Below, in pieces: positions 1 to 64,000 of a stretch of 64,000 nt of DNA. Below the pieces are notes generated by a model. The model made no database searches. It saw only the letters and a list, made by a program, of their open reading frames with translations, and had not been told where the DNA came from. Location: the NCBI GenBank assembly GCA_963785165.1, contig CAWAUI010000007.1, forward strand, positions 1,032,732 through 1,096,731. The letters are read 5' to 3'. The stretch is from Thermoanaerobaculaceae bacterium. GTDB taxonomy: Bacteria; Acidobacteriota; Thermoanaerobaculia; Multivoradales; UBA5704. Position numbers and translations under genes: made by a program. How positions within the stretch are numbered: the stretch's first letter is position 1; the number at the start of each line of letters is the position of its first letter.

Positions 1-823
1 AGAGCAGCGGCGTGCCCGCGGGCACCGCCGTTTCGAAGACCAGCCCCCGGAGCATTTTCTGCACTCCGCCCCGGTAGTGGATGCGCGCCACCACCTCCTG
101 CCCGAGGTAACACCCCTTGGTGTAGCTCACCGCCTCCTGCGCACCGGTCTCCTGGGGGAAGTTGTCCGCCCCGAAGTCCTTGCCGAACCGGGGGATGCCC
201 GCCTCCACGCGCAGAACCTCCAGGGCCTCGGTCTCCACGGGCTCGACGCCCGGCAGCTCCAGGAGTTGCTCGGAGAGGTGGCCGGCGATGGAGGCTGAGA
301 CCCACAGCGCCCACGCCTCCACGCCCATCCGCCCCAGGCGCTGAAGCTCGACCTCGGTGCCGTGCACCATGGACCGCCGATGCCGCCAGTCGCCCGGCGG
401 CGGCAGCTCGGTACCCTTGGCATGGCTCAGGGCCTCCGTGCCCTTGGGGCCCAGGAGGCAGAGCGGCGTCATGTCTTCCAGCCCCCGCACCTCGACCCGG
501 TCGGCCAGGACGTACTTCTCGAGATGGCTGGAGATCGCCCCCTCCTGCCCGGCCCCGACCTGGAGCCAGAGCCGGTCCGCCAACGCCATCACCACCGCGT
601 CGGACAGGATTCCGCCCTTGGGCGTGGTGAAGAACCCGTAGGCTCCGTCGCCGGAAGCGAGGCTCTTGACGTCGCAGGTGAGGTAGGCGTTCAGGAACCG
701 GAGCCGGTCGGCGCCGAGAACCTCGAGCCGGCCCAGGCCGGAGAGGTCGGCCAAGCCGCACCCCTCGCGCAGGGCCCGGTACTGCTGGGGAAGCGGCAGG
801 GTGGGGGTATGGAGGGTTGTCAT
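1..823 (-). CDS. YgfZ/GcvT-family folate-binding protein (tRNA-modifying YgfZ-like); the C-terminus runs off the window
   Basis: Reverse-strand translation from the ATG at 823 gives MTTLHTPTLPLPQQYRALREGCGLADLSGLGRLEVLGADRLRFL... and later contains the YgfZ/GcvT signature KGCYLGQEVVARIHYRGG. The ORF is open to position 1, so it is missing from the ORF track. Confidence 0.6.
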   Translation of the reverse strand, partial: MTTLHTPTLPLPQQYRALREGCGLADLSGLGRLEVLGADRLRFLNAYLTCDVKSLASGDGAYGFFTTPKGGILSDAVVMALADRLWLQVGAGQEGAISSHLEKYVLADRVEVRGLEDMTPLCLLGPKGTEALSHAKGTELPPPGDWRHRRSMVHGTEVELQRLGRMGVEAWALWVSASIAGHLSEQLLELPGVEPVETEALEVLRVEAGIPRFGKDFGADNFPQETGAQEAVSYTKGCYLGQEVVARIHYRGGVQKMLRGLVFETAVPAGTPLL

Positions 824-1078
824 GGACTAGAGCCCATCCTTTGATTCTACCTTCAATCCCTGGGAAATCAGGACGCCTCCTCTGGAATTCACCTCCATGC
901 CTCCGGCCTTCGCCGGCCCTACGCCGCACCTCATTCACGCGCTCAACGCCACCTGGCGCTGGTACCGTTTACACCTGTAACGGCAGCCGTTCATTTTTTT
1001 GTCCTCGATTTCCGCCCTCCGGCAACCTTACTTGATGAAGGTCTGAGTTTTGTCGGTACCTTCATCGGGAGGAATGAC

Positions 1079-1396
1079 ATGGCGGACGATCACTTCTCGC
1101 GGCAAACCATTGTGCGCTTTCTTCAATCCAATCTCTCCAGGGACGAAAACCGGGGCTTTATTCGACATCTGTTGAGGCAATGTCCCCAGTGCACGGGGCT
1201 CGTTCAAGAAGTCTCGCAAAGACAAGACTTGAGATTTCTTTTTCGGGACCTCGACGGCTCGGCCCTACGATGCGATCCAGAACCCTACAAGCGAATCCTT
1301 CAGAGGACGTTCCGCCCTACAGGGCGCCGGGAGGCTCGGGACGGCCCGGGACGGAGGCCGCCGGGGTTTCAGCACAGCCGGGCGAGCTTGAGATAG
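1079..1396 (+). CDS. Short hypothetical protein with an N-terminal HLxxCxxC (zf-HC2 / anti-sigma ZAS-like) motif; likely a truncated paralog of the proteins at 57260 and 58947
   Basis: Lower-GC stretch. GGGAGG sits 8 nt upstream of the ATG. The motif HLLRQCPQCTGL parallels HLSRCAECRERL and HLVSCNKCQHRL in the two downstream paralogs. Confidence 0.3.
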   Translation: MADDHFSRQTIVRFLQSNLSRDENRGFIRHLLRQCPQCTGLVQEVSQRQDLRFLFRDLDGSALRCDPEPYKRILQRTFRPTGRREARDGPGRRPPGFQHSRASLR

Positions 1397-1423
1397 CATC
1401 CACCCTCAATTCAGGAGGATGCC

Positions 1424-1774
1424 ATGGACCCGCATTTCGATGGGGTGATCTTCAAGACTCACGCCGGGGAGCTGATCCGCCGGATCCGCCGGCCCTTCCC
1501 GCCGTTCTCCGTCGTGGACGCGCGCTGGCGCGGCGAATTCGAGGAGGGGCACATTCCGGGCGCGTTCCCGGCCGGGCCGGACGGGCTCGCCGCTCTTCCC
1601 CCGGGAACGACGGAGCGGACCGAGTTCTTCGTGGTCGGCAGCGGCCCGGAAGCGCCGGACATGCGCCGGCTGAGCCTCGCTCTGCGCCGGCTCGGAGCCC
1701 ACCGCGTGGTGGAGGTGACCGGCGGCATGGTGGAGTGGAAGCTGGCGGGTGGACCGCTGGAAAAGAGAAGTTAG
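1424..1774 (+). CDS. Rhodanese-like domain protein
   Basis: AGGAGG RBS upstream. Sequence resembles a single-domain sulfurtransferase (FFVVGSGPEAPD...). The ORF is clean. Confidence 0.7.
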   Translation: MDPHFDGVIFKTHAGELIRRIRRPFPPFSVVDARWRGEFEEGHIPGAFPAGPDGLAALPPGTTERTEFFVVGSGPEAPDMRRLSLALRRLGAHRVVEVTGGMVEWKLAGGPLEKRS

Positions 1775-1810
1775 TCAGGCCGGCAGGGATGCCGGCGGTC
1801 CCAGGAATTT

Positions 1811-2505
1811 CTACGCCAGCCAGCCGACGGCGCCGGGCGCGGCGAAGAGGTCCGGCACCACCCAGTCGGCGCCCGCCGCGCGGAGCCTTTCCGCGGGCGT
1901 GCGCCCGGTCGCCACGGCGAGGCAGGGGATGCCGTGGTCCCGGGCGCAGGAAACGTCGTGGACGCTGTCGCCCACGATCAGCGTCTCGGCAGGATCGAAG
2001 CGGCGCCCCAGGGCCTGCTCCGCCCGGTCGAAGGCCACGGGCGGCAGCTCCGAGCGGTCCACCCCGTCGCAGCCGAAAGCCCCGAAGCCGAAGTACCGGT
2101 TGAGGTCGAAGCACGCGAGCTTGGCCCGCGCGCCCGGTTCCCAGTTGCCGGTGAGGAGGGCGAGCACCACGTCCTCGCGCGCCGCGAGCCGCGCCAGCGT
2201 CTCCTCCACCCCGGGCAGGAGGCGCATCCTCCGCGGGTCCAGCGCCCCGGCCAGCCGCTCCATGTACAGATCCTTCATCCGGGGGAGCTTCTCGCGCGCC
2301 TCCCGCTCGGGAACGCCGGCCGCCATCACCAGGTCGAGGACGATACGGGGGTCCGTCCGCCCCGCGAAGTCGTAGCCGTCCACGTTGCCCGCCGTGCCGA
2401 AGACCTCTTCCAGGGCCGAGGCGAAGAGCGGCCGCACCTGCGGGCCGCAGTCGAGGAGGGTGCTGTCGATGTCGAAGAGGACGAGCTTCACAGGATGGCT
2501 CATCT
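1811..2505 (-). CDS. HAD-family hydrolase (phosphoglycolate phosphatase-like)
   Basis: MSHPVKLVLFDIDSTLL (DxDxT motif I), LTGNWEPGARAKL, and IVGDSVHDVSCARDHG (motif IV). Confidence 0.75.
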
Positions 2506-2511
2506 CCGGTT

Positions 2512-3287
2512 TTATCGCCACTTCGGCGGCTTCTTGGTTTCCAGGAAGGTGGCGATGCCGTGCTTGCAGTCGGTCGTGGCCCGGGCCGCGGCGTTGACCT
2601 CGGCCGCGAGCGTCATCGCCTCGCCGAGCGGCTTGCCGATGGCGTCGAGCAGCAGCCCCTTGGTGCGGGCGATGGACTCGGAGCTGCCGGTCTCCAGGAT
2701 CTGCGCCGCCAGCGCCTCGCCCGCCGTCCGCAGGTCCGCCGCGCTCCCGGCAGACACCACCCGGTTCGCGAGGCCGATCTCCAGGGCCTTGCGGGCGTCC
2801 AGGAGCTGGGGATTGAGCAGCAGCTCGCGGATGTCCGAGCCCTTGAGGCGCAGGGGGAGGTAGGTTGCGACGAGGGCCGCCACGAAGCCGATGCGCACCT
2901 CGCTGTAGAGGAACTTCGCGTCCTCGGCCGCCACCACGAAGTCGTGCGCCGTGGCGATGCCGCAGCCGCCGGCCACGCAGGCGCCGTGGACGAGGGCGAT
3001 GGTCAACGCCTCCTGGCGCAGAATGGAGGCGAAGAGGTCGCGCAGGCGCGAGCGAGTCGCGGAGGTTCTCCTCGTGACCGGCGTCGCGCAGGGAGCGCAG
3101 GTGCTCCAGGTCGGCGCCGGCCGAGAAGTTCTTCCCCGCGCCGGAGAGGAGGATGGCCCGCACCCCTTCCTTGCGCCAGTCCCGGCGGTAGAGCTCTGTA
3201 ATACTCCTTGATCATGAGCGGCGAAAGGGCGTTGGCCCGCTCAGGGTCGTTCAGGGTGACCCAGAGGAGATCGTTGTCCCGCACCAC
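2512..3287 (-). CDS. Enoyl-CoA hydratase/isomerase (crotonase family), split over three frames by two apparent frameshifts
   Basis: Three consecutive frames read as one crotonase: MVRDNDLLWVTLNDPERANALSPLMIKEYYRAL, then ILLSGAGKNFSAGADL, then IALVHGACVAGGCGIA...KHGIATFLEKKPPKWR. The frameshifts are near 3170 and 3040. Confidence 0.7.
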
Positions 3288-3296
3288 GTTCGAGGC

Positions 3297-3629
3297 TCAT
3301 GGCCTTGCCAGCTCCTCCGGCACCTCGATCTCCATCTCCAGCAGCCCCTGGGCGTGGGTCTTCCCCTGGGCGTCGTTCTTCAGGCTCTCCGTGCCGCCGC
3401 CCCCGAGGGAGTCGTGGAGCATGAAGTTGAGCGCCAGCAGGTTCGGCAGCTCGAAGCGCTCGACCGCACCCCGGCAGACCTCCCGGAAGTGCCCCTTCAC
3501 GCGCTCGGCCGTGACCTCCCGCCGCAGCACCTCGTAGACCTCGGGCGTGCCGGCGATCAGGCCGACGTTCGAGGCGTCCCCCTTGTCGCCCGAACGGGCG
3601 TGGGCAATGTCGCCCAGTCGAATCCTCAT
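3297..3629 (-). CDS. DUF4387-like small protein, the usual partner of AtuA/DUF1446 proteins
   Basis: MRIRLGDIAHARSGDKGDASNVGLIA...MLHDSLGGGGTESLKNDAQGK. The ATGA overlaps the upstream gene. Confidence 0.55.
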   Translation of the reverse strand: MRIRLGDIAHARSGDKGDASNVGLIAGTPEVYEVLRREVTAERVKGHFREVCRGAVERFELPNLLALNFMLHDSLGGGGTESLKNDAQGKTHAQGLLEMEIEVPEELARP

Positions 3630-4063
3630 GTCGTTTCCTTTGCCTTGAACAGAAAAGAAGCGGTCAGCGCGGCCAGGCCCGTCAGCAGAAAGCCGGCCGC
3701 GAGAAAGTACACGGTACGGGGCGACGTGGCCGCGGGATTGTAGAGGGCCGGAAACACCGCCCGGAATCCCAGGTCCAGGATCTCGTGGTGCCGGGACTCC
3801 AGCCATGCGAACACCGCCAAGCCACCTGCCAGGACGCCGGCCAGGAGCGCCACGAGGCGGGGGCGCCGCAGGCCCGCGGAGAGGCCCCGGTGGAGCGCCA
3901 CCACCCAGACCGTACCCGCCACCAGGGCCCAGAGGGCGAAGGCGGTGCGGTCCGCGACGGCGCTGTAGAGGAAACCCAGGAGCAGGATGGGCAGGAGCCC
4001 GCCGAGGAGGCCGCCATACCAGGTGAAGACCAGGGAACGATTGCCGGAGGGGGCCTCGCTCAC
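3626..4063 (-). CDS. Hypothetical integral membrane protein (3-4 TM)
   Basis: A GTG start overlaps the AtuA stop (GTGA). The sequence is hydrophobic: LVFTWYGGLLGGLLPILLLGFLY...FLAAGFLLTGLAALTASFLF. Confidence 0.45.
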   Translation of the reverse strand: MSEAPSGNRSLVFTWYGGLLGGLLPILLLGFLYSAVADRTAFALWALVAGTVWVVALHRGLSAGLRRPRLVALLAGVLAGGLAVFAWLESRHHEILDLGFRAVFPALYNPAATSPRTVYFLAAGFLLTGLAALTASFLFKAKETT

Positions 4064-5428
4064 ACCTCCTCCACGGTGACCTCGATGCGGCTCTCGACCT
4101 CCTCGCGGGCCAGCAGGGCCGGCCAATAGGCCACGATCTCCTGCGGCTTGGGCCGGCCGCCGGCGAAGCCCGTCACCCCCGGGGGGCCGGCGGTCACGAG
4201 CGGCGCGATCTCCTTGCCGAACCGCTCCACCTTGGCCGAGTCCGCGTGCTTCACGCCGAGCCGCAGCACGACCTCGGGGAGATCGTCCGGCGTGGCGAAG
4301 ATCCCCGGCAGGCAGGCGCCGGTGCCCAGCAGCTCCGTCTCCCGGTCCTCGGGAGCGAAGACGACCCCGGCGCGTTCCAGCCGCTTCCACACCACCTCGG
4401 CGGCCAGCGTGGCCTTCTCCACCGCCCGCGGCCCCGAGAGGGTGATCTGCCCCGAGGCCTTGTAGCCGGCGAGGTAGGAGCCCGAAACCTTGAGAAACGG
4501 CGTGTTGGGCCGCCCCTCGATGCCGGAGACCTCCACCCGGTCCTTGCCGTCCTGGCGCAGGTGGATGGTGGTGAAGTCGGCCGTCACGTCCGGCGTGATG
4601 TAGCTCGCGGGATCGCCCATCTCGTAGACCAGCTGCTCGGAGACGGTGTCGACCGTCACCATTCCGCCCGTCCCCTCGTGCTTGGTGACCACGAAGGTGC
4701 CGTCTTCCCGGGCCTCGACCACGGGATAGCCGACGTTCCAGAGGTCCGGCACTTCCCAGAAGCGGCTGAAGTTGCCGCCCGTGCACTGGGCGCCGCATTC
4801 GATGATGTGGCCGGCGATGGTGCCCGCGGCCAGGCGGTTCCAGTCTCCCTCGCTCCAGCCGAACTCGTGCATCATCGGCGCGAGCGCCAGGGCCGTGTCC
4901 GTCACCCGGCCGCAGAGCACGATGTGGGCGCCCTGCGCGAGGGCGTCCACCACCGGCCGGGCGCCCAGGTAGGCGTTGGCGCTCATCACCTTGTCGACGT
5001 GCGGCCCCAGGGGCTCGCCCGTGTCCATGTTCTTCATCGCGTGCCCGGCGGCGATCAGGTCCTTGAGGCGCGGCAGGAGGTCATCCCCCTCGACCACGCC
5101 CACCCGGAGCCCCGTGACCCCGAGCTCGCTTCGCCACCTCGAAGATGCGGTTGCGGCACGCCCGCGGGTTCAGGCCGCCCGCGTTGGTGAGCACCCGAAC
5201 GTTGCGCTCCACCAGCTCGGGAAGCACCCGGCGGATGAAGCCGATGAAGTCCGTGGCATAGCCGAGCTTCGGGTTCTTCAGCTTCTGCCGCATCATGATC
5301 GACAGCGTCACCTCGGCGAGGTAATCCATGCCGATGTAGTCGATGGGACCGCCGCGCAGCAGCTCCACGGGCGCGTCCACGTTGTCCCCCCAGAACCCCT
5401 GGCCATTGCCGATCCGGATCGTCTTCAT
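4060..5428 (-). CDS. AtuA-like acyclic terpene utilization protein (DUF1446), frameshifted near 5130
   Basis: N-terminus MKTIRIGNGQGFWGDNVDAPVELL...; it continues in a second frame as MGVVEGDDLLPRLKDLIAAGH...GTIAGHIIECGAQCTGGNF. The shift lies at a G-run. Confidence 0.65.
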
Positions 5429-5533
5429 AGAGCCCGGAAGAGTAGCATGGGTGTAAGCTGGAGGCTGTCAGGACAAAGGGCGGCCAGGAAATTGCAGGCC
5501 GTTTCTGGCGGAGAGTGAAAGGAGAATTGTCCC

Positions 5534-6016
5534 ATGGCAAAAAATGGCAAGAAGAGGGATACCCAGGAGCCCGGCAACACGGACGGAATCTCCCAGGACC
5601 AGTTCCTTGAAGGTTTGAACGTCGATCTCGCCCATGAGTACGCGGCGGTGATCCTGTACCGCACCTACGCCAGCCAGGTCCAGGGCCAGTGGCGCATGGA
5701 GCTACGCCAGTTCTTCGAGGCCGAAATCCCCGACGAGCTCGGCCACGCCCAGATCCTGGCCGACAAGATCGTGTCCCTGGGCGGCACCCCCACCACCGTC
5801 CCCGCGCCGGTCAAGCCGGCGAAGGACGCCAAGGAGATGCTCAAGAACGCCCTGGAGGATGAGATCGAGACCATCCAGCGCTACGTCCTGCGCCGCAAGC
5901 AGGCCGAGGCCCTGGGCCACTACGGACTGGCCGTCGAGTTCGACGACCTGATCCGCGACGAGACGACCCACCGCGACGAGATCCGGATGATCTTGAAGCG
6001 GTGGGACACCGGTTAG
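5534..6016 (+). CDS. Ferritin-like/Dps-bacterioferritin superfamily protein
   Basis: AAAGGAG RBS. Metal-ligand-like positions: EYAAVILYRTY, EAEIPDELGHAQILADKI, LEDEIETIQRY. Confidence 0.65.
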   Translation: MAKNGKKRDTQEPGNTDGISQDQFLEGLNVDLAHEYAAVILYRTYASQVQGQWRMELRQFFEAEIPDELGHAQILADKIVSLGGTPTTVPAPVKPAKDAKEMLKNALEDEIETIQRYVLRRKQAEALGHYGLAVEFDDLIRDETTHRDEIRMILKRWDTG

Positions 6017-6273
6017 GCCCCGGCTTCTCAACAGCGCAGTAACTGAAGCTCTGAGCTGGACGGAACGGAGCGGGCTCTCCGGCTCAGAGCCTTCCCTTGC
6101 GCCTCCTGACGAGCGAAGTCAGCACGGCGAGCTCCTCGGCTTCGTCCTCCGTGCTTCCGGCAGCCCGGTTGGAGACTGCCACGGTGGAGCTGGCCCGCAA
6201 GGTGATGGCGGAGATTGAGCTCGTGCAACTGATCCCGGACGACGGCTCACCTCTTGTTTCCAAGCGCGCTTCC

Positions 6274-6530
6274 CATAGTGCCGGCCTCGTCTCCCATAGT
6301 TTCAACACCGAGGAACATAGGCTGAAGTGTGGGAAACAATGTTCTCGCGCTTAAATACATAGTTCCAGCCTTGACGTCCATAGTTTCAACACCGAGGAAC
6401 ATAGGCTGAAGTGCGGGAAACAATGTTCTCGCGCTTAAATACATAGTTCCAACCTTGACGTCCATAGTTTCAAAGCCAAGGAACTAAGTGTGAGATGCGA
6501 GAAACAATGTTCTCGCGCTTCGCGGCCGGC
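6274..6530. repeat. AT-rich tandem repeat, about 88-bp unit x about 2.7 copies, each unit holding an inverted repeat GGAACAT-N22-ATGTTCTC
   Basis: Unit tccatagtttcaacaccgaggaacataggctgaagtg[t/c]gggaaacaatgttctcgcgcttaaatacatagttcca[g/a]ccttgacg occurs twice nearly perfectly, plus a degenerate third copy. It lies in the 700-bp gap between two convergent genes. Confidence 0.8.
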
Positions 6531-6713
6531 GCGTGAGCTTTCGCGGCCCGGCTCCGGGCGCACCGCATCTAGGCTCTGTCAAGGTAGAAACGACGGTAGG
6601 GGGCGGTCCGCGGGATGCCGTAGGCACCCTGCGTGGCCGCCCTGTTGCGGCAGGCGGCCTGACGGCCGTCAGGCCGGACAACCTAGGGCCGCCCCTACAG
6701 ATATCTCCCGCCT

Positions 6714-8672
6714 TTACTTCTCCTGGATCTCGATGAGGCTGCCGACCTTGGGGTTCTTGACCGTCTGGGTTTTGCCGGAGGGCCAGAGGACTTCGAGGGT
6801 GTCGGGCTTGGCGGTGTCGCCCAATCCAAAGTAGAGGGGCATGACGCTGTGGGAGAGGTAGCCGGAGGCGCCGTCGTTCCACTGGGTCCAGGTCTGGGTG
6901 CCGGCCTTGACGCGGACGCGGGCTCCCAGGGCGTCGCGGTTGGAGGTGGTGCCGGTGAGCTTCACCTTGAGGAAGCGCGGGGCCTTCTTACTGGATAGGT
7001 CGCTGACAAGAACCTGGGGCTCGGAGTTGAAGTCGTTGGTGACGACGTCGAGGTCGCCGTCGCCATCCAGGTCAAAGATGGCGGAGGAGCGGGAGCCCAG
7101 GGTGCTCATGATGCGGACGGTGCCGGTGCGGTTGGCGCAGGGGGTCTTCTTCTTGTCCTCGCCGTTGCAGTCCATGTCGGTCATATGGAAGTGGGTGCGG
7201 CCGCCGCGGCGCGGCTCGACGCCGAGGATGAATTCGCTGTCGCGGAAGATCTTCCCCTGGTCGTTCAAGAGCAGGGAGCTCACCCCGTAACGGAAGGGGA
7301 AGTTCATGCTGGCGGTGATGAAGAGATCCTGGTAGCCGTCGGCGTTCAGGTCCGCGGCGCTGACGCCCCAGGGCCAGTAGTTCTCGACTCCCATGGCGTC
7401 GGAGACTTCGGCGAACTTGCCGTCGCCCTCGTAGTGGAAGAGGGAGTTGCCGAAGACGTTGTTGGCACCGCCCTGGAGCATCTGGTCGTTCCACTGCATG
7501 TCGGACTTGAGCTTCTCCTTGTCGGGGCCGATGAGGAGGCTCATGTCCGAGTGCATGTCGGTGATCATGACGTCGGGCCGGCCGTCGTTGTCGTAGTCGA
7601 AGGACTTGATGCCCATGGCGCCCCAGGAGGTCTTGGGGAAGTACTGGGCGCCCTTCTCGACGAAGGTCTTGCCCCCCTGGTTCTCCCCTTGATTTTCCCA
7701 GTAATGATTGTCGCCCTGCATGTTGAGGACGTAGAGGTCGGGCCAGCCGTCTTCATTGAAGTCGAGCACGGAGGCGTCGCCGGTCCAGCCGCCGTCCACG
7801 AGGCCGGTCTCCTTGGAGACGTCCTTGAAGCGGTGGTTGCCGAGGTTCTTGTAGAGGATGCTGGTCTCGGTGCGGTCGGGGTGGAGATGGCCGGCGAAGG
7901 CGTCCTCGACGCCCACGTAGTAGCCGCCGCGGCCGGTCTTGTCGGTGGTGTAGCGGCCGACGTTGGCGAGGAAGAGGTCGAGGAGGCCGTCGCGGTCGTA
8001 GTCGAAGAAGACGGCGCCGGAGGAGTGGCCGTTGTAGTCCAGGCCGGCTTCCTGGGAGACGTCCTTGAAATGCCCCTTGCCGTCGTTCAGGAAGAGGTGG
8101 TTCCCCTTGCGGACGGTGGTGACGAAGAGGTCGGGGTCGCCGTCGTTGTCCACGTCGGCGAAGGAGGGGGCGATGCTGATCTGGTCCTCGAGGCCGACCC
8201 CGGCGGCGGCGGTGACGTCGCGGAAGGTGCCCTTGCCGAGGTTCTTCCAGAGCTGGTTCTCGCCGAGCTGGGTGGTGAAGTAGAGGTCGAGGAGGCCGTC
8301 CTTGTCCACGTCGGCCACGGCGACGCCGTTGCCGTGGTCGTAGTGGACCATCTTGTACTCGCGCCCGCTGTCGTCCACGGCCACGTTGCGGAAGGTGATG
8401 CCGCTTTCGGGCTGGCGGTCGGTGAGCTGGAAGCCGTGGAAGACGCCGATCTGGCCGGCCGTGGCCAGTTGGGCCGCCTTCCTCGCGGGGAGGTTGGCGA
8501 CGCCCTCGTCGTCCTGGGGGTAGTAGTAGTCGCCTCCCGCCTGGGGCTCCTGAGGCGTTGCCGGCGGGGCGGCCGCCATCTGGCCGTGGGCGTGGTCCAT
8601 GCCCTGGGCATGGAGCGCCGGGCTGAGGAGCACGGCGAGGGCAAAGAAGAGTCCGGATTTGCGATGAGACAT
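6714..8672 (-). CDS. Secreted CRTAC1/ASPIC-UnbV family protein with FG-GAP/VCBS repeats
   Basis: Signal peptide MSHRKSGLFFALAVLLSPALHAQG. Repeated DxDGDGxxDL and FxNxGxGxF FG-GAP motifs. C-terminal UnbV/ASPIC region. Confidence 0.85.
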   Translation of the reverse strand: MSHRKSGLFFALAVLLSPALHAQGMDHAHGQMAAAPPATPQEPQAGGDYYYPQDDEGVANLPARKAAQLATAGQIGVFHGFQLTDRQPESGITFRNVAVDDSGREYKMVHYDHGNGVAVADVDKDGLLDLYFTTQLGENQLWKNLGKGTFRDVTAAAGVGLEDQISIAPSFADVDNDGDPDLFVTTVRKGNHLFLNDGKGHFKDVSQEAGLDYNGHSSGAVFFDYDRDGLLDLFLANVGRYTTDKTGRGGYYVGVEDAFAGHLHPDRTETSILYKNLGNHRFKDVSKETGLVDGGWTGDASVLDFNEDGWPDLYVLNMQGDNHYWENQGENQGGKTFVEKGAQYFPKTSWGAMGIKSFDYDNDGRPDVMITDMHSDMSLLIGPDKEKLKSDMQWNDQMLQGGANNVFGNSLFHYEGDGKFAEVSDAMGVENYWPWGVSAADLNADGYQDLFITASMNFPFRYGVSSLLLNDQGKIFRDSEFILGVEPRRGGRTHFHMTDMDCNGEDKKKTPCANRTGTVRIMSTLGSRSSAIFDLDGDGDLDVVTNDFNSEPQVLVSDLSSKKAPRFLKVKLTGTTSNRDALGARVRVKAGTQTWTQWNDGASGYLSHSVMPLYFGLGDTAKPDTLEVLWPSGKTQTVKNPKVGSLIEIQEK

Positions 8673-8695
8673 GAAGTTGATCTCCCCTATGCTCA

Positions 8696-8745
8696 GGTGG
8701 CCATTTCGGTGGAGGCCATTTCGGTGGTGGCCATTCCGGTGGAGG
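8696..8745. repeat. Three tandem 15-bp direct repeats (gccatttcggtggag-like) in the divergent promoter region
   Basis: gtggccatttcggtggag gccatttcggtggtg gccattccggtggagg, between the ASPIC gene start (8672, minus) and the coxI start (8966, plus). Confidence 0.7.
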
Positions 8746-8965
8746 ATGATACGCGAGGTTGCGGCCCGGCCGACCCGTCCCGTACCCCTGCCTTGCGGGT
8801 TGCAAGGCGCCTGTCGTAGACTCAGCCGTCTTTTTCAGAACAGCCGTTCGCATGCTGTACAGAGGTCGCCAAGATGCGGGGCAGATTCCAGGGGCCGCGG
8901 CAGTGCGTCCGCTGCCGGCCGGCTCGTTCTGTCCGTTCCGATCACCGTCCGAAGGGAGATCGTAG

Positions 8966-10741
8966 ATGGCACTAGTCGACGAACGGGCCCATGGTCATCA
9001 CGAGGCCCACCACCACGAAGAGCAGAGTTTCTGGACCAAGTACGTTTTTTCCCAGGATCACAAGGTCATCGGGATCCAGTACGGGTTCACGGCGCTCGTG
9101 TTCCTCCTCTTCGGCTTCACGCTGATGATGATGATGCGCTGGTCGATGGCGTATCCGAACCAGCCCATCCCCCTGGTCGGCGGCCTTCTGAAGGCGAGCG
9201 GGGGGATCATCGCGCCGGAGCTCTACAACCAGCTCGGGGCCATGCACGGCACGATCATGGTGTTCCTCGGGATCGTGCCGCTGGCCGTGGGCGCGTTCGG
9301 CAACTACCTGGTGCCGCTCCAGATCGGCGCGCCGGACATGGCGTTCCCGAAGCTGAACATGGCGAGCTACTGGTGCTACTTCGTGGGCGGCGTGCTGATG
9401 CTGGCGAGCTTCTTCGCTCCCGGCGGCGCGGCACAGTCGGGTTGGACCTCCTACCCGCCGCTGTCGAACATCGCCACCTCGGGCCAGACGATCTGGCTGT
9501 TCGGCATGCTGGCGCTGATCATCTCGTCGGTGCTGGGCTCGACGAACTTCATCGTCACCATCGTCCAGCTCCGGGCCCCGGGCCTGACGTGGATGCGGCT
9601 CCCCTTCTTCGTATGGGCGCAGTTCGTGACGTCGTTCCTGCTGCTGCTGGCCTTCCCGGCGCTCCAGGCGGCGGCGGTGCTGCAGATGATGGACCGGCTG
9701 GCGGGGACGAGCTTCTTCATGCCGAGCGGCCTGGTGATCTCGGGCCAGCAGCTCGCGGTGTCGGGCGGCGGCAGCCCGCTCCTCTGGCAGCACCTGTTCT
9801 GGTTCCTGGCCCACCCGGAGGTCTACGTGCTGATCCTGCCGGCCTTCGGGATCATCGGCGAGGTGATCGCCAACAACACGAGGAAGCCCCTGTGGGGCTA
9901 CCGCTCGATGGTGTACGCGATCTCGTTCCTGGGCTTCATGTCGTTCATCGTGTGGGCGCACCACATGTTCATGACCGGCATGGGCACGGTGATGAGCACG
10001 TTCTTCCAGACCACGACGATGATCATCTCGGTGCCGTCGGTCATCGTTTTGACGGCCATGATCATCTCGCTGTGGGGGGCCTCGATCCGCTACACGGTGC
10101 CGATGCTGTTCGCCATGGCCTTTCTCCCGATGTTCGCCATCGGCGGCCTGACGGGCCTGCCGCTGGGCCTGGCGCCCACGGACATCCACCTGCATGACAC
10201 GTACTACGTGATCGGCCACTTCCACTACGTGGTGGCGCCGGGGACGATCTTCGCGATGTTCGCCGGCATCTACTACTGGTTCCCCAAGCTGACGGGCCGC
10301 AAGATGAGCACGCTCTTGGGGCATCTGCACTTCTGGCCGTCGTTCCTGTTCATCAACGGCGTGTTCGGGCCGATGTTCATCCAGGGCTTGGCGGGCGTCT
10401 CGCGCCGGCTGTACGACGGCGGCGCCGCGTACTCGCACGCCCAGCCGGTGCTGCACTGGAACGCCTTCATGTCGGTGTCGGCCTGGCTGCTCGGCCTGGC
10501 GCAGATCCCGTTCATCCTCAACCTCTTCTGGAGCATCTGGAAGGGGAAGAAGGTGGGCGCCAACCCATGGGACGCCACGACGCTCGAGTGGGCCGCCGCG
10601 CCGTCGCCGCCGGTCGCCCATGGCAACTTCGTGGAGATCCCGACGGTGGTCCGCGGACCGTACGACTACAGCCTGCCGGGGGCCCCCTCGGACTTCGTCC
10701 CGCAGCACCAACCACTCCCGCAGTTGCCGCAGGAGGCTTGA
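8966..10741 (+). CDS. ctaD: Cytochrome c oxidase (heme-copper oxidase) subunit I
   Basis: Canonical 12-TM sequence: WTKYVFSQDHKVIGIQY..., HHMFMTGMG, WAHHMF, GHFHYVV, with the His ligands for heme a/a3 and CuB. Confidence 0.95.
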   Translation: MALVDERAHGHHEAHHHEEQSFWTKYVFSQDHKVIGIQYGFTALVFLLFGFTLMMMMRWSMAYPNQPIPLVGGLLKASGGIIAPELYNQLGAMHGTIMVFLGIVPLAVGAFGNYLVPLQIGAPDMAFPKLNMASYWCYFVGGVLMLASFFAPGGAAQSGWTSYPPLSNIATSGQTIWLFGMLALIISSVLGSTNFIVTIVQLRAPGLTWMRLPFFVWAQFVTSFLLLLAFPALQAAAVLQMMDRLAGTSFFMPSGLVISGQQLAVSGGGSPLLWQHLFWFLAHPEVYVLILPAFGIIGEVIANNTRKPLWGYRSMVYAISFLGFMSFIVWAHHMFMTGMGTVMSTFFQTTTMIISVPSVIVLTAMIISLWGASIRYTVPMLFAMAFLPMFAIGGLTGLPLGLAPTDIHLHDTYYVIGHFHYVVAPGTIFAMFAGIYYWFPKLTGRKMSTLLGHLHFWPSFLFINGVFGPMFIQGLAGVSRRLYDGGAAYSHAQPVLHWNAFMSVSAWLLGLAQIPFILNLFWSIWKGKKVGANPWDATTLEWAAAPSPPVAHGNFVEIPTVVRGPYDYSLPGAPSDFVPQHQPLPQLPQEA

Positions 10742-10745
10742 GGCC

Positions 10746-11345
10746 ATGATGGACATTCCGTATACCACCAAGCTCCGGCCCGATACCGGCCTGTACAACG
10801 CCAAGCTGGGGATCTGGCTGTTCCTGGCGTCCGAGGTGATGCTGTTCGGCGCCCTGTTCTCCTCGTACGTGCTGCTGCGCACGGGGGCCCCTCCGGGCAC
10901 CTGGCACCATGGCCGGGAGTACCTGAGCGTGCCGCTCGCGACCCTCAACACGATCGTGCTCATCGGCTCCTCGGTGACCATGGTGATGGCGTGGGCGTCG
11001 CTCAAGCTCAACGACTTCAAGAAGTACAAGATGTACATGGCCATGACGTTCCTGGCCGGCGTGGGCTTCCTGATCATCAAGGGGATCGAGTACAACGCCA
11101 AGTTCCACCACGGCTACTTCCCGAGCAAGAACACGTTCCTCGCCATCTACTTCACGCTGACGGGCCTGCACGGCCTGCACGTGATCGGCGGGATGATCGT
11201 CAACGGCTACTTCTGGGGCCCCGGCTCGAAGATGTGGAAGACCCAGCCCGACCGGTTCGCGAACCGGATCGAGGTGGCGGGCCTCTACTGGCACTTCGTG
11301 GACCTGGTGTGGATCTTCCTGTTCCCGGTCCTGTACCTGCTCTAG
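10746..11345 (+). CDS. ctaE: Cytochrome c oxidase subunit III
   Basis: MMDIPYTTKL...GLYWHFVDLVWIFLFPVLYLL. It starts 4 nt after the coxI stop. Confidence 0.9.
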   Translation: MMDIPYTTKLRPDTGLYNAKLGIWLFLASEVMLFGALFSSYVLLRTGAPPGTWHHGREYLSVPLATLNTIVLIGSSVTMVMAWASLKLNDFKKYKMYMAMTFLAGVGFLIIKGIEYNAKFHHGYFPSKNTFLAIYFTLTGLHGLHVIGGMIVNGYFWGPGSKMWKTQPDRFANRIEVAGLYWHFVDLVWIFLFPVLYLL

Positions 11346-11363
11346 GCGAGGAGAGAGACGACG

Positions 11364-11669
11364 ATGAGCGCAACCGACGCTGATTCGATCCGGAAACAGA
11401 CCCGGGCCTACGTCGGGGTCTTCCTGGCCCTGATGGTTCTGACCGTGCTGACGGTGGCCGTCAGCTACTTCCACATGCCCGTCGTCTGGGCCGTGGTCGT
11501 GGCCCTGATCATCGCCAGCTTCAAGGGTTCGCTGGTGGCGGCGGTGTTCATGCACCTCAACCACGAGCGCAAGGCGATCTACTGGCTGCTGCTGCTGACG
11601 GTGCTCTTCTTCATCATGCTGATGGCGATCCCGTCGCTGTGGCATTGGGACGGGCGGTACGTGCGGTGA
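11364..11669 (+). CDS. Cytochrome c oxidase subunit IV (prokaryotic caa3/aa3-type small subunit)
   Basis: About 100 aa with 3 TM; AYVGVFLALMVLTVLTVAVSYF...; its position after coxIII fits this role. Confidence 0.65.
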   Translation: MSATDADSIRKQTRAYVGVFLALMVLTVLTVAVSYFHMPVVWAVVVALIIASFKGSLVAAVFMHLNHERKAIYWLLLLTVLFFIMLMAIPSLWHWDGRYVR

Positions 11670-11884
11670 GCCTGTCGCTACGGTCGTTCCACCTGTTTTT
11701 CATCGCCGTCTCGGTGCTCCTGGCGGCGTGGGTGGGCGTCTGGGGGGTGCAGAGTTACCTTGCCACGCACAGCGTGAGCGACCTCGCGCTGGGAGTGGTG
11801 TTCTTCTTGCTCGGATTCGTCCTGTTGATCTACGGCCGGAACGTGCGGAGCAAGCTGCGCGCGCTGGCGCCGGACGAGGAGTGA
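11666..11884 (+). CDS. Hypothetical 2-TM small membrane protein in the cox operon
   Basis: The GTG start overlaps the coxIV stop (GTGA). SFHLFFIAVSVLLAAWVGVWGV...VVFFLLGFVLLIYG. Confidence 0.35.
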   Translation: MSLSLRSFHLFFIAVSVLLAAWVGVWGVQSYLATHSVSDLALGVVFFLLGFVLLIYGRNVRSKLRALAPDEE

Positions 11885-11889
11885 CACCG

Positions 11890-12171
11890 ATGAAGACGAC
11901 GAAGACGCTCAAGACGCTCAGCATGGCCCTGGCGGCGGCTTGGCTCGCGCTGCCGCCGGCCGCCCAGGCCTGCGCCACCTGCTACGGCGCGGCCGACTCG
12001 CCCATGACGAAGGGCATGAACAACGCCATCCTCACGCTGATCGCCCTGGTGGGCCTGGTCTACGTGGGGATCGGCAAGGTGATCCTCGATTTCCGGCGTC
12101 GTTCCAGGAAGCTATCGGACAAGGCTTCGGTGCGGCAGCGACTGCGCCTCATCCACGGAGAGAAACAGTGA
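11890..12171 (+). CDS. Small exported/membrane-anchored protein with a CxxC motif just after the predicted signal-peptide cleavage site (AQA/CATCYG)
   Basis: MKTTKTLKTLSMALAAAWLALPPAAQACATCYG..., followed by a TM segment ILTLIALVGLVYVGIG. Its stop overlaps the coxII start. Confidence 0.4.
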   Translation: MKTTKTLKTLSMALAAAWLALPPAAQACATCYGAADSPMTKGMNNAILTLIALVGLVYVGIGKVILDFRRRSRKLSDKASVRQRLRLIHGEKQ

Positions 12172-13130
12172 TGGACAGGACTTACGGATTTCCTCTGAAT
12201 TTCCCTCCGGATGGATCGGAGCATGGCCTGGAGCTCGACAAGCTGACGGGTGTGATCCACTGGTTCATGCTCATCCTGTTCGTCGGGTGGGGGCTGTTTT
12301 TCCTCTACTGCCTGTACCGTTTCCGCCGCAAGGCCAACCCGGTGGCGAGCTACGGCGGCGCCAAGGGTCACTTCTCGACCTACGGCGAGGCGGGCGTGGT
12401 GCTGGTGGAGGTCATCCTGCTGGTCGCGTTCGCGGTGCCGATCTGGGCGCGGCGGGTCAACGTCGTCCCCGACAAGTCGCAAGCCGTGCAGGTGCGGGTG
12501 GTCGCGGAGCAGTTCGCGTGGAACGTCCACTACCCGGGTCCGGACGGCCTCTTCGGCCGCACCGATTCGAAGCTCGTCACCTCGGGCACCAACCCGCTGG
12601 GGCGCGACCTCGACGATCCGGCCGGCAAAGACGACATCACGACCATCAACCAGCTCCACCTCCCCGTGGGCAAGCCGGCGCTGATCTACCTGACCAGCAA
12701 GGACGTGATCCACAGCTTCTTCCTGCCCACCATGCGGGTGAAGCAGGACGCCATCCCCGGCCAGGTGATCCCGGTCTACTTCACGCCCACGATGGTCAAC
12801 CCGCCGGAGGCGGCACTGCCCGGGTGCGCCGTCAAGAAGACCTGCTGGGAGATCGCCTGCGCGCAGCTCTGCGGCCTCACCCACTACCGCATGCAGGGGT
12901 ACCTGACGATCCACACCCAGGAGAACTTCGACGCCTGGCTGGCGAAGAACGCCCCCGCGCCGCCTCCGGCTCCCGTCGCGGAACCGGCTGCGGAACCGGC
13001 TGCCGCGGCTCCGGCCGCTCCGGCGGTCTACAGCGGCCTCACCCCAGCCCTCTCCCGAGAAGGAGAGGGAGCGGCGGACAAACACGGCTCCCGCAAACCC
13101 CCTCTCCTTTCAGGAGAGGGGTTGGAGTGA
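12171..13130 (+). CDS. ctaC: Cytochrome c oxidase subunit II with a CuA site and no c-type heme domain
   Basis: Two N-terminal TM helices. The CuA ligands are H (VIHSFFLP) and CWEIACAQLCGLTHYRM. The Pro/Ala-rich C-terminal tail has no CxxCH. Confidence 0.85.
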   Translation: MDRTYGFPLNFPPDGSEHGLELDKLTGVIHWFMLILFVGWGLFFLYCLYRFRRKANPVASYGGAKGHFSTYGEAGVVLVEVILLVAFAVPIWARRVNVVPDKSQAVQVRVVAEQFAWNVHYPGPDGLFGRTDSKLVTSGTNPLGRDLDDPAGKDDITTINQLHLPVGKPALIYLTSKDVIHSFFLPTMRVKQDAIPGQVIPVYFTPTMVNPPEAALPGCAVKKTCWEIACAQLCGLTHYRMQGYLTIHTQENFDAWLAKNAPAPPPAPVAEPAAEPAAAAPAAPAVYSGLTPALSREGEGAADKHGSRKPPLLSGEGLE

Positions 13131-13227
13131 GTTGGAGTGAGGCCCGCGCGTGCATCCCCCGACCGTTCGCGCTAGACTCTGCGCGGCGCTCCCCGTCCCG
13201 ACAAGGCGTCTTTCTCGTGAGTCATCA

Positions 13228-14139
13228 ATGAGCACCATGCCATCCACAGAATCGGTCGAGGGTACCTCTTTGCCTGTCTCCGTTCGCCTGGCCGATTTCT
13301 GGGAGATGACCAAGCCGGGGATCACCCTCATGGTGGTGCTCACGGCCGGTCTGGGCTTCCTGCTGGCCGAGCAGGGGAGCTTCCACTTCCTGCTCCTCGT
13401 CTACACGCTCCTCGGTACAGGCCTCATTTCGGCCGGCGGGTCGGTGCTCAACCACGTCCTCGAGCGCGACACCGACGCCCTCATGACCCGCACCGCGAAC
13501 CGGCCTCTGCCCACCGGGCGGATGAACCCGGACGTGGCGCTGTCGTTCGGCGTCGTGCTGGCCGTCCTGGGCCTGCTCGACCTCGCCCTGGGGGTGAACC
13601 TGCTCACGGCCCTGCTCGGTGCCGTGGCCCTTGCCGGCTACGTCTTCGTCTACACGCCGCTCAAGCGGATCAGCTCGCTCGCCACCGTCATCGGCGCCGT
13701 GCCGGGGGCCATTCCGCCCATGATGGGGTGGAGCGCCGTGCGCAACGAGCTCGACCCCGCGGCCTGGGTGCTCTTCGGCATCCTGTTCTTCTGGCAGCTC
13801 CCGCACTTCCTGGCCATCGCCTGGCTCTGCCGGGAGGACTATGCCCGCGGCGGCTTCCCCATGCTGCCGGTGCTCGATCCGGAAGGAACCCGCACGGGCC
13901 GCCAGGCCATTCTCTACGGCGCGGCCCTGGTGCCGGTGTCGCTCCTGCCGTCGCTCCTCGGGCTCATGGGCACCATCTACTTCGTGGGTGCCCTGGCGTT
14001 CGGCCTCGCCTACCTCGGCTTCTCCTTCGCCTTTGCCCAGGCCCGCTCGAATCCCGGAGCACGCCGGCTCATGCTGGCCTCGCTCCTCTACTTTCCGGCC
14101 TTGCTGCTCATCATGCTGCTGGACCGCGTGGCCTCCTGA
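13228..14139 (+). CDS. ctaB: Protoheme IX farnesyltransferase (heme O synthase)
   Basis: UbiA-family motifs: NHVLERDTDALMTRTANRPLP, YVFVYTPLKR; about 9 TM. Confidence 0.85.
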   Translation: MSTMPSTESVEGTSLPVSVRLADFWEMTKPGITLMVVLTAGLGFLLAEQGSFHFLLLVYTLLGTGLISAGGSVLNHVLERDTDALMTRTANRPLPTGRMNPDVALSFGVVLAVLGLLDLALGVNLLTALLGAVALAGYVFVYTPLKRISSLATVIGAVPGAIPPMMGWSAVRNELDPAAWVLFGILFFWQLPHFLAIAWLCREDYARGGFPMLPVLDPEGTRTGRQAILYGAALVPVSLLPSLLGLMGTIYFVGALAFGLAYLGFSFAFAQARSNPGARRLMLASLLYFPALLLIMLLDRVAS

Positions 14140-14147
14140 TTTCCTCC

Positions 14148-15144
14148 ATGACATCCCCTGGGGGATCACCGCCTCCCGCCGTCCAGGCGCAGGGTCTTCA
14201 TTATTCCTACAAGGGAAAACCCTATAAAGGCAAGCGCAAGGGCGGACCGTCCCGGCCGGCGCTCGCGGGGATCGATTTCTCGGTCTCGGCAGGCGAGATC
14301 TTCGGCTTCCTCGGACCCAACGGCGGCGGCAAGACCACCCTCTTCCGCATCCTCGCCACGCTCGCCCGGCCCGACGCGGGCACCGTCAGCATTCTCGGCG
14401 CCGACCTGGGAACCCAGGCCGTCGAGGTGCGCCGCCGGCTCGGCGTCGTCTTCCAGAACCCGAGCCTCGACCTCCAGCTCACCGTGCGCGAGAACCTCGT
14501 CCACCAGGGCCAGCTCTACGGCCTATCCGGCATGGAGCTCGCGGCCCGGACCGCCGCCGCCCTCAACCGCTTCGGCCTCGGCGACCGCGCGGGGCAGAAG
14601 ACCCTGGAGCTTTCGGGGGGATTGAGACGGCGGGTCGAGATCGCCAAGGCCCTCCTGCACGCCCCTCGCCTGCTGCTTCTGGACGAGCCGAGCACCGGCC
14701 TCGATCCGGGAGCCCGGCGGGATCTCTGGGAGACTCTGGAAAGCCTGCGCATCGAGGGAGTGACGGTGCTCCTCACCACCCACTTCATGGAAGAGGGGGA
14801 CCGCTGCGGCCGGCTCGTGCTCCTCGACCGCGGCGCCATCGTGGCCGAGGGCTCGCCCGCGGCCTTGAAGGAAGAGATCGGCGGCGACGTGATTACGGTC
14901 ACCGGTCCGGAGCCGGAAGCCCTGGCGCGCGACCTCGCCGCCCGCTTCCCGGACCTCGGCCCCACGTTGAGCGACGGCACCGTCCGCATCCTCCGCGAGC
15001 GCGGCCACGAGCTGGTGCGCCCGCCTGGCCGAGGCCCTGCCGGGGCGGATCGACTCCGTCACCGTGGCCCGGCCCAGCCTGGAAGACGTCTTCCTGCGCC
15101 GCACCGGCCACCATCTCTTCAGCGAAGAAGAGGCCGCCGCTTGA
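14148..15144 (+). CDS. ABC transporter ATP-binding protein (ABC-2/NosF-like), frameshifted near 15018
   Basis: Walker A GPNGGGKTT, signature LSGGLRRRVEIAKAL, Walker B LLLLDEPSTGLD. The C-terminus ...ELVARLAEALPGRIDSVTVARPSLEDVFLRRTGHHLFSEEEAAA is only recovered in the +1 frame. Confidence 0.8.
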
Positions 15145-15146
15145 CG

Positions 15147-15923
15147 ATGAAGATAATGCTCGCCGTCTACACCCTCTGGCGCCGCGAGCTGACGCGTTTC
15201 TTCCGCCAGCCCAGCCGCATCGCCGGCGCCGTGGCCACGCCGCTCATCTTCTGGCTCCTTCTCGGCAGCGGCCTCTCCGGCTCCTTCCGGCTCCCCGGCG
15301 GGCCGGAGAGCGTGGACTACCTGGAGTATTTCTTCCCCGGAACCATCGTCCTCGTGCTGCTTTTCGCCGCGATCTTCTCCAACATCTCCGTCATCGAAGA
15401 CCGCCACGAAGGCTTCCTCCAGGGCGTGCTGGTGGCGCCGGTGGGGCGCGCCACCCTGGTGGCCGGCAAGGTGCTGGGCGGCTCCACCCTCGCCTGGCTC
15501 CAGGCGATCGTCTTCCTGGCCCTGGCCCCCGCGGCGGGCATCCACCTGACGTTCTGGAACCTCCTGGCGGCGGCGGGCGTGCTGGCCGTGCTGGCCGTGG
15601 CCCTGTCGGCCCTGGGCTTCGCCTTCGCCTGGAAGCTCGACTCCGTCCAGGGTTTCCACGCCATCATGAACATCGTGCTCATGCCGATGTGGATGCTCTC
15701 CGGCGCCTTCTTCCCCGCCAGCGGCGCCCCCGGCTGGCTCGCGGCGCTCATGCGGTTCAATCCCCTCACCTACGGGATCGCGGCGCTGCGCCACGCCTTC
15801 TACGGCGCCGCTCTCGAGGAGGGGATGCCGGGGGTGGCGCTGTCTCTGGCCGTCACCCTCGCCGTGGGCCTCGCCTCCTTCGCGTCCTGCCTGCTCGCCA
15901 CCCGGGGCGCGAGGGTCGAGTGA
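15147..15923 (+). CDS. ABC-2 family transporter permease
   Basis: Six-TM ABC-2 architecture (FRQPSRIAGAVATPLIFWLLLG...). It starts 3 nt after the ATPase stop. Confidence 0.75.
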   Translation: MKIMLAVYTLWRRELTRFFRQPSRIAGAVATPLIFWLLLGSGLSGSFRLPGGPESVDYLEYFFPGTIVLVLLFAAIFSNISVIEDRHEGFLQGVLVAPVGRATLVAGKVLGGSTLAWLQAIVFLALAPAAGIHLTFWNLLAAAGVLAVLAVALSALGFAFAWKLDSVQGFHAIMNIVLMPMWMLSGAFFPASGAPGWLAALMRFNPLTYGIAALRHAFYGAALEEGMPGVALSLAVTLAVGLASFASCLLATRGARVE

Positions 15924-16519
15924 ACGTCCGCCGGGGCCTCCTCTGGGGGATCCTGATCGCGGTGCTCCTCCTGGTGGCCGCCGCGGCCCTGGTCCAGCGC
16001 CTCCACCGTCCCGATCCCCCGCCCATCCTCGGCCAGGTGCCGGACTTCACCCTCACCAACCGCGACGGCCGCACCGTCCACCGCGCCGACTTGGCCGGCG
16101 CCCCCTGGATCGCCGACTTCATCTTCACCCGCTGCCCCGCCTCCTGCCCCATCATGACCACCCGCATGGCCCGCCTGAACCGCGAGCTGCCGCCGGACCT
16201 CGGCCTCCGTTTCGTCTCCTTCACCGTCGATCCGGACCACGACACCCCCCAGGTTCTGCAGAAATACGCCGCCTCCTTCCAGGCTCCCGAGCGCTGGCTC
16301 TTCCTCACGGGCGGCAAGGACACGCTCTACCGGCTCTCCCAGGAAGGCTTCAAGCTGGGAGTCGCCCTCAATACCGAGCCGGGCACCGTCGAGCCGATCC
16401 TCCACAGCACGCGGTTCGTGCTGGTGGATGGGGAGGGACGGATTCGGGGGTATTACGATGGGTTTGATGAGGAGTCGGTGGGGCGGTTGGAGGGTGATCT
16501 CAGGGCTTTGGTGGAGTAG
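15920..16519 (+). CDS. SCO1/SenC family copper chaperone (thioredoxin fold)
   Basis: N-terminal TM anchor and the CxxxC motif FIFTRCPASCP; conserved His in LHSTRFVLVD. The GTG start overlaps the permease stop. Confidence 0.8.
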   Translation: MNVRRGLLWGILIAVLLLVAAAALVQRLHRPDPPPILGQVPDFTLTNRDGRTVHRADLAGAPWIADFIFTRCPASCPIMTTRMARLNRELPPDLGLRFVSFTVDPDHDTPQVLQKYAASFQAPERWLFLTGGKDTLYRLSQEGFKLGVALNTEPGTVEPILHSTRFVLVDGEGRIRGYYDGFDEESVGRLEGDLRALVE

Positions 16520-17951
16520 AGCCGGCCGCGGCTTTTCTTCTCGCCTTCTCTGCCTTCAGCTCCTCGATGGCCGCACGGATTTCATCCTCATAAGGTATTG
16601 GTTCTACTTTCGAGGGATCGAAGGGCGGCAACTCTGGCTCAGGTATGCCAAGCCGTGCGAGGATCCTTTTGGAGTTCTCCAAATCCCACCAGAAGATGTG
16701 CGGCGGGCCGTCTGCCCAAGCTTTCTTGTAGGCGAGCATGGCGTGTTCCTTCGCTTTATTACAGTCGTCGAGCTGTAGATAAACCTCAGCGGCTTCCCAG
16801 TTACCCTCTAAGCCAGCCTCTTCTACCAAACTTTGAGCCTCATAGAGGCGGCCCTGCATTGCCAAGATTCGTGCAATAAAGACTTTGCCGTAAGCGTCTG
16901 GGACTCCAGTTTTCCTGAGAATCTCTATCTCGCGGTCGGCGGCTTCAACGGCTTCGTGGAGTATTCCTTTGCGTAAGGCTATCTCAGCTTGAAGGTGGAG
17001 AATGGTACTCTGGCCCGAAAGGTTTTTCCCTCGGATGGTCATCTTTAGGGCCTCTTCCAGTTCTGTAGCTTGTAGCTTATTCCGCCGAAACTTCAACCAG
17101 CAGAGAATGGCTTCGACACTGCCGATGCGGTATTGATGGCGTTCAGGGGTTGGGCGTGCAGAGAAAGCGGTGCAAGCAGTCTGCGCGTCTTTATCGCGGC
17201 CCTCGTCGAAATATAATTTTGCAAGCTTATACAAAATCCCTGTGGCAACATTCTTTGCTCCTGCTGCTAGGGCAAGGTTATAAGCCAGCTCAGAGCCATT
17301 TATGGCGGTTGCCAATTTACCTGAGATGGAGGCTCCAGTTGCATAATTTACTATATTGACCGATAGGTCTCTCCAGTTTTCCGATTCGAGGTTGAGCCTG
17401 ATGGCCAGCTGCAGTCTTGCTTGTGACTCTTTGTGGCGGCCGAGTTCCTTGAGTGCTACCCCCAGGCTATTAATTATGAGGCCCTGGTCTTTAACGGAAC
17501 TTAAGGCCGGCGGGCTCTCTGAGCCGTTGGTAAACATTGGGGTAAGCAGTTCAACTACTGTAGGATAAGATCCTATAGAGAAAAGTAATGAATCGTTGAG
17601 GCCGCCAAGGTAAAGGCTGGCTGCTTGAGCAAGCCTTCCGGCCCCCATAAGAGCTCGAAAAATTTGAAGAGTGTTCCTGACGTGAGAGACATCAGTGGCA
17701 TCATTAAAATCTTCTGGCGGCAGTGCCTCAAAATGATCGCGGATCCGATCATAAGTTTGTATCCTATCATCTTTTTCGATCTGATCAAAGGCGTATCCAC
17801 GTACCACGGGATGCAAGTCGTAGGTATTGCTGTGACGGTTCCACTGCAAGAGTCCCCGGCTCTCTAGCTCACTCAAGGCTGTGTCGAAATCCGCAATCGT
17901 TGCTTTGTATTTTAATGATCCCAAGTACGTATCTGATGCGTTCTCGGGCAT
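16500..17951 (-). CDS. STAND NTPase, C-terminal module: winged-helix remnant plus a TPR-repeat sensor. It is in frame with 18018..19448 across a single TGA at 18018-18020.
   Basis: It begins ...ALSELESRGLLQWNRH (NB-ARC WH-like), followed by multiple TPR-like repeats. The 22 codons between the TGA and the first Met are sense. The 3' end overlaps the sco1 3' end by 20 bp. Confidence 0.65.
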   Translation of the reverse strand: MPENASDTYLGSLKYKATIADFDTALSELESRGLLQWNRHSNTYDLHPVVRGYAFDQIEKDDRIQTYDRIRDHFEALPPEDFNDATDVSHVRNTLQIFRALMGAGRLAQAASLYLGGLNDSLLFSIGSYPTVVELLTPMFTNGSESPPALSSVKDQGLIINSLGVALKELGRHKESQARLQLAIRLNLESENWRDLSVNIVNYATGASISGKLATAINGSELAYNLALAAGAKNVATGILYKLAKLYFDEGRDKDAQTACTAFSARPTPERHQYRIGSVEAILCWLKFRRNKLQATELEEALKMTIRGKNLSGQSTILHLQAEIALRKGILHEAVEAADREIEILRKTGVPDAYGKVFIARILAMQGRLYEAQSLVEEAGLEGNWEAAEVYLQLDDCNKAKEHAMLAYKKAWADGPPHIFWWDLENSKRILARLGIPEPELPPFDPSKVEPIPYEDEIRAAIEELKAEKARRKAAAGSTPPKP

Positions 17952-18017
17952 AGAGGGGAGGTATGGATTGAGAATCGCTAGAGTGGCGTAGTCCGCCGCA
18001 TCGCTCAGAACGGCAAC

Positions 18018-19448
18018 TCAACTCAATAGTTGCTTTTTCTGCAGATCGAGTCCATCGAAGGCGTAAGCTAGAATGTGGGTACGGCGTTGCTTGAGATCTA
18101 GCTCGCTTAAACGAAGACTACCGCCTTCTTGGGGATCCGCTAGCCACCGATCGAAATCTCCCGGGGCGGGTCGGTAATCTAAGATACGGCCAGCGAGGAC
18201 TCCAATGAGCAGACTATGATTATCGAACTGCCGTAAGAACCGCCGGATGGCGGCCGAGTTACCATGGGTTCCCAGGCTTTTGAAGAGGCTCTCGCCGTCG
18301 GCTGGATCAAGACCTCGCAGCTTCAGGTGACGGACACCTGGAAGCGGCTGGTGGGCTCGGTTTTCCAGTGATGAAGGCATTAGCCGGGTCGTAATCAGGA
18401 ATTTGGATGGCGAGCACCCGACGAGTTGCCGAAGGAGATCCTCGGTACGAGGATTTGTACAGGAGCGATGGTCGGTTTTCACCTGATCGTCCTGTAGCTT
18501 CGAAGGGTCGAGTTGATGATAAGCGGTGAGCAGCCGCTCGAAACCGTCTAATACGAGGAGGTAGGGACGCCGCCGCAACTCAGTAAGGAGCCTCTGGATC
18601 TGCTCATCCTGAGGAACGTTTCGAAGATCCTCCGGGTCTATGGGAGTAACGTAGGCCAGTGCCTCCCGTACGAAGGAGACTGTGGAGGCGCCGCCCTCGT
18701 AGAAACTCCACCAGAGGGCCCCGGCGAGAATAGGTATCGCCTTCGATGCCCGATCTCGTGCCCACTCCCAGGTCAATGCGCTCTTGCCAACGCCGCCAAT
18801 CGCCTCTACAACCAGCATCGTTTCCGACGAGCGTGCCCAGGTATCAAGATCGTTCAGCTCCTTCCGACGGCCGATGAATTGGGTTGTCTGGATGTAGGGC
18901 GGAACGCTGTGCATTTCCGGTGGGGTAGGGAGGGACCGACGAACTGGGGTAGGCTTGGCAGTGGGAGACGTGGCCTCGGTCTGGGCAAGATCGTGGCCTA
19001 GGAGGAGAACATCTTCCTTAAACGTCCCGACATCCTGGAACTTTTTCCAGGTGTGCTTCTTGCCGATCTTCTCCTTGAAGAGATCAAGCCGTTCGGAGTT
19101 TTTTCCCTTGTCCATTTTGGAGGCGGGCCAAGGGTGATCGGGATCGATGACGAAGAGGTGGGTCGGCAGGTTCCGCTCGATCGCCCAGTTGTACTCCATT
19201 TCGGTGATTGACACCTCGGAGCCGTCCGGGATGTAACCATAGCGGTGGGCGTAGACGCCGAGAAAAAGGTCGGCTTCCTCTACCTTGGCCTTGCAGAAAG
19301 CGATGGCGTCTCGGGGATCTGGCGGGAAGTCTTCCATGTAAACGGGGATCAGCCCGACCCGGCGGCAGGCGTGAATGGCGGCCTCTCGGTACTCCACAAG
19401 GTCGAGGAAGGTGCTGCTGAGGAAGACCTTCTTAGCTAGAGTGGGCAT
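18018..19448 (-). CDS. STAND NTPase, N-terminal module: DUF4062-like domain plus NB-ARC/AP-ATPase P-loop domain. It ends at an in-frame TGA and continues in frame with the next feature.
   Basis: About 50% GC versus about 68% in the flanks. The N-terminus KVFLSSTFLDLVEYREAAI...HLFVID matches the DUF4062 pattern. Walker A VVEAIGGVGKSALT, Walker B PYLLVLDGFERL, then a sensor/winged-helix region. Confidence 0.7.
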   Translation of the reverse strand: MPTLAKKVFLSSTFLDLVEYREAAIHACRRVGLIPVYMEDFPPDPRDAIAFCKAKVEEADLFLGVYAHRYGYIPDGSEVSITEMEYNWAIERNLPTHLFVIDPDHPWPASKMDKGKNSERLDLFKEKIGKKHTWKKFQDVGTFKEDVLLLGHDLAQTEATSPTAKPTPVRRSLPTPPEMHSVPPYIQTTQFIGRRKELNDLDTWARSSETMLVVEAIGGVGKSALTWEWARDRASKAIPILAGALWWSFYEGGASTVSFVREALAYVTPIDPEDLRNVPQDEQIQRLLTELRRRPYLLVLDGFERLLTAYHQLDPSKLQDDQVKTDHRSCTNPRTEDLLRQLVGCSPSKFLITTRLMPSSLENRAHQPLPGVRHLKLRGLDPADGESLFKSLGTHGNSAAIRRFLRQFDNHSLLIGVLAGRILDYRPAPGDFDRWLADPQEGGSLRLSELDLKQRRTHILAYAFDGLDLQKKQLLS

Positions 19449-19590
19449 AGTGGATGGTCGTTATTATAGGAAGGAACGGGACATTGGCGTCTGAAGGCGT
19501 GATGGAGCGCCCTGTGGAAGACCTTGGGATGTTCCTCGGCGGTCTTTGAGTGCTCCGGCGGCAGCGGCGGGCGGTTCAAGACGCGTTTTA

Positions 19591-20037
19591 GTCAGGCTCT
19601 GTGCTGCCCGAGGATCAGGAGATCCAGCCCTCGAAACTGCCGGAACGCCGCATCCGTTGTCACCATTCGGTATCGGCCTGCCAGAGCGAAGGCGGCGAGG
19701 TAGGCATCCAGAGTTTGGGGGACGCCGTCTCGCGGACGGCAAGTTGTTTCCACAGGGAATCCAACTCAGCCGGTTCGTCGGCCTGGAAGACGATCCGGTC
19801 GTCAGCAAGCAAGGCTTCCCAAACTGCCCACGCCTCGCGATTCGTCAGCGGCGGATTCCCATAAAGGCCCAGGACTGTGGAATTGGTGAGTAGCCGGAGA
19901 AAGGACTGTTGAGTCGCTCGGCACAGTACTACCGATGCCGGATCCTCCACGGTTTCCAGCCACTCACGTGCAACGGTGTGGTGGCTGTGTCCGGAAAGAG
20001 CCAAGGCCAGCCAGACGTTGCTATCGCAGAAGATCAC
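19591..20037 (-). CDS. vapC: Type II toxin VapC (PIN domain), frameshifted at a G5 run near 19745
   Basis: MIFCDSNVWLALAL...; the conserved C-terminus LDAYLAAFALAGRYRMVTTDAAFRQFRGLDLLILG only appears in the alternate frame. Confidence 0.75.
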
Positions 20038-20293
20038 GATGCCACTTGGCTTCCTCTTCGAGCAACACGTCGGCCACCCGCTCCGGGGTCAACTCCTCGT
20101 CGGCGCGGGCTTCGTGGGCGCACTCGACGAGCGGCAACTTGACCCGCCTGCGAATCGGCCCCTGCACACGGGACTGCGCCAAGCCGCGTCTCAATAGGAA
20201 GGCCATCATGTCCTTGAGCTTCCTGTTCTCCTCGACGGCTCGGATTTTTACCGCGCGCATGACGTCATCGGGGAGGTCCAGCGTCGTCTTCAT
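20021..20293 (-). CDS. vapB: VapB-like antitoxin (ribbon-helix-helix)
   Basis: MKTTLDLPDDVMRAVKIRAVEENRKLKDMMAFLLRRGL; it overlaps the vapC start by 17 bp. Confidence 0.6.
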   Translation of the reverse strand: MKTTLDLPDDVMRAVKIRAVEENRKLKDMMAFLLRRGLAQSRVQGPIRRRVKLPLVECAHEARADEELTPERVADVLLEEEAKWHRDLLR

Positions 20294-20530
20294 GAGCCCA
20301 TTTTACCAGAAGGCTGGTTTACTAGCATGGGGGTGGAACGGAGGCGTTTGCTGGGCGGTTCCACCCTGGCCTGGCTCCAGACTGCCGTCGCCCCGCTGGG
20401 GCTTCTGGGTCATGGAGGGCGGTTTTCCCGGCGCTGAAGCGCCGGTCTAGGATGATCTGGCCTGTAGCATAGCGCCCCTGGGAGCGCGCCGACGGTCCAA
20501 GGGGGCTATCCTGTCCGTCTTGATGGAGCC

Positions 20531-22195
20531 TCAGGTCTGCAGCACGCCCGTCCGGAAGTCCGGAACCTCCGGGTTCATGGCCGCGCAGGCCAGCGAACGC
20601 CCGATCACCGCGCGCGTCTCGGCCGGGTCGATGATCGCGTCCACCCAGAGGCGGGCGGCGGCCCAGCGCGGGTCCATGGCCGCGGTGTAGCGCGCCTTGA
20701 TCTCGTCGAGACGCTGCTTCTTCTCCTCCTCCGAGACCTCGGCGCCCCGGTTCTTGAGCTGGATCGAGAGGAGCGTCTTGCTCGCCTGGTCGCCGCCCAT
20801 CACCGCGATCGACGCCGAGGGCCAGGCGTAGAGGAAGCGCGCGCCGTAGGCCTTGCCGCACATGGCGTAGTTGCCGGCGCCGTAGGAGTTGCCCACGAAG
20901 AGGGTGATTTTGGGCACCACCGAGTTCGCCACGGCGTTCACCATCTTGGCGCCGTCCTTGATGATGCCGCCCCGCTCGGCCCGGCTCCCCACCATGAAGC
21001 CGGTCACGTCCTGGATGAAGAGGAGGGGGATCTTCTTCTGGTTGCACAGCTCGACGAACCGCGCCCCCTTGTCCGCCGAGTCCGAGTAGATGACGCCGCC
21101 GATCTGAAGCTCGCGGTCGCCCGCGCCGGTTCCCGTCCTGCGGGGGACGATCGAGCGCTGGTTGGCCACGATCCCCACCACCTGCCCCTCGATCCACCCC
21201 GTGCCGCAGACCAGCGTCTGCCCGTAGGTGGCTTTGAACTCGTCGAATTCGCTGCCGTCGAGCAGCCGGGCGAGCATCTCGTGAGTGTCGTAGGGGCGGG
21301 ACCGGTCGATCGGCATCAGGCCGTACAGATCCTCGGCCGGGTAGAGCGGCTCGACGGGATCACGCCGGGCGAACGGCGCCCGCTCTCCGATGGCCAACTG
21401 GGCGAACTGGCTGCGGATCTTCTCCAGGCAGGCCGCGTCGTTGGGGTGGCGGTGATCCACCACGCCCGAGACGTCGCACTGCACCAGGGCGCCGCCCAGC
21501 TCCTCGTTGTCGATCTTCTCGCCGATGGCCGCCTGCACCAGGTGGGAGCCGGCGAGGAAGATCGAGCCCGTGCCCTCCACGATGTGGCACTCGTCGCTCA
21601 TGATCGGCAGGTAGGCCCCGCCGGCCACGCACGAGCCCATGATGGCCGCCATCTGGAAGACCCCCTCGGCCGAGAGGCGGGCGTTGTTGTAGAAGGCGCG
21701 GCCGAAGTGCTCCCGGTCCGGGAAGATCTCATCCTGAAGGGGGAGGAAGACGCCCGCCGAGTCCACCAGGTAGACGATGGGCAGCCGGTTCTCCAGGGCG
21801 ATCTCCTGGGCGCGCAGAACCTTCTTGCAGGTCAAGGGGAACCACGCGCCGGCCTTCACGGTGGCGTCATTGGCGACCACCACCACCTCACGGCCGTGGA
21901 TCCTGCCGATCCCGAGGACCACGCCGGCCGCCGGGGCGCCGCCGTACTCCTGGTAGAACCCCTCGGCCACCCAGAGCCCCAGCTCCAGGAACGGCGCTCC
22001 CGGATCGCACAGCGCCTCGACCCGTTCCCGGGCCGTCATCTTCCCCTGGGCGCGCTGCTTGTCCTGCGCCTTCAGGCCGCCGCCCTGGCGGATGCGGTCC
22101 TCCTGATCGCGGATCTCTTCCGCCTTGCGCCGCCAATGCTCCGCCTGGCGCTCAAACGCGTCGTTCCGGTTGACCTTGCTCTCCAGGATCGCCAA
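20531..22195 (-). CDS. Acyl-CoA carboxylase carboxyltransferase (beta) subunit (methylcrotonyl/propionyl/geranyl-CoA carboxylase type)
   Basis: Carboxyl-transferase domain: GGGLKAQDKQRAQGKMTARERV, VANDATVKAGAW, GSCVAGGAYLP, FVGNSYGAGNYAMCG. Confidence 0.9.
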   Translation of the reverse strand: MAILESKVNRNDAFERQAEHWRRKAEEIRDQEDRIRQGGGLKAQDKQRAQGKMTARERVEALCDPGAPFLELGLWVAEGFYQEYGGAPAAGVVLGIGRIHGREVVVVANDATVKAGAWFPLTCKKVLRAQEIALENRLPIVYLVDSAGVFLPLQDEIFPDREHFGRAFYNNARLSAEGVFQMAAIMGSCVAGGAYLPIMSDECHIVEGTGSIFLAGSHLVQAAIGEKIDNEELGGALVQCDVSGVVDHRHPNDAACLEKIRSQFAQLAIGERAPFARRDPVEPLYPAEDLYGLMPIDRSRPYDTHEMLARLLDGSEFDEFKATYGQTLVCGTGWIEGQVVGIVANQRSIVPRRTGTGAGDRELQIGGVIYSDSADKGARFVELCNQKKIPLLFIQDVTGFMVGSRAERGGIIKDGAKMVNAVANSVVPKITLFVGNSYGAGNYAMCGKAYGARFLYAWPSASIAVMGGDQASKTLLSIQLKNRGAEVSEEEKKQRLDEIKARYTAAMDPRWAAARLWVDAIIDPAETRAVIGRSLACAAMNPEVPDFRTGVLQT

Positions 22196-22422
22196 GTAGC
22201 CCTCCCCCTTTGGAAACGGGGGGCATTATATGGGGGAGTTCAAGGTCCCGAAGTGAGTTTCTGGTCCTTGAGCCCGGAGGGCGTCATATTTCCTAGCCCA
22301 GGGTGCAACCCTGGGAACCGGAGCGTTGTGCCGAGCCTCCAACCCACCCAGGGTTTCACCCTGGGCTAGGGGTAGGACGCCCTCCGGGCTCAGTATTAGG
22401 CAATATGGGCTAGCATCCTCGC

Positions 22423-23115
22423 ATGAAGATCCGCCTCCTCGCCTTCGCCAGTGCCGGGGACGCCCTGGGTGCCACCGAAATGGAAATCGAGATTCCCCAG
22501 GGCAGCCGGGTCATTGATCTCCGAGCACGGCTCGAACGCCTCTATCCCGCCCTCATCCCCCTCTGGCCGCGGATGGCGGTCGCCATCGACGGCCGGGTCG
22601 CCTCTATCGTCGACGAGATCAAGGAGGGGATGGAGGTAGCCCTGCTCCCCCCAGTCTCGGGAGGGACCGAGGAACCGCTGCGAGGGGATTTGGTGGATGG
22701 GCCGATCGACACCGGCCAAGCCGTCGCCGCCGTCTCCGGTCCGGGCCGCGGCGCCGTCGTGATCTTTCTCGGGACCGTCCGGGATCACCACGCCGGCCGT
22801 CCCGTCGCTAAGCTCACCTACAGCGCCTACCGGCCCATGGCCCTGGAGGGACTCCGCCGGATCGCGACGGACCTCGAAGCGGCTCATCACGATCTCCGAG
22901 CCGCGATCGTCCACCGTCTTGGGGAAGTCCCCGTGGGCGAGCCGAGCGTGGTGATCGCCATCGGCTCCCCCCACCGGGCCGCCGCCTACGAGGCAAGCCG
23001 CACCGCCCTGGAGCGCCTCAAGGCGGAGATTCCGATCTGGAAGCGGGAGCACTACGGGGATGGTGAGGCGGCTTGGCGGGAGGAGGAGCCGCTGGTAACG
23101 GCTGAGAAGACTTAG
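22423..23115 (+). CDS. moaDE: MoaD-MoaE fusion (molybdopterin synthase sulfur-carrier plus catalytic subunit)
   Basis: The N-terminal ~85 aa is ThiS/MoaD-like. The linker ends in LLPPVSGG, a MoaD-type C-terminal GG. The rest is MoaE (VVIFLGTVRDHHAGRPV...). Confidence 0.75.
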   Translation: MKIRLLAFASAGDALGATEMEIEIPQGSRVIDLRARLERLYPALIPLWPRMAVAIDGRVASIVDEIKEGMEVALLPPVSGGTEEPLRGDLVDGPIDTGQAVAAVSGPGRGAVVIFLGTVRDHHAGRPVAKLTYSAYRPMALEGLRRIATDLEAAHHDLRAAIVHRLGEVPVGEPSVVIAIGSPHRAAAYEASRTALERLKAEIPIWKREHYGDGEAAWREEEPLVTAEKT

Positions 23116-23118
23116 CGC

Positions 23119-23488
23119 CTACCTCTCAGGCAGTGGCCGGACGCGTATCCTGTCATTTCCGACCACAGCAAAGAAGCCAGACCATTCAATACCGCTTTCC
23201 ATCGCTGCCAAGGCTCGCACCTTGTCGGTCTCCGGGTCCAACCCTGAAAGGCGGAAAAGAATGACGCCGCTTGATGCAGGCAGGCCAAAGCGATAGGCAA
23301 GCTCGCCGAAGTCCTTGTCAAAGGTGACAACGAGACGAGATTCGTCTTGCGCTCGGGCAAGAACATCCCGATCTCCCGCTCCACGCATGGATTCCTTGAC
23401 GGAAGTCACGTCATGGCCCCGCTGCCGGAGCTGCCCGAATTAGAGGACCCGGAAAGTTTTCGTCTGCGAGGATGCGCAGGGGAACCAT
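23119..23488 (-). CDS. DUF5615 (PIN-like, Mut7-C-like) protein, frameshifted near 23430; putative toxin-like partner of DUF433
   Basis: N-terminus MVPLRILADENFPGPLIRA.., then in a shifted frame LRQRGHDVTSVKESMRGAGDRDVLARAQDESRLVVTFDKDFGEL. Confidence 0.5.
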
Positions 23489-23725
23489 TCAGCCAGGGAT
23501 GGCGTAGACCCGCTCCGATCGGAGCGTCTCACTTGCGTAGGCGAGACAGGCCTGAATGTCCTCCGCCGTGATGTGGTCGTACTGGTCAAGGATCTGCTCT
23601 TTGGTATAGCCACGCGCCAGCAAATCAATGACCAGCTCCACCGCGATCCGAGTTCCCTTGATCACGGGCTTACCCACTAGAACGGCAGGGTTAACCGCAA
23701 TGCGCTCATGCCAGTCCATCGTCAA
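23489..23725 (-). CDS. DUF433 domain protein (putative antitoxin-like partner)
   Basis: IAVNPAVLVGKPVIKGTRIAVELVIDLLARGYTKEQILDQYDHITAEDIQACLAYA. It lies directly upstream of, and adjacent to, the DUF5615 gene. Confidence 0.65.
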   Translation of the reverse strand: MTMDWHERIAVNPAVLVGKPVIKGTRIAVELVIDLLARGYTKEQILDQYDHITAEDIQACLAYASETLRSERVYAIPG

Positions 23726-23731
23726 GCTCTC

Positions 23732-24295
23732 CTACTCAAAAAGGCCCGACAGGGAGATCTCTAAACCCGGCAGCAGAGGAGTCTTCAAGGCATCTCCCCG
23801 CTCCGTGGACAGCTCAGCCGCACGGCGGTAGCGGCCATCCCACAGGCGGTAAACCTCAACCGTCTCCAACTCCGGATCCACCATCCAGTACTCTCGGACA
23901 CCGAACTTCTCGTAGAGATGCCTCTTGGTGATGGCGTCGGTGCGGCGGGTGGTCGGGGAGAGAACTTCGACCACCAGGTCCGGGGCACCCTGAAGATTGG
24001 CGCCGCCCGCGGCAAGGCTCATCCGGTCCTTGGTGAGGAACAACACGTCAGGCTGCACCACGTCATGCTCGGAGAGCACCACGTCGATGGGGGCCGTCCA
24101 GACCCGGCCGAGCTTCCGGGCTCGCACAAAGCCGATCAGCTCGAAGGTTAGGTTCCCTACCGCCGTCTGATGCTTCAGGTTCGGAGCCGCCGTCACATAG
24201 TGCTCCCCGTCGATGAGCTCATGCCGCTTCCCATCCTCCGGAAAATAGAGGTAATCCTCAAACGTAAGCTTCAGGCTGCGGGCATCAGCTTCCAT
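23732..24295 (-). CDS. Uma2-family endonuclease (DUF820, putative restriction endonuclease-like)
   Basis: Characteristic FEDYLYFPEDGKRHELIDGE..., VVQPDVLFL, PDLVVEVLSPTTRRTD. Confidence 0.8.
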   Translation of the reverse strand: MEADARSLKLTFEDYLYFPEDGKRHELIDGEHYVTAAPNLKHQTAVGNLTFELIGFVRARKLGRVWTAPIDVVLSEHDVVQPDVLFLTKDRMSLAAGGANLQGAPDLVVEVLSPTTRRTDAITKRHLYEKFGVREYWMVDPELETVEVYRLWDGRYRRAAELSTERGDALKTPLLPGLEISLSGLFE

Positions 24296-24321
24296 CGCAA
24301 ATCATCCTAACATGGGGTCTC

Positions 24322-25875
24322 CTACCCCCCGCTCGCTCCCGTAATGAACGCCGCCACGTCCTTCTTGAGCTGCTCGCGGTCCACCTGGCGGACGTACATC
24401 ATGTGCCCCGCCTCGTAGTACTTCTTGGTGACCCGCTCCGCGTAGCCGGGATCGAAGGCGATGTGGTTGAAGGTGTACTCGGTGGCGAAGAAGGGGGTCG
24501 CGAGGTCGAAGTAGCCGTTGCCCACGAAGACCTCGAGGGCCGGGTTCTGGCTCATGGCCCGGCGCAGATCCTCGGCCACGTTGGCGTACTGGTTCTGCTC
24601 GCCGAAGTTCCAGGGGCGGACGCGGTCGGTGAGGATCTCGTAGGGGAGGTCGCTCTTGAAGCCGAGCTCCTGGCGCACGTAGTCGTTGAGCGTCGCGGTG
24701 TAGGGACCCTGGATGGCCGCGTAGCTGGGGTCGAATTCGTTCTGCTCGCCGGCCGCGTCGCGGTCGATCCCCTTGAAGCGGCTGTCGAGGCGGCCCACGG
24801 TGGTGCGCTGGTCGCGCAGAAGCTCCTTGACGAAGGCCTGGATCTCCGGCCGCAGGTTGGTCTGCTTGACGAACTCGACCGACAGGCCCGTGTAGCGGGA
24901 GACCTTGGCCGCGACGTCGTTCCACCCCTGCTCGCCGAGAGTGTTGCCCTGCATGAGGGCCGTGCGATACTCGGCCAGGGCGAAGCGCCGGGCCTCGTCG
25001 ACCGCCTTCTGGAGGCCGCCCGCCTGCAAATCCTGCGGCAGGCGCTTGTGGTACCAGGCCGTGGCCGTGTAGGTGGGGAGGAAGAGCGGGTAGGGCAGGT
25101 CGTTGCCCACGTCGAAACGGGCGGTCTGGAAGTTCAGGATGGAGGAGATCAGGATGACGCCGTTCAGATACATCCCGTGGCGCTGCTGGAGGAGATCCGA
25201 GAGCCGCGCCGAGCGGGTGGTGCCGTAGCTTTCGCCCGCCAGGAACTTGGGGCTCGACCAGCGGCCATAGCGGGACGTCCAGAGCCGGATGAGCTCCGCG
25301 ACGGTGTCCGCGTCTTCCTTGAGGCCGTAGAAGCTCTTCGGGTCTTCCCCCTCGACGGCCCGGCTGTAGCCGGTGGTGACGGGGTCGATGAAGACGAGGT
25401 CGGTCACGTCGAGGAGCGACTCGCCGTTGTCGACCAGCCGGTACGGCGGGGGCGCGATCTGGCCCACGTCCCCCATCTCCACCCGGCGAGGCCCGAAGGC
25501 GCCCATGTGGAGCCAGACGGAGGAGGAGCCCGGACCGCCGTTGTAGGTGAAGGTGACGGGGCGCTTGGAGAGATCCGTGACGCCGTCCCGGGTGTAGGCG
25601 GTGAAGAAGATGTTGGCCCGGGGCCGGCCGCCCTCTTCCCGAAGCACGAGCGTGCCGGCGGTGGCGGTGTAGCGAATCTCCTTGCCGCCGATGGTGGCCC
25701 GGTGCTGGGTGGTGACGAGGTTGTCCACCACCTTCGACCACTCGGCCTTGGGAAGCTTCTCCTCCTTCTTCATCTCCTCAGGCGCCATCCTCTCCGGCGG
25801 CTGGGCGGCGGCGGGTCCGAGGCAGAGGAAGGTGAGCAGGGCGGCGGCGAGCCAACAATTTCTTTGTTTTCTCAA
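24322..25875 (-). CDS. Secreted peptidase S10 family serine carboxypeptidase
   Basis: Signal peptide; GESYGTTRSARL (Ser nucleophile GESYG); the size and conservation fit the S10 family. Confidence 0.8.
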   Translation of the reverse strand: MRKQRNCWLAAALLTFLCLGPAAAQPPERMAPEEMKKEEKLPKAEWSKVVDNLVTTQHRATIGGKEIRYTATAGTLVLREEGGRPRANIFFTAYTRDGVTDLSKRPVTFTYNGGPGSSSVWLHMGAFGPRRVEMGDVGQIAPPPYRLVDNGESLLDVTDLVFIDPVTTGYSRAVEGEDPKSFYGLKEDADTVAELIRLWTSRYGRWSSPKFLAGESYGTTRSARLSDLLQQRHGMYLNGVILISSILNFQTARFDVGNDLPYPLFLPTYTATAWYHKRLPQDLQAGGLQKAVDEARRFALAEYRTALMQGNTLGEQGWNDVAAKVSRYTGLSVEFVKQTNLRPEIQAFVKELLRDQRTTVGRLDSRFKGIDRDAAGEQNEFDPSYAAIQGPYTATLNDYVRQELGFKSDLPYEILTDRVRPWNFGEQNQYANVAEDLRRAMSQNPALEVFVGNGYFDLATPFFATEYTFNHIAFDPGYAERVTKKYYEAGHMMYVRQVDREQLKKDVAAFITGASGG

Positions 25876-25947
25876 GGTTCAATCTCCTTCCAGAGACGGC
25901 CCCAAAACCGTCTCTTCGCGGGGGATTATCCATGAAGGCACCCCCAC

Positions 25948-26068
25948 CCGGGCATAAATGCCCGGGCTACGTTGAAGAAGCCCCCTGAAGGGGACTCAAT
26001 CGCCTTCCTGATTCTGGAGTCGGCTTTAGCCGGCTTCTTTTGCCTAGCCCGGGCATTTATGCCCGGGC
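25948..26068. repeat. Composite inverted-repeat element: two self-palindromic 23-bp arms (cccgggcataaatgcccgggcta and its reverse complement) flanking a 75-bp spacer
   Basis: Arm 1 at 25948-25970 and arm 2 at 26046-26068 are reverse complements. Each arm is itself a hairpin (cccgggcat/atgcccggg). The element sits between the moeB 3' end and the peptidase 5' end. Confidence 0.75.
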
Positions 26069-26086
26069 GGGGGCGCGACGGCCTCT

Positions 26087-27248
26087 TCAGTACCGCGGCA
26101 CCGACGGGTCCACCTCGACGCTCCAGGCCTCGATCCCACCGGCCAGGTTGATCGCCTTCGAGAACCCTTTCTGGCGTAGATAACCGACGACCTGGGCCGA
26201 GCGTGCGCCGTGGTGGCAGTGGGCCACGATGATGTCTTCGGGATTGAGCTCGCCCAGGCGGGCCTGGATTTCTCCCATGGGGATCAGCTTCGCGCCGTCG
26301 ATGCGGCAGATCTCCCATTCCGGAGGGTTGCGGACGTCAATGAGCGTCACCTGCCGGCCTTCCTCTCGCCACTGCCTGAGCTCGGCGACCGTCATCTCGA
26401 AGTCGTGCTCCACCTTGTCCTCCTCGGGGTCGATTCCGCACAGTTGCTGGTAATCCATCAAGCCCGTCTGCACCGGGTTCTCCGAGCAGATGGGGCAGTC
26501 GGGGCTCTTCCGGAGCTTCAGCTCGCGGAACTTCAGCTTGAGGGCGTCGAACAGGACCAGCCGGCCGATCAGCGGGTCGCCCGCGCCCACGATCAGCTTG
26601 ATGACCTCGTTGGCCTGGAGCGAGCCGATGATCCCCGGCAGCACCCCCAGCACGCCGCCCTCGGCGCAGGAGGGGACCAGCCCGGGCGGCGGCGGCTCCG
26701 GGAACAGGCAGCGGTAGCAGGGTCCGCGCGCGCCCCAGAAGACCGAGACCTGCCCCTCGAAGCGGAAGATCGAACCGTAGACGTTGGGCTTCCCCAGCAG
26801 CACGCAGGCGTCGTTCACGAGGTAGCGGGTCGGGAAGTTGTCCGTGCCGTCCACGACGACGTCGTAGTCCTTGAACAGCTCCAGGGCGTTCGAGGAGTCG
26901 AGGCGCGTCTCGATGGGGACGGACGTCGATGTAGGGATTGACGTCCCGCAGGCGCTCGGCGGCGGCCTGGGTCTTGGGCCGGCCCACCGAGGAGTGGCCG
27001 AAGAGGATCTGCCGATGCAGATTGCTCTCGTCCACCACGTCGAAATCCACGATCCCCAGCGTGCCGACTCCGGCGGCGGCGAGGTAGAGCCCCAGCGGAG
27101 AGCCCAGGCCGCCGGCGCCGATCATCAGCACCTTGGCCGCCTTGAGCTTCTTCTGCCCCACGGTGCCCACCTCGGGCAGGATCAGGTGGCGGCTGTACTG
27201 GCGGATCTCGCCGGGGGACAGCTCCGGCAGCTCGCTCAGATCCCTCAT
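26087..27248 (-). CDS. moeB: Molybdopterin-synthase adenylyltransferase MoeB/ThiF with a C-terminal rhodanese domain, frameshifted near 26930
   Basis: N-terminus EIRQYSRHLILPEVGTVGQKKLKAAKVLMIGAGGLGSPLG; after a 1-nt shift it continues VPIETRLDSSNALELFKDYDVVVDGTDNFPTRYLVNDAC...; the rhodanese active-site Cys is in IIVAHCHHGARS. Confidence 0.85.
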
Positions 27249-27664
27249 GCGCGGACCTCCTGCTCCACCGCCTCCTCCGCGGAGAAGCGCCAGCTCCGGG
27301 TTTCCACCGCCTGGCCGCCCACCACGGAAACGATGAGACAGGCGTAGCCGGGCCAGGCGTTCTCGCGGTCGAGCCGGCTCGGCCGGGCGGGGTGATCCGG
27401 GTGCGAATGGTAGTAGCCGACCACGTCGAGCCCCGCCGCGCGGGCCTCCTTGTGGACCGCCAGCACCGTCTCGGGAGGAACCGTGAACCGGTCGCTCCGT
27501 CCTCCGGTGTTGGCCGCCGGCAGAATCCGCTCGACCCGGGTGGCGCCACCCTCCGCGCTGCCGATCAGGAAGCCGCAGCATTCCTCCGGATAGCAGGCTT
27601 CGCCATGACTCTGGATCGACTCCAGGTCACGGGGCGAAAGGAGGAGGGGGTGTGGAACCGGCAT
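27245..27664 (-). CDS. Mov34/MPN/JAMM-family metalloprotease (Mec+/CysO-processing type)
   Basis: JAMM motif VVGYYHSHPDHPARPS and an upstream Glu (EECCGFLIG). An ATGA overlaps the moeB start. Confidence 0.8.
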   Translation of the reverse strand: MPVPHPLLLSPRDLESIQSHGEACYPEECCGFLIGSAEGGATRVERILPAANTGGRSDRFTVPPETVLAVHKEARAAGLDVVGYYHSHPDHPARPSRLDRENAWPGYACLIVSVVGGQAVETRSWRFSAEEAVEQEVRA

Positions 27665-27740
27665 CGCCGATCAAGCTAGCACAACCCCATGTATCCTTGG
27701 CCCCTGGAGCGCATCCAAGTTGGGGAGGACGAGAACGATC

Positions 27741-28388
27741 ATGGACGACACCCCACACACCGGCGCCGACCGGGTCCCGCCGGGCCAGTACGTCACCAAC
27801 AAGTGGCCGGTCCTCACCTATGGCCGCACGCCGGCGGTCGAGCCCGAGAAGTGGTCACTGCGCGTCTTCGGCCTCGTCGCCGAGGAGACGGCGTTCTCCT
27901 GGAAGGCCTTCCAGGCCCTGCCCCGCGTCCGCGTCACGGCCGACTTCCACTGCGTCACCCGCTTCTCCACCCTGGACAATGGCTGGGAAGGGGTGGCGAC
28001 CCGCGAGGTGATCCGGCACGTCCGGGTCGATCCCGAGGCGTCGCACGTCATGGTCCACTGCTACGGCGGGTACACAACCAACCTGCCGCTCGAGGACTTC
28101 CTTTCGGACAAGGCCCTGTTCGTGGACCGCCACAACGGCAACCCTCTGCTGATCGACCACGGCGGCCCGGTGCGCCTGGTGGTCCCCCATCTCTACGCCT
28201 GGAAGAGCGCCAAGTGGGTGAACGGCATCGAGCTGATGAAGGAGGACCGCCGGGGCTTCTGGGAAGAGAACGGCTACCACACCTACGGCGATCCCTGGAC
28301 GGAAGAGCGCTTCAGCTCCCAGGAGACCCAAAACGCCGCTCAGGTGAGACGGCGGGCCAAGGAGCTGGGAATCGTGCCGGAGGAGTGA
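27741..28388 (+). CDS. Sulfite-oxidase-family molybdopterin-binding oxidoreductase (YedY/MsrP-like catalytic subunit)
   Basis: GGAGG sits 13 nt upstream of the ATG. Oxidoreductase_molybdopterin-binding domain features: FHCVTRFS, HNGNPLLIDHGGPVRLVVP. Confidence 0.7.
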   Translation: MDDTPHTGADRVPPGQYVTNKWPVLTYGRTPAVEPEKWSLRVFGLVAEETAFSWKAFQALPRVRVTADFHCVTRFSTLDNGWEGVATREVIRHVRVDPEASHVMVHCYGGYTTNLPLEDFLSDKALFVDRHNGNPLLIDHGGPVRLVVPHLYAWKSAKWVNGIELMKEDRRGFWEENGYHTYGDPWTEERFSSQETQNAAQVRRRAKELGIVPEE

Positions 28389-28429
28389 ACGGGGAGCGGT
28401 CCCGCGCCAGCACCCTCTCCTCCCATGGC

Positions 28430-28790
28430 ACCCGGACCTCTTCCCATGGCAGCTCCCCTTCTTGCCGCGCCACCTCCCCCTCGTCCCGCGGCAACCGGCA
28501 GTGCTCCCGAGTCACTCCCCCCTCTTGCCGCACCACTCCCCCTTCTTGCCGAGACACCCCCCCTCCTTGCCGCGCCTCTACCCTCTCTTACCCGCGCGCT
28601 CCCCTCCCTTGCCGTGGGCCGCGGCGAGAGAGGGGGATGGCATCCCAACACAGGGGAGCACCGCGGCAAGAGGGGGAGGTGTCTCGGCAAGACAGGGCGC
28701 TGGCGCGGAAGCACTGCCGGTTGCCCCGGGAAGAGGGGGAGGAGGCGCGGCAAGGCGGGGAGAAGACGCGGGAGCGCTTCCGCGCACCGC
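28430..28790. repeat. GC-rich degenerate heptad repeat (C-rich CTTGCCG x about 5 direct, then CGGCAAG x about 3 inverted) forming a long imperfect inverted repeat
   Basis: cttcttgccgcgcc / ctcttgccgcacc / cttcttgccgagac / ctccttgccgcgcc / cccttgccgtggg, then cggcaagagggggaggtgtctcggcaag / gcggcaaggcgggg. The central pair cttgccgagacaccccccctc and gagggggaggtgtctcggcaag is nearly reverse-complementary. Confidence 0.7.
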
Positions 28791-28853
28791 AAAAACGGAG
28801 GAAGCCGGGCCGGCAGGGATGCCGGCGGTCCCAGGGGACGGGGTGCGCCGGCG

Positions 28854-29699
28854 CTAGGAGAGGCCCGGCACCGGTACCACCAGCGAGGCCACGATGGAGG
28901 CCGCGGTGAGCACCAGGCAGAGCAAGGCCAGGATGAGGTCGTTGCCGCGCTCGGGCCGCCGGGGATCGACCAGCATGCTTGCCAGGTAGCCGCCCGCGAA
29001 GCCGCCGAGGTGGGCCCAGTTGTCCACCCCCGGCATCAGGAATCCGAAGACGATCATGAACAGGGCGTAGCTCCAGGCCTGCCGTCCCACGGTGCCGCTG
29101 CCGGTGCGCCGGCCGTAGTGCACCAGCGCCCCGAGCAGGCCCAGGATGGGAGCCGAGGCGCCCACGGTGAGGCCCGCGCCGGAGAAGAAGGGGATGAGCA
29201 AGCTGATTGAGCTGCTGGCCAGGAAGCCCATGACCGAGGAGACCGTGTAGAGGACGACCATACGGCCGGCGCCGTAGAGCTCGGCCGCCTCGGGCGCGAG
29301 AATCCGGATCCAGTAGAGATTGAAGCCGATGTGAAGCAGGCCCCCGTGCAGCCAGCCGGCGGAGAGGAGCGTCCACCAGCGGCCGAAGACCCAGACCGGG
29401 TACCGGCCGCTCGCGCCGAACCGGATCAGGCTCTCCTGGCTGGGGGAGCCGATCGAGAACAGCCCATTCATCCGAATGCCGGAGGGATCGACCATGAGCA
29501 TGGCGAGGTAAAGGAACGCCGTGCCCACGATGACGACCTGGACGAATCCCAGGTCCCGTCCCAGCTTGTTGAAGACGGAGGTCAGCCCCCACATCCCGGG
29601 CTTCTTGCGCCCGCAGTTGAGGCAGACCTCGTCGTTCACCCCCACCAGCTTGCCGCACGAGGGGCAGAGGATGGAGCCGGTCCGTTTGCGCTGGAACAT
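28854..29699 (-). CDS. Rhomboid-family intramembrane serine protease with an N-terminal zinc ribbon
   Basis: The ribbon is CPSCGKLVGVNDEVCLNCG; the rhomboid core has the catalytic motifs GASAPILGLLGA (GxSx) and AHLGGFAGG (His). Confidence 0.85.
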   Translation of the reverse strand: MFQRKRTGSILCPSCGKLVGVNDEVCLNCGRKKPGMWGLTSVFNKLGRDLGFVQVVIVGTAFLYLAMLMVDPSGIRMNGLFSIGSPSQESLIRFGASGRYPVWVFGRWWTLLSAGWLHGGLLHIGFNLYWIRILAPEAAELYGAGRMVVLYTVSSVMGFLASSSISLLIPFFSGAGLTVGASAPILGLLGALVHYGRRTGSGTVGRQAWSYALFMIVFGFLMPGVDNWAHLGGFAGGYLASMLVDPRRPERGNDLILALLCLVLTAASIVASLVVPVPGLS

Positions 29700-29746
29700 G
29701 GCGGTACTGTATCAGCCGGCTCCGTTCTTGCAGCTTCCGGCCCTCC

Positions 29747-30256
29747 ATGAACCCGCCCCTCAGCTCCGAATGGCTCCATCAGATCGTCTGGCTCCTCCTG
29801 CTGGCGATTCCCATAGCGTGCGTGGCCTGGACGGTCACCCACGAGGAGGTCTTCCGCGAGCCGCGCGAGTACTGCGCGGACCGCTCCAGGACCGCCCGCG
29901 GCCTGCTAGCCCGGAAGTTCTTCTACCTCTTCACCTGCGAGTACTGCTTCAGCCACTATGTGACGGCCTTCTTCCTGATCGTCACCCGGTATCACCTGCT
30001 GCTCGACGACTGGCGGGGATACCTCATCGCCTTCTTCGCCCTGGTGGCCATCGCCAACGTCTACATGAGCGCCTTCGGCCGGCTGCGGCAGGAGGTCAAG
30101 TCGGAGAAGCTGACGGCGGAGAAGAAGGAGATCGAGCTGGAGGAGGTGAAGGCGGGCGGCGGCGAGGCTCAGGTCGATTCCCCGGTAGGGGCGGCCTCAT
30201 CCAGCTCCTCGACCCCGGCCAAGATCTCCCGGGCGCGTTCGGCGTCTTCGGGGTAG
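29747..30256 (+). CDS. Hypothetical membrane protein (3 TM) with an acidic/Ser-rich tail
   Basis: LHQIVWLLLLAIPIACVAWTV, FYLFTCEYCFSHYVTAFFLIV, LIAFFALVAIANVYMSAF. Its 3' end overlaps the convergent DUF2007 gene, so the true stop may be earlier. Confidence 0.4.
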   Translation: MNPPLSSEWLHQIVWLLLLAIPIACVAWTVTHEEVFREPREYCADRSRTARGLLARKFFYLFTCEYCFSHYVTAFFLIVTRYHLLLDDWRGYLIAFFALVAIANVYMSAFGRLRQEVKSEKLTAEKKEIELEEVKAGGGEAQVDSPVGAASSSSSTPAKISRARSASSG

Positions 30257-30732
30257 ACCTCGACGCGGCTCAGGGCGGTGGGTGCGCCGGTGAGGAGGCT
30301 CACGGCGGGCAGGCGCTCTTCGAGGACACAGGCGTCGATCCCCTCGGATTCGAGGAGGGTGCGGGCGAGATGCGCTTCCCAGGGCGTGGTGAAGCGCCCG
30401 ACGGTGACCAGGGCCACGGGCTCGTCGTCCTCCTCCAGTGTCTCTTCTTCGGCGAGGCCGGGCGGGTCGTCTTCCGTCACCAGGTAGAGGATGGGGCGGC
30501 GGGTGCGCAGCAGCTCGGCCGCGGAGCCCGCGTCTTCCGGGCGGACCTGGAGGCGCACGCCGCCCAGGGTGCTCGACAATGCGCCGCCGTAGAGACGCTG
30601 GAAGTGCTCGTCCGCGATGACGGCGTAGATCCCCTCGGCCTCCAGGCAGGAGCGGGCGAGCTGCGCCTCCCAGGGAGACGTGAAGGTCTCGACCGTGACC
30701 AGCTTCTCGATGTCGTATTCAGGGTCCGGCAC
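30169..30732 (-). CDS. Tandem DUF2007-like domain protein (putative signal-transducing protein fold)
   Basis: Two repeats, LVTVETFTSPWEAQLARSCLEAEGIYAVIADE and LVTVGRFTTPWEAHLARTLLESEGIDACVLEE. The GTG start overlaps the upstream small ORF stop. Confidence 0.5.
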   Translation of the reverse strand: MPDPEYDIEKLVTVETFTSPWEAQLARSCLEAEGIYAVIADEHFQRLYGGALSSTLGGVRLQVRPEDAGSAAELLRTRRPILYLVTEDDPPGLAEEETLEEDDEPVALVTVGRFTTPWEAHLARTLLESEGIDACVLEERLPAVSLLTGAPTALSRVEVYPEDAERAREILAGVEELDEAAPTGEST

Positions 30733-30935
30733 TAGAGAACACCACCGCTCCGAAGCAGGAATCCGAGGCCCAGAAACAGGGCACCGAAGAACAGCGCCGT
30801 GCCCAGGGCCGCCCACAGGCCCGCTGCCCGCCCGCGCCAGTGTTTGGCGATGAGGTAGGCGCCGATCACGCTGAACAACGCGAAAAGACAGAACAGCGTC
30901 AGGGGCAACCACATTTCGGAGGCGGTGGGTGTCAT
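30732..30935 (-). CDS. 67-aa two-TM membrane protein
   Basis: MTPTASEMWLPLTLFCLFALFSVIGAYLIA...ALGTALFFGALFLGLGFLL. It lies between the MBL gene and the DUF2007 gene on the same strand. Confidence 0.4.
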   Translation of the reverse strand: MTPTASEMWLPLTLFCLFALFSVIGAYLIAKHWRGRAAGLWAALGTALFFGALFLGLGFLLRSGGVL

Positions 30936-30950
30936 GGCGTGGACGCCATG

Positions 30951-32471
30951 TTACCCCTCCACGGTGATGTCGAGGTACAGGTCGTCCTCCACGCAGCGGG
31001 AGGCGAAGCCCTTCCACTCCCCCGCCGGCACCTTGGAGGGTCGCTTGGGGAGGCCCCGGTCGACGCGGAGGACCCGGCCGTTGGTCTTCTCCTCCAGCCG
31101 CTTGAGCAGCGGAGGGAAAGGCATGTCCCATCCCTTGGGGCTGCCGCCCTTGGGTTTGTGGGCCATCTGCTCGTCCACCGGAATCAGGGCGACGAGGTCT
31201 GGATGGGCCATCATCTCCAGCCCTTTTTCGCGCAGGGTGGCGTTGTGGCTGGCGTGGTGCCCCACCTTGTAGAGCACGGTACGGCTCAGGAGGTCCGCGG
31301 CGGTGACGGGATCCTTCGGATCGCCCGTGTCGCCACCTTTCCGCTGCCACTCCAGCTTGTGCCAGGAATTCCAGTTCCCCGCCTGGGCGTCGCCCGGGAA
31401 GAGGAGGACCTTGCCGCTGGGGACGAGCTCGATGGCCAGGGCCAGGCTGGTGTTGTTGGTGTCGCTGTCGAGCTTCAAGGCCAGGCTGCCGGCCGAGCCC
31501 AGCCAGTCCGTGTCGATACGGCGCCACTCCAGATCCTCCTCGGTGAGGCGATTGTCAGAAGCCTTGCCGGGGAAGCCGTAGTAGAGCTCCTGAAAGAAGG
31601 CGTCTTTCTTCGCGGCCTCGGGCGCGACCCGGAAGACCTTGTCGAACGGGAAGGCAAGCTTGGCGGCGGCCTTCTCCTCGGGGCTCATGGGCCGTTCGCC
31701 CGCCTTCTCCTGGGCGTGGAGCACCGCGGAAACGAAGGCCGCCTTTTCGTCGAGCGCGAGCCGGGCCTCGTAGGCCTCGCCGCTCCGGGGATCGGAACGC
31801 TTGAGGAAGTCGAGATCCTTCGGGGGCCCAAGCACGTAGACGCGCGCTCCGGCGGCTCCCGGGATCGGCAACGGCCCTTCCCCCGGAGTGCGGTAGCGCG
31901 GCGGCTTGCCCCGCCCCACCGCGTAATCCATGGCCTGCTCGATGCCCCCGGGCTTGCCGGCCACCCCCAGGCCGGACGGGTCGCCGAAGAAGCCGAGGAC
32001 GGAGCTCATGCCGTCCGCCCGGCGGAGGGCGTCCTTGTCGCCGCTCTCCCGCAGGTGGGCCACGGTGGCGGTGAGGGCACGCAGGGCGTTCGCCCGGTCG
32101 CGGCGCAGGGAGCGGGAGACCGGATCCTCCGGATCCTCCGTCCAGGCCACCCAGACCTCGCCGATTTTCAACCGGTCGAAGAGGTCGCGCGCCTGTTCGA
32201 AGCCCGAGAGGTGGTCCCAGTGCTCGTGGGTGGCCACCAGCACGTCGATCCGCCCGCCGGTCGACTCGAGGATGTGCGCCACGACCGCGCGCACCCGCTC
32301 GGCCCCGCCGGGAGTGCCCAAAAGCACGCCGCAGTCGATCAGCATGAAACGGGGGCGCGAGCCGCGGCTGGCCGGGAAGGCCAGCAGGAAGCAGTCGCCG
32401 AGCCCCTGGCGGTACATGCGCACGGTGACGCCGGACTTGGGAGCCTTCATGGTGGGAGTTGGGTCGGCCAT
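30951..32471 (-). CDS. MBL-fold metallo-hydrolase (506 aa, with a long C-terminal extension)
   Basis: GGAGG RBS. The MBL motif is IDVLVATHEHWDHLSGF, with a downstream Asp/His (KVGHHASHNA). Confidence 0.8.
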   Translation of the reverse strand: MADPTPTMKAPKSGVTVRMYRQGLGDCFLLAFPASRGSRPRFMLIDCGVLLGTPGGAERVRAVVAHILESTGGRIDVLVATHEHWDHLSGFEQARDLFDRLKIGEVWVAWTEDPEDPVSRSLRRDRANALRALTATVAHLRESGDKDALRRADGMSSVLGFFGDPSGLGVAGKPGGIEQAMDYAVGRGKPPRYRTPGEGPLPIPGAAGARVYVLGPPKDLDFLKRSDPRSGEAYEARLALDEKAAFVSAVLHAQEKAGERPMSPEEKAAAKLAFPFDKVFRVAPEAAKKDAFFQELYYGFPGKASDNRLTEEDLEWRRIDTDWLGSAGSLALKLDSDTNNTSLALAIELVPSGKVLLFPGDAQAGNWNSWHKLEWQRKGGDTGDPKDPVTAADLLSRTVLYKVGHHASHNATLREKGLEMMAHPDLVALIPVDEQMAHKPKGGSPKGWDMPFPPLLKRLEEKTNGRVLRVDRGLPKRPSKVPAGEWKGFASRCVEDDLYLDITVEG

Positions 32472-32507
32472 GGCTGTCCTCCGTCTCTTTCCGGGTCAAA
32501 GATTTCG

Positions 32508-34428
32508 TCAGAGAGACCGGTGAAGGAGGGCGAACGGCTCGGCCTCCTCGCGCACCCTGGGGTCGCCGAAGTAGGTGGCCGCGAGCGAGCCGTCCGAGTC
32601 GCCGGCCACGAACCGGCGCTGGCGCTCCAGCCGCTCGGCGCTCGTGATCCCCTTGCCGATGCAGTAGCGGACCTCGCTGCGCTCCAGGTTGACGAGCACC
32701 GTGGAGCCGCCGCGGAACCAGAAGTCCTCCGGGGGCGGCGGATCGATCTTCCCCTCGTCCACCATCGTCTGGAGGTCGGGGTCGAGATAAGCACGCCGCT
32801 TCTGGGTGAGCTCGATCACCAGGTCCACCCTCGTGTCGCCGTCGGGGGCGATGCGCCGGGCGGGGCGCACGGAGTGGACCTCGAACTTGGGGAGGCCCTG
32901 CGCCCCGCGCTCGATCGACAGGGGAGCGTCCGCCTCCAGGGCCAGGCCAAGAGACGGACCGAGCGGCCGGCCGAGGTTCGACAGCCAGGCATGGACCTGC
33001 GCGGCGCTCTTCTGGGTGGCCTTCCAGGCATCCTTGCGGTCCGACGAGAGCGACCACTCGGGCTGGAGGCTCGCGAGGTACCCGGCCTGGGGGAGCAACG
33101 CCTGGAACTTGGGCATGTCCTCCGCGTCGGGCCCGGCCCAACAGAGGCTCTCGGCCGAGAGGCTGCGCACCCCCTGGGGATAGATGCCGCGGCGCCGGAA
33201 GGCCTCGATGATGGAGATCCGGTAGCGCCTCTCGTCGTCGGGCACGAGGTCGCGGTCCGCGGTGATCAGTGCCCGCAGGTAGTCGCCGAAGTCCATGTCC
33301 ACCGGCGGGCAGTAGTCGAGGGCGCGGATGCACATGTTGAGGAGGTGGGCGGCGGTGCCGACGCCTCGCGGGCCAGGCGGTCGACGAGGTCGGGGTGGAT
33401 GGCCCCCGCCGGCAGCACGCCCGTGCCGCCGGTGGCGATGCGCAGCAGGTCGGCGATGCGCGATTTGTAGATGGAGAGGAAGGCGTCGAACACCGCCGCC
33501 ACCAGGATGGCGCCGCGGGCGTGCGGCTCGCGGGTGGTCTGGAGATCCACCGGGTCCGGCTCCTTGGGCCGCCACTGCCGGGTCTCCGGATCGATCGTCC
33601 CGATGGCGTCGCGCAGGGCGCCGTAGCTGCCGATGGCCTGGCCGAACTGGTGGGCCAGCGCCGCCAGCAGGTTCTGCGAGGCGAGGTCGCCCCGCGTGCG
33701 GGCGATCTGGTGGCGCAGCACCTCGGGGAAGGAGAAGTGCTGGAACAGGGCCACGATGTCGGCGAACGCCTCGTGGAAGGCCAGGACGTCCGGGTTGCTG
33801 GGCTCGATGAAGCGGCGGTGCAGGCCGTCGAGCAGGGCGTGGGTGGTCTCGTGGGCGATGATGTCGTGCGACAGGCAGGTGAACACCGTGCCGCCCGGCA
33901 GGTTGTGCCCCGGGTCCGTGGTCGAGGCCGGGAAGTAGCCGAAGAGCAGGGCCTTCTTCTGCGGGCTGTAGTAGGCGTTGGCCTCGCGCAGGGCGTGCGG
34001 GTAGATGCGCAGGCGCCGCACGCCGACGCGTAGTCCTGCTCCGGCCCGGCCTCGGACCAGAAGACCCGGCGGCCCAAGCGCCCGCTCGAAGTTGCGGATG
34101 GTGGTCATGGCGACCGCGTAGACCATCTGCTGGTGGAACTGCGGATCCCCCTCGGCCGGGTCGAGGCCGTCCATGGCCAGGACGTTGGGATCATTGAGAT
34201 CCACCGGCGCGTAGCAGCAGCCGCTCGCCGGATCGACGTCGACCACCTCCAGGTACTCGCCGACCGGCCCGGGCTCCAGCCCCTCCCAGGGCACGTCCAG
34301 CGTCATCCGGTTCAGGACGGCGGTATCGAGCTGCCAGTTGAAGCTGGGATCGAAAGCGTAGACCCGCAGGCTGCGGGAGGTGGGCGGCCGCTTCGGGGGC
34401 GGCAAGATTCTGGAGGCCGGGGGCTTCA
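32508..34428 (-). CDS. Thermolysin-like (M4-type HExxH...E) zinc metallopeptidase-domain protein of about 640 aa with no signal peptide, frameshifted near 33345
   Basis: IIAHETTHALLD then 20 aa then AFHEAFADIVA, matching the M4 pattern AHELTHAVTD...NEAISDIFG. A GTG start is preceded by AAGGAGG. The C-terminal half is read in a second frame (GTAAHLLNMCIRALDYCPPVDMDFGDYLRAL...). Confidence 0.65.
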
Positions 34429-34593
34429 CGGGGGCTGCCCTCCTTTGTTTACGGCGTTCCTTCAATTATAAGCCCTCACCCCCCCCCCGGCCCTCCCGGA
34501 AGGCAAGGACCCCAAGGACACCAAGGGCTTCAGGGACGGGCAACGCGTCTCTCCTCAAGCGTCCTTGCCGTCCCTGGTGTCCTTGAGGTCCTT

Positions 34594-36793
34594 TTACTTG
34601 TAGAACTTCTCCCCCCGCCGGGCCATCTCGCGCAGCAGCTCCGCCGGCCGCAGCCGGTCGCCGTAGCTGGTCGGCGTAGCGCGTCGAGCGTCTCCACCAC
34701 CCAGGGGAGGCCCATGCCGGTCCGCCTCGCGCAGCAGGCCGCCGCGGAAGGGGGGGAAGCCGAAGCCGAAGATGACGCCGATGTCGACGTCCGCCGGGTT
34801 GGTGATGATCCCCTCCTCCATGCAGCGGGCGGTCTCGTTGAGCATCTGGAGCCAGCAGCGCTCGACGATCTCCTGGTCCGGAGACGGGCGTCGTCCTGCC
34901 AGTCGAGCAGGCGGTAGACGGCCGGGTCGACCTGCTTCTCGCCCTTCTTCCCCTTCCCGTCCTCTTCGTAGAGGTAGAAGCCGCGCTTGGCCTTGCGGCC
35001 GAGTCGCTTGTCGTCGATCATCTTCTGCGAAGATCGGCGGCGGGGCCACGCGGTCGCCCAGCGCGTCCTGCAGCATCTCGCCCACGTGGGCGCCCACGTC
35101 GAGCCCCACCTCGTCCATCAGGGCGAACGGGCCGACCGGCCAGCCCCAGCGGGTCATGGCACGGTCGACCTGCTCGATGCTCGCGCCCTCGGCCAGCATC
35201 CAGGCCGCCTCGTTGAGCATGGTGCCGAGCACCCGGCTGGTGAAGAAGCCCGGGCCGTCGTTGACCACGATCACCGTCTTGCCCATCTTGCGGCCGACCT
35301 CGACGATGGTGGCGAGGGTCTCCTCGCGAGGTGCCGGGGTGGCGGATGATCTCCAGGAGCGGCATCTTGGCCACGGGGCTGAAGAAGTGCATGCCCACCA
35401 CGTTCTCCGGCCGGCGGCTCGCCTCGGCCAGCTTGGCGATGGGGATCGAGGAGGTGTTGGAGGCGAAGATCAGCCCTCTCCCGGTAGTCACCGCCGCGGC
35501 TTCCGTCTCGCGGATGCACGTTCGCTGCTTGACCTCCAGATCCTCGAACACGGCCTCGACGACGAAGTCCACGTGCCGCAGAGCGGCATAGTCGACCGTG
35601 CGGCAGGATGCGCCCCAGGGCGTTCTTGGCCGCGGCGTCGCTCAGCCGGCGGCGCTTCACCAGCTCGCGGAACTGCTGCCGGCAGAAGCCGTAGCCCCGG
35701 CCCACGGACGGCAGGTCGCGGTCCTTGAGGATGATGGGCAGGCCCTTGTAGGCGAGCACCTGGGCGATGCCGGCGCCCATGAAGCCGGCGCCCAGCACGC
35801 CCACGGTTTCGACCGGGCGGGCCTTCTTCGCGATCTTCGCCGCCCGGGCCTCGACGTCGTTCTTGGTGAAGAAGATGGAGATCAGGCTCTTGGCGGTGTC
35901 GGAGACCACCAGCTCGGAGAAGGCGCCGGCTTCGAGGTCCAGGGCGCGGCGGAGGGGGAGCTTCAGCCCGTCGCGGACGATGTCGACCGCCACCAGCGGC
36001 GCCGGGTAGTGGCCGCCGGTCTTCGCCATCACTCCGGCCTGGCCTTGTCCCACACCATGGGGCCGCCCAAGGGCGAGCGGGCGAGGAAATCGCCGGCCCG
36101 GGAGGCGAAGGGCTTCTTCTTTTCCTTCTTCTTGTTCTTGCCGCGCCCCCGGATGGCTTTCTCCGCCGCGGCCCGCAGGTCGGCGGGGTGGCAGGTGTCG
36201 TCCACCAGGCCCAGCTTCTTCGCCTTGCGGGCGTCCACCTGCTTGCCGGTGAGGATCAGGTCGAGGGCGTCGGGGACGCCGATCAGGCGGGGCAGGCGCT
36301 GGGTGCCGCCGAGGCCGGGGATCAGCCCGAGCTGCACCTCGGGGAGGCCCAGCTTGGTCTTGGGATGCTCCGTCGCCACCCGGTACCGGCAGGCCAGCGC
36401 CAGCTCCAGGCCGCCGCCCAGGCAGGCGCCGTGGATGGCGGCGACCGTGGGAAACGGCAACGCCGCCAAGCGCTCCATGAGGTCATGGCCGCGCTGCAGC
36501 ATGGCGATCAGGGAGTCTTTGTCGGAAACCGCGAGCAGCTCTTCGAGGTCCGCCCCGGCCACGAAGCCGTCCGGCTTGCCGGAGAAGATGACGAGGCCTT
36601 CGGGGCGTTCGCGCTCGACGCGGGCGACCTGCTCCTCGAACCAGGCGAAGAGGCGGGTCGAAAGGGTGTTGACCTTCTTGCCGGGATCGTCGAGGCGGAG
36701 CCAGGCGATCCCGTCTTCATAAGCCAGCACGCCGGGCGGCGTGCCGGCCTGGACAGTCTTTTCCGTTTGGGTTGGGGCTTCGATGACGCTCAT
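34594..36793 (-). CDS. Fatty-acid oxidation complex alpha subunit (FadB/FadJ-like: enoyl-CoA hydratase plus 3-hydroxyacyl-CoA dehydrogenase), with at least 5 frameshifts
   Basis: Crotonase N-domain (FSGKPDGFVAGADL, HGACLGGGLELALAC); NAD-binding VGVLGAGFMGAGIAQV; 3HCDH core IFASNTSSIPI, GMHFFSPV; C-terminal 3HCDH_C segments are recovered from three alternating frames. Confidence 0.8.
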
Positions 36794-36842
36794 GCGGCCA
36801 TCCTAGGGATCTATGCCGCAGTGTGTCAAGAAATCCCCCACC

Positions 36843-37886
36843 TTACTTCGGAATGGCCTCCACGTGGACGTCCTTGTAGACCCAGTTGTAGGAGGGCACC
36901 TCGTCCGGCGTCTTCCCCTCGGGGAAGGCCATGTCGAGGACCAGCTTGTCGTTCGTCTTGGTGGCCAGCTGGCGGACGTTGGCCCGGCCGCTCAAGACCA
37001 CCTTGTCGCCCGAGTCCGTGTCGGTGACGGTGATGGTGATCGTCCCCTTGGCCATGTCGAGGTCGTTCTCGCACCGGTAGGTGCGGCCCGGGACCGCCTT
37101 GAAGGGCTTGACCAGCTTGATCTTCTGGGGGTGGGTCAGGCCGATGCCGTAGCGGGAGAGGGCCGTGTAGGCGTCGGGGCCGCGGAAGTACAGCATGCCG
37201 ATCATGTCGAGGTTCTTGTTCAGCACGAACCAGTAGATGAGGTGCTTGGCGTCCGGATCGGGCTTGTAGAACGCTCCCACGGTGATGTCGAGCGACATCT
37301 TGATCCGGCCGTAGGTGTTCACCGGCACGGGGAAGGTGACGCGCTTGACCGGCTCACCCGGCGTAGGCTGGTGGACGATCCCCTTGGAGTCGAAGCAGAC
37401 CACCCGGGGGCCGCCGGCCGCCGTGCACGGCGTCACCGCCTTGGTCTCCACGATGAGCGAGGAGTCGACCACGGCCACGTCGCCCGTCTCCTGGTCGGGA
37501 ATCACGGCGAAGGCGTAGAAGGCGCGGTCGCAACTCACTTCCGCGCGGGCTCCGGCAATCTCCCCGCGGCCGGCGAAGAGGTCGCCAAGGTAGCGGTGCG
37601 CCCGCGGCGCCAGGGTCACGGCGACCTCGCCCAGGGACTTGCCTTCGGCGTCCTCCAGGCTCACAGAACAGTGCGCGCCGGCGCCGGCGAGGTTGGCGAG
37701 CGCCAGGCCGGACGTGCGCGAGCCGCCGGAAACAAGGCCCTTCAAGGCCAGAATGCGGCCGGGGCCACCGAGGTCCGCGGCGGCCAGCGGCCGTTCCGGA
37801 GCCGGACCGGCGTACGAGGTGACCGCCGTGAGGGCGGTGACCGCCAGGCCGGTGACGAGCAGACTGAGGCTGAGGAAACGCTTCAT
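36843..37886 (-). CDS. Secreted hypothetical protein (signal peptide)
   Basis: MKRFLSLSLLVTGLAVTALTAVTSYAGPA. There are no recognisable catalytic motifs and the frame is clean. Confidence 0.5.
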   Translation of the reverse strand: MKRFLSLSLLVTGLAVTALTAVTSYAGPAPERPLAAADLGGPGRILALKGLVSGGSRTSGLALANLAGAGAHCSVSLEDAEGKSLGEVAVTLAPRAHRYLGDLFAGRGEIAGARAEVSCDRAFYAFAVIPDQETGDVAVVDSSLIVETKAVTPCTAAGGPRVVCFDSKGIVHQPTPGEPVKRVTFPVPVNTYGRIKMSLDITVGAFYKPDPDAKHLIYWFVLNKNLDMIGMLYFRGPDAYTALSRYGIGLTHPQKIKLVKPFKAVPGRTYRCENDLDMAKGTITITVTDTDSGDKVVLSGRANVRQLATKTNDKLVLDMAFPEGKTPDEVPSYNWVYKDVHVEAIPK

Positions 37887-37954
37887 GCTTTTCTCCCTAC
37901 GGTTTTGGCGAAAAATCCGGTGCGGATTATACCGGAAGGTATACGGGACGGGCC

Positions 37955-38191
37955 TCAGCCCTCGTCGTCCCCTTCCAGGCTCTGCACGATCTGGGTGACC
38001 TCGACCTCGGCCTTGCGGATCTTCCCCCGGCAGAGGTCGAGGAGCTGGGCGGCGCGGCGCAGCTCCTCGGCCAGGCGGTCGATGTCGATCTCTTCGCCCT
38101 CGATCCGCTCGAGGATCCCTTCCAACTCGTCCATGGCCTCGCGGAAGCTCGGGTTGGCCTCGGCGGTCCCGTTGGTATTCGGCTCACTCAT
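37955..38191 (-). CDS. xseB: Exodeoxyribonuclease VII small subunit
   Basis: FREAMDELEGILERIEGEEIDIDRLAEELRRAAQLLDLCRGKIRKAEVEV. Confidence 0.85.
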   Translation of the reverse strand: MSEPNTNGTAEANPSFREAMDELEGILERIEGEEIDIDRLAEELRRAAQLLDLCRGKIRKAEVEVTQIVQSLEGDDEG

Positions 38192-39545
38192 GATTCCTCC
38201 ACTCGGCTCTGCAAGTCTCCCCCGGCGAGGCGGGTGGTGATGAGGTCTCCGGGCCTGGCGTCGCCCGGGTGGCGCAGGGTCCGCCCGGCGGCGTCCCGTG
38301 TCAGGCTGAAGCCCCGTTCCAGGGTGCGCTCCGGGGCGAGCTGGAGCGTCAGGCGCTCGATCCCCTGGAGCGTCGCGGCGGCTTCCCGCACCTGGCGCGC
38401 CCCGAGCCGGCGATCCGCCCGCCCAGCCGGACGCGCTCCCGTTCGGCCGCTTCGAGCCGGCGGGGCGTCAGCTCGATCAGGCGGCCGCGCACGGCGTCCT
38501 GCCGGCGTTCGGCGGCGCGCAGGGCGCTCTTGCCCAGGCGGGCCAGGGCGCGGGCATGCTCCTCGATCCGGTCGCCGGCGGCGGCCAGCCGCATGCGGGC
38601 CAGGCTGACTCCCCGTTCCGCCCGCCCCAGGGCCTCGCGGCTGGAGCGCAGCGGCTCCAGGGCCTCGCGCAGCAGCCGGCGCCGCAGCTCCGTCGACCGC
38701 CTGGTCGGCCGACGGCCACGCGCTCGACCAGGAACTCGGCCGCCTTGGTGGGGGTCTTGAACGCCGTGTGGGCGACCAGGTCGGCGATGGCGACGGTCGA
38801 TCTCGTGCCCCAGCCCGGTGAGGACCGGGAACGGCGCCAGCGCGATGGCCTCGGCGATCGACCCGGCTGTCGAACGCCGCCAGGTCCGTGCGCGAGCCGC
38901 CGCCGCGGATCAGCACGGCGCAGTCGATCGGCAGGCCGGCCAGAGACGACGAGGGCCGAGACCATCTCCCGCTCCGCCTCCTTCCCCTGCATGGCGGCGT
39001 GGACGAAGATCACCCGGAAGCCGTAGCCGCTCTCGGCAAGCCCGAGAGGAAGTCGTGGTAGGCGGCGCTGCCGTGCGAGGTGACCAGGGCGATCGAGAGC
39101 GGCAGGTCCGCCAGCGGCAGCCCGCGGTTGCGCTCCATGAGGCCCGCGGCGGCCAGGGCGGCCAGGGTCTCCCGCCGCCGCCGCTCCAGCAGGCCCAGGG
39201 TGAAGGCCGGGTCCACCTCGCGCACGCAGAGCTGGAGCCGGCCGCCGGGGGCGTAGAAGTCGAGGCCGCCCCGGCAGCGGATCTGGACCCCGTCCGTCGA
39301 GCCGCTGCGACGAGCGCCGAGAGCACGCGCTGGACCCTGACGGCGTCCCTCTTCCAGATCACCGCGTCGAGCTTGCCGACGATCTCGTCGCGCTCGCCCT
39401 TCTCCACCAGCTCGAAGTAGAGGTGCCCGCGGGCGCTCGGCCGCACGCGCTGCGCCTCGCCCACCACCCACACGGAGGGGAACGCCTCGCCCAGGAAGTC
39501 GCGGACCTCCCCGCAGAGCTGCGGCGACGCTGTAGGTAGGCTCGA
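38188..39545 (-). CDS. xseA: Exodeoxyribonuclease VII large subunit, multiply frameshifted
   Basis: N-terminal OB fold (VWVVGEAQRVRPSARGHLYFELVEKGE), a middle region (PLSIALVTSHGSAAYHDFLSGL; AVLIRGGGSRTDLAAFD) and the C-terminal end (LERGFSLTRD...) lie in different frames. Confidence 0.75.
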
Positions 39546-39559
39546 GAGAGGGAGTGTGG

Positions 39560-40132
39560 TCAGACCCGGCTCCGGTGCTTACGGGAAGAGCGGCTCAATG
39601 GTACGACTTCAGCTCCTTGGTGGAGATCGAGCGGGATCGACTCCGCCCACTCGATGGCCTTCTTCTCGCCCGCCGTCAGCTTGGAGAGGAACTCGACCGC
39701 CTCGTCGCGCTCGCGGAACAGGCGCCAGATGAAGGTGTGGCCGGCGGGAGCCGTGAAGTAGGTGTAGCTCTTGGAGCCGTTCGAGAGGTCGAAGCCCAGG
39801 TTCGACTCGCCGTTGACCCCCACGCAGGCCACGGCGATGGCGCGGTAGGCCAGGGCGAGCGCCTTGACGGCGTCCTCGTAGTCGGCCAGCTCCTCGCGCG
39901 ACAGCGGCGAGTGGTAGAGGGCGATCTTGGCTCCGTCTTCCTCCGCCAGCAGGTTGTAGGGGATGTCGTGGCGGTCCATCGCGTCCTTGGTCTCGCTGGT
40001 GGTCACGAAGACGTCCTCCGTGCCGGCGACCTTGTAGGTGATCGCGTAGACCTCCTTGTCCAACTGGGCGAACGCCTCCGACGAGGATGCTCTCATCCTC
40101 GATGGTGAAGTAGTAGAGGCGGTTCATCATGC
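39560..40132 (-). CDS. Hypothetical protein (about 190 aa), frameshifted near 40080
   Basis: MMNRLYYFTIEDE... continues as SSEAFAQLDKEVYAITYKVAGTEDVFVTTSETKDAMDRHDIPYNLLAEEDGAKIALYHSPL... in a second frame. Confidence 0.4.
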
Positions 40133-40275
40133 GTCGTGCAGCCATTCGGCTTGACCTCCGGATCCAGGGGATTCTGTACGGGTGGAACAGATGGCGGGCG
40201 AAGACCTCGCCCGGCACCTTATTGTAACAAACCGCTACGACCGCCCCTCAGAATTCCCCGGAGGGTCCAACCGGC

Positions 40276-40878
40276 TCATATCCCAGGGACGGCCGGGGGC
40301 GCTCCCGCAGGCCCAAACCCAGCAGGAGCCCGGCGGTGCAGCCCCCCAAGGTGGGCGGCGTTGTCGATGCCCGGAATGGAGAAACCGAGGAAGACGTTGA
40401 TCGCCGCCCAGCCCACGAGCTGGGAGAGCAGCCCCTTGGCCTGAGGGGTGAGGAGCTGGCGCCGCTTGAGGAGGAAGGCGATGAGGGCACCCATCACGCC
40501 GAAGATGGCCCCCGACGCACCGGCCGACAGCGACTGGGTGAACATCACGCTGGCGAGGGAGCCGGCGATGCCGCTCACGAAGTACACCAGCAGGAGCTTG
40601 CGGGAGCCGAGGATCAGCTCGAACAGGGCGCCCAGCTGCAGAAGAGCCCAGCCGTTCACCAGCAGGTGCACGAAGCCGATGTGGAGGAACATGCTGGCCA
40701 CCAGACGCCAGTACTGGTGGGAGCCCAGGACCAGAGGCGGGAAGTTCGCTCCCAGGGTCAGCAGCACCCGGGGATCGGTCGATCCGCCCAACAGCGTCTC
40801 CGCCAGGAACACGATCCCGATGAGGACGAGGAGCAGGGTGGTGACGGGCGCCTGCCGGCCGATCAGCATGGCCGGCAT
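40276..40878 (-). CDS. Rhomboid-family intramembrane protease (second copy); the C-terminus is probably frameshifted
   Basis: Rhomboid core HLLVNGWALLQLGALFE, GASGAIFGVMGALIA (GxSG), AHLGG. Confidence 0.6.
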   Translation of the reverse strand: MPAMLIGRQAPVTTLLLVLIGIVFLAETLLGGSTDPRVLLTLGANFPPLVLGSHQYWRLVASMFLHIGFVHLLVNGWALLQLGALFELILGSRKLLLVYFVSGIAGSLASVMFTQSLSAGASGAIFGVMGALIAFLLKRRQLLTPQAKGLLSQLVGWAAINVFLGFSIPGIDNAAHLGGLHRRAPAGFGPAGAPPAVPGI

Positions 40879-40905
40879 GGTATCGCGAAACGGGGCGGGG
40901 GGCCT

Positions 40906-43486
40906 TACGGGTACGTTCCTCGCGACACCCGCGCCTTGAGCCCCTTGCGGATCTTCACCTCCACGGGCCGGAACCCGTTGACGTCCGCCGGGTGGTCGGA
41001 GCTGTAGGTGAGGAGGTAGCGGCTGCGCAGCTCCTCGCCGATCTGGCCGTAGACGTTCGACAGCTCGTCGGCCCGCTCGATGAAGAAGGCCCGGCCGCCC
41101 GTGGCCGCGGCCAGCTCCTCGAGCTTCCCCCGGGGACCCGTTGCCGAGGCCGATCGTGTAGATCGTCACGCCGCTCCTCTTCGCGTAGGCCCAGGGCGTC
41201 CTCCCAGGTGGTGCTGCTCGCGGTGTCCTCGCCGTCCGTCAGCAGCACCAGGGCCCGCTGCCCCCGCTCGGCGCGGAAGTAGTAGAGCGAGGTGAGGATG
41301 GCGTCGTAGAGGGTGGTGCGGCCGAACGCGCTCAACCCTTCGAGCGCCAGGGCGGCGGCCTCGGCGTCGTCCACCGGCGGCATGAGCAGCTCCGGCCGGC
41401 CGCCGAACTGGAGCACGAAGCAGCGGTCGTCCCGCTGGAGCAGCTTCTGGACGAAGCCGGCGGCGGCCCGCTGCGCCTCGGCGAGCGAGGACACCATGGA
41501 GAAGGAGGTGTCGATGGCGATGCCCAGGGAGAGCGGCAGGTCGTCCACCTGCTCGAAGCGCACGATCTTCTGCGGCTTGCCCGCCTCCAGCACCTCGAAG
41601 TCGGAGGCCGGCAGGCCCCGCACCGGGTGGCCGGAGCCGTCCAGGGCCGCGGCGAACAGCTCGACGAGATCGACCTCGACCTCGCCGAGGTTGGCCGGTG
41701 CCCGCAGGAAGCGCACGTCCTCGGCCTGGGAGCCGTCGTCCAGCCGCGCCGTCACCGTGAGGTAGGCGAGGTCGCCTTCGGCCGGCACCTGGATCTCGTG
41801 CTGCCAGGGGGGCTGGGTGAGAGTGGCGGCCACCCGGTCGTTGACTTTGAATTCGACGCTCTCGACGCGCCGCTCCTCGGGCACCACCACCTCGGCCCGG
41901 GCGACGGTCTTGCCGCTGGCCCGTCCACCCCGCCGGGGGTCGGTGATCAGTACCCGGAAGCGCCCCCGGGCCTGGTTGACCACCAGCTGGTCCCAGGCCA
42001 CCAGCTCGCCCGCCGCGTCATACCCCTCTACGCGCACCACCTGCTCGCGGGGAGAATCGGCGAGCCGCATCTCCGCCGAGTAGGGCGGCCGGGTGCGCGT
42101 GAGCTGGGGCTGGCCGTCCAGCAGGAAGACCACCTTGCCGATGCGGTCGCCCGAGACCACCGTTTCCGCCCGCCAGACGCCCAGCAGCACCTCGGCGGGC
42201 GGCGGCAGGAGGAGCAGGGTGTCCGGCCCCGTCACACCGGAACGCACGGCTTCGCCGCCCACGGCGGCCGCCACCAGCTCGGTGGGAAGAGTCCTCTCCG
42301 GGCCACCCGGCACGTGGAACCCACGGGCCAGCCGCACCTCGGCGCCGCTCGCCTCGTCCTTGACCTTCAGCCGCAACACGAAGCTCTGGCCCGGGCGTAC
42401 GGCGCGCTCCAGGAGCAGGGCGGCGGGGGTTCCGGACGCCGGCGGTGCGATCTGGTAACGGACCCGGAAGTCCTCGAAGACCTCGCCCTCGCGCTCCAGC
42501 ACGCCGTTGACCGCCAGACGCACGCGCGGTTTGCCGTCTTTGCCCACCGGGCCCGCCATACCGGACGCCGACGGCAGGGTCACCAGGAAACGGGCGAGCA
42601 GGCGCTGCCCCTGGCGGCGGGGGAAGTCCACGTCCAGCGTGCCGGCTTCCAGGGCCTCCGGAGCCGGCGGCAGCACGGTGGCCGCCGCCTCACGGGCCCA
42701 GGCCGCGAGATCCGCCCGTCCCCAGAGCAGCACGATCCGGTCCTCGGGGCGGACCCAGCGGAAATCCGGTCCAGTCGACCCCGTCTCCGGCCCCGCCTGC
42801 TTCTCCGGCCGGTCCTCCGCCGCGTAGTCGGCATTGGCCCCCTTGACCGGCACGCCCAGGCCGTCCAAGCCGGTGGCGGCGTCCACCCGCACCGAGTCCG
42901 GGCAGAAGAAGCGGTCGATCCGCTTCTTGAGCGGCAGGCGCAGCAGGTCCCACTGGGCGAGCCAGAACTGCATCTCGCTGGTGTAGAGGGCGCGCTTGGA
43001 GTCGATGGGCAGCCAGAGGCGGAACGGCTCGCCGGCCGAGGGGCGGAAGAGCACGAGATCCTTCACCTCACCGCTCGCGCCCCGGTAGGCCCAGACCTCC
43101 AGCGGTCGGAAGGCGGCGGCGCAGTCCACCACCAGGCGCTCGACGGGCCGGCCGCGCAGGAAGAGGAGCTCCGCCCGGGCGTCCCGCGGCGAAGGGAGCT
43201 CCTGGGCCACGAGGCGCATCCGGCGCTCGATGCCCGTCCGCAGCTCGTTCTCGGGCGTCTCGGGAAGAGGATCGCGTTCGAGGAATTCCTGGATCAGCCG
43301 CTCGCGTCCGGCCTCGTCGACCCCCAGGATCTCGCTCCGCTCCTCCGCCGACAGCAAGAGGCCCGGGCCGTCCTGGTAGAAAGCCCGCTGCGGCTCCGGC
43401 CAGAGGGTGGGGTCGGACTGGGCGAAAGATGGAAGCGCGAAAAGGAGAAGGAGGACCCCTACGAAACGCCTTCCCCGTCGTCTCAC
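40906..43486 (-). CDS. VWA domain-containing protein of the Acidobacteria-type VWFA-related family (TIGR03436-like); its C-terminus has several frameshifts
   Basis: Signal peptide RRRGRRFVGVLLLLFALPSFAQS. The architecture is conserved with the upstream paralog (GPGLLLSAEERSEI..., DLVELFAAALDGSGHPV, LGIAIDTSFSM MIDAS, TIYTIGLG, GFRPVEVKIRKGLKARVSRGTYP end). Confidence 0.75.
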
Positions 43487-46050
43487 GGGTAGTACCCCCG
43501 AGCCGTACGGGCCTTCAATCCCCCCTTCTTCACCTTCACCTCCACGGGGCGGAAACCCGGCACCGCGCTGGCGTCGTTCGAGTTGTAGGCCACGAGGTAG
43601 CGGCTCCGCAGCTCGGTCTCGATCTGCTTGTAGATGTTCTGCAGCTCCTCGGGTTTGCTGGTGAAGAACGTTCGGCCGCCCGTCGCCTCGGCCAGCTCGC
43701 CCAGCTTGCCGCGGATCCCCGTTTCGAACATGGCGATGTTGAGGCCGATCGTGTAGATGGCCACGCCACTCCTCTTGGCGTACTCGATGACGTCCTTGTA
43801 GTTGATGTAGCTCGCGTTGTCGTCGCCGTCCGAGAGCAGCACCAGGGCCCGCTGCCCCTGGACGCCCCGGAAGTAGTAGAGGGTGTGCACCAGGGCGTCG
43901 TGGAGGGCGGTGTCGCCCACCGCCTGGAGCCCCTCGATGGCCTGGACCACCGCACCCACGTCGTCCGTGGGCGGCATGATCAGGCTCGGCCGGCGGGCGA
44001 AGCTCACGGCGAAGGCCCGGTCCTTGGGGCGCATGACGCTTTCGAGGAAGCCGGTGGCCGCCTTCAGCGTCTCCACCATGGAGCCGGCCATGGAGCCCGA
44101 GGTGTCGAGCAGCACGCCGAGGGTGAGCGGCAGGTTCTGGACCAGCTCGAACTTGACGATCTCCTGCTTCTTGGCCGACTCGGTGACCTCGAAGTCCGCC
44201 TGGGTCAAGTCCGTCACGAGATCGCCGGAGCGGTCCGTCACCGCCACGTACAGCTCGACCAGGTTGACCTCCACCTCCGAGACGAACTGGGGGGACCGCA
44301 GGTACCGCACGGCCTCGGCCGTGCTGGCGTCGTCGAGCGTGACCACCACCGTCAGGTAGACCAGGTCGCCGTCCGGCGGCACCGTGATCTCGGTCTCCCA
44401 GGGGGCCGTGGTGAGCGTGGCCACCGTATCGTCGTTGATCCGGAACTCCATCGACTTGACCCGCCGGCCGTCCGGCACCACCACCTCGGCGCGCGCCCGG
44501 ATCTTGCCCGAGACCTTGGTCCCCTTGGAGGGGGACACGATGCGTACGTTGAGCGCGCCGCGCGGCTGGTTGAGGATCACCTCGTCCGACACCACCAGCT
44601 TCCCCTCGGCGTCGTACCCCTCGGCGCGCACCGTCTGCTCCGTGGGGTAGCGCTCGAGGCGCACCTCGGCCGTGAACGGTTTCTTCGACGTGGTGAGCTG
44701 AGGCTTGCCGTCCACCAGGAAGGTGACCTTCTGGATGCGCTCGCCGGTGACCAGCGCCTCGGCCCGCCACAGCCCCAGCAGGATGTCGTCCGCCGGAGGC
44801 AACAGGAGCAGGCTGTCCGCGCCCGCGGACGTGGTCACGGGGATCAGCTCTCCCTTGATCGGAGCCTCCGCGGAGACGGGCATCGGCACGGGTATCGCCT
44901 CCGCAGGAACCCGGAAGCCGCGCGAAATCCACGCCTCGGCGCCGCTCGTCTCGTCGCGGATCTTCAGACGCATCACGTAATTCGCCTTGGGCCGCAACGA
45001 CTGGTCGATCGCCAGCACCACCGGCTCCCCCTTCTGGGGAAGCGGCACCTGGAAACGCATCCGGAAGTCCTGGAAGCTCTTTTCGTCCGCCTCGATCAGC
45101 CCTTCGACGATGAGCTTGACCAGGGGCTTGGCATCTTCCGACGGCTTGAACCCCGCGTCCGCCGGGAGCGCCACCACGGCGCGGGTGACCAGGCGCTGCC
45201 CATCCTTTTCAGGAAACTGAAGCTCCACTCTCTCCACCTTCAGCTCGGCGGCCAGCGGCGGCAGCTCCGTCGCCGCGGCCAGGCGCGCCCAGCGGGCGAG
45301 ATCCTTGGGAGGCTCCAGGTACGAGGCGTTGTCCTTGGGCTGAACCCGGCGGCCCTTCCCCTCCAGCGCACCCGTGAGGCCCGGCACGCCCGTGGCCTCG
45401 TCGACCTTCCGGGCCTCCTTGCAGTTCTGAAGGTCGAAGCGTACGGCACGGATCCTCCCCCGCAGCTCTTCCCACTGCTCCAGCCAGTACTCCATGAGCG
45501 GCGTGTAGAGCTGCCGCTTGGAATCGCTGGGAATCCAGAGCCGGTAGGCCTCTCCCTTGCCGGGGCTGTAGACGACCACCCCGCGCTCGATCGGCTTGCC
45601 GTCCGGAGCGGTCCCCACCGGGTAGCTCCAGACCTCCAGCGGCTTGAAGACCGCCGCGCAGTCCACCACCAGCCGGTCGGAGGGCGCCCCATTCAGGAAC
45701 AGGAGCTGCGCCCGCACGTCCCGCGGCGAGACGAACTGGTCCTGGGCCAGCTTCCAGCGCCGGGCCACACCGTCCGCCAGCTCGTTGGCGGGAGTCTCCG
45801 GCACGGGGTCTTTGGCCAGGAATTCCTTGATCCAGAGCGCCCGCGCCTCCTGGCTCAAGCCCCGCAGCTCCGTGCGCTGCTCAGGGGTGAGGAGCAGAGC
45901 CGGGCCGTCTTGCAGGAACGCCCGCTCCGCCTCCGGCCAGAGGCTGGAATCGTTCTCCTGGAGATCCTGGGCCCGCAACCGCGAGGGGTGCGACAGGGAC
46001 ACGGCGAATACGAGGAAGAGGAGAAGGAAGAGCTTGATCCAATGTCTCAC
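43483..46050 (-). CDS. VWA domain-containing protein of the Acidobacteria-type VWFA-related family (TIGR03436-like)
   Basis: The GTG start and signal peptide give IKLFLLLFLVFAVSLSHPSRLRAQD. Repeated beta-sandwich domains. C-terminal VWA with MIDAS LLDTSGSMAG, GDTALHDAL, LLSDGDDNAS. Confidence 0.85.
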   Translation of the reverse strand: MRHWIKLFLLLFLVFAVSLSHPSRLRAQDLQENDSSLWPEAERAFLQDGPALLLTPEQRTELRGLSQEARALWIKEFLAKDPVPETPANELADGVARRWKLAQDQFVSPRDVRAQLLFLNGAPSDRLVVDCAAVFKPLEVWSYPVGTAPDGKPIERGVVVYSPGKGEAYRLWIPSDSKRQLYTPLMEYWLEQWEELRGRIRAVRFDLQNCKEARKVDEATGVPGLTGALEGKGRRVQPKDNASYLEPPKDLARWARLAAATELPPLAAELKVERVELQFPEKDGQRLVTRAVVALPADAGFKPSEDAKPLVKLIVEGLIEADEKSFQDFRMRFQVPLPQKGEPVVLAIDQSLRPKANYVMRLKIRDETSGAEAWISRGFRVPAEAIPVPMPVSAEAPIKGELIPVTTSAGADSLLLLPPADDILLGLWRAEALVTGERIQKVTFLVDGKPQLTTSKKPFTAEVRLERYPTEQTVRAEGYDAEGKLVVSDEVILNQPRGALNVRIVSPSKGTKVSGKIRARAEVVVPDGRRVKSMEFRINDDTVATLTTAPWETEITVPPDGDLVYLTVVVTLDDASTAEAVRYLRSPQFVSEVEVNLVELYVAVTDRSGDLVTDLTQADFEVTESAKKQEIVKFELVQNLPLTLGVLLDTSGSMAGSMVETLKAATGFLESVMRPKDRAFAVSFARRPSLIMPPTDDVGAVVQAIEGLQAVGDTALHDALVHTLYYFRGVQGQRALVLLSDGDDNASYINYKDVIEYAKRSGVAIYTIGLNIAMFETGIRGKLGELAEATGGRTFFTSKPEELQNIYKQIETELRSRYLVAYNSNDASAVPGFRPVEVKVKKGGLKARTARGYYP

Positions 46051-46134
46051 GTGCGGCCTTTCTGCATTCCCGGTGCCATGGGGTGGGGGGCATCCGGCGC
46101 CTCCCGGTTGGCACGGGCCGATTGACAGACTACT

Positions 46135-47292
46135 ATGGCGGGACCCATGCCGAAGATCCTCCGCAATCAACCGATCCGTACCTGGGAAGCCGGCGACAGC
46201 GTCCAGGGCTTCGCGCTCCTCACCAAGAAGGAGACGCGCCAGGACCGCAACAACAAGAGCTTCCTCGACATGGAGGTCGCGGACGCCAGCGGCTCCATGA
46301 TCGCCAAGGTCTGGTCCGACAGCCCGGCTTTGAGCGCCCGCGTCGAGCCTCACCAGTTCATCGCCTTCCGCGGCTCGGTCAAGAATTACCGCGACCAGCT
46401 CCAGCTCACCATCGACGACTGCCGCGAAGCTTCCGAGGGCGACCGCCACTACGGGTTCGACGAATCGAAGCTCATCCCGTCCACACGGGAGGACATCGAT
46501 GATCTCTGGCGGCGACTGGAGCGCCTGCTCTCCGAAGACGTGGAGCGGCCCGTCCTGCGCCGCCTGGCGGCCGAGACCCTCGCCATCCACGGCAAGGCCC
46601 TGCGCGAGCATCCGGCGGCCAAGGCCATGCACCATGCCTACCGCGGCGGCCTCCTGGAGCACGTCGTTTCCATGGCCGAGCTCGGCCGGCTCGTCTGCAG
46701 CCACTACCGGGACCTCGACCGCGACCTCGTGCTGATCGGCGTCCTGTTCCACGACCTCGGCAAGCTGATCGAGCTGGGGGCCATGCCCGCCAACGACTAC
46801 ACGCTCGAAGGGCGCCTGGTCGGCCACGTGGTCATGGGCCGCGACCTGCTGATCGAGCGCTGTGCCGCCATCGAGGGCTTCCCCCGCGATCTGCGGCTGC
46901 TGCTGGAGCACATGGTCCTCTCCCACCAGGGCAAGAAGGAGTTCGCCTCCCCCGTGGAGCCCATGACGCCCGAGGCCCTGGCCCTCCACTTCATCGACGA
47001 CCTCGACTCCAAGATCAACCAGCTCCGCGCCTCGCGCGAATCCGCCCCCGGCATCCAGTTTCACCGCGGCCTTGGGCGCTACGTCTACCTGCCACCCCTG
47101 CGCACGCCGGAGGAGATCCTGGCGGACGGGGAAGACGAGAGCGAGGAGCTCGCCGCCTTCTCCGCCGAGCCCCATGCCCTGGAGGCGGCGGAGAGCGAAT
47201 TGCCGCCAGACGTCGAAGAGAGCGACGGCACCGACGAGCCGACGACGGCGGAAACCGCGGAGGTCCAGGCGCCGCTGTTCCGGGTGGAGTAA
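46135..47292 (+). CDS. yhaM: 3'-5' exoribonuclease YhaM-like (OB-fold plus HD domain)
   Basis: OB fold (GFALLTKKETRQDRNNKSFLDMEVADASGSMIAKVW) and HD domain (HHAYRGGLLEHVVSMAEL, LIGVLFHDLGK). Confidence 0.8.
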   Translation: MAGPMPKILRNQPIRTWEAGDSVQGFALLTKKETRQDRNNKSFLDMEVADASGSMIAKVWSDSPALSARVEPHQFIAFRGSVKNYRDQLQLTIDDCREASEGDRHYGFDESKLIPSTREDIDDLWRRLERLLSEDVERPVLRRLAAETLAIHGKALREHPAAKAMHHAYRGGLLEHVVSMAELGRLVCSHYRDLDRDLVLIGVLFHDLGKLIELGAMPANDYTLEGRLVGHVVMGRDLLIERCAAIEGFPRDLRLLLEHMVLSHQGKKEFASPVEPMTPEALALHFIDDLDSKINQLRASRESAPGIQFHRGLGRYVYLPPLRTPEEILADGEDESEELAAFSAEPHALEAAESELPPDVEESDGTDEPTTAETAEVQAPLFRVE

Positions 47293-47351
47293 CATTTCGC
47301 CTTCGAACGTTGGGCTGAGCTTTCCCAGAGCGGAACCAACCTAGCCGGCGG

Positions 47352-47515
47352 CTGGCGACCTTCGCCAATTCGTGGCGAGTCTCGCCAAGCCGTGGTGACC
47401 CTCGCCAGCCCGTGGTGACCCTCGCCAGCCCGTGGCGACCCTTGCCAAGCCGTGGAGACCCTCGCCGGCTCGCGGCGACCCTCACCAAGCCGTGGCGACC
47501 CTCTCCAGGAGACAT
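47352..47515. repeat. Eight tandem copies of a 21-bp unit (consensus ccgtggtgaccctcgccaagc); each unit contains the palindrome GGCGA-NNN-TCGCC
   Basis: ...tggcgagtctcgccaagccg tggtgaccctcgccagcccg tggtgaccctcgccagcccg tggcgacccttgccaagccg tggagaccctcgccggctcg cggcgaccctcaccaagccg tggcgaccctctcc... in the 367-bp gap upstream of aceA. Confidence 0.85.
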
Positions 47516-47659
47516 ACACCTTCCGCACGCATTCCCGGACGGTGGGTCTCCTTTCGAGGACGAAATTGGCGCGCTTTTCGCACAGGGAATCTGGTACCAT
47601 GGCTTTGCCGCGTCGCGGCATCGCGCTGCGGCAAAACCTCAAGAAGAGAGGGAGGATGT

Positions 47660-48958
<1,299 letters not shown>

Positions 48959-48975
48959 AGGGAGGGAGGAACACC

Positions 48976-50544
48976 ATGGCCATGGAAATCCGTATCGCGG
49001 GGCCGGAGACGGCCTCGCGCGACCGAGTCCTCACACCGGAAGCGCTGGCCTTCGTGGCCGATCTCCAGGAACGCCTCGGGGTGGCCCGGGACGACCTGCT
49101 GTGCCGGCGGGCCCAGCGCCAGGAAGACTTCGCCCGGGGGATCGAGCCGGGCTTTTCCGAGCACACGCAAGCCATCCGCCAGTCGGATTGGACCGTGGCT
49201 CCGGCGCCCCCGGACCTCCAGGACCGCCGGGTCGAGATCACCGGCCCCGTGGAGCGCAAGATGATGATCAACGCCCTCAACTCGGGGGCCAGCGTCTTCA
49301 TGGCCGACTTCGAGGACTCGCTCTCCCCCACCTGGGAGAACGTCGTCGAGGGGCAGGCGAACCTCATGGACGCCGTCCGGCGCCAGATCGACTACCGGAG
49401 CCCCGAGGGGAAGGAGTACCGGCTCGCGGACCGCACCGCCACCCTGCTCGTCCGCCCGCGCGGCTGGCACCTGCCGGAGCGGCATGCCACGATCGACGGC
49501 GTCCCCGTGTCCGCCAGCTTGTTCGACTTCGGCCTCTACGTCTTCCACAACGCCGCGGAGCTGCTGAAGCGCGGCAGCGGCCCCTACTTCTACTTGCCCA
49601 AGCTCGAGAGCCACCTCGAGGCCCAGCTCTGGAACCGCGCCTTCGAGGAGGCCCAGGACTGGCTCGGGCTCCCGCGCGGCACCCTCCGCGCGACCGTGCT
49701 CATCGAGACCCTCACCGCAGCCTTCGAGATGGACGAGATCCTCTGGGAGCTGCGCGACCACGCCGCCGGCTTGAACGCCGGCCGGTGGGACTACATCTTC
49801 AGCATCCTCCGCAAGTTCCCCGAGAGCGCCGCCGTGCTGCCGGACCGCTTCCAGATCACCATGGCCGTGCCCTTCATGCGCGCCTATACCGACCTCCTGG
49901 TGAGCACCTGCCACCGGCGCGGGGCCCATGCCATTGGCGGCATGGCCGCGTTCATCCCCAGCCGGCGCGACGAGGAGGTCAACCGGCGAGCCCTGGAGAA
50001 GGTGCGGGAGGACAAGGAGCGCGAGGCCCGCCAAGGCTTCGACGGCACCTGGGTGGCCCACCCCGACCTCGTGCCGGTCGCGAAGGAGATCTTCGACCGC
50101 GTCCTCGGCGACCGGCCGAACCAGAAGGATGTGCTGCGAGACGACGTCGACGTATCCGCCGCCGACCTGCTCGATTTCCAGGTCCCGGGGGGCCGCATCA
50201 CCGAGGAGGGAGTGCGCTCCAACATCTCGATCGCCCTCCAATACCTCGATTCCTGGCTCCAGGGCCAGGGCGCCGTCGGCATCCGCAACCTCATGGAAGA
50301 CGCCGCCACCGCCGAAATCTCCCGTTCCCAGCTCTGGCAATGGGTGCGCCACGGCGCCCGTATGGACGACGGCCGCCCCATCACGGCGGAGCTTTACCGG
50401 GATCTCAGGGATCAGGAGCTGGCGGCTCTGGGAGGATCCGGTCAGGGACGCCTGGGCGACGCCGCACGGATCCTCGACGACTTGGTGCTCAGCAGTGGCT
50501 TCGTGCCGTTCCTGACGGTCGAGGCCTACGAGCTTCTGGACTAG
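48976..50544 (+). CDS. aceB: Malate synthase A
   Basis: [27 protein letters not shown]; the catalytic region is [13 protein letters not shown]; about 522 aa. Confidence 0.95.
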
Positions 50545-51443
50545 GCAACCGCCAGAAAAAACCCCTCGGCCACCCAGAACCGGAACCAAGCGCGCAGCTC
50601 CGCCGCCAGCGACTCGTCATCGAGATCGCTGGCGGCCGCCGCGTCGTTGATCGCCTCTCCGACGGTGCCCCCGGCAAGAAGCGCGCTCAGCAGGGCGTGT
50701 TGCGGCGCCGTCAGCGGATACCTCCGCACGATGAACTCGCGGCGGGTCAGGGCCACGTGCTCCGCGCCGGGCTCGGGCAGCGGCACCTCTTCACCCTCCG
50801 CCGCCCGCCTGGCCGCCGTGTAGTAGGCGTTGATGGGGAAGCGGAAGGTGAAGACGTGCAGGCACGGCACAGGGACCAGCCGCGCCTCCGCGAAACGCTC
50901 GGGAGGGAAGGCCTGAAGCGCCTCCGGGGTCAGGAGGGTCTTGCCCTCGACGCCGGGGCCGTCGAACACCTTGGCGACCGCCCACTCGAAGGTGGCGAGG
51001 TCGATGAGGAAGTCGGGCCAGCTGAGCTCTTCGGTGTCCCCGGGATCCTCGGGCCGGGTCTCTTCCAGGTACCGTGCGAAGCTCGCCCCCAGGTGGTCCA
51101 GGGTGTAGCTGCTCGGCGGGTATTGCTGGAGGTACTCGAAGGCGAAGCCGTCGAAGACCTCGTCGCCCAGCGCCTGTTTCAGCATGGGAAAGTTGGCCCC
51201 CAGGCACTCCAGCAGCCGCGAGTAGTAGGCGTTGGCGTAGATCGACATCCGCTCGGTCGCCGTGAGGTTGCGCGAACGGCGCACCACCGCTTCCAGCTCG
51301 CCACGGTCCAGCCGGATGAGCGCCTGGGCCTCGTCCGAGACCGCGCCCCCCTCGACTCCGCCGGGATGGGCGACCACGGCGTGGAACCAGCGCTGCACCA
51401 CCTCCAGAGACCTGGGTCCACCGCTCACCGGGTTCTCGCTCAC
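50541..51443 (-). CDS. DUF2063 protein, the partner subunit (BufC/MbnC-like) of the DUF692 enzyme
   Basis: [14 protein letters not shown]..., [16 protein letters not shown]. The GTG start overlaps the DUF692 stop (GTGA). The 3' end overlaps the aceB stop by 4 nt. Confidence 0.8.
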
Positions 51444-52372
51444 TCCACCTCCGGCCGGATGTGGTGGAGCGGATGGGGCACGTGCGAGCCGCCCCCTACG
51501 AGCACGGGGGCCTCCTCGACCGCCTCCTCATCGAGCTTCGGCAGGTGCTCGCCCATGAACTTCTTGGCCTTGAGCACCTCCTCGTGCACCACGGGGAAGG
51601 GCGGGATGTTGGCGTCCCACTCCAGCAGCGTCGAGACACCGCCCGTGAGCTGGTGGGCCGTCCGGTAAAGCTCCCAGACCGGGTCGGTCACGTGGTTGTC
51701 GTGCGTGTCGATCAGGTGGGTCGTGTAATCCGTGTGCCCCGCGAGATGGAACTGGACGATCCGCTCGTGCGGCAGGGAGCGGATGAACCGGTCCGGGTCC
51801 ATGTCGTGGTTGAAGCTCGACACGTAGACGTTGTTGACGTCGAGCAACAGGCCGCAGTCGGCCTCCTCGGCCATGCGGGTCACGAACTCCCACTCGTCCA
51901 TGGTCGAGTCCTGGAAGGTGATGTAGGAGCTCGGGTTCTCCAGCACGAACGGCCGCTCCAGCACGTCCTGCACGATCTTGACCCGCTCGACCACGTGGCG
52001 CAGCGTCTCCTCCGTGAACGGCACGGGGAGCAGGTCGTGCGTGTTGCGGCCCATCACCCCGGTCCAGCACAGGTGGTCGGAGATCCACTTCGCGTCGATC
52101 TCCTTGGCCAGCCGCTTCAGCTTCTTCAGGTACTCGATGTTCACGGGATCGGTCGAGCCAATGGACAGCGAGACCCCGTGCATGACGACCGGATAGCGTT
52201 CGGCGATCTGCTGGAGCACGTAGCGCGGACGGCCCTGCGAATCGATGAAGTTCTCGCTGATGATCTCGAACCAGTCCACCTCCGGCTGGTTCTGAAGGAC
52301 GTAGTCGAAATGGACGGACCGCAATCCCACTCCCAGTCCGAGGTTGTCGTGTCCGAGGCGGGGCGGCTTCAT
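51440..52372 (-). CDS. DUF692 / MNIO (multinuclear non-heme iron oxidative enzyme, MbnB/BufB-like) TIM-barrel protein
   Basis: GGAAGGAG RBS, then [22 protein letters not shown]; FEIISENF; [11 protein letters not shown]; [21 protein letters not shown] (metal ligands). Confidence 0.85.
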
Positions 52373-52435
52373 CGGGGGCTCCTTCCGAATAGGGGCGGCC
52401 CCGGGGGCCGCCCCTACGGTCATTTCGTCAGCAGA

Positions 52436-52858
52436 CTAGGTACCGCAGGACGCCGGGGCGGCGCCGAACTTCTTGCCGGCCTTGGTCATCGCGGCCTCGT
52501 AGTTGGCGCGGGCCTTCTTCCAGGCGTCGCCCTTGATGGGAACCGCGCAGCTACCGTGACCCTTGCAGTCGTTCACGCCTTCGCCGCCCTGGTTCTTGCA
52601 GGCGTTCGAGCCCTGGCAACCGTGGGCCTCGGTGGTGGAGCACTTGCCCTGGCCGGCGCAGTCGTTCTCGCCGCCCGCACCCTGGCCCTTGCAGGCGTTC
52701 AGGCCGCAGCAGGCATGCGCCTCACCCTTGGCCATCTCTTTCTTCATCTCGTCGGCCGACAGCAAACTGCCGCCCAGCATGGAGCCGGCGACCACACCAC
52801 CGAAGGCCGCGAAGGCCAGCTTTCCGAAATCTCTCCTGCTGACGTCGTCTTTCTTCAT
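52436..52858 (-). CDS. Cys-rich exported precursor protein (DUF2282/BufA-like) with two tandem Cys-rich repeats; candidate RiPP precursor
   Basis: AAGGAG RBS. Twin-Arg-like signal MKKDDVSRRDFGKLAFAAFGGVVAG. Core HACCGLNACKGQGAGGENDCAGQGKC / HGCQGSNACKNQGGEGVNDCKGHGSC with 10 Cys. It sits directly upstream of the DUF692-DUF2063 pair. Confidence 0.7.
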   Translation of the reverse strand: MKKDDVSRRDFGKLAFAAFGGVVAGSMLGGSLLSADEMKKEMAKGEAHACCGLNACKGQGAGGENDCAGQGKCSTTEAHGCQGSNACKNQGGEGVNDCKGHGSCAVPIKGDAWKKARANYEAAMTKAGKKFGAAPASCGT

Positions 52859-52956
52859 TCTGCTCTCCTTTGGAAAGTGAAGCCGGGCAACTGCGTATAG
52901 GACGAAGGAACCCCAAGTCTACCCCTAAGTACGCGCCGCGGCGGCGAAGGGATGGG

Positions 52957-53379
52957 TCACCAGCTCATCTGATACAGCATCCAGTACACCACGACGCCCG
53001 TCACCGAGACGTACAGCCAGATCGGCAGCGTCCAGCGGGCGATGCGGACGTGCTGGACCCAGCGTTTCCGGTACGCCCTGGCGACGGTGAGAACGGCCAG
53101 AAAGGGCACGGTCGCCGCGAAGACGGTGTGGGTGATCAGGATGGTGAAGTAGACCGTACGCGCCGTGCCGGTGCCCGGGAAGTGCTTGGACCCCACCTGG
53201 GCGTGGTAGATCAGGTAGGACGTGAGGAACAGCACCGAACAGGTGAGGGCGGCGATCATGACGTTCCGGTGGGCGATGAGCCGCCGCTGCCGGATGAGCA
53301 CGTAGCCCGTCGCCAGCAGGAGCGTGGCGAGGGCGTTCAAGGCCGCATTGAGCGCGGGAAGATCCTGGACCTGGAGCAT
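52957..53379 (-). CDS. DUF420-family 4-TM membrane protein (CtaM-like)
   Basis: LPALNAALNALATLLLATGYVLIRQRRLIAHRNVM...HVRIARWTLPIWLYVSVTGVVVYWMLY is characteristic of DUF420. Confidence 0.6.
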   Translation of the reverse strand: MLQVQDLPALNAALNALATLLLATGYVLIRQRRLIAHRNVMIAALTCSVLFLTSYLIYHAQVGSKHFPGTGTARTVYFTILITHTVFAATVPFLAVLTVARAYRKRWVQHVRIARWTLPIWLYVSVTGVVVYWMLYQMSW

Positions 53380-53508
53380 GCCGGGAGTCTACCGGAAGGA
53401 AGCCCTCTTCTTCAGGACAAGGGGTGCCGTTGCCGCCGAGGAAGTCTATGCGTGCTGAGGTTGCCATGGTTCCAGCGATCATAGAGGAAGGTTCTATACT
53501 CCTCCCAA

Positions 53509-54147
53509 ATGCCCCGAACCTCCCCGAGCCCTCTCTCGGTGCTCGCCTGGGCCAACGTCGCCCTCCACGTGGCCGGCCTGATCGTGGCCTGGTTCGCCAT
53601 GCAACCGGGGAGCGTGGTGGTACCGCTGGCCGAGCGCATGGCCTATCTGGCGGGCCGGCCGGTGGGGTGGAGCGTGGGATGGGGAATCTGGATGCTCTGC
53701 ACCCTGCTCCTCATCGCCTTCCTGGCCGTGCTGCGCCAGCGGCTGCCGGCCAGTCCGTCCGCGATACCGCAGATTGCGCTCCTCCTGACGGCAACAGGCA
53801 TGGCCGTGGATCTGCTCTGCGACGTGATCCAGATCCAGGTTCTCCCGAAGGCGGCCGGCGGTTCACCGGACCTCTTCCTCGCCTTCGAGCGGCTCGCCTT
53901 TACAGGCGGCATGACGGTGGCGAACGGCCTCTACACGGCGGGCGTCCTGTTGATGAACGTCCGATTGCGCGGCCTCGTAGGCTCCCCGGCGCTCCTGGCA
54001 GGCTGGGCGACGGCCGCCGCGGGCCTGGCTCTGGCCGTTGCCGGGTTCGTGCCGTCGGCCACCCTTCTCCAGATCTCGACGGGAACGACGATCGTCACCT
54101 ACAGCCTGTGGGCGGTTCTCGTGGCGCGGGATCTCCGGGAGGTTTGA
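53509..54147 (+). CDS. Hypothetical multi-TM membrane protein
   Basis: 5-6 hydrophobic segments and a clean frame. I recognised no family. Confidence 0.4.
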   Translation: MPRTSPSPLSVLAWANVALHVAGLIVAWFAMQPGSVVVPLAERMAYLAGRPVGWSVGWGIWMLCTLLLIAFLAVLRQRLPASPSAIPQIALLLTATGMAVDLLCDVIQIQVLPKAAGGSPDLFLAFERLAFTGGMTVANGLYTAGVLLMNVRLRGLVGSPALLAGWATAAAGLALAVAGFVPSATLLQISTGTTIVTYSLWAVLVARDLREV

Positions 54148-54149
54148 CC

Positions 54150-55181
54150 ATGATCGTCCTCTTCGGGGGCTATGGCACCTTCGGGACGCATGCCACGCGA
54201 GCTCTCATCGCGGCAGGCCTCCCGGTACGCATCACCGGCAGGGACGCGGCGCGTGCGGACCTCGTGGCCGACGTGAACGATCCGGTCTCCGTGGCCCGCG
54301 CACTGTCCGGCGCCCGGGTGGCCGTCAACTGCACGGGGCCGTTCTCCTCCATGACCATGGCCCTCCCTGATGCCTGCCTCGCCGCCGGAATCCATTACGT
54401 GGACGTCGCGGACCATCGGGGATGGATCCAGAGGATGCAGGCCCGGGATCAGGAATTCCGCGCTCGCGGCCTGACCGCCGCCGTCGGCTGTTCCTCACTG
54501 CCTGGAATCTCCGGCGCCCTGGCCATCCTCGCGGCCCGGCGGTTGCCCACCGTCGAAAGGGCACGGATAACGCTCTTCATCGGCAACCGCAACCCCAAGG
54601 GAGAGGCCGCCGTCCGCTCCGCCGTCAACCAGCTCGGACGCCCCTTCCCGGCACCGCAAGGAACGCTTCGAGGCTTCCACGGCCGGGAGACCGTGATGCT
54701 GCCGCCACCCTTCGGCCCTCGCGACGTCTATGACTGGGACAGCCCCGAGCTCGACCTCTTCCCCAAGCTCCTGAGAGCAAAGGAAGTCCGAGTCAAAGTA
54801 GGCTTCGAAGCGCGCCTCGCGACCCTCTCCTTCGCCGGCCTCGCCCGCCTGGGGCCAAACCTGGGGAGCCGCCTCCTCGCCACCATCGCACCGCTGGCCC
54901 GGCATCTCTCCACCTTCGGCCACTCCGGAGGCTTCGTCAAAGTCGAGCTGTTCGCCCCGGACGGCACCACCGCCTCCGCCACGCTGGGAGGAGAGAATGA
55001 CGGCCAGAAGATGGCCGCCCTCCCCGCCGCCTTCGTGGCGCAAGGAATCCTGGACGGCAGCGTGACGGCCCCGGGGGTGACGACGGCCTATGAGGCGATG
55101 GGAGCCGACCGGCTCGTTGAGCGGCTGGTCGCGGAAGGGTACGGCCTCACGGCATCGCCGTCTCAATCCCCTCCGGTGTAG
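54150..55181 (+). CDS. Saccharopine dehydrogenase-like NAD(P)-binding oxidoreductase
   Basis: GGGAGG RBS. Rossmann motif MIVLFGGYGTFGTHATRALIAAGLPV; Sacchrp_dh_NADP-like. Confidence 0.65.
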   Translation: MIVLFGGYGTFGTHATRALIAAGLPVRITGRDAARADLVADVNDPVSVARALSGARVAVNCTGPFSSMTMALPDACLAAGIHYVDVADHRGWIQRMQARDQEFRARGLTAAVGCSSLPGISGALAILAARRLPTVERARITLFIGNRNPKGEAAVRSAVNQLGRPFPAPQGTLRGFHGRETVMLPPPFGPRDVYDWDSPELDLFPKLLRAKEVRVKVGFEARLATLSFAGLARLGPNLGSRLLATIAPLARHLSTFGHSGGFVKVELFAPDGTTASATLGGENDGQKMAALPAAFVAQGILDGSVTAPGVTTAYEAMGADRLVERLVAEGYGLTASPSQSPPV

Positions 55182-55654
55182 TGGACGCCGACCTCGCTTT
55201 CGGCCGCCACCTTGCCTCCCTGGAGCCGGGTCAGGCGCCCCTTGAGAATGACCTCGCCCTCCGGCCTCTCTTCGGGAAAGTTGCCCAACCTCGTGAACGC
55301 ACCCGTGAAGCGATAGCTGACGCCCCCCACCTCCTTGGTGGTGAACGTCAGGCTGCGCTCCTTTCGAGTGGGGGCCACCAACGGAAAGTCCACGGCGACC
55401 TCCTTGCCCTTCACCATCTTCGGCTTCAGGCGGATGAAGCCGTAGAGAGGAACCGTCAGCTCCTTGCCATCCTTGTAGTCGAAGGTGGAAAGGTGAAGCT
55501 CGCTGATGTCCTGGAAACCCTTCGGAGCCGTCTCCTCCGGCAGATAGTAGTAGCCGAAGACGTCGACCTTGACCGGCGGGGCTCCCGCGGCGAAACCCGC
55601 CGTCCCCAGAACCAGGGACAGCGCCAGGACGGCCAGCATCAAACGCCGGGCCAT
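55163..55654 (-). CDS. Secreted hypothetical protein
   Basis: Signal peptide MARRLMLAVLALSLVLGTAGFAAGAPP. Confidence 0.45.
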   Translation of the reverse strand: MARRLMLAVLALSLVLGTAGFAAGAPPVKVDVFGYYYLPEETAPKGFQDISELHLSTFDYKDGKELTVPLYGFIRLKPKMVKGKEVAVDFPLVAPTRKERSLTFTTKEVGGVSYRFTGAFTRLGNFPEERPEGEVILKGRLTRLQGGKVAAESEVGVHYTGGD

Positions 55655-55657
55655 GGA

Positions 55658-56407
55658 TCACCACCCCATCTTGTCGATGGAGTACGGCAGCATCTTCCGC
55701 CACCAGGGCCAGTCGTGCGACACGTCGTGCCCCCAGACGTCCAGCACGTGAGGGATTCCCTTGCTGTTGAGGATCTCCGAGAGAGCGCGTGAGGCATGCG
55801 GCGCCTCGTACGCCCCCTGGCCGGTCAGAATGTGAATCTGGGAGGAAGTCTGCAGCAGATGAAGCGACTCCCCCTCCAGCTTCGGCAGATACCAGGCCGG
55901 GTTGTTGAAGTAGCAGTTGTCGTCGCTGTAGCCCTTGAGATAGTCCGGCCCCAGGTCATAAAAGCCCGACATGGCAATGGTGCCGTCGAACAGGTCCGGC
56001 CGGCGGAAGAGGCTGTTGGCCGCGTGGAAGGCACCGAAGCTCGCCCCGGTGGTGGCAATGCGGATGGCCGGGCTCTGGCAGACGTGGCGTATGTAGGGGA
56101 CCACCTCCTCCTCCACGTACCGGGCGTAGAGCGCCTGCCGGCGGCCCTGCTCGGGCACCGGAAGCTTGTCGTCCATCCAGGCCTGGTTGTTGATGCTGTT
56201 GATCGAGAACACCCGCACCCGGCCGGCGTCGATGGCCGGCTGAACCGCGCCGATCAACCCGAAGCGCTCGTTTTCCAGGAAGTCCGCGGCCGCCGTGGGA
56301 AACAACAACAGCGGATGCCCCCAGTGCCCATAGGACACGATGGGCATGTCCTGCCCCAGGATTGGGCTGTGCCAGCCCGAGATCTCACGTTGCCCGCCGT
56401 TCGCCAT
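55658..56407 (-). CDS. Putative esterase (esterase D / enterochelin-esterase-like alpha/beta hydrolase)
   Basis: GGAGG RBS. Nucleophile elbow ATTGASFGAFHA (GxSxG); the C-terminal His is in DVWGHDVSHDWPWW. Confidence 0.7.
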   Translation of the reverse strand: MANGGQREISGWHSPILGQDMPIVSYGHWGHPLLLFPTAAADFLENERFGLIGAVQPAIDAGRVRVFSINSINNQAWMDDKLPVPEQGRRQALYARYVEEEVVPYIRHVCQSPAIRIATTGASFGAFHAANSLFRRPDLFDGTIAMSGFYDLGPDYLKGYSDDNCYFNNPAWYLPKLEGESLHLLQTSSQIHILTGQGAYEAPHASRALSEILNSKGIPHVLDVWGHDVSHDWPWWRKMLPYSIDKMGW

Positions 56408-56473
56408 CGTCTTCTCGCCTCCTGGGGCCCAGCCCACTCAAATTGCGTTGCGCGGGAGGATAACATCCCGGCC

Positions 56474-57250
56474 ATGGAGAGAGTCCCCATCCTCGAAAAC
56501 GGCCACGAGGTTTCTCACCTTGCCGTGCGCTACGACCGGCCGGACCCGCGAGCTGTCCGTCCCGGTGCTCCCTGCATCCTGTACCTGCACGGCTTCGGCT
56601 CCCAGCAGACGGGCGAGAAGGCCGACTTCTTTCGCCAGCAGGCTCTCGAAGACGGCTTCACCTTTTGCTCCTTCGATTTCCAGGGGCACGGACAGTCCGG
56701 CGGCAATCTCAGCGGCCTGACCCTCACCCGCAACCTGGAAGACGTCCGGCGCGTCCACTCCTTCCTTCGCGAACGAGGCCACGAGCGGCTCATCCTGATC
56801 GGCTCCTCCATGGGCGGCGGCACGGCCCTCTGGTACTCCGCCTACCACCCCGAAGACATCGTGGCCGGCCTCCACATCGCCCCGGCGCTCGAAATGGGCC
56901 GCGGCCTCCTCACCTGGGCCGGCCCGGAAAAGACTCGACTCTGGCAGGAGACGGGACTCCTCTTTTTCGAGAACGAATGGGTCTCCTGCGAGCTCGGCTG
57001 GCAGCTGATCGAAGACCTGGAGACCCACCCCCTGGAAACGCTCTACGCCCGCTACAGCACCCCCTGCCTCCTCCTCCAGGGTAAGCAGGACAAAAGCGTC
57101 TCCTGGCGAAGCGTGCTCGACTTCGCCACCCATTGCGCCTATTCTGAAATCGACTTCCACCTCTTCGCCAACGGCGACCACCGTTTGACGGACCGGCGAG
57201 AAAGACTGTGGGCGCTGATGATGGAGTTCCTTCGGAGACGGAACAGATAA
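56474..57250 (+). CDS. Alpha/beta hydrolase
   Basis: LYLHGFGSQQTG, nucleophile LIGSSMGGGTAL (GxSxG), and a C-terminal FANGDHRL catalytic His. Confidence 0.75.
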   Translation: MERVPILENGHEVSHLAVRYDRPDPRAVRPGAPCILYLHGFGSQQTGEKADFFRQQALEDGFTFCSFDFQGHGQSGGNLSGLTLTRNLEDVRRVHSFLRERGHERLILIGSSMGGGTALWYSAYHPEDIVAGLHIAPALEMGRGLLTWAGPEKTRLWQETGLLFFENEWVSCELGWQLIEDLETHPLETLYARYSTPCLLLQGKQDKSVSWRSVLDFATHCAYSEIDFHLFANGDHRLTDRRERLWALMMEFLRRRNR

Positions 57251-57259
57251 GGTGAGGCG

Positions 57260-58384
57260 ATGAAGGCTCATCCTCGCGATTCAGTACTGCGGCAAGCTCT
57301 CGATCCCAGTGGCGAAGGCGTCCGACGAATTCGACTGCATCTCTCAAGGTGCGCTGAATGCCGAGAACGGCTCTCCGGCTTGACGCTTTCCAGAATTGCC
57401 CGGCACCGGTCAGCGAAGCTTGACGCTTACGAGCCGGTCCTCGACCGGTGTCTCCAAAAGCTGGCTCTCCGAGAAGTTGCTTTGAGGCGTGAGCGCTTGG
57501 AGGCACCCAGGCTCCTTTCTCGTTTCCTGGGCCTGCCGTATGGGAGACAACAACTCTTGTTTCAGAATAGCTCTCGTTTCAGAACGTGGGGATTTTTTGA
57601 GTTGTTGATCGAAGCTGGAGGAGCGGAGACAGTCAAGGACCCTAAGCATGCGGAGGAAACCCTACAACTTTCTCTCATGGTTTCCCAACACCTCGATCCG
57701 TCTTTCTACGGGAAAGAGCTCATCGAAGACATGAGGGCTCGGGCATGGGGGCATATCGCCAACGCTCGGCGAGTCCGGTTGGACCTCCCTGCATCCGAGG
57801 CGGCGTTTGGTGCAGCTTTTCGCCATCTAGACCAAGGGACGGAAGATCCACTGGAGCGCGCGCTTCTGATCTCTTTGGAAGCGTCGCTTTGCAGACTTGA
57901 GAAGCGCTTCGAGGACGCCATACGCCTGTCGAAACGGGCACTCCGCATTTTTCAGAAGGCAGACGAGAGTCACCGCGTTGGCAGGACCCTGGTGAGCCTG
58001 TCCATCACACATTCATATAAGGGGGATCCCTCTTTGGCGATTTCCCTCTTGCACCAAGCGTTTCCTCTAATCGACCGTGACCGCGATCCTCGCTTGGCAC
58101 TATCCGCCCTGAACAACCTCGCTGACAACCTCGCGACGACTGGACGCTTCATGGAAGCACAGCGCGTTCTCGTCCAAGCACGGCCACTCTCCCGGCGGTT
58201 CTCGGAACCTCTTGTCCAGGGGCCTTGCCTATGGGTGGAAAGCAAGATTGCCGAGGGCGTGGGCAGGCGAGTCGAAGCGGCAGACCTCCTCTTGGCGGCC
58301 CGTGCATGCTTTGTAGCTACCCAGTCGGTTTCCGACGCGGAGTTGATCTCCCGCCAGTTGGATTCGCTTCGTTCTCAAAGCTAG
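57260..58384 (+). CDS. Hypothetical protein with an N-terminal zf-HC2 (anti-sigma ZAS-like HLSRCAECRERL) motif and a C-terminal TPR-like helical repeat domain
   Basis: Lower GC. Paralogous (about 35-40% identity by eye) to 58947..60305 over the whole length (FRTWGFFELL/FHTWGLCELV; RARAWGHIANARRV/RARAWAYTANSRRV; ESHRVGRTLVSLS/ERHRAGRSLLKMS). Confidence 0.6.
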   Translation: MKAHPRDSVLRQALDPSGEGVRRIRLHLSRCAECRERLSGLTLSRIARHRSAKLDAYEPVLDRCLQKLALREVALRRERLEAPRLLSRFLGLPYGRQQLLFQNSSRFRTWGFFELLIEAGGAETVKDPKHAEETLQLSLMVSQHLDPSFYGKELIEDMRARAWGHIANARRVRLDLPASEAAFGAAFRHLDQGTEDPLERALLISLEASLCRLEKRFEDAIRLSKRALRIFQKADESHRVGRTLVSLSITHSYKGDPSLAISLLHQAFPLIDRDRDPRLALSALNNLADNLATTGRFMEAQRVLVQARPLSRRFSEPLVQGPCLWVESKIAEGVGRRVEAADLLLAARACFVATQSVSDAELISRQLDSLRSQS

Positions 58385-58494
58385 AACGGTCATTTGACGG
58401 AAGAGGTAGAACGGATGCTCCCACCGTCCTCTATTTCCCCAAAGATGACACCTATACTCAGAGGCAACCCCCGAGTAGCTAAGGTGGCGACCGG

Positions 58495-58761
58495 TTGCGG
58501 TTGTTCAGGAGGGAGATCATGTCTCGTACGTTTCGATCGGCCAGCACTGTCCTGGTTGTCTCCGTACTCGCCTGCGGAAGCCTGCAGGCTCTCCCCTTGA
58601 CTTCCCGGGCCTCCCGGGCCGACCCAGAACGGGGGGACGTTCTATTGGCACTCGTCGACTGGATCGACTCCCTTCTTGGCAAGAAGGGAACGGATCCATC
58701 CCTTCCGGCTTTGTCCCAGCCGAAGGAAGGAAGCATCATGGATCCCGACGGCCAACACTGA
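58495..58761 (+). CDS. Small predicted secreted protein (88 aa)
   Basis: Signal-like MSRTFRSASTVLVVSVLACGSLQALP; lies between the two paralogs. Confidence 0.3.
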   Translation: MRLFRREIMSRTFRSASTVLVVSVLACGSLQALPLTSRASRADPERGDVLLALVDWIDSLLGKKGTDPSLPALSQPKEGSIMDPDGQH

Positions 58762-58946
58762 CGAATGCGGTGAAGCCTGCTGGCGGGAGCATGGATTCGC
58801 CTTTCGTGCTCCCTCTTTGTCCCGTTTTGCCCGCCTGAAGCAACCACTTCTTATAGGAGCGGTATTTTTTGTTCGCCCGTACGGCCCGCTCCGGGAGGCT
58901 GGTCTTCGCCTCCCGGCAAGGCCGGCGGGTTGGGGAGGGAGAAGAG

Positions 58947-60305
58947 ATGAAGACCCACCCGCATGATCTCCTCCTCGAGGAGTTCGTGACGACCCTTACA
59001 GGCGAGCCTCAGGAGGTACTGGATCACCTTGTCTCCTGCAACAAGTGCCAGCATCGGTTAAAAACGCTTCTCCATCCGCAGTCCGGCGTGGCGGCAGACA
59101 AGGTGGTTCCCCTCGGACGCCGGTCCATCCTGCCGCCGGATTACAGCCCGATGCTGGACAGGATCTCCTGGTCTCTACGGGGCGTCGAATCGGCCTATCG
59201 CACGGAACGCGCGGAAGCCGCAGGTCTCTTCTCGGATCTGTTGGAGCATCCTGCCGAGAAGCGAACCCTCTTCGTCCGCAATTGCTCACGATTCCACACC
59301 TGGGGCCTGTGCGAGCTCGTGCTGCGAGGCAGCCGAGAGCAGAACTTCCAGGATCCGGCCCTTGGAGAGCACTTGGCGTTGCTCGCTCTCGAGATTCTGG
59401 ATCGGCTCGACCCGGCAAGTTATGGGACGGAAGCTCTCGCGGATCTGAGAGCACGGGCCTGGGCCTATACGGCAAACTCGCGGCGTGTAAATGGTGACTT
59501 GCGGGGAGCTGAAGAAGCCTTTGCCCTCGCCGTTACCGCGCTGAAACAAGGATCTCAGGAACCCATGGAAAGAGCGGTTCTGCTCGATCTCCAGGCTTCC
59601 CTGCTGAGGGCTCAGCGCAGGTTCGGCAAATCTTTGTCTCTTCTGCGCCGTGCCACGAAAATTTTCTTGGAGTTGGGAGAGAGGCATCGGGCCGGCCGAT
59701 CGCTGCTGAAGATGTCGACCGTCCATCACGTTGCGGGCGATCCAATCCACGCGATCCCGCTGCTCTATCAAGCCTTGGAGCTGATCGACGGCGGCCGTGA
59801 GCCTCGCTTGCGGCTGGTCGCCTGGCATAACCTGATCAATGGCCTCGCGGAATCCGGGCAGTTCATGGAGGCTCAAAAATTGCTCGCGAAGGCCCGGCCA
59901 CTTTATCAACAATTCACGGAACATTGGACGCACAATCGCCACAAGTGGGTGGAAGGACTGATCGCCCGTGGCCTGGGTCAACTGGAGAGTGCGGAAAGCC
60001 TCTTCTTGACCGCCAGAAAGGGCTTCCTCACAGAGGGCGCCGCGTATGACGTGGCCCTCGTCTCGCTCGACCTCGCTTCGCTGTATGCCCGGCAGGGGAG
60101 GACGGCAGAGATCAAACGGCTGGCGGAGGAGATGGTGCCGATTTTCGCATCGCGCCAGATCCACCGCGAAGCCCTTGCGGCTCTCACCTTCTGGCGGCAG
60201 TCGGTCGAGGCGGAGGAGACGGGTGTGGAGCTTGTGAACGGGATCTCGGCCTTCCTCAAGCGGGCTCGCCACGACCCCGCGCTTCGATTCAAACGGCCCG
60301 AATAG
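58947..60305 (+). CDS. Paralog of 57260: zf-HC2 (HLVSCNKCQHRL) plus TPR-like protein, putative anti-sigma-factor-like
   Basis: GGGAGG RBS; the frame is clean; see the previous feature. Confidence 0.6.
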   Translation: MKTHPHDLLLEEFVTTLTGEPQEVLDHLVSCNKCQHRLKTLLHPQSGVAADKVVPLGRRSILPPDYSPMLDRISWSLRGVESAYRTERAEAAGLFSDLLEHPAEKRTLFVRNCSRFHTWGLCELVLRGSREQNFQDPALGEHLALLALEILDRLDPASYGTEALADLRARAWAYTANSRRVNGDLRGAEEAFALAVTALKQGSQEPMERAVLLDLQASLLRAQRRFGKSLSLLRRATKIFLELGERHRAGRSLLKMSTVHHVAGDPIHAIPLLYQALELIDGGREPRLRLVAWHNLINGLAESGQFMEAQKLLAKARPLYQQFTEHWTHNRHKWVEGLIARGLGQLESAESLFLTARKGFLTEGAAYDVALVSLDLASLYARQGRTAEIKRLAEEMVPIFASRQIHREALAALTFWRQSVEAEETGVELVNGISAFLKRARHDPALRFKRPE

Positions 60306-60334
60306 AAAACGGGCGGCCTGCTGGAGGCCGCCCG
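60301..60334. terminator. Rho-independent terminator, best oriented for the minus-strand cupredoxin gene, between convergent genes
   Basis: Stem cgggcggcc / ggccgcccg (9 bp, loop ctgctgga). On the minus strand it is followed by TTTTCTATTC. Confidence 0.6.
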
Positions 60335-60359
60335 AGGTCCAACGCGTTCGAATCAGGCC

Positions 60360-61118
60360 TTAGAAGGCGAAGGTGACGTCCACTTTCTGGTTGGGGGCGA
60401 TCGTCACTTCCTGGGTCTTGGTGCCCAGCTTCTCGTGCCAGGCCTCGAGCGTGTAGGTGCCCGGGGGGAGCTTGTCGATGGAGAAGGACCCGTCGTCGCC
60501 GCTCACGGCGTAGAAGGGATTGTCGACGGCGGCCACGTAGGCATTCATCCAGGGATGAACGTCGCACTTGAAGTGCACCGGCACCTCGGCCTTGTCGAAG
60601 GTCTTCTCGAAGGGCGGCAGGCCCTGGGGCTGCGCCTGGTTGAACTCCGCGTTGGACTTCGGCAGGGCGTGCACGTTGTGCAGCGTCGCGTCGGTGTTCT
60701 TGATGATCAGCGCCTGGCCCACCTGGATGCCCTGGACGCGCGGCGAGTACTGGCAACCCACCTGGTCGAGCTCCTTCTTCTCCGCGGGCGCCGGGTAGCT
60801 GCCCGTGAGGCCGCTCTTGACGTAGACGAAGACGTTGCCCAGCTTGCCGTCCTTCGCCGCGATCTCATTGGTGTCGACCGGGGTCGTGTGCAGGCCGGCG
60901 CAGACCGGATCGGCGTCCATGGCGATCGGGGTATCCGTGTCCGCGCCGGCAAAGGTCACGGAGCCGTTGACGCTGCCGGCGTCCGCGGCCGGAGCCGCGG
61001 CCGCCGTGCTCTCCGCTGCCGGAGCCTCGGAAGATGCCTCGTCTTTGGCGCCGCCACCGCAGCCCGCCAGAATCGGAAGCGCACACAGCGCCAGAATCCA
61101 CGTTCTATTCCTGCTCAT
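60360..61118 (-). CDS. Lipoprotein with a type-1 copper (cupredoxin-like) site and a C-terminal Ig/CarboxypepD_reg-like domain
   Basis: GGAGG RBS. Lipobox ALCALPILAGCGG. Blue-copper ligand pattern H...C-x2-H-x2-M in HFKCDVHPWM, plus an upstream His (ATLHNVHAL). Confidence 0.65.
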   Translation of the reverse strand: MSRNRTWILALCALPILAGCGGGAKDEASSEAPAAESTAAAAPAADAGSVNGSVTFAGADTDTPIAMDADPVCAGLHTTPVDTNEIAAKDGKLGNVFVYVKSGLTGSYPAPAEKKELDQVGCQYSPRVQGIQVGQALIIKNTDATLHNVHALPKSNAEFNQAQPQGLPPFEKTFDKAEVPVHFKCDVHPWMNAYVAAVDNPFYAVSGDDGSFSIDKLPPGTYTLEAWHEKLGTKTQEVTIAPNQKVDVTFAF

Positions 61119-61248
61119 ACGAGAAACCTCCTTGTTTGGGAATGAACCACTTCTCGAAGGGGAAGACGACCTCAAGATGAAGCAGCGCCGGCCGCGCTCC
61201 CTCAGGAACGGCGGCCGGCCAGCTCTGGACGATTGTACAACGTTTCCG

Positions 61249-64000
61249 GTTACCGGCCGCCCGCGGCCCCGCCTGCAACCGGACCCGCCGCGGGCGCGGG
61301 GCTGGTCTCGGCCGTAGCCGCTCCCGGCCGGCGGCCACCGGAGAGGATCCAGATATGGTCCCGCAGGGCTCCCGTCACCTTGCCCACGTCTCCGAGAGTA
61401 GGCGTTCATCTCCTCGTCCGTCGCGAAGTAGCCCCGCAGTTGCTGCTTCTGCGCCGCGAAGATGGGAGCGTTGAGCAGGTGGGCACGGGCGACATCAGCT
61501 CACCAGGCTTCACTCTCCGACGAAGAAGTTCGGCATGCGCGTTCCCGGCACCCACTTCTGCGGGTTCTGGATCCAGTCGGGCACCCAGTCGTGACGCAGG
61601 CGGTCGTGCGCGAGGAGCAGCGACGGCGCCAGGTCTCCGGTGGCCTTCGCGGCCGCCTCTACCGTGGACGGATGGCACCGGGCGCACTGGAGCATGCCGA
61701 AGACGACGCTCGCCCACGGCGGCACTGCGCGCATCCGGCACCGCGGGCTCGGAGAGGAAGGGCCGCTGCCGTTCCCGGGCCGCGAAGTAGGCCAGCACGG
61801 TGTTGGCCTGATCGTCCGTGAAGCCGAAGGTGGGCATGCGGACGTTGAGCCACGGCCGCATCTTCACCCGGCTCGGGTCGTGGAGGTACTCCCACAACCA
61901 GTCGCTTTGCACGCGCGCGCCCTCGGCGGCCAGGTTCGGCGGCAGAGAAGCCTCGTTGTCGCCGATCAAGGTCTTGATGGCCCGGCCATGCCCCTCGACC
62001 AAGTGGCAGCCCTGGCAGTTGAAACGGGTGATGAGCTTGCGCCCCTCGGCCAGCGACGCCGCCTCCGGGTTGTTGGCGGCCCGGCGGGTGGCGATGGCGG
62101 ACTCCTTGGTGAAGCCCATGACGTTCGAGAGCACGGCCTGGGCCTCGCGCTCGGACATGCCGAAGTTGGGCATCCGGAGGAGCTCGTTGTAGTCCTTGAC
62201 CGCCTCCTTGCCCTCGTCCCAGATGCGGGGCCGCAGGAGCTTGGTCTTGATCCAGGCGTGGCGGCTGTGCTCCACCTCGTGCACGTGCCCGAAGTCGAAC
62301 TGATGGAGGGTCTTCGAGCCTTCCTGGGTCAGCTCCGTGCCGATCGGCTTCAGGTTCTCGAACCCCTTGATGTCGTGGCAGCCGTAGCAGCCGTACTTGC
62401 CGATGGTCTGCTCGCCCAGGTAGACGTTCCTCTCCTGCTCGGGCATGGCGGCCAGCTTCGCCCGGCTGCGTTCGATTGTGAAGAGGTTCTGTAGATAGGA
62501 GAGAGCGAGCTCGTCACGCAGCTTGCCGTCGACCGCCGGCAGGGCGGCGTTCTCATATTTCGAATCGCGGTCCGACAAGAGGTAGGCCGCGAGATCCGCC
62601 GCCTCCTGGTCGGTGAGCCGCAGGTTCGGCATGTTGGTTTCAGGGTAGTACTGCTTCGGGTTCTTGAGCCAGGCGAAGAGCCAGCCGGGCGAAACCTTGC
62701 TCCCCGTGCGCACCAGGTTGGGGCCGTGCAGGCGGTTGACCAGGGGGAAGAAGTCGTCCCGCTTGGCATTGCGGTCCAGGATGTGGCAGCCACCGCAGCC
62801 CACGGTCTCGAAGAGCTTCTTGCCGTTCGCGGCATCCCCCACGGGCGCCTGCGGTGCATAGGCCGGCTTCTCCGACTTGGCCCAGAGGTAGGAGACGATG
62901 GCCGCGATCTCGACCTGCTGGCGCTTCTTGTTGAGCGGAGTGGTGGTGTTCTCCTGGTTGAAGAAGTGCGGCATGTAGGACGTGGGATGGAACTCCCGCG
63001 GCGCCTCGATCCACTTGTACGCCCAGCCCGGATTGGTCTTGCCGGCGATCCGCGTCAGGGCGGGGCCCGGCTTGCGCAGGCCGGTGTAGCCCGGCAGGTT
63101 GACGGTGTGGCAGCCGTAGCACCCCATGTGGGTGATCAGCTCGCGCCCCGTGTCCTGCGTCTCCGCCTTCGCCGTCCAGACGCCGCCGGCATGGCACGTC
63201 ACGCAGCCGGACTGGGCGAGCCCGGCGGGCAGGATCGGGTAGTCGAGGAACGGCTGGCGCTCCCACTTGTACTTCTTCTCCCACTCCTTCTGCTGCTCCT
63301 CGTTTTGCGGGCTGTGGCCGGCACGCGCGAAATCCGTGGCGCGGTCGAGGCCGCCGTGGCAGGTGGTGCAGCCGAAGCGGGTGTAGGGGTGCGGCGAGCC
63401 GTCGCCCACGAACAGGTCGAGGTCCGGATGGCTGCGGTACGGCTCCTTCCACTCTTCACCGTCGAAACCCGGCCGGTTGGTCGCCACATGACAGGTCATG
63501 CAGCGGTCCACGCGGTCGATGTTGGTGAAGTTGATGTTGTGGTAGAGCCCCGGCAGGACGACCTGCTCGACCTTGAGGGTCGGCAGGACGAAATCGGTGA
63601 GCGGCGCGTTCAGGGCGAAGTAGTCGAAGTCTTTCGCCAGGTTGGCGATGCGGGTCTCGAGGTTCGAGACGCCCTCGTTCAGGGCTTCCAGCTTCTTTTC
63701 GGCCGCGGTGACCGACGCCCGCCGTTCCGTCAACCGGGCCTGAGCGTCACCGTAGGCCTGGGCCGTCTCTTCCTTCTCCTTGGTCGCCACGGCGAAACGC
63801 GCCCGCGCATCCGTCAAGCGCTTACGCTGGTCGCCGGCTCCGGCTTCTCCGGAATGCTGGAGGGCGGTGTCGAGCTCGAAGCGGCGCGCGTCCACCTCGG
63901 CCTTGCGGGCCCGCCAGATCGAATCGGCGTTGTTGGCGGCCGTTTTGAGATCGCTGATCTGGTCTTCCAGCTTGTCGATCTCGCCGCGGTGGGAAGCCAG
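61249..64000 (-). CDS. Large multiheme c-type cytochrome (8 or more CxxCH motifs) with an N-terminal coiled-coil. It is partial at its 5' end, which runs off the window at 64000, and its C-terminus is frameshifted at 61300-61520.
   Basis: CMTCH, CTTCH, CVTCH, CYGCH, CGGCH, CYGCH, CQGCH, CARCH. The class-I cyt c-like terminal domain CARCHPS...WVPGTRMPNF is recovered from another frame. The frame stays open to the window edge. Confidence 0.75.

Follow-up and report, generated by a model that had tools for sequence, protein, structure and literature searches.

Results

Genes and features of the intergenic region

Within the window (the whole 64-kb stretch of DNA that was analysed), the stop codons of a ferritin-like gene and a CRTAC1-like gene are separated by a convergent gap of 697 bp (positions 6017-6713), a length that bears out the long non-coding gap of about 700 bp described in the initial annotation of this DNA. 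The ferritin-like gene on the left flank (5534-6016, + strand; Pfam Ferritin, 8.3e-22) encodes a protein whose closest homologues are Thermoanaerobaculia MAG proteins with 83-91% identity, which assigns the window to this class of Acidobacteriota, and the CRTAC1-like gene (6714-8672, - strand) matches Pfam FG-GAP_3 and UnbV_ASPIC. Directly 3' of the ferritin-like gene, on the + strand, lies a hairpin with a 16-bp stem (arms at 6045-6056 and 6081-6094) that is predicted to fold as RNA at −30.7 kcal/mol (z = −3.4), a value matched by none of 200 shuffles; this hairpin had been noticed earlier but was placed at 6047-6103. It is terminator-like but lacks a U-tract and was not called by the terminator scan.

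At the other end of the gap, nested REP-like palindromes, GTAGGGGGCGGTCC ... GGGCCGCCCCTAC (6596-6700), enclose a perfect 16-bp palindrome that had been reported at 6657-6672 and is located at 6658-6673. These palindromes constitute a separate, dispersed REP-like element that lies outside the array described below: they are GC-rich and led by GTAG, and they occur in many dispersed copies, as is characteristic of REP and BIME elements. A GTAGGGGCGGCC... hairpin is also present among the related loci (designated by L numbers) in L001, where it occupies the interval between the ferritin and carboxyl transferase genes, and 3' of CRTAC1 in L021 and L051. With one mismatch allowed, the 12-mer GTAGGGGCGGCC has 34 matches in 582 kb, six of them inside the window, and paired inverted copies are found in L001, in L021 and at window positions 52389/52406. 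The predicted fold of the 6596-6700 element has a free energy of −68.3 kcal/mol (z = −3.1).

Anatomy of the array

The array itself (6274-6525), as delimited by TRF and a repeat search, consists of three 84-bp copies (6274-6357, 6358-6441 and 6442-6525), or 12 sub-units of 21 bp. A tandem repeat had been recognized here before, but as an 88-bp unit in about 2.7 copies; both TRF and the repeat search give a period of 84 bp and 3.0 copies. Pairwise, the copies are identical at 77/84, 68/84 and 61/84 positions, the second and third being 92% and 73% identical to the first. The copies run head to tail, as in minisatellites and VNTRs, and the repetition is far above chance, with 0 matches expected in shuffles for 28-mer and 19-mer unit probes. 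GC content is 47.6% in the array and falls to 43-45% in 100-bp windows of the gap, compared with 66.6% for the whole window, so the description of the repeat as AT-rich for this genome stands.

Each unit had also been said to carry an inverted repeat and a ttgacg..catagtt motif, both of which are present though not quite in that form. The dyad consists of GGAACAT (6312 and 6396), a spacer of 20 nt (22 nt had been claimed) and ATGTTCTC (6339, 6423 and 6507), and in the third 84-bp copy GGAACTA replaces GGAACAT. TTGACG is found in copies 2 and 3 only (6371 and 6455) and is missing from copy 1; because it lies just 2 nt ahead of CATAGTT, the two motifs are not a −35/−10 pair.

A shorter period of 21 bp was overlooked in the initial annotation, each 84-bp unit being made up of four degenerate 21-bp sub-units. 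Circular self-identity in one 84-bp unit has its maximum (0.50) at lag 21, followed by lag 42, and the lag-21 value was attained in none of 5000 shuffles. As this signal is measured inside a single 84-bp unit, it is independent of the recent triplication and shows that four diverged 21-bp units make up the higher-order block of 84 bp. With relaxed parameters, TRF finds a period of 21 in 10.3 copies. Read in a 21-base register from 6274, all 12 sub-units start with CATAG (8), CAATG (3) or CTAAG (1). The CATAG occurrences (6274, 6295, 6316, 6358, 6379, 6400, 6442 and 6463) are separated by exact multiples of 21 and represent 8 of the 22 in the entire 64 kb. The sub-unit core reads CATAG(T)T, replaced by CAATG in one unit out of four, and as a reverse complement G(G/A)AAC(T/A)ATG; in terms of CAWWG, the C is kept in 12/12 sub-units, the A in 11/12 and the G in 12/12, and the 21-bp units are about 62% alike by hand count. 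A length of 21 bp corresponds to two turns of B-DNA.

Coding, RNA and other candidate functions

We considered several element types that might account for such a repeat. Repetition of a coding sequence (21 bp being seven codons) was rejected, as stop codons occur in all six frames; the array is non-coding, in agreement with the earlier statement that no CDS explains it, and arrays of the same class that have a 20-bp period (see below) cannot be coding. The longest ORF of the gap (6097-6351, 85 aa) has no homologue among 1.84 billion representative proteins and no Pfam match, none of the gap ORFs matches Pfam, and tblastn of the six gap frames against the fetched relative loci returned nothing.

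The comparison with Rfam that the initial annotation proposed was carried out and yielded no matches at gathering score in the whole window; when 5950-6760 was scanned permissively, the sole matches were three hairpins below threshold, all of them outside 6274-6525. In the interval 5900-6800 we found neither intrinsic terminators nor sigma-70-like promoters, and hence no array of sigma-70 promoters; other promoter types fall outside that scan, but judging by eye there are no sigma-54 or ECF-type (GGAAC-N16-17-CGT) spacings. Nor would a promoter, an RNA and a terminator fit into 84 bp. The suggestion of a small RNA gene array thus found no support, there being no Rfam match, sigma-70-like promoter or intrinsic terminator. 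An RNA sponge of the CsrB or RsmZ kind that sequesters CsrA was rejected because GGA occurs 5 times per strand in 252 nt against an expectation of 5.4-6.1. An origin of replication with a DnaA-box cluster was likewise rejected, with no TTATCCACA in the gap at one mismatch or fewer and no sustained GC-skew inversion at 6.3 kb. A CRISPR array would show repeats of at least 23 bp alternating with unique spacers of similar length, whereas here the conserved core measures 5-9 bp, the sub-units follow one another every 21 bp and the same 'spacers' return in every 84-bp block.

Unit probes detected no second copy of the array in the 64-kb window, and blastn gave no match to plasmid or phage records, on which ground a plasmid or phage origin was rejected. 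The repeat search revealed no terminal inverted repeats around the array in 5900-6800. These results speak against the dispersed MITE-like or satellite family that had been envisaged. Pattern scans of genome, viral and metagenome collections, among which the source genome is apparently not included, found nothing except one chance coding match: the pattern CATAGTTTCAA-N25-35-AACAATGTTCTC matched a single genome contig, inside a Lachnospiraceae coding sequence, with 0 viral and 0 metagenome matches. The phased pattern CATAGTT-N14-CATAGTT-N14-CATAG had 56 matches in viral contigs. The 12 that were inspected, mostly from AT-rich genomes (10/12 below 50% GC), proved to be unrelated 7-bp/21-bp tandem repeats or coding-looking 21-bp (seven-codon) repeats, and the pattern was rejected as evidence of a family because it is too generic.

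Positional homologues downstream of CRTAC1

L008, L009 and L010 retain the block formed by CRTAC1 and the cox operon; their CRTAC1 genes are 86-87% identical to that of the window and 90-93% identical among themselves. All three carry an array of a motif of about 9-10 bp, in both orientations and with a period of 21 by TRF, directly 3' of CRTAC1, such that a phased array is located just past the CRTAC1 3' end in four genomes, including that of the window. In L008, where the array occupies positions 9509-9951, the motif GGGGAATGC has 12 sites in 443 bp versus 3 in the other 17 kb. Although the spacings between these sites are irregular (10, 11, 20, 21, 30-32 and 51 bp), their centres are phased at 10.35 bp (Rayleigh R = 0.955, 0/2000 random sets), a pattern that is predicted by binding on the same face of the helix but not by plain duplication of a unit. 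L009 has the motif GGGGAATGTC and related cores, with the 21-bp register held over about 600 bp, and L010 has 14 units of 21 bp with the motif GGACCGTTCC. The GTCCACA-like cores of L010 resemble DnaA boxes; they do not represent an origin, because the motif differs among close relatives, which would not be allowed for an essential origin.

The four CRTAC1-adjacent arrays have a GGAA/TTCC core in common and otherwise differ in their motifs. The window array is not alignable with those of L008, L009 and L010, and neither the related loci nor the pattern scans yielded a homologue with which its 84-bp unit could be aligned. The arrays of L009 and L010, whose CRTAC1 genes are 93% identical, are only partly alignable (118 bp at 75% identity). 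Between these two the cores are conserved at 0.74 versus 0.61 for the linkers, a difference that is not significant (p = 0.11). No array follows CRTAC1 in L082 (86% identical), L011, L067 and others. More distant CRTAC1 relatives (78-83% identical) also have none, and in them another convergent gene abuts CRTAC1. Comparison with L084 and with window positions 15924-16520, where a SCO1-like gene is located, identifies this gene by similarity as SCO1-like.

A rearranged 14.5-kb block

Between the ferritin gene and the convergent carboxyl transferase gene there are just 70 bp in L001 and 4 bp in L002. In the window, the carboxyl transferase gene (20531-22195, - strand; 95% and 88% identical to those of L001 and L002) is separated from the ferritin-like gene by about 14.5 kb missing from these relatives, and because the two genes are adjacent there, the block at 6017-20530 must have been inserted or rearranged relative to them. 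The block contains, in order, the array gap, CRTAC1, the cox operon, hvf-like genes, the SCO1-like gene, a split DUF4062 NTPase gene and a VapBC-like pair, and its part at 16-20 kb has a GC content of 56.7%. Other DNA follows the ferritin gene in L003, L005 and L006, and this gap is missing from all relatives examined in which the ferritin neighbourhood is kept. A matching repeat at the right edge of the block was sought, and only the 11-mer CCGAGGAACAT was found, which is at chance level (E 8.5).

The split gene (16500-19448, - strand; Pfam DUF4062) is of the DUF4062-AAA-TPR (STAND) type and is now represented by ORFs 18018-19448 and 16500-17951, of which the former, the N-terminal half, is 80% identical and the latter, the C-terminal part, 47% identical to its counterpart in L008 (L008 positions 9951-12560). 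In L008 this STAND-type gene, of 869 aa, starts directly after the array. The region upstream of DUF4062 in the window (19449-19600, - strand) shows weak similarity to the arrays of L009 (blastn, 68% over 60 bp, E 2e-6 with the gap) and L010 (E 3e-4 and 9e-4 with the gap), and has the 11-mer mentioned above in common with the array units, although that match alone does not exceed chance. Its similarity to these arrays suggests that the region is probably the other piece of an ancestral array, a remnant retained upstream of DUF4062. Given the position of the DUF4062 orthologue at the far side of the block, the window order is a circular permutation of that in L008, broken in or beside the array.

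An array is found upstream of DUF4062 in two of three further orthologue loci, directly in L008 and at about 285-555 bp in L084/L085. The order in L084/L085 is CRTAC1, an ATPase_2/DUF234 gene, a 12-unit 21-bp array, DUF4062 and a convergent SCO1 gene, which marks the CRTAC1/SCO1 junction as a hot spot that collects accessory genes and arrays. The DUF4062 and TPR proteins had no match in PADLOC.

A class of arrays with a 20- or 21-bp period

When 572 kb of DNA (the window and non-redundant related loci) were scanned without bias at lags from 7 to 100, 21 periodic regions emerged. For all nine of the long non-coding arrays among them the base period is 20 or 21 bp, and their motifs are unrelated; they are array A of the window (the array described above, 84 = 4 x 21), two further window arrays (B and C), and those of L009, L010, L017, L022, L083 (20.7 units) and L084. 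The coding periodic regions have periods of 33/93 (HvfA-like), 87 (FG-GAP) and 18/57, and two other periodic regions are 9-bp hairpin arrays. The array studied here is thus one of a recurring class in these soil Acidobacteria.

Array B (28400-28780), in the gap where a molybdopterin oxidoreductase gene and a rhomboid gene converge, consists of about ten 21-bp units CCGCGCCACCCCCCCCTCTTG (28402-28611) followed by about seven inverted units (28620-28771). Array C (47347-47507) consists of 8 palindromic 20-bp units, GTGGCGAcccTCGCC, in a divergent gap, where about 155 bp separate it from the isocitrate lyase gene downstream. In several arrays of the class the core is conserved while the linker varies, or the units are palindromic, and higher-order repeats of 42, 63 and 84 bp occur. 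Neighbouring units are degenerate (50-70% between them), and all arrays but window array A are GC-rich. The genes next to the class arrays are ordinary ones (molybdopterin oxidoreductase, rhomboid, isocitrate lyase, DinB-family and RPE65-family genes). For the exact sequence, the outcome was literally the one that the initial annotation had named as a refutation, the unit being found nowhere else and the gap being missing in relatives, but the architecture recurs. The literature that we searched contained no description of such a class, an absence that is not proof of novelty; the analogies it offers are the heptanucleotide elements of Geobacter, Borg repeats and the TAACTGA repeats of Beggiatoa.

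Discussion

A proposed phased scaffold and its rivals

We propose, with a probability of roughly 0.4, that the array is a fast-evolving, helically phased, candidate protein-binding scaffold that was recently expanded by an 84-bp duplication. Under this proposal, the older array consisted of 21-bp units, and a block of four of them was recently duplicated to give the 84-bp repeat. Each unit carries a short degenerate core, CATAGTT or, on the other strand, GGAACTATG. Because the units are two helical turns long, the cores would all face the same side of the helix, and by analogy with an operator or iteron array they might form a multi-site scaffold at the DNA level on which a putative protein binds cooperatively. 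The array would be the local version of the fast-evolving array just 3' of CRTAC1 in the clade. In one relative (L008) that array forms the 5' region of the DUF4062 STAND-type NTPase gene, and in the genome of the window a rearrangement with its breakpoint in or beside the array has split CRTAC1 from DUF4062, such that the block now stands between the ferritin and carboxyl-transferase genes. A scaffold is favoured because a two-turn period across unrelated sequences and a phase kept over irregular spacings are hard to obtain by slippage alone, whereas cooperative binding on one face of the helix predicts both. Further support comes from the arrays upstream of DUF4062 in two of three further loci, with the remnant in the window, and from the failure of explanations at levels other than DNA. 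Among the three options raised in the initial annotation, a repeated regulator binding site therefore fits best, on the strength of the 21-bp sub-period and the phased arrays in relatives. The repeat anatomy, the phasing, the positional homologues, the 20/21-bp period of the class and the rearrangement are observations, to which binding by a putative protein and any regulatory effect are added by inference. Overall, the array looks more like a platform for a DNA-binding protein than like an RNA gene or a jumping element.

Several observations nevertheless speak against a scaffold. The motif differs even among the closest relatives, which looks like turnover rather than conservation, the comparison of cores and linkers in L009 and L010 fell short of significance, and several close relatives carry no array. 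The window array is flanked by the ends of two genes, which leaves no evident target of regulation, and Pfam scans of the neighbouring genes found no obvious DNA-binding protein as a binding partner. In addition, 84-bp copies 1 and 2 are so alike that slippage or unequal exchange must have acted recently, and neither process requires a function. The lack of a candidate binder, the rapid turnover, the non-significant core test and the gene-end position together bring a functionless minisatellite close behind as an explanation, which we consider only slightly less likely. Such a minisatellite would sit at a rearrangement-prone junction of accessory genes and would have grown from a short sequence by slippage or unequal crossing-over, 21-mers first and the 84-bp block later, and would now be decaying. 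Consistent with this origin, the exact unit was found nowhere else in the window, in the plasmid and phage records or in the pattern-scanned collections, the gap is missing in relatives that keep the ferritin neighbourhood, close relatives turn their arrays over quickly or have none, core conservation between species is not significant, and higher-order repeats of the 42-, 63- and 84-bp kind are typical of satellite evolution. Locus-specific and rapidly evolving tandem repeats are moreover known in Borg elements (PMC9879509). Slippage gives no reason, however, why nine out of nine unrelated arrays should have a base period of 20/21 bp or why the irregularly spaced sites of L008 should keep a 10.35-bp phase, nor does it explain that within arrays the cores persist while the linkers vary.

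It is improbable, in our judgement, that the array serves or once served DNA mobility, either as part of an attachment or recombination region with arm-type sites or as a plasmid-type iteron origin of the moved 14.5-kb block. The block is inserted relative to L001 and L002, its gene order is circularly permuted with respect to L008 with a break in or beside the array and a remnant upstream of DUF4062, its right end is marked by a toxin-antitoxin pair and lower GC, and the phased 21-22-bp direct repeats are iteron-like, if the analogy holds. Yet Pfam scans of the block detected neither an integrase nor a transposase nor a Rep gene, no flanking direct or terminal inverted repeats came to light, plasmid and phage records hold nothing similar, and arrays of the same class stand elsewhere between ordinary housekeeping genes; tandem duplication followed by deletions can also give a permutation. 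An RNA-level role seems less probable again, whether as a long structured 3' UTR of CRTAC1 or the ferritin gene or as an independent ncRNA in which hairpins or protein-binding motifs are reiterated, as in a CsrB-like sponge. Two genes lie upstream of the array and might be co-transcribed with it, each unit has a GAACAT/ATGTTC dyad, and the array folds better than shuffles (z = −4.3 for the + strand and −2.6 for the - strand), but tandem repeats by themselves inflate such z-scores and so render them uninformative. Besides the failure to find an Rfam match, a sigma-70-like promoter, an intrinsic terminator or GGA enrichment, the hairpins at 6045-6094 and 6596-6700 stand between the array and either gene, and the motif in both orientations in the homologous arrays, together with the 20-bp DNA palindromes in the class, points to recognition of double-stranded DNA.

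A wider version of the scaffold proposal, which we regard as somewhat unlikely, is that Thermoanaerobaculia carry a hitherto undescribed, pervasive class of locus-specific arrays that act as nucleoprotein scaffolds, in which the two-turn period (20-21 bp, or a phase of 10.35 bp) is held and the motif turns over rapidly. Scaffolds of this class may, for example, organize or insulate chromatin or control accessory genes such as that of the DUF4062 STAND NTPase, and the 84-bp repeat may be a freshly expanded member. Alone, an 84-bp repeat in a non-coding gap would be a small curiosity. Its interest derives from its company, namely unrelated arrays in the same and related genomes that all hold a 20-21-bp, two-turn period, and from the fact that the CRTAC1-adjacent array swaps its motif among close relatives yet retains phase and place. 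If the arrays do bind a protein, they would point to a new system for DNA organization or regulation in a soil lineage that is large, abundant and uncultured, with a simple signature (a period of 20-21 bp and a degenerate core) by which all members could be found. If they are neutral, the array would still mark a rearrangement hot spot at which accessory genes are gained and lost, namely a STAND NTPase gene, toxin-antitoxin pairs and an ATPase_2/DUF234 gene.

Comparison with known systems

Phased direct repeats of 21-22 bp are a hallmark of iterons, which are 17-22 bp long and spaced at about two helical turns; type II partition centromeres have comparable repeats, for example 20-bp tandem ParR sites. 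From general knowledge of these systems, the arrays resemble both in having direct repeats of about 20-21 bp at two turns, with a conserved core and a variable linker, and the arrays of the class, with 8-30 units, sometimes two opposed blocks and an array-specific sequence, extend the likeness. The 12 units of exactly 21 bp in the window array have iteron spacing. In contrast to iterons and centromeres, however, the array is chromosomal and has no adjacent Rep or Par gene, and several unrelated arrays occur within the 64 kb of the window. Its neighbours are the ferritin-like gene, CRTAC1 and the cox operon (Pfam), with no Rep gene or plasmid context, and in relatives the region lies on 8-Mb contigs. 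Without a Rep or Par gene and a replicon context, the array is not a member of either group.

Operator arrays of response regulators and ribbon-helix-helix repressors are similar in that short cores, direct or inverted, are in helical register, and the L008 array does lie upstream of a gene. Known tandem operator arrays have 2-10 sites and adjoin a promoter, whereas the window array has 12 units between two gene ends and no regulator assigned to it. The REP and BIME elements of enterobacteria and pseudomonads share with the array an intergenic position, often in convergent gaps, tandem or alternating orientation and, in some arrays, palindromic units, and a genuine REP-like family (GTAGGGGCGGCC...) adjoins the array at 6596-6700. 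REP families, however, comprise tens to hundreds of near-identical dispersed copies, whereas the motif of an array is confined to one locus, and the units of the window array are not palindromic and lack the GTAG signature. Borg repeats (PMC9879509) and minisatellites of the VNTR or MIRU type are alike in having a locus-specific unit that evolves rapidly and is patchy among relatives, and in including intergenic units of 20-21 nt. Borg repeats differ in being perfect and A-rich (PMC9879509), whereas the arrays of this class are degenerate, mostly GC-rich, helically phased and organized into higher-order blocks.

Phased arrays elsewhere in the window and in related loci

The long non-coding array between the ferritin-like and CRTAC1-like genes is one of several with a base period of 20 or 21 bp. 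A second phased array in the window (28400-28780) consists of ~10 units of 21 bp followed by ~7 inverted units, the two halves together forming a large imperfect palindrome. The genes on either side converge on it and encode a molybdopterin oxidoreductase (27720-28388, plus strand) and a rhomboid protein (28854-29699, minus strand). At 47347-47507, eight tandem 20-bp units, each of them palindromic (GTGGCGAcccTCGCC), lie ~155 bp upstream of an isocitrate lyase gene and ~50 bp from the start of an opposite-strand gene encoding a 1270-aa VWA/Big_7 protein; this array looks like an operator array.

The largest array seen, in a locus from a relative, follows a carbamoyl-phosphate synthase gene (L083 1613-2044) and comprises 20.7 palindromic 21-bp units of CTCCGTCCcgGGACGGAGcgc with a 42-bp higher-order period (73% match). 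Another relative, whose CRTAC1 homologue is more distant (63% identical), carries a 20-bp array (L022 6137-6302) ~235 bp beyond the 3' end of that gene. The 10-mer TGTTCTCGCG is common to this array and to every fourth unit of the array beside CRTAC1 in the window, but homology between the two is not established because ~0.1 such matches would be expected by chance (a rough hand estimate).

Dispersed and hairpin-forming repeats

A REP-like family with the pattern GTAGGGGCGGCC(C)T..GTGGCCGCC, frequently in inverted pairs, occurs in the window at 6596-6700, 30185, 37077, 52389-52417 and 61651, and in relatives at L001 6514-6560, L021 1506-1582 and L051 5894. Its 12-mer has 34 matches in 582 kb. 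A weak Y1_Tnp gene, possibly RAYT-like, was observed at L083 9736-10590.

A smaller repeat type recurs across several genomes as a hairpin made of tandem 9-mers, with ~4 copies of CAAGGACAC followed by ~4 of the complement CGTCCTTGA (window 34504-34537 and 34560-34593; L016 5877-5981; L036 1155-1263 and 1787-1885; L012 2944-2998; L013 3957-4012). In the divergent gap between the starts of CRTAC1 (8672) and COX1 (8966) lies a 15-bp tandem repeat, GGAGGCCATTTCGGT, at 8696-8745 (3.3 copies, 88% match).

Protein-coding features

A DUF4062-AAA-TPR STAND-type gene on the minus strand is split into two ORFs (16500-17951 and 18018-19448), and PADLOC returned no match for it. Relative to an intact 869-aa protein from L008, its N-terminal half is 80% identical whereas its C-terminal part is only 47% identical, a drop that suggests decay or recombination. 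Also on the minus strand is a VapBC-like pair (19592-20293), assessed from translations alone, in which a VapB-like antitoxin (20021-20293) accompanies a PIN-domain VapC (19660-20037 plus 19592-19753) that appears to be frameshifted. GC content around this pair (16-20 kb) is 56.7%, compared with 66.6% for the window.

On the minus strand 3' of the ferritin gene, two relatives (L003 6000-6190 and L005 1245-1415) each carry two tandem tiny ORFs, MKVKANVKAGG(V/I)(V/L)LGD*. Every one has a ribosome-binding-like stretch of its own, and they could encode leader peptides or RiPP-precursor-like peptides.

Coding repeats of 33 bp (11 aa) of the GCCCTGGCCCTTGCAGGCGTT type occur in a gene at 52436-52858 (repeats at 52550-52705) and in genes adjoining the cox operon (~13.6-15.9 kb). 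In relatives, such genes adjoin MbnB/DUF692 and HvfC_N genes. They constitute an HvfA-like repeat-peptide cluster, which apparently occurs twice within the window.

Follow-up and report, generated by a model that had tools for sequence, protein, structure and literature searches.

A DUF4062-STAND-TPR gene interrupted by a single in-frame TGA in a Thermoanaerobaculaceae bacterium

According to three preprints from 2026 (10.64898/2026.09.04.749371, 10.64898/2026.05.01.722283, and 10.64898/2026.06.25.731849), DUF4062 domains deplete NAD+ in antiphage systems; all three demonstrated the NADase and defense activity of the domain by experiment. The first two describe the catalytic glutamate of the domain and the third describes an E-Y motif. 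One of these systems is PsAvs2, a DUF4062-STAND-TPR Avs2 protein from Pseudomonas chlororaphis (Le Mouellic et al. 2026, 10.64898/2026.09.04.749371), for which NAD+ was seen to drop and ADPR to climb, and an E108Q mutant was used. Another is Swarozyc (KpSwz; Osinski et al. 2026, 10.64898/2026.05.01.722283; PDB entries 10wc, 11cq, and 11cv), for which the residue in question is E97. The preprints on DUF4062 also state that TTC41 has TPR repeats. In Avs families, the sensor is often of the TPR type and wraps around a conserved phage protein (PMC13581612).

We analyzed a stretch of 64,000 nucleotides from a Thermoanaerobaculaceae bacterium (GCA_963785165.1; hereafter the window) that includes a gene with this domain order, interrupted by one in-frame TGA. 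Our preferred interpretation, to which we give an even chance, is that this is one NLR-like antiphage receptor gene of the NIR(DUF4062)-STAND-TPR type, and that the copy in the window is a null allele of very recent origin, in a defense gene that has long been resident and is transmitted vertically.

Table 1. Features of the interrupted gene and its neighbors (positions in the window).
Feature	Position	Strand	Remarks
SCO1/SenC gene	15926..16519	+	Pfam PF02630, 99.9 bits; convergent with the STAND gene
Whole interrupted gene	16500..19448	-	982-codon frame with one internal TGA; NIR(DUF4062)-STAND-WHD-TPR, NLR-like protein
TPR superhelix sensor and conserved C-terminal cap	16503..17768	-	aa 561-982
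Winged-helix domain and variable linker	17769..18017	-	aa 478-560
In-frame TGA, codon 477	18018..18020	-	takes the place of a conserved Arg where the winged helix begins; inside a perfect TTGAG-TTGAG-TTG tandem
STAND NTPase (nucleotide-binding and helical domains)	18021..18923	-	aa 176-476; Walker A and Walker B
DUF4062/NIR TIR-like domain, predicted NAD+ hydrolase effector	18969..19448	-	aa 1-160
Codon of Glu85, predicted catalytic glutamate ("E-Y region")	19194..19196	-	motif TEMEY; from conservation and alignment with 10wc_A
vapBC-like pair, upstream of the STAND gene	19660..20293	-	PIN toxin 19660-20037; 90-aa putative RHH antitoxin 20021-20293

Domain architecture of the read-through protein

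Two ORFs lie in the same frame on the minus strand, at 19448..18018 (476 aa) and at 17951..16500 (483 aa). The first ends at the TGA and is followed by 22 sense codons before the second begins, and reading through the TGA gives a protein of 982 aa. A sequence-only reading of this DNA had noticed the shared frame and the 22 sense codons before the next Met, and had proposed one gene broken by one in-frame TGA that encodes a DUF4062-like domain, a STAND NTPase, and a TPR region, as in the NLR-like antiphage class. Our results support both the single broken gene and the architecture.

The N-terminal domain matches DUF4062 in Pfam (PF13271) at aa 7-89 (19182-19430), with 83 bits as compared to a cut-off of 24.7 (E = 1.8e-23), and the alignment covers positions 1-82 of the 82 in the profile. 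The HMM search thus upholds the DUF4062-like domain above the gathering threshold and at full length. The domain has a TIR / nucleoside-deoxyribosyltransferase-like flavodoxin fold, and it matches the structure of the DUF4062 domain of KpSwz (10wc_A), with E = 3.2e-11 for the single sequence and E = 4.2e-22 for the family profile. The family profile also matches the NIR domain of TEP1 (11gz_A, E = 1.7e-8). Glu85 is invariant across 83 family members and, with an inferred offset in residue numbering, is aligned with the alanine of the KpSwz E97A construct. Glu85 and Tyr86 form the E-Y motif that corresponds to E97 of KpSwz and E108 of PsAvs2. By analogy to these proteins, we predict that the DUF4062 domain is an NADase.

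The central part of the protein has a Walker A motif (GGVGKS, 18780-18797) and a Walker B motif (LLVLDGFER, 18534-18560), neither of which varies in the family, and this P-loop region is followed by a helical and then a winged-helix domain, as in NOD modules. The sequence-only reading had called this an NB-ARC NTPase, which holds for the structure and not for the sequence profile: the NTPase finds its closest structural matches in NB-ARC receptors (ZAR1, 6j5t; APAF-1, 1z6t; CED-4, 2a5y) and MalT (8bob and 1hz4), but NB-ARC from Pfam (PF00931) has no match in the protein at E ≤ 0.1. (The Pfam matches to the NTPase are AAA_16, NACHT, and nSTAND1, all sub-threshold.) A few of the homologues do carry a precomputed match to PF00931, which makes the relationship to NB-ARC a distant one. 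Furthermore, ORC/Cdc6 AAA+ proteins have structural scores that are nearly equal to those of the NB-ARC and MalT matches, which implies that a fold match of this kind is not specific within the STAND/AAA+ region. A single-sequence search of the NTPase-TPR part against the PDB gave no match, and the matches of the family profile in the PDB were limited to the DUF4062 and TPR parts.

We modeled the two halves of the protein separately, so that each model ends short of the interface at which the helical domain would touch the winged helix. In the model of the C-terminal part, the winged-helix domain is predicted to comprise helices and a beta-hairpin (residues 57-68). The first ATG of the second ORF (17949-17951) falls within this domain, and the linker is rich in indels at 18010-17885 relative to a related contig (L013). 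Single-sequence Pfam matches to TPR are sub-threshold; the TPR region is confirmed by the family profile against the PDB and by an AF2 model (pLDDT 96, pTM 0.92). The fold of the sensor is MalT/RRNPP-like and differs from the sensors in those Avs structures that have been solved.

By analogy to PsAvs2 and other Avs proteins, the C-terminal TPR solenoid of the intact protein would bind an infection-specific ligand; ligand binding would free the STAND NTPase for nucleotide exchange and oligomerization; and the oligomers would cluster the N-terminal TIR-like NIR domains. As the window is written, a single-base nonsense change at the codon for Arg477, where the helical domain meets the winged helix, would leave a 476-aa fragment with the effector and the NTPase and no winged helix or sensor. 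In principle, this truncated fragment could be active.

Intact relatives and the in-frame TGA

A protein search found 1289 homologues, the best of which align as single proteins to 98-100% of the query, and full-length, single-ORF homologues of 965-1070 aa span 98-100% of the read-through protein. Among cluster representatives, 4242 (mostly environmental) match at E ≤ 1e-30. Thousands of relatives each consist of one polypeptide, about 950-1100 aa long, and nearly all of the best 150 library representatives are single and full-length. The highest overall identity of any homologue is at most 74%. The intact single-ORF orthologues that the sequence-only reading had suggested looking for are present in related Acidobacteriota: P0006 (974 aa), P0007 (1021 aa), and P0001 (1032 aa) are found at the same position, convergent with SCO1.

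At the column of the TGA, 75 of the 120 aligned homologues have arginine, 20 have glutamine, and 20 have tryptophan, and all 13 of the top-ranked homologues have arginine. The relatives' codons in this column are CGG, CGC, AGG, and CGA (the last in one relative); most simply, the TGA would have arisen from CGA in one step. The orphaned 22 codons are conserved sense sequence (LSDAADYATL...). The read-through protein departs from the family at just 3 of the 140 columns that are at least 90% conserved (the mean for homologues is 4.3), and all three changes are conservative. With so few departures and no other decay, the event appears to be recent. Of the options that had been listed at the outset (a nonsense mutation, a sequence error, or a genuine split into two genes), the third is very unlikely, as discussed below. 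This leaves either a nonsense mutation that is very recent or a mistake in the assembly, and error is a serious possibility.

Should the TGA be an artifact of assembly or base calling, the organism would have an intact and functional NIR-STAND-TPR receptor of 982 aa, as predicted. We consider this possible, but we lean against it. Three other genes in the window, of conserved, housekeeping type, have lesions in their reading frames: an ABC ATPase is frameshifted at about 15005-15017; AtuA is frameshifted at 5084-5169; and a ThiF-type gene is frameshifted within about 26880-27130, where a homopolymer run has changed from CCC to CCCC. Given at least three frameshifted genes of this type, the assembly seems prone to errors, of which the TGA could be one. 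The closest homologue (P0012, on contig L001, which is named in the style of a long-read assembler) is frameshifted as well, and the lack of any decay besides the TGA also favors an error. On the other hand, the three other lesions are indels while the TGA is a substitution; by our rough estimate, which is not a computed value, a random substitution would place a stop codon in this 2.9-kb gene less than 1% of the time; and defense genes are commonly inactivated in nature. Scanning genome contigs for the same strain with the read-through protein gave only a 62%-identical MAG and distant loci from Nannocystis, and metagenome contigs scanned for the exact DNA around the TGA, allowing any first base in the codon, gave no match; neither reads nor another assembly of the strain came to light. 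Given the frameshifts elsewhere in the window, single-base lesions in this assembly are not to be read as biology without the reads.

The locus and the sensor half of the gene

As the sequence-only reading had it, this is a low-GC gene in high-GC DNA: its GC content is 0.542, as compared to 0.672 for the remainder of the window. (In sliding windows, GC is 0.49-0.60 over 16500-19500 and 0.67-0.73 in the flanks; for GC3, the gene has 0.52-0.65 and the neighboring genes have 0.81-0.95.) The TPR sensor is the lowest-GC and most divergent portion of the gene. Low GC is common to every relative that we checked and is no evidence of a recent insertion; a low-GC "island" need not mean that there was one.

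The 20-bp overlap with the 3' end of sco1 is real (16500-16519). SCO1 is the conserved anchor of the locus: it is the convergent neighbor in three related Thermoanaerobaculia-type contigs (L002, L010, and L013), and the gene holds this position in at least four related contigs. The N-terminal module has diverged about as much as the flanks have. The upstream side varies, and in relatives it often bears toxin-antitoxin genes. Here, the vapBC of the sequence-only reading lies upstream of the gene as a PIN toxin (27.8 bits) with a weak RHH partner (RHH_5, 18 bits, E = 0.0023); L002 and L010 have ATPase_2/DUF234, and L014 has a vapB-like ORF. A scan for promoters and terminators found none that exceeded the shuffled expectation. 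There is no tRNA in the window, there is no integrase to mark an insertion, and the flanking repeats are limited to chance-level 14-18-mers. A mobile genomic island is not supported, given the shared SCO1 junction and the lack of a tRNA, an integrase, or boundary repeats, and neither is the suggestion, in the form given, that the gene was horizontally inserted into a hotspot, in view of the same locus in relatives, the N-terminal divergence that resembles the flanks, the shared low GC, and the missing boundaries.

The sensor half has a different history. In the eight closest full-length relatives, the identity of the sensor is 47-51%, as compared to 70-82% for the NTPase. Between L002 and L010, synonymous identity falls from 0.89 before aa 430 to 0.33-0.36 beyond it; in the flanks it is 0.75-0.84. 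Recombination replaced the sensor half in two relatives that are nearly identical, and this is the horizontal part of the gene's history. We read the turnover of sensors between near-identical genomes as typical of an immune receptor. Tentatively, and at slightly less than an even chance, we propose that this is a fixed chromosomal "receptor locus" whose effector-NTPase half is inherited vertically, while homologous recombination would time and again bring in a new WHD-TPR half from a common pool of lower-GC cassettes; the junction would be the conserved stretch around codon 477, and the TGA would be incidental. The strongest support for this proposal is the comparison of L002 with L010. If true, the locus would be a bacterial counterpart of a plant NLR allelic series. 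As a natural example of the replacement of sensor cassettes at a conserved locus, it could guide experiments on trigger specificity.

The other end of the protein is exchanged as well: in relatives, the NTPase-TPR core bears TIR_2, Metallophos, DUF4145, or EAD1 instead of DUF4062. The family thus combines a C-terminal repeat sensor with an N-terminal effector that is swapped among relatives, and such swapping is typical of conflict systems. This bears on whether the protein might be an ordinary signal-transducing STAND regulator (of the AfsR/MalT type) with no role in defense, which we consider decidedly improbable. The TPR region of AfsR is weakly matched by the family profile, and PADLOC, which the sequence-only reading had suggested consulting, does not recognize the NTPase-TPR core with any model: neither half matches PADLOC-DB 2.0.0 (2023) at E ≤ 0.1, and in intact homologues at E ≤ 1, the NTPase-sensor core gives one chance-level match to a generic TPR model (P0006, E = 0.023). 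(The other matches are to the swapped effector domains, along with one chance-level match to PglX. A search of NCBIfam was uninformative for the core.) But the protein lacks an output domain, DNA-binding or otherwise; its N-terminal domain is DUF4062, complete with the catalytic glutamate; relatives exchange this domain for TIR, phosphoesterase, or EAD1 effectors; and the sensor cassette turns over between near-identical genomes.

A genuine two-gene system, in which the 476-aa effector-NTPase would cooperate with a separately translated 483-aa WHD-TPR sensor, is very unlikely. It would account for a break near the point where the conserved N-terminal module gives way to the sensor cassette that recombines, and for a second ORF that starts with an ATG 22 codons on. 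However, the stop lies on the conserved arginine within the first winged-helix element, the 22 codons that it orphans are themselves conserved, and the ATG at 17951 is preceded by no Shine-Dalgarno sequence or other start context. Furthermore, none of the 120 aligned homologues is split there, the only other broken copy is frameshifted elsewhere, and the syntenic orthologues are single ORFs.

Finally, programmed recoding of the TGA to give the full-length protein (by selenocysteine, reassignment to tryptophan or glycine, or high-level readthrough) is hardly credible: the frame is open and conserved across the TGA, and about one sixth of homologues have tryptophan in this column, but TGA terminates 21 of the 31 ORFs in the window, the RNA downstream has no SECIS-like or stable hairpin (z = -0.21; 71 of 200 shuffles fold as well or better), the window contains no tRNA-Sec, other tRNA, or Rfam element, the homologous residue is arginine (or glutamine or tryptophan) and not cysteine or selenocysteine, and the genome is 67% GC, while to our knowledge, codes that reassign TGA occur in low-GC lineages. 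As far as can be judged from the sequence, selenocysteine, for which the sequence-only reading had suggested a SECIS scan, is excluded.

Comparison with described systems

We return to the preferred interpretation of a single NLR-like receptor gene. NB-ARC/AP-ATPase receptors and MalT differ from this protein in their effectors, which are CC, CARD, or HTH instead of NIR, and in sequence similarity the protein is below the threshold of Pfam's NB-ARC. The eukaryotic NIR proteins that resemble NLRs (TEP1, NWD1/2, NPHP3, and TTC41) likewise have DUF4062, then a STAND NTPase, and then C-terminal repeats. In contrast to the protein described here, TEP1, NWD1/2, and NPHP3 have NACHT-type NTPases, several of them have WD40 repeats, and the cellular contexts of the eukaryotic proteins are the vault and cilia; the likeness seen here is in domain order and, for TEP1, in the NIR domain. 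The Avs proteins of a 2026 survey in Nature, which covers at least 90 families (PMC13581612), share the modular effector-NTPase-sensor plan, as compared by description. The term "DUF4062" is absent from the main text of the survey.

KpSwz has a homologous TIR-like NADase domain (the profile match to 10wc_A), and the glutamate that aligns with the site of E97A is conserved in our protein. However, KpSwz lacks both a STAND NTPase and a TPR region, relies on a helical stalk, and is activated by assembly on the phage portal.

PsAvs2, as described, is also a single gene with a catalytic glutamate in its DUF4062 domain, a central STAND NTPase, and a C-terminal sensor of the TPR type, and by analogy we predict that the protein described here would deplete NAD+ upon activation. 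One difference is that our protein and its intact homologues match no PADLOC model, and hence no Avs2 model that PADLOC may contain, so a terminase should not be assumed to be the trigger. Thus, the gene is largely ordinary, as a member of the recently described DUF4062-STAND-TPR defense architecture, and on its own it matters little: it is one more interrupted or mis-sequenced copy of an architecture from three 2026 preprints. Beyond this one copy, our comparison extends the placement of NIR/DUF4062 on an NLR-like scaffold to a family of NTPase-TPR proteins that is large and escapes the PADLOC models of 2023.

The interrupted STAND gene is one gene, not two

The STAND gene is read in a single frame from two ORFs, and the 22 codons between them are free of stops. 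From a search of 5.8 billion proteins we retrieved 1289 relatives, and the best of these are single proteins of 965-1070 amino acids that span 98-100% of the read-through sequence. Similarly, a profile search of 1.84 billion cluster representatives gave 4242 matches at E <= 1e-30; among the best 150 of the 4242, almost all are single proteins of about 950-1100 amino acids. At the column of the TGA, 75 of 120 homologues have arginine, including the 13 top-ranked matches (LLS-R-IAVLSDAADY), and the remainder have mostly glutamine or tryptophan. A reading made from the sequence alone had offered a genuine split into NTPase and sensor as one option. This is contradicted by the homologues, as none of the 120 that we aligned is split at this position; by the location of the break, which lies within the first conserved element of the winged-helix domain and not in a linker; and by the lack of a ribosome-binding site before the next ATG after the TGA. 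Thus, the region is one gene.

Features of the STAND locus and of other genes in the window (window positions)
Feature	Position	Strand	Remarks
STAND gene, ORF 1	19448..18018	-	476 aa; terminal TGA 18018-18020
STAND gene, ORF 2	17951..16500	-	483 aa
Region with TATAAT hexamer	19449-19490	-	upstream of STAND start codon
Pentamer tandem	18016-18028	-	contains the TGA
ABC ATPase frameshift region	14990-15130	+	inside 731-aa ORF 13728-15923
AtuA gene (PF07287)	4063-5467	-	frameshift in ORF overlap 5084-5169
AtuA N-part	5467..5084	-	profile positions 1-99 (Pfam)
AtuA C-part	5169..4063	-	profile positions 90-436 (Pfam)
ThiF/MoeB-rhodanese gene	26090-27260	-	frameshift in about 26880-27130
JAB/MPN gene	27248-27670		near ThiF-rhodanese gene
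ThiS-MoaE fusion	22423-23115	+	near ThiF-rhodanese gene
Second GC dip	23100-24300		GC 0.58-0.63
DUF5615 gene	23119-23409	-	inside second GC dip
Uma2 gene	23732-24295	-	inside second GC dip; putative restriction-endonuclease-like
PF05114 enzyme, then DUF2063 protein	50544-52435	-	PF05114 at 371 bits

The sequence-only reading described the protein as DUF4062/NB-ARC/TPR. All three modules are present, but "NB-ARC" holds only at the level of the fold. Pfam's DUF4062 is full-length at residues 7-89 (83 bits, E = 1.8e-23), and the domain matches the solved DUF4062 structure of the Swarozyc protein KpSwz (E = 3.2e-11 for the sequence alone and 4.2e-22 for a family profile). The family profile also matches a domain of human TEP1 (E = 1.7e-8). 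Across 83 aligned full-length relatives, G71, S80, T82, E83, E85, and A89 do not vary. E85 belongs to the motif TEMEY; it lines up with the alanine present in the KpSwz E97A construct and corresponds to the "E-Y" catalytic region reported for DUF4062 proteins (10.64898/2026.06.25.731849).

In the NTPase, Walker A (GGVGKS) and Walker B (LLVLDGFER) are both invariant; its Pfam matches to AAA_16, NACHT, and nSTAND1 are all below threshold. We searched structures with an AlphaFold2 model of the first ORF (pLDDT 87). The best match to the NTPase was the plant NB-ARC receptor ZAR1 (15.0), followed by the wheat NB-ARC resistosome (14.8), MalT (14.4), CED-4 (13.6), PH0952 (13.2), APAF-1 (13.0), and SeAvs3 (12.8). 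The N-terminal domain matched the TIR domain of SARM1 (12.3), nucleoside deoxyribosyltransferase (12.2), and the CMP hydrolase MilB (12.0). The region after the stop was modelled at very high confidence (pLDDT 96, pTM 0.92) as a winged-helix domain and then a long TPR superhelix. Structural matches indicate a MalT/RRNPP-like sensor fold, and the 60 matches listed for the sensor model include no solved Avs sensors.

About 20 nt before the start codon there is a TATAAT hexamer but no Shine-Dalgarno sequence; this suggests that the gene has a very short or absent leader. (A generic promoter scan did not call the hexamer.) Elsewhere in the window, GC dips a second time, though less markedly, and the DUF5615 and Uma2 genes found there may likewise be small genes of accessory or toxin-antitoxin type. 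In addition, an MbnB/TglH/ChrH-family RiPP-modification enzyme may form a peptide-modification gene pair with the DUF2063 protein that follows it.

Nonsense allele or sequence error

The relatives' arginine codons at the TGA column are CGG, CGC, AGG, or CGA, and because CGA is used, a single C-to-T change suffices to give TGA. Beyond the TGA, we saw no decay in the gene: of the 140 columns that are at least 90% conserved, it departs from only 3 (the homologues' mean is 4.3), and all three departures (I478V, D537N, and L557I) are conservative. The lesion must then be a very recent one, if it is real at all. We give a real nonsense allele about an even chance and consider a sequence error a serious possibility, if a little short of even; both judgements are our own estimates from rough base rates and are not computed.

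The case for an error comes from at least three frameshifts in conserved, housekeeping-type genes within the window. First, an ABC-transporter ATPase is frameshifted at about 15005-15017 (CTGGTGCGCCCGCCTGG; the orthologue's HELVARLAEAFPGRIDSVTVARP is continued here in another frame), and as a result it is joined in frame to the ABC-2 permease that lies downstream. Second, AtuA is split by a frameshift into two overlapping ORFs. Third, the ThiF/MoeB-rhodanese gene is frameshifted at a CCC-to-CCCC run (GTCCGTCCCCATCGAGACG), with its N-terminal part in another frame; this lesion is of the homopolymer type, which suggests an assembly error. Together these frameshifts point to an error-prone assembly. 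In contrast, the lesion in the STAND gene is a substitution, while the other three are all indels. We searched genome and metagenome contigs for same-strain reads or a second assembly and found none.

A perfect tandem of pentamers, TTGAG-TTGAG-TTG, surrounds the TGA. With an ancestral CGA at codon 477 it would read TTGAGTCGAGTTG, and the change to TGA also perfects the quasi-repeat. A mutation of the templated or slippage type, or a systematic error in base calling, might be behind this.

Recoding of the TGA as selenocysteine had been named earlier as something to exclude, and we reject recoding of any kind: TGA is the stop of 21 of the window's 31 ORFs, the homologous residue is arginine and not cysteine, the 71 nt from just before the TGA downstream fold no better than shuffled sequence (z = -0.21), and there are no tRNA or Rfam families within the 64-kb window. 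We are left with a trivial error or with an ordinary null allele of recent origin.

A conserved locus with sensor replacement between relatives

The sequence-only reading correctly placed the gene in a low-GC stretch within high-GC DNA, with a 20-bp overlap between its 3' end and that of the SCO1/SenC gene. GC content is 0.49-0.60 over 16500-19500 and 0.67-0.73 on both flanks (0.542 for the gene versus 0.672 for the remainder of the window), and GC3 is 0.52-0.65, as compared to 0.81-0.95 in neighboring genes. The further proposal of a horizontal insertion into a hotspot does not fit the relatives. In three of these, the gene is also convergent with SCO1, which is followed on longer contigs by ABC-2, ABC ATPase, and UbiA genes. 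The intact single-ORF orthologues that had been anticipated in related Acidobacteria are found at this site: P0006 (974 amino acids; a Thermoanaerobaculia MAG, loci L002, L003, and L005), P0007 (1021 amino acids; a JGI contig, L010), and P0001 (1032 amino acids; L013, a short contig that ends at SCO1).

The divergence of the STAND gene tracks that of its flanks, except for the sensor. Between the window and L013, identity is 78% for SCO1, 80% for the effector/NTPase half, and about 52% for the TPR; the corresponding values are 63%, 71-76%, and 48% between the window and L002, and 92%, 89-93%, and 52% between L002 and L010. Furthermore, in all 8 loci examined, the GC of the gene is lower than that of its flanks, by 3.5-19 points, and the sensor half is the lower in GC in all of these but L011. 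We found no tRNA, integrase, or meaningful repeats at the borders of the region. The gene is thus not a horizontally inserted island in a simple sense. Its upstream side does vary: a PIN toxin gene and a weakly RHH-like partner (vapBC) in the window, ATPase_2/DUF234 in L002 and L010, and a vapB-like ORF in L014.

The closest homologue, P0012 (74% identical; L001 6001-9262, ENA ERZ25039606 contig_29299), is also broken: its reading frame shifts near residue 600, within the winged-helix region. The gene is part of an approximately 8-kb patch of low GC in a genome of 0.72 GC and adjoins a Y1 (IS200/IS605-type) transposase and unrelated neighbors.

L002 and L010 are closely related (flank proteins are 92-99% identical), and they diverge sharply (L002 9200-11063) in the 3' 1.6-1.8 kb of the STAND gene, which encodes the winged helix and TPR. 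DNA identity starts at 0.92-0.95 over the part of the gene up to about residue 390, is 0.81 over the next 200 bp, and 0.39-0.68 for the remaining gene and a short spacer, and it returns to 0.90 within SCO1. At conserved codons, third-base identity is 0.89 over residues 1-430 and 0.33-0.36 thereafter (0.75-0.84 in the flanks). Because synonymous sites are saturated beyond residue 430, diversifying selection cannot be the sole cause; this half was replaced through recombination with a distant allele. Between the window and L013, an indel-rich linker starts about ten codons past the TGA, so the interruption sits at the final conserved segment ahead of the variable module, which we regard as a coincidence. 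What remains most interesting about this case is the turnover of sensor cassettes at a conserved locus.

Comparison with known systems

As three 2026 preprints show, DUF4062 is a TIR-like NADase with a catalytic glutamate (10.64898/2026.09.04.749371, 10.64898/2026.05.01.722283, 10.64898/2026.06.25.731849). In PsAvs2, a DUF4062-STAND-TPR protein from Pseudomonas chlororaphis, infection depletes NAD+ and arrests growth, and E108Q abolishes both effects; PsAvs2 is also toxic when co-expressed with the phage terminase large subunit (10.64898/2026.09.04.749371), which points to terminase as its activator. KpSwz is activated by the phage portal (10.64898/2026.05.01.722283), and the same core occurs in Evangelion proteins (10.64898/2026.06.25.731849). 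On this analogy, we expect the intact STAND protein to oligomerise when gated by a ligand, hydrolyse NAD+, and so abort infection. The allele as written would yield only a 476-residue effector-NTPase fragment, which is predicted to be non-functional. A conflict role for the NTPase-TPR core is supported because relatives swap effectors on it: TIR_2 (P0049), Metallophos (P0045), DUF4145 (P0047), or EAD1 (P0059).

The protein belongs to the DUF4062/NIR domain family and the STAND/NLR-like superfamily. It does not match Pfam's NB-ARC, and PADLOC, which had been suggested as a check, has no model that recognises the NTPase-TPR core (hence neither do any Avs models in it). The closest known system is PsAvs2/NIR-Avs, which works by the same logic with the same effector; assignment to Avs2 itself is not supported. 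The protein adds one member to an already described class of system. A 2026 survey counted at least 90 antiviral STAND families (PMC13581612), to which its family may belong.

Follow-up and report, generated by a model that had tools for sequence, protein, structure and literature searches.

Protease-gated MBL pro-nucleases have been described recently (Tuck et al., 2025, PMC12799240; Evans et al., 2025, PMC12642450). In the trypsin-MBL modules, a ComEC-like MBL gene adjoins a protease gene with which it co-evolves, the MBL protein carries two insertions relative to ComEC, and the modules are located in defence islands. Such modules include HamM with protease-HamAB (Hachiman), Avs1a/Avs2 (AVAST) and variants of Lamassu and DRT (PMC12799240; PMC12642450; Huang et al., 2025, bioRxiv 2025.09.03.673762). 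In canu (caspase-nuclease, CanABC) and in an MBL clade, still uncharacterised, whose partners are S8 subtilisin-like proteases (i.e., "Clade 3"; PMC12642450), a stand-alone protease that is not trypsin-like is encoded upstream of the nuclease. A thermolysin-like domain is not mentioned in the text of PMC12799240 or PMC12642450, and our literature searches on DUF2007, on MBL with metallopeptidase and on subtilase with MBL found nothing relevant.

The gene pair analyzed here resembles all of these systems. As in the trypsin-MBL modules, a ComEC-like MBL gene adjoins a protease gene, the two co-vary, the MBL protein has two insertions relative to ComEC and members of the family are found in defence islands; as in canu and the S8-associated clade, the MBL gene lies downstream of a stand-alone, non-trypsin protease. 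In contrast to the trypsin-MBL modules, however, the protease is a predicted zinc metallopeptidase instead of a trypsin-like serine protease and lacks a fused sensor of known type (STAND, HamA, LmuA), the gene order (protease, then MBL) is reversed, in agreement with the canu order, and the MBL protein has about 500 aa, compared with model lengths of about 350-390 aa. Unlike the proteases of canu and the S8-associated clade, the peptidase lacks S8 and caspase domains, and its sole protease domain is the thermolysin-like one. The partner therefore fits none of the trypsin-like, caspase-like and S8 subtilisin-like classes, and S8 is fused to it in other members of the family.

The window, a 64,000-nt stretch of contig CAWAUI010000007.1 from a Thermoanaerobaculaceae bacterium (GCA_963785165.1), contains four closely packed minus-strand genes (Table 1), separated by gaps of 36 and 15 nt and then overlapping by 1 nt. 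A preliminary description of the same DNA had identified the four genes and their tight packing correctly. It had also placed the MBL gene closely after the peptidase gene with its own ribosome-binding site, which is borne out by the 36-nt gap after the peptidase stop codon and by GGAGG 8 nt ahead of the MBL ATG. Likewise, the 67-aa protein, then called a 2-TM micro-protein, has two hydrophobic segments, and the proposed tandem DUF2007 protein with overlapping start and stop is matched by Pfam in two stretches, its GTG start overlapping the TAG of the 67-aa gene by one base. The peptidase-MBL pair is probably co-transcribed with these two unrelated downstream genes. Its neighbourhood in the window also comprises fadB, a rhomboid gene and xseAB, and the module occupies a stable chromosomal position next to fadB in this Thermoanaerobaculia-type genome.

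Table 1. Features of the peptidase-MBL locus and its upstream region, in window coordinates.
Feature	Coordinates	Strand	Remarks
Peptidase gene	32508..34429	-	GTG start 34429, stop 32508; ~640 aa once repaired; ORF/frame analysis
MBL-fold hydrolase gene	30951..32471	-	506 aa; Pfam Lactamase_B
67-aa protein gene, two hydrophobic segments	30732..30935	-	Lineage-specific neighbour
Tandem DUF2007 protein gene, 187 aa	30169..30732	-	Pfam PF09413, 2 stretches, E 1e-19; lineage-specific neighbour
AAGGAGG RBS	34439..34445	-	9 nt before peptidase GTG; conserved in six relatives
TATAAT -10-like box	34465..34470	-	Part of conserved ATAATTnAAGnAAC block
G10 run, coding strand (C10 on + strand)	34479..34488	-	8 nt upstream of -10-like box
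Hairpin, stem roughly 30 bp, directly after fadB stop	34505..34593	-	-64.1 kcal/mol, z -5.4

The peptidase had been presented as one open reading frame of 640 aa, which overlooked a break in the window: its coding sequence passes from frame A (34465-33266) to frame B (33575-32508), and tblastn also gives two frames. DNA alignment with four related loci (L001, L005, L006 and L007) placed indels of +1 nt near 34075, +2 nt near 34024 and -1 nt near 33361. Three frame-breaking indels within a 1.9-kb gene could mean that the peptidase is a genuine pseudogene and the module is decaying in this organism, but we consider this very unlikely. Ten frame-breaking 1-nt indels lie in fadB, reading frames are likewise broken in xseA and further genes at 38-41 kb, and 13 frame-breaking indels fall in the 2.7-kb stretch that holds a run of ten G residues (G10); these counts were obtained by comparing the genes directly with relatives and by inspecting xseA, a window-wide GC3 frame plot being too noisy. 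Moreover, the peptidase pieces keep 70-88% within-frame protein identity with relatives and contain no in-frame stops, and the neighbouring MBL gene is intact. This pattern points to consensus errors, the assembly probably being a MAG built from long reads, as in the sister MFD assemblies, and the three frameshifts are most likely assembly errors. Given that the peptidase, fadB and xseA are all broken, the assembly is indel-ridden and its homopolymer lengths are untrustworthy; neither its frames nor its homopolymers should be over-interpreted.

The repaired peptidase is most likely a cytoplasmic thermolysin-like (gluzincin) zinc metallopeptidase, judging from its motifs and its AF2 model. Its active site reads AHETTHALLD ... 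FHEAFAD, and HExxH...xEAxxD is kept in 148 of the 150 peptidase representatives. The M4 family (thermolysin, aureolysin, vibriolysin) has the same arrangement, HExxH followed about 20 residues on, in the next helix, by xEAxxD. The thermolysin-like active site claimed earlier is supported by Foldseek, in which the AF2 model matched aureolysin and thermolysin best and the best structural matches were all M4 peptidases; the six best meaningful PDB matches had E values of 0.012-0.4 and TM scores of 0.41-0.48 on the target, with the N-terminal lobe of the model at pLDDT <50. Consistent with this, hhalign paired the HExxH and xEAxxD helices with those of thermolysin (HELTH...NEAISD; probability 83%, E 1e-5), the thermolysin sequence having been entered by hand. 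The repaired protein matched no Pfam, NCBIfam or PADLOC family at E values up to 0.1, Peptidase_M4 and Peptidase_M4_C included, and a PDB sequence search with the peptidase profile returned no M4 chain at E values up to 10; a PKS match in that search was dismissed as spurious. In contrast to M4 enzymes, the peptidase is predicted to be cytoplasmic, has neither signal peptide nor propeptide, carries an extra C-terminal domain of about 200 aa and matches no M4 profile. No hydrophobic signal sequence, as previously stated, and no propeptide domains (FTP/PepSY) were found at its N-terminus. In the model, it is composed of an N-terminal beta-rich part, the HExxH/xEAxxD catalytic core and the C-terminal domain, which has an alpha/beta fold; no sensor domain was recognised in it. 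Intact homologues of 639 aa are 84% identical to the window peptidase.

The MBL fold proposed earlier for the second protein agrees with its Pfam Lactamase_B assignment, its HEHWDH motif and the MBL folds found by Foldseek. The protein, which is 100% identical to P0121, also contains the motifs DSDTNNTSL, FPGDAQ and VGHHASHN. Across the alignment of its family, the HxHxDH, GD and HH motifs are invariant, and NNxSL and HHxS motifs are also present. Judged by profile searches, its nearest families are the protease-paired defence MBLs of Lamassu, DRT and Avs1a. The window protein matches LmuA-MBL, RTasMBL and Avs1a in PADLOC and Avs1a and 6A-MBL in NCBIfam. Among 31 family members, all 31 match PADLOC LmuA-MBL (best E value, 4e-13), 29 match RTasMBL, 22 match the PADLOC Avs1a model and all 31 match the NCBIfam Avs1a model (best E value, 2e-9). 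These matches are confined to the N-terminal ~90 residues and reach 23 bits against a trusted cut-off of 420 in the case of Avs1a; because all scores with the defence models fall below the curated cut-offs, they indicate remote homology only. In PDB sequence searches, ComEC chains led the weak matches. Aligned with the ComEC MBL domain, the protein is matched at both ends and has about 190 additional residues in between, and the AF2 model has two inserted segments between core MBL elements, at about 113-190 and 218-334, which are partly of low pLDDT. The protein is a ComEC-like MBL hydrolase with two large insertions and, by analogy with the described modules, a putative gated pro-nuclease.

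Further analyses of 91 related loci, which span more than 12 phyla, revealed that the peptidase and the MBL alone stay together, as adjacent, same-strand and co-varying genes. Of the first 87 loci, 83 have an MBL homologue immediately downstream in the same orientation; the four exceptions comprise three loci at contig ends and L046, in which the MBL is 4.3 kb away. The pair is also present in all eight annotated plasmid loci that were examined. Clustering of neighbouring ORFs gave the peptidase and the MBL as the sole conserved families, and these two dominant clusters alone were used, the ORF caller being crude and prone to antisense artefacts in high-GC loci. The peptidase and MBL distance matrices are correlated (r 0.84, Mantel p 0.001). 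The peptidase family occurs in at least 577 GTDB species genomes of more than 12 phyla, one archaeon included, and comprises 5288 clusters at 50% identity; it is found on 62 plasmids. A phage collection gave two partial matches only and hence no sign of a phage-borne origin.

By synteny, the functional unit is thus the two genes, peptidase and MBL, and not the four of the preliminary description. That the four genes form one system, with the 67-aa and DUF2007 proteins as regulators or membrane-anchoring partners, agrees with the short intergenic distances in the window (36 nt, 15 nt and the 1-nt overlap) and with an order common to seven close relatives (L004, L005, L007, L092, L093, L008 and L020). 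The synteny of the other loci largely refutes this reading, however, and leaves it highly improbable. With tblastn, the 67-aa and DUF2007 genes were found in Thermoanaerobaculia-type loci only and are missing from every locus outside that group, the plasmid versions included. Even within the lineage they are often split off by inserted genes: in L001, L002, L010, L011, L013 and L094, opposite-strand MFS or ABC-permease/LysR genes follow the MBL. Where the two genes are present in these loci, they lie apart from the pair and so require a promoter of their own.

The earlier guess of a processing, toxin or defence-type module is now supported by the gene context of the family and by the literature of 2025. 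Six of the eight plasmid loci have CBASS, Hachiman, SIR2, integrases or transposases adjoining the pair. CBASS and Hachiman flank the pair on Rhizobium and Agrobacterium plasmids, and SIR2 genes flank it on pCMU01 of M. extorquens. Genes for DUF4238, ThiF, patatin and an integrase are beside the pair in Deinococcus, and those for an AAA ATPase and an MPN protein in Hymenobacter. The module also varies in composition: peptidases are found fused to S8 subtilase, TPR-S and GDPD, and tandem duplicates occur in which the first copy has a degenerate HExxH. In three plasmids, a patatin gene lies 10 nt upstream of the peptidase gene, and elsewhere an AAA ATPase gene precedes it. We rejected the view that the upstream patatin of pRle248a is a mere CBASS effector, given that A. 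tumefaciens has the patatin-peptidase-MBL trio but no CBASS alongside, and that in R. rhizogenes the CBASS next to the trio has a SAVED effector of its own.

About a third of the peptidase representatives (54 of 150) exceed 1050 aa and have a long N-terminal extension, which was Peptidase_S8 in all six extensions checked with Pfam. The MBL partner of these S8-extended peptidases is 44% identical to the window MBL. On the strength of these extensions and this sequence identity, the S8-associated MBL clade ("Clade 3") is probably the same family as the MBL of the window.

In the window itself, no defence or mobile genes were found near the pair, and none adjoin it in the window's lineage either, in which it is vertically inherited beside housekeeping genes, a situation atypical for defence islands. 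The pair might thus be a housekeeping or metabolic couple, at least in Thermoanaerobaculia, in which an intracellular peptide-processing enzyme works with an MBL that processes small molecules or RNA. Its stable position next to fadB, the similar identities of the peptidase (84%) and fadB (~86%) to the same relatives, and the Foldseek search with the MBL model, which found only generic MBL folds of unknown function, are in line with this possibility. A family that keeps 50-60% identity over more than 12 phyla, is carried on 62 plasmids, is flanked by defence genes, integrases or transposases in most of the plasmid loci, is shuffled among S8, TPR-S, patatin and ATPase partners and has defence MBLs as the nearest profile families of its MBL argues against it, and we regard a non-immune role as unlikely.

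We therefore lean, by analogy with the trypsin-MBL systems (Hachiman, AVAST, Lamassu and DRT) and the caspase-MBL system (canu), towards interpreting the pair as a metalloprotease-gated MBL pro-nuclease. The MBL protein would be a latent DNase whose active site is masked by its two insertions. A trigger would be sensed, probably by the non-catalytic domains of the peptidase or, in other versions, by fused or adjacent partners; the triggered peptidase would cut the insertions and free a Zn-dependent nuclease, which would arrest or kill the infected cell. The pairing, the co-variation, the catalytic motifs in both proteins, the defence-island and plasmid context and the modular fusions are observed, from which we infer proteolytic activation, DNase activity, a trigger and an anti-phage role. 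A cytoplasmic HExxH zinc protease that is activated by a phage product and acts in abortive-infection defence is known in the Lit protease of the E. coli e14 prophage. Lit cleaves EF-Tu directly, without a nuclease partner.

The region upstream of the peptidase contains the AAGGAGG that had been noticed ahead of the GTG start. The TATAAT box and the C10 run reported earlier are both present, although their coordinates were one off, and the G tract does not abut the box, from which it is separated by the eight bases TGAGGGCT. We found no sigma-70-type -35/-10 pair upstream of the peptidase, and no -35 element for TATAAT. The tract had been taken for a slipped-strand phase-variation switch, which would make the module alternate between on and off states. 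Homopolymer tracts of about 10 nt are mutable in general, and this one is a strong outlier: the window has 25, 2, 0, 0 and 1 C/G runs of 6, 7, 8, 9 and 10 nt, respectively, the other runs of at least 7 numbering two, when a model of independent bases predicts about 39. The -10-like box 8 nt downstream of it is, moreover, conserved in relatives. The tract itself is nevertheless unique to the window sequence. The closest relative has GGGGAGG at its site, a shorter and interrupted run as in L007, and the other four have runs of G5-G6 at different positions or none; nor is there a -35 element whose spacing could matter in the usual way. In addition, it lies between frame-breaking indels at 34075 and 34666, so that neither its length nor, perhaps, its presence can be relied on. 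A switch of this kind is therefore highly improbable, and in this error-dense part of an indel-ridden assembly the phase-variation label is unfounded on present data. The inverted repeat seen just after fadB is indeed a strong hairpin. It is absent from the aligned sequences of L005, L006 and L093 and probably serves as a terminator of fadB or represents a REP-like insertion.

Protease-activated nucleases were recognised as a recurrent logic of bacterial immunity only in 2025, with serine and cysteine proteases alone in the published text. The peptidase family, with ~5300 clusters at 50% identity in at least 577 species genomes and on 62 plasmids, lies outside all Pfam, NCBIfam and PADLOC models. 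We tentatively propose that thermolysin-like proteases may be a fourth class that gates ComEC-like MBL pro-nucleases, in a self-contained two-gene immune module with the peptidase's own non-catalytic domains as the sensor; that this domain, and not S8, may be what all members of the "S8-associated" MBL clade are paired with; that the module may also gate patatin as a second effector; and that the pair may have become a fixed part of the core chromosome in Thermoanaerobaculia. If confirmed, the gated-nuclease logic would reach a new catalytic class, a minimal two-gene system would become available for studying how such proteases sense infection, and thousands of "hypothetical proteins" in annotation pipelines would receive a name.

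Between 34429 and 30169 the minus strand of the window carries four closely packed genes, which encode a thermolysin-like zinc metallopeptidase, an MBL-fold protein, a 67-aa protein and a 187-aa protein with two DUF2007 stretches (Pfam, E 1e-19) and which are probably transcribed together in this organism. The MBL-fold protein is 100% identical to one database protein. A conserved membrane-protein ORF converges on the DUF2007 gene, and its homologue also follows DUF2007 in two related loci (L001 and L004). An indel may affect where the ORF really stops in the window. Two tandem-repeat arrays are found in a GC-rich stretch between a 222-aa ORF and the rhomboid gene, with translations that are proline/arginine-rich repeats in several frames.

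Features of the window, and of named loci from related genomes and plasmids in their own coordinates
Feature	Coordinates	Strand	Remarks
Peptidase gene	34429 (GTG)-32508 (stop)	-	AAGGAGG 9 nt before start
MBL-fold gene	32471-30951	-	506 aa; HEHWDH motif; GGAGG within 36-nt gap after peptidase gene
67-aa protein gene	30935-30732	-	two hydrophobic segments; 15 nt past MBL gene
187-aa DUF2007 protein gene	30732-30169	-	GTG overlaps preceding TAG by one base
Membrane-protein ORF	29747-30256	+	169 aa; ~88-nt overlap with DUF2007 gene 3' end
222-aa ORF	27720-28388		
Tandem-repeat array	28455-28576		21-nt period, 5.8 copies
Tandem-repeat array	28664-28782		63-nt period, 1.9 copies
fadB	34594-36793		end at 34594, then hairpin, G run, TATAAT box
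Hairpin after fadB stop	34505-34593		imperfect ~30-bp stem; -64 kcal/mol, z -5.4
Small second hairpin	34490-34504		
G run	34479-34488		10 nt
TATAAT box	34470-34465		
Peptidase, N-terminal 360 residues	33266-34465	-	first frame
Peptidase, remainder	32508-33575	-	another frame
Peptidase indels	near 34075, 34024, 33361		+1 nt, +2 nt, -1 nt
fadB indels	36041 to 34666		ten, single-base, frame-breaking
xseA	38188-39473 (38.2-39.5 kb)		spread over at least four frames
Rhomboid-like and vWA genes	40276-41169 (40.3-41.2 kb)		switch frame at their ends
Small-indel-dense stretches	33361-36041, 38188-39473, 40276-41169		
CCGTTGCGGTGAA array, L094	2640-2940		~13 tandem units, ~20-nt spacing
Patatin-peptidase-MBL, Rhizobiaceae plasmids	L089 6800-11437, L095 5800-10455, L096 5807-10522		patatin-like phospholipase gene 10 nt before pair
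AAA ATPase-peptidase-MBL, Hymenobacter plasmids	L090 5583-11330, L098 4550-10342		MPN/JAB gene past MBL, convergent
Tandem-peptidase locus, L003	6333-15293		

The preliminary description had presented the peptidase as a single 640-aa ORF, a form not borne out by the window sequence, which splits it across two frames. DNA alignment with four relatives located three indels in the gene, those near 34075 and 34024 garbling ~20 codons, and the same comparison located the indels in fadB. Most of these indels are outside homopolymers, and many are an additional G or C beside CG; the genes for the MBL, the 67-aa protein, DUF2007 and the rhomboid are all intact. Because the pieces stay 70-88% identical to relatives, with no stop codon inside them, we read the frame breaks as consensus errors of the assembly. 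Genuine decay of the gene is not favoured by this conservation of the pieces or by the fact that the neighbouring fadB and xseA are broken as well. Sister genomes are 'MFD' MAGs built from long reads, and their contigs have Flye-style names, which is consistent with assembly consensus errors. The sequence quality of the window, including the broken peptidase frame, needs fixing before anything is built on it.

The frame-corrected peptidase of ~640 aa (the repaired peptidase) had no match among Pfam, NCBIfam and PADLOC models or PDB sequences. Its AF2 model (pTM 0.78) was confident over residues ~190-610, with a poorly predicted N-terminal lobe, and the best Foldseek matches were the M4 enzymes aureolysin, thermolysin and vibriolysin (E 0.012-0.1, TM ~0.45 on the target). 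In hhalign, IIAHETTHALL...LHEAFADVV aligned with VVAHELTHAV...INEAISDIF of a manually entered thermolysin sequence (probability 83%, E 1e-5). The thermolysin-like active site proposed earlier is thus upheld, and the protein is a thermolysin-like gluzincin; it resembles family M4 in its HExxH-type motif but falls outside that family by sequence profile and by secretion. The full active-site motif is retained in 148 of 150 diverse representatives, which argues for the peptidase domain being an enzyme and not only a scaffold.

Homologues of the repaired peptidase number in the thousands (best identity 84%), and the majority belong to Thermoanaerobaculia, as 'hypothetical proteins' of ~640 aa. When one genome per GTDB species was scanned, at least 577 peptidase matches were confirmed; the 80 loci kept (50-73% peptidase identity) came from many groups, comprising Acidobacteriota, Gemmatimonadota, Planctomycetota, Bacteroidota, Chloroflexota, Armatimonadota, Pseudomonadota, Actinomycetes, Verrucomicrobiota, Myxococcales, Clostridia and one Euryarchaeota MAG. 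In the last (L026), the pair is present with 59% (peptidase) and 39% (MBL) identity, implying either cross-domain transfer or bin contamination. Of the first 87 loci, 83 had an MBL homologue directly 3' of the peptidase gene on the same strand; three of the four exceptions were contig ends, and in the fourth (L046) the MBL gene was 4.3 kb off. Clustering of the neighbouring ORFs gave no conserved family apart from the pair, except a patatin gene in seven loci. The pairwise distances of peptidase and MBL were correlated across 78 loci (r 0.84, Mantel p 0.001; 0.66 among distant pairs). The 67-aa and DUF2007 genes were found in Thermoanaerobaculia-type loci only, and in six loci (L001, L002, L010, L011, L013 and L094) opposite-strand MFS or permease/LysR genes follow the MBL gene, with the 67-aa and DUF2007 genes, where present, beyond them. 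Of the four-gene combination described initially, the pairing of peptidase and MBL therefore persisted, and the other two genes did not qualify as members of the system. Given that these two are lineage-limited and often split off by inserted genes, we take the functional unit to be the pair, not the four genes. The peptidase-MBL module of the locus is real and strongly conserved.

In the family alignment of the MBL proteins, the motifs HxHxDH, DSDTNNTSL, FPGDAQ and VGHHASHN are invariant. The top PDB sequence matches were weak and were ComEC-type chains, aligned over residues 21-91 and 394-435 with ~190 extra residues between the two segments. The AF2 model (pTM 0.75) had inserted segments at ~113-190 and ~218-334, the second mostly of low confidence, and Foldseek returned the generic MBL fold only. 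Among 31 family members, PADLOC models matched as LmuA-MBL in 31 (best 4e-13), DRT-associated MBL in 29 and Avs1a in 22, and NCBIfam models as Avs1a in 31 (best 2e-9) and the 6A-MBL enzyme in 27; all these defence-model matches covered the N-terminal ~90 residues only and were far under the trusted cut-offs.

The G run and the TATAAT box upstream of the peptidase gene, which had been proposed as a phase-variation switch, are both present, at positions shifted by one from those first described; they do not abut, as eight bases separate them. The run is an outlier within the window, where G/C runs of 6, 7, 8, 9 and 10 nt occur 25, 2, 0, 0 and 1 times, respectively. Long G/C homopolymers are strongly depleted window-wide, with three runs of at least 7 nt vs. 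~39 expected under an independent-bases model; the cause could be biological, or the sequencing or polishing method may have compressed homopolymers. The tract has indels on either side, at 34075 and 34666, within a 2.7-kb stretch that holds 13 frame-breaking errors, and its length is therefore untrustworthy. At its position the closest relative (L007) has GGGGAGG, and the other relatives have G5-G6 elsewhere, C6 or nothing. Six related upstream regions have in common a ATAATTnAAGnAAC block and an RBS, and no -35/-10 pair was detected upstream of the peptidase gene in the window. The comparison of relatives thus gives no backing to a poly-G switch, which we regard as unsupported. The fadB-peptidase spacer is otherwise variable: L001 has different, nested palindromes in the place of the window hairpin, and L005, L006 and L093, whose spacers are ~75 nt, lack the hairpin. 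These elements look like REP/MITE-type insertions. The spacer of L094, a 79%-identical relative, contains an inserted 85-aa opposite-strand ORF followed by tandem CCGTTGCGGTGAA units upstream of the peptidase gene, which could be an iteron or regulator-binding array.

The peptidase was also found on 62 plasmids, with the MBL gene adjoining in all eight inspected. In Rhizobium leguminosarum pRle248a and Agrobacterium tumefaciens pAtH25_79a, two of the three Rhizobiaceae plasmids with the patatin gene, Hachiman (DUF1837 + helicase) is directly downstream of the patatin-peptidase-MBL trio, and CBASS is upstream of it in pRle248a. In the third, R. rhizogenes pColt5.8d, the trio is next to an ATPase/HNH pair and to a CBASS that has a SAVED effector of its own. 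The trio of these three plasmids points to a three-gene version in which two effectors are latent. Immediately upstream of the pair, two Hymenobacter plasmids encode an AAA ATPase of ~790 aa, which has a double-strand break repair annotation and may act as a sensor partner. Integrase, DUF4238, patatin and ThiF genes are near the pair on a Deinococcus plasmid; on Mesorhizobium sp. AR10 pMspAR10a, IS630 and IS110 transposases are close by and no defence genes were recognised near the pair. In M. extorquens pCMU01, two SIR2 genes flank the pair and an S8 subtilase is fused N-terminally to the peptidase. Culturable hosts of homologues include R. leguminosarum (pRle248a; WP_026264760/WP_162676347), M. 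extorquens CM4 (WP_162091632/WP_012606276), Hymenobacter volaticus and Stieleria magnilauensis.

Searching 1.84 billion representatives with a peptidase profile yielded 5288 clusters; half of the best 150 were at most 800 aa and 54 exceeded 1050 aa. Seven of eight longer peptidases checked with Pfam had an N-terminal Peptidase_S8 domain (one match weak and partial), one of the seven also had a C-terminal GDPD domain, and the eighth had TPR-S. In five tandem peptidases (P0019, P0027, P0046, P0094 and P0113), the first copy is degenerate (HQxxH, HLxxH or none), lacking the catalytic Glu or the entire motif, and the second is intact. These versions suggest a pseudo-enzyme regulatory half and hint that the single-copy peptidase acts as a dimer. 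A tandem-peptidase version is also found in L003, where patatin is upstream, Lipase_3 directly follows the MBL gene and a Trypsin_2 gene is convergent; these hydrolases may all be protease-controlled effectors.

ComEC-like MBL proteins adjoining trypsin-like proteases are pro-nucleases in Hachiman, AVAST, Lamassu and DRT, with an active site masked by two insertions (Tuck et al., PMC12799240; Evans et al., PMC12642450), and three MBL clades have trypsin-like, caspase-like and S8 subtilisin-like partners (Evans et al., PMC12642450). A metalloprotease partner goes unmentioned in the main texts of these two papers and of a third on such systems. Peptidases of this family that have an S8 fusion are paired with an MBL 44% identical to that of the window, and they probably are the S8 clade of Evans et al.; if this correspondence holds, the thermolysin-like domain is the partner that is always present, and S8 is an optional extra. 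Considering the observed pairing, co-variation, motifs and context, we lean, on balance, towards the module working as a metalloprotease-gated pro-nuclease of anti-phage type. We infer that the peptidase would, on a trigger, cleave the MBL protein and so free its DNase activity for immunity.

Follow-up and report, generated by a model that had tools for sequence, protein, structure and literature searches.

The 64,000-nucleotide stretch of DNA analysed here (hereafter the window; GC content 66.6%) carries a yhaM-like gene followed, on the same strand, by the glyoxylate-shunt genes aceA and aceB (Table 1). An initial reading made from the sequence alone (the sequence-only reading) had described an aceA-aceB operon preceded by a GGGAGG ribosome binding site, and both assignments were borne out by profile matches to isocitrate lyase and to malate synthase domains, and by the position of the GGGAGG motif. 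The closest relatives of the AceA protein are annotated as Acidobacteriota/Thermoanaerobaculia. Within the 367-bp spacer separating the yhaM-like gene from aceA lies a GC-rich tandem array of short palindromes, which starts 60 nt past the co-oriented yhaM-like stop codon and is the subject of the present analysis. Downstream of aceB, on the opposite strand (50541-52423 and 52957-53379), genes encoding DUF2063/HvfC-like, MbnB/TglH/ChrH-family RiPP-modification enzyme and DUF420 proteins were observed, an arrangement also seen in L068, one of the related loci described below.

Among the approximately 40 annotated genes of the window, no Pfam match was obtained to IclR/LysR regulators, sigma-54 activators, transposases, rep/par, integrase, phage or cas families, and a search for tRNAs likewise gave none. 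A known RNA family or riboswitch was rejected, as Rfam searches returned no match at either gathering or relaxed thresholds. Neither a sigma-70-like promoter nor an intrinsic terminator was scored in the interval 47100-47800.

Table 1. Features at and around the yhaM-like/aceA junction of the window, with coordinates of the corresponding junction in related loci.
Feature	Position	Strand	Basis and remarks
yhaM-like gene (OB-fold and HD-domain 3'-5' exoribonuclease homologue)	46135-47292	+	Pfam-type domain annotation; synteny in L001, L003, L004, L067 and L068
yhaM-like/aceA junction, window	47293-47566
yhaM-like/aceA junction, L002	1-230
yhaM-like/aceA junction, L003	1431-2405
yhaM-like/aceA junction, L067	5269-9705
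yhaM-like/aceA junction, L068	2128-9835
Left flank of the putative inserted segment	47293-47352	+	Window-specific, directly after the yhaM-like stop; no counterpart in L001 (alignment)
Array of eight 20-bp head-to-tail units	47353-47507	+	Tandem Repeats Finder, autocorrelation, pattern and nhmmer profile
Predicted hairpin AGGAGAC...GUCUCCU	47507-47552	+	-27.1 kcal/mol, z = -3.76; right end of the putative insert pairs with the conserved ancestral block
Right junction of the putative insert, GGAGACATACACCTTCCG region	47508-47522	+	CC(A/C)GGAGA common to L049; GGACAT..ACCTTCCG resembles L026
Sigma-54-type -24/-12 element TGGCGCGCTTTTCGCA	47567-47582	+	GG at 47568-69, GC at 47580-81
Predicted aceA 5'-UTR hairpin, TTGCCGCG / CGCGGCA / TGCGGCAA dyads	47604-47635 (outer pairs 47601-47638)	+	-24 kcal/mol, z = -3.3
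GGGAGG motif of aceA	47650-47655	+
aceA	47660-48958	+	NCBIfam isocitrate lyase, 731 bits vs cut-off 562
aceB	48976-50544	+	Malate synthase domains

The presence of eight tandem palindromic copies at this place, as originally described, was confirmed by Tandem Repeats Finder, which reported 7.8 copies of period 20 with 78% matches and a score of 170, and by a two-unit pattern that matched five times in the window versus not once in 100 dinucleotide-preserving shuffles. Details of the repeat unit required revision. Autocorrelation across 47340-47520 was high at lags of 20 (0.71) and 40 (0.72) and at the level of the background (~0.27) at a lag of 21 (0.26); the period is therefore exactly 20 bp, not the 21 bp initially proposed. 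Furthermore, the eight units are in register as a TGGCGA-N3-TCGCCA dyad, 6+3+6 rather than 5+3+5, followed by a 5-nt spacer with a CG end, and each of the eight deviates from the dyad by zero to two mismatches. Perfect dyads are found solely in units 1 and 2; units 3 to 5 carry one G-T type mismatch apiece, with units 3 and 4 being identical to each other, and units 6 to 8 carry one or two real mismatches, such that decay is greatest toward the 3' edge. Identical central units and decayed edge units constitute a slippage-type head-to-tail signature. The orientation of the array is set by its CCC loop and spacer, and a unit profile built with nhmmer accordingly scored 30-39 bits on the forward strand versus only 5.6 bits on the reverse strand. 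Single units are predicted to form hairpins (6-bp stem, 3-nt loop), at -8 kcal/mol when the dyad is perfect and at -6 kcal/mol when it includes a G-U pair. The whole insert was only modestly more stable in folding than shuffled sequences (z = -2.3 as RNA and z = -3.0 as DNA), with pairing mostly between units and less within them.

No further copies of the array, even degenerate ones, were detected in the 64-kb window by pattern or by an nhmmer profile derived from all units, nor were unit copies found by the profile in approximately 150 kb of related DNA. Repeats of other kinds are present in the window. The non-coding interval that separates a rhomboid gene from a molybdopterin-oxidoreductase gene (28402-28790) contains a large imperfect inverted repeat with 147-nt arms that are 72% complementary. 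Tandem units of approximately 21 nt make up this repeat, reading CCCCTTCTTGCCGCGCCACCC in the left part and the complement of that sequence in the right part. A relatively AT-rich 84-bp tandem repeat (2.7 copies, 91% matches) occupies positions 6294-6520 between ferritin-like and FG-GAP/ASPIC genes. A link between the array and these repeats was rejected, as their units differ. The array motif was also not found in a literature search.

The sequence-only reading had seen no plausible coding role for the frame through the repeat, and this view holds: units spaced 20 nt apart fall into each of the three reading frames in turn, AceA homologues share the start methionine, and a coding repeat was rejected on these grounds. 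The consensus array is open in all frames, and a chimeric peptide from its two strands had no match among 5.8 billion predicted proteins. Also considered was an assembly artefact, or an incorrect copy number of a short tandem repeat, given that such repeats may collapse or expand in short-read assemblies. This explanation is extremely unlikely, since the 155-bp array fits within or near one read or read pair, its units differ from one another and are thus uniquely placeable, and homologous arrays occur in independent assemblies (see below). A look-up of the exact AceA protein, for copy-number comparison with other assemblies, returned no record.

Comparison with the loci of six AceA relatives (L001-L004, L067 and L068; 81-93% identical) revealed that the aceA-aceB pair is kept in 6/6 and the array in 0/6. 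Not even a single dyad with up to two mismatches was found upstream of aceA in any of the six, matches to the dyad being confined to conserved codons inside aceA. In L001, whose AceA is 93% identical, the yhaM-like, aceA, aceB gene order is kept with a spacer of just 143 bp and no array. A short stretch of this locus (CGACCGTCTCTCC) resembles one unit, which counts against an insertion and leaves room for a partial origin in situ. The contents of the yhaM-like/aceA junction differ among the relatives. L001 has nothing added there, L003 and L004 have a Glyoxalase_3 gene, and L002 has a long palindrome of another kind (AGAGACGGCCC...GGGCCGTCTCT); L067 carries three genes at this place and L068 carries seven. 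Among the seven are an HTH gene and a fragment of a Type ISP restriction enzyme. The junction is a hot spot for variable DNA.

To the left of the array, the window-specific flank shows a short, non-significant likeness (TTCCCAGAGCGGA) to L026, a locus from another genome introduced below; to its right, the similarity to L026 and to a further locus, L049, is short and not significant by BLAST. Defined element ends or target-site duplications are not claimed, as the likeness of the flanks, noted by eye and by pairwise alignment, did not reach significance in BLAST. The stable hairpin predicted across the right junction (Table 1) is a feature of the window, the equivalent regions of L001 and L002 folding no better than shuffled sequences. 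Because it has almost no U-tract and folds only in the window and not in L001 or L002, we do not call it a terminator; for the block upstream of the promoter that is conserved among relatives, a terminator reading was rejected, as a stable hairpin forms in the window alone.

Arrays of the same type were identified in two other genomes. The two-unit pattern (gap 2-10), run against 185,579 species genomes, yielded 44 loci, all but one of which were unrelated and were rejected, being mostly coding repeats (periods 9, 18 and 21) or isolated dyad pairs. The exception, L026, from a metagenome-assembled genome (MAG) of Acidobacteriota, comprises five units of period 20 with the same dyad, the same GTC and CCC loop subtypes as in the window, and CG-ended spacers that were not demanded by the search pattern; an ORF that ends about 80 nt before this array passes the Pfam Y1_Tnp model (31.2 bits vs a cut-off of 23). 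From a metagenome scan with a period-20-specific pattern a single locus, L049, was recovered; five of its units are good and three are decayed, and its 3' junction has the CC(A/C)GGAGA sequence also present in the window. This array is located between the end of a hydrolase-like gene and a VOC-like gene, with no aceA. As flank similarity was non-significant by BLAST, homology of the three arrays is argued from their shared unit, period, spacer, loop subtypes and junction. Read in the sense of the CCC loop, each of the three follows a co-oriented stop codon at a distance of 50-100 nt (n = 3, not significant), and no sigma-54-like element was seen by eye near the L026 or L049 arrays.

The collection scans gave one array locus per genome, the L026 MAG included, and the three instances each belong to a separate genome; dispersal is thus evident between genomes, not within one. 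Copy number differs by locus (eight units in the window, five in L026, and five plus three in L049), and, together with the identical adjacent units and decayed edges noted above, this favours the variable-number tandem repeat that the sequence-only reading had offered as its alternative to an operator. That reading had named a dispersed repeat unrelated to aceA as the result that would overturn it, and the occurrence of this array type at unrelated loci in other genomes comes close to such a result.

The sequence-only reading had also noted room for a promoter between the array and aceA. No sigma-70 promoter was scored there; the interval does contain a sigma-54-type element, whose GG-N10-GC block is present in all seven aceA leaders (window and six relatives) despite unrelated DNA upstream. 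Across these seven Acidobacteriota leaders the element is located 81-150 nt upstream of the aceA start (2550-2565 in L001), with the variants TGGCCCGCTTTTCGCA, TGGCTCGTTTTTCGCA and TGGCGCGATTTCTGCA in leaders other than that of the window. The consensus of sigma-54 -24/-12 promoters is TGGCAC-N5-TTGCW, and TGGCGCGCTTTTCGCA is the sole match in the window to a pattern of this kind. The element is independent of the array and lies outside the repeat element. This conservation points to the glyoxylate-shunt operon being transcribed in an RpoN-dependent manner in the clade.

Between this element and aceA, the hairpin predicted in the 5'-UTR has a counterpart of the same shape in L003 (about 2493-2520), and dyad words of the TGCCGC...GCGGCA type occur in five of the seven leaders (window, L002, L003, L067 and L068). 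Because the words are missing from L001 and L004, the hairpin behaves as an indel of approximately 45 bp; it could represent a regulatory RNA structure or a protein-binding site. With the sigma-54-type element in seven leaders and the hairpin words in five, the conserved cis-elements of aceAB are therefore the promoter and the 5'-UTR hairpin, not the array. The apparent driver of aceAB in the clade is thus a conserved sigma-54-type promoter accompanied by a conserved 5'-UTR hairpin. This is the more useful by-product of the analysis, as it makes control of the glyoxylate shunt in uncultured soil Acidobacteriota amenable to testing.

The position of the array relative to this promoter bears on the function first proposed for it, namely that of an operator array for aceAB under IclR/RamB/LysR-type control. 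In its broader form, this proposal holds that the eight dyads bind a dimeric or oligomerising factor, either an IclR/LysR-type repressor or a sigma-54 enhancer-binding protein (bEBP), which controls aceAB. The array is placed 60-215 bp upstream of the conserved -24 element, where sites for enhancer-binding proteins usually fall, such that co-option is conceivable; a Sigma54_activat (bEBP domain) protein is encoded in a related genome (L054); and dyad symmetry with regular spacing near two helical turns has precedent in tandem palindromic operators such as the MetJ metboxes. However, the six relatives share the promoter element and have neither the array nor a single upstream dyad, and the same array stands beside unrelated genes at loci where no sigma-54-like element was seen. 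Nor did the search for a local IclR-family regulator succeed, there being no Pfam regulator-family match among the annotated genes of the window. The period of 20 bp corresponds to 1.9 helical turns, so that successive sites would rotate by about 34 degrees around the helix, and with decayed edge units only 2/8 dyads are perfect. Furthermore, conservation of both spacers and loop subtypes between arrays points to common descent of whole units, not to convergent binding sites. We thus regard control of aceAB through the dyads as quite unlikely. Judged by comparison of the leaders, the array is not a conserved cis-regulatory apparatus of aceAB, and a regulatory use of it is unsupported.

Island-like inserts at the yhaM-aceA junction of relatives might alternatively suggest that the array is what remains of a plasmid or phage replication or partition site after integration of such an element, comprising iterons or a centromere-like site such as F sopC. 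Such sites typically consist of tandem units of 17-43 bp, often with dyads, and phage contigs carrying two or three copies of a similar dyad (TGGCGAATCTCACCA) with a 20-bp period, beside other iterons, were indeed encountered in a scan of viral contigs. This origin is nevertheless very unlikely, given that there is no rep, par, integrase or phage Pfam match among the annotated genes of the window and no AT-rich unwinding region, and that the phage family differs in flanks and composition and was found because the search pattern selects the dyad. Having unrelated AT-rich flanks, the phage family was judged non-homologous to the array. As an observation on the phage sequences themselves, the AT-rich contigs L058, L060-L064 and L066 (IMG/VR), as well as L038, contain two or three copies of TGGCGAATCTC(A/G)CCA at 20-21-bp spacing, adjoining iteron-like repeats (TTACTAAACCAATCGCT, GTGTTACC); this region is probably a phage origin or operator region.

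The Y1_Tnp ORF next to the L026 array raises the question of a link to repetitive extragenic palindromes (REPs). Homologues of this ORF, which are plentiful in Thermoanaerobaculia, bear the name 'REP element-mobilizing transposase RayT'. REPs are defined as palindromes of 20-50 nt behind a GTAG or CGTC tag, present in hundreds of copies and forming a REPtron (PMC8266576, PMC3733652). The units could accordingly represent a true REP/BIME cluster, with a Y1 transposase of the L026 family (RayT, TnpA_REP) mobilising them on single-stranded DNA. In addition to the location of the L026 array about 80 nt past the stop codon of the Y1_Tnp protein, the units are short hairpins resembling the group-3 REPs of S. 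maltophilia, which have an 8-bp stem and a 3-nt loop (PMC8266576), REP clusters in head-to-tail form are known (PMC3733652), and flanking structures of an atypical kind, without GTAG and with a CnGA foot, are reported for the class 3 Y1 genes of acidobacteria (PMC6006769). The array units do not match these CnGA-foot structures.

We examined six RayT loci, namely L026 and its relatives L050 (93% identical), L051/52 (87%), L054 (84%), L055-57 (67%) and L069 (92%). The array abuts the RayT gene in L026, but no array units occur within 0.6-10 kb of flanking sequence at the five other loci, which share a different flanking repeat (AATCGGGTGGAACCTATTC) that is not enriched in the window. The window itself contains no RayT homologue. 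The L026 array is absent from the 93%-identical locus L050, and the whole stretch from the RayT stop codon to the conserved repeat differs between the two, so that the array again corresponds to a lineage-specific segment. Moreover, the tetranucleotides preceding the 17 units of the three arrays are GCCG, CCCG, TTCG, CTCG, CGCG and TCCG, and a GTAG or CGTC tag is absent on both strands. Scanned material contained approximately one locus per genome, as opposed to hundreds for REPs; of the defining traits, the units thus share the hairpin and have neither the tag nor the high dispersed copy number. Mobilisation of the units as REPs by the L026-family transposase is, in light of these results, unlikely. 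Separately, RayT-family genes of Thermoanaerobaculia-like genomes were observed to be followed by one to five copies of CTCTACAATCGGGTGGAACCTATTC with C-runs (L026 1129-1340; L050 11117-11164; L054 ~11150-11700), and this repeat may be the real cognate repeat of these genes.

In summary, syntenic relatives lack the array, homologous ones stand in unrelated contexts, the junction occupied by the array is variable, and its copy number is low. We consider it reasonably probable that the array represents a recent, lineage-specific insertion, into a variable junction, of a rare, low-copy REP/minisatellite-like hairpin-repeat element that expands by slippage. A segment of approximately 200-230 bp (roughly 47296-47522), with the array at its core, would have been inserted in the lineage of the window only, between the yhaM-like stop codon and the conserved promoter-proximal block of aceAB, with transposition or recombination as the presumed route of arrival. 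Once in place, its copy number would change through slipped-strand mispairing, as the identical central units and decayed edge units suggest. The family would comprise rare, low-copy, non-coding elements of Acidobacteriota-type sequences, each 20-bp unit of which may form a hairpin as single-stranded DNA or RNA. The effects of the array are probably incidental: it would give the upstream mRNA some eight extra hairpins in its 3'-UTR, in the fashion of a REP/BIME cluster, and would shift whatever is upstream approximately 225 bp farther from the sigma-54 promoter.

A more far-reaching possibility, to which we attach little likelihood, is that the arrays are undescribed small mobile cassettes of Acidobacteriota, consisting of phased hairpin/dyad blocks recognised by a dedicated protein (the HYH-type RayT near L026, or another DNA-binding protein), and that upstream of a sigma-54 promoter such a cassette might act as a portable enhancer or insulator that rewires aceAB. 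If instead insertion and slippage of a low-copy repeat element account for the array, it would exemplify the turnover of intergenic repeats, with no regulatory discovery attached, and its annotation as an aceAB operator would be unwarranted. It would also provide a tag-less, strictly phased, low-copy addition to the extragenic palindromic repeats of bacteria, which have barely been described in Acidobacteriota (Thermoanaerobaculia-like).

Among known systems, CRISPR arrays resemble the present one in having regularly spaced, partly palindromic direct repeats, but here 15-nt repeats alternate with near-constant 5-nt spacers, with no unique spacers, no cas-family Pfam match among the annotated genes of the window and no Rfam match; by their membership criteria, the array belongs neither to CRISPRs nor to iterons and centromeres. 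Repeated dyad sites at regular spacing are shared with the MetJ metboxes, which form a tandem palindromic operator array, with NtrC/bEBP sites, and with the F sopC centromere (12 x 43 bp, with a 16-bp dyad), and the position of the window array relative to the sigma-54-type promoter matches that of NtrC/bEBP upstream activator sites. Unlike such operator and centromere arrays, that of the window is not conserved at orthologous promoters, has no regulator or par genes nearby and recurs at unrelated loci, and its eight sites with conserved spacers differ from the known organisation of upstream activator sites. In arrangement the array resembles the MIRU-type minisatellites and intergenic VNTRs of Mycobacterium, which likewise form head-to-tail intergenic arrays at several unrelated loci with locus-dependent copy number; the homogenised centre and decayed edges of the array are those that slippage predicts. 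MIRU units are, however, 46-100 bp long and non-palindromic, whereas the array units are palindromes of 20 bp, a period that is not a multiple of 3. The arrays differ from RAYT-associated REP/BIME sequences in lacking a GTAG/CGTC tag, in their strict 20-bp phasing with a 5-nt spacer, in their occurrence at about one locus per genome, and in that most RayT genes of the L026 family have no array and the window has no such gene. With REP/BIMEs they share short extragenic hairpin palindromes in head-to-tail clusters, located after stop codons in 3'-UTR or intergenic DNA, as well as presence or absence between close relatives and, in one of the arrays, an adjoining RayT-family gene (PMC3733652, PMC8266576).
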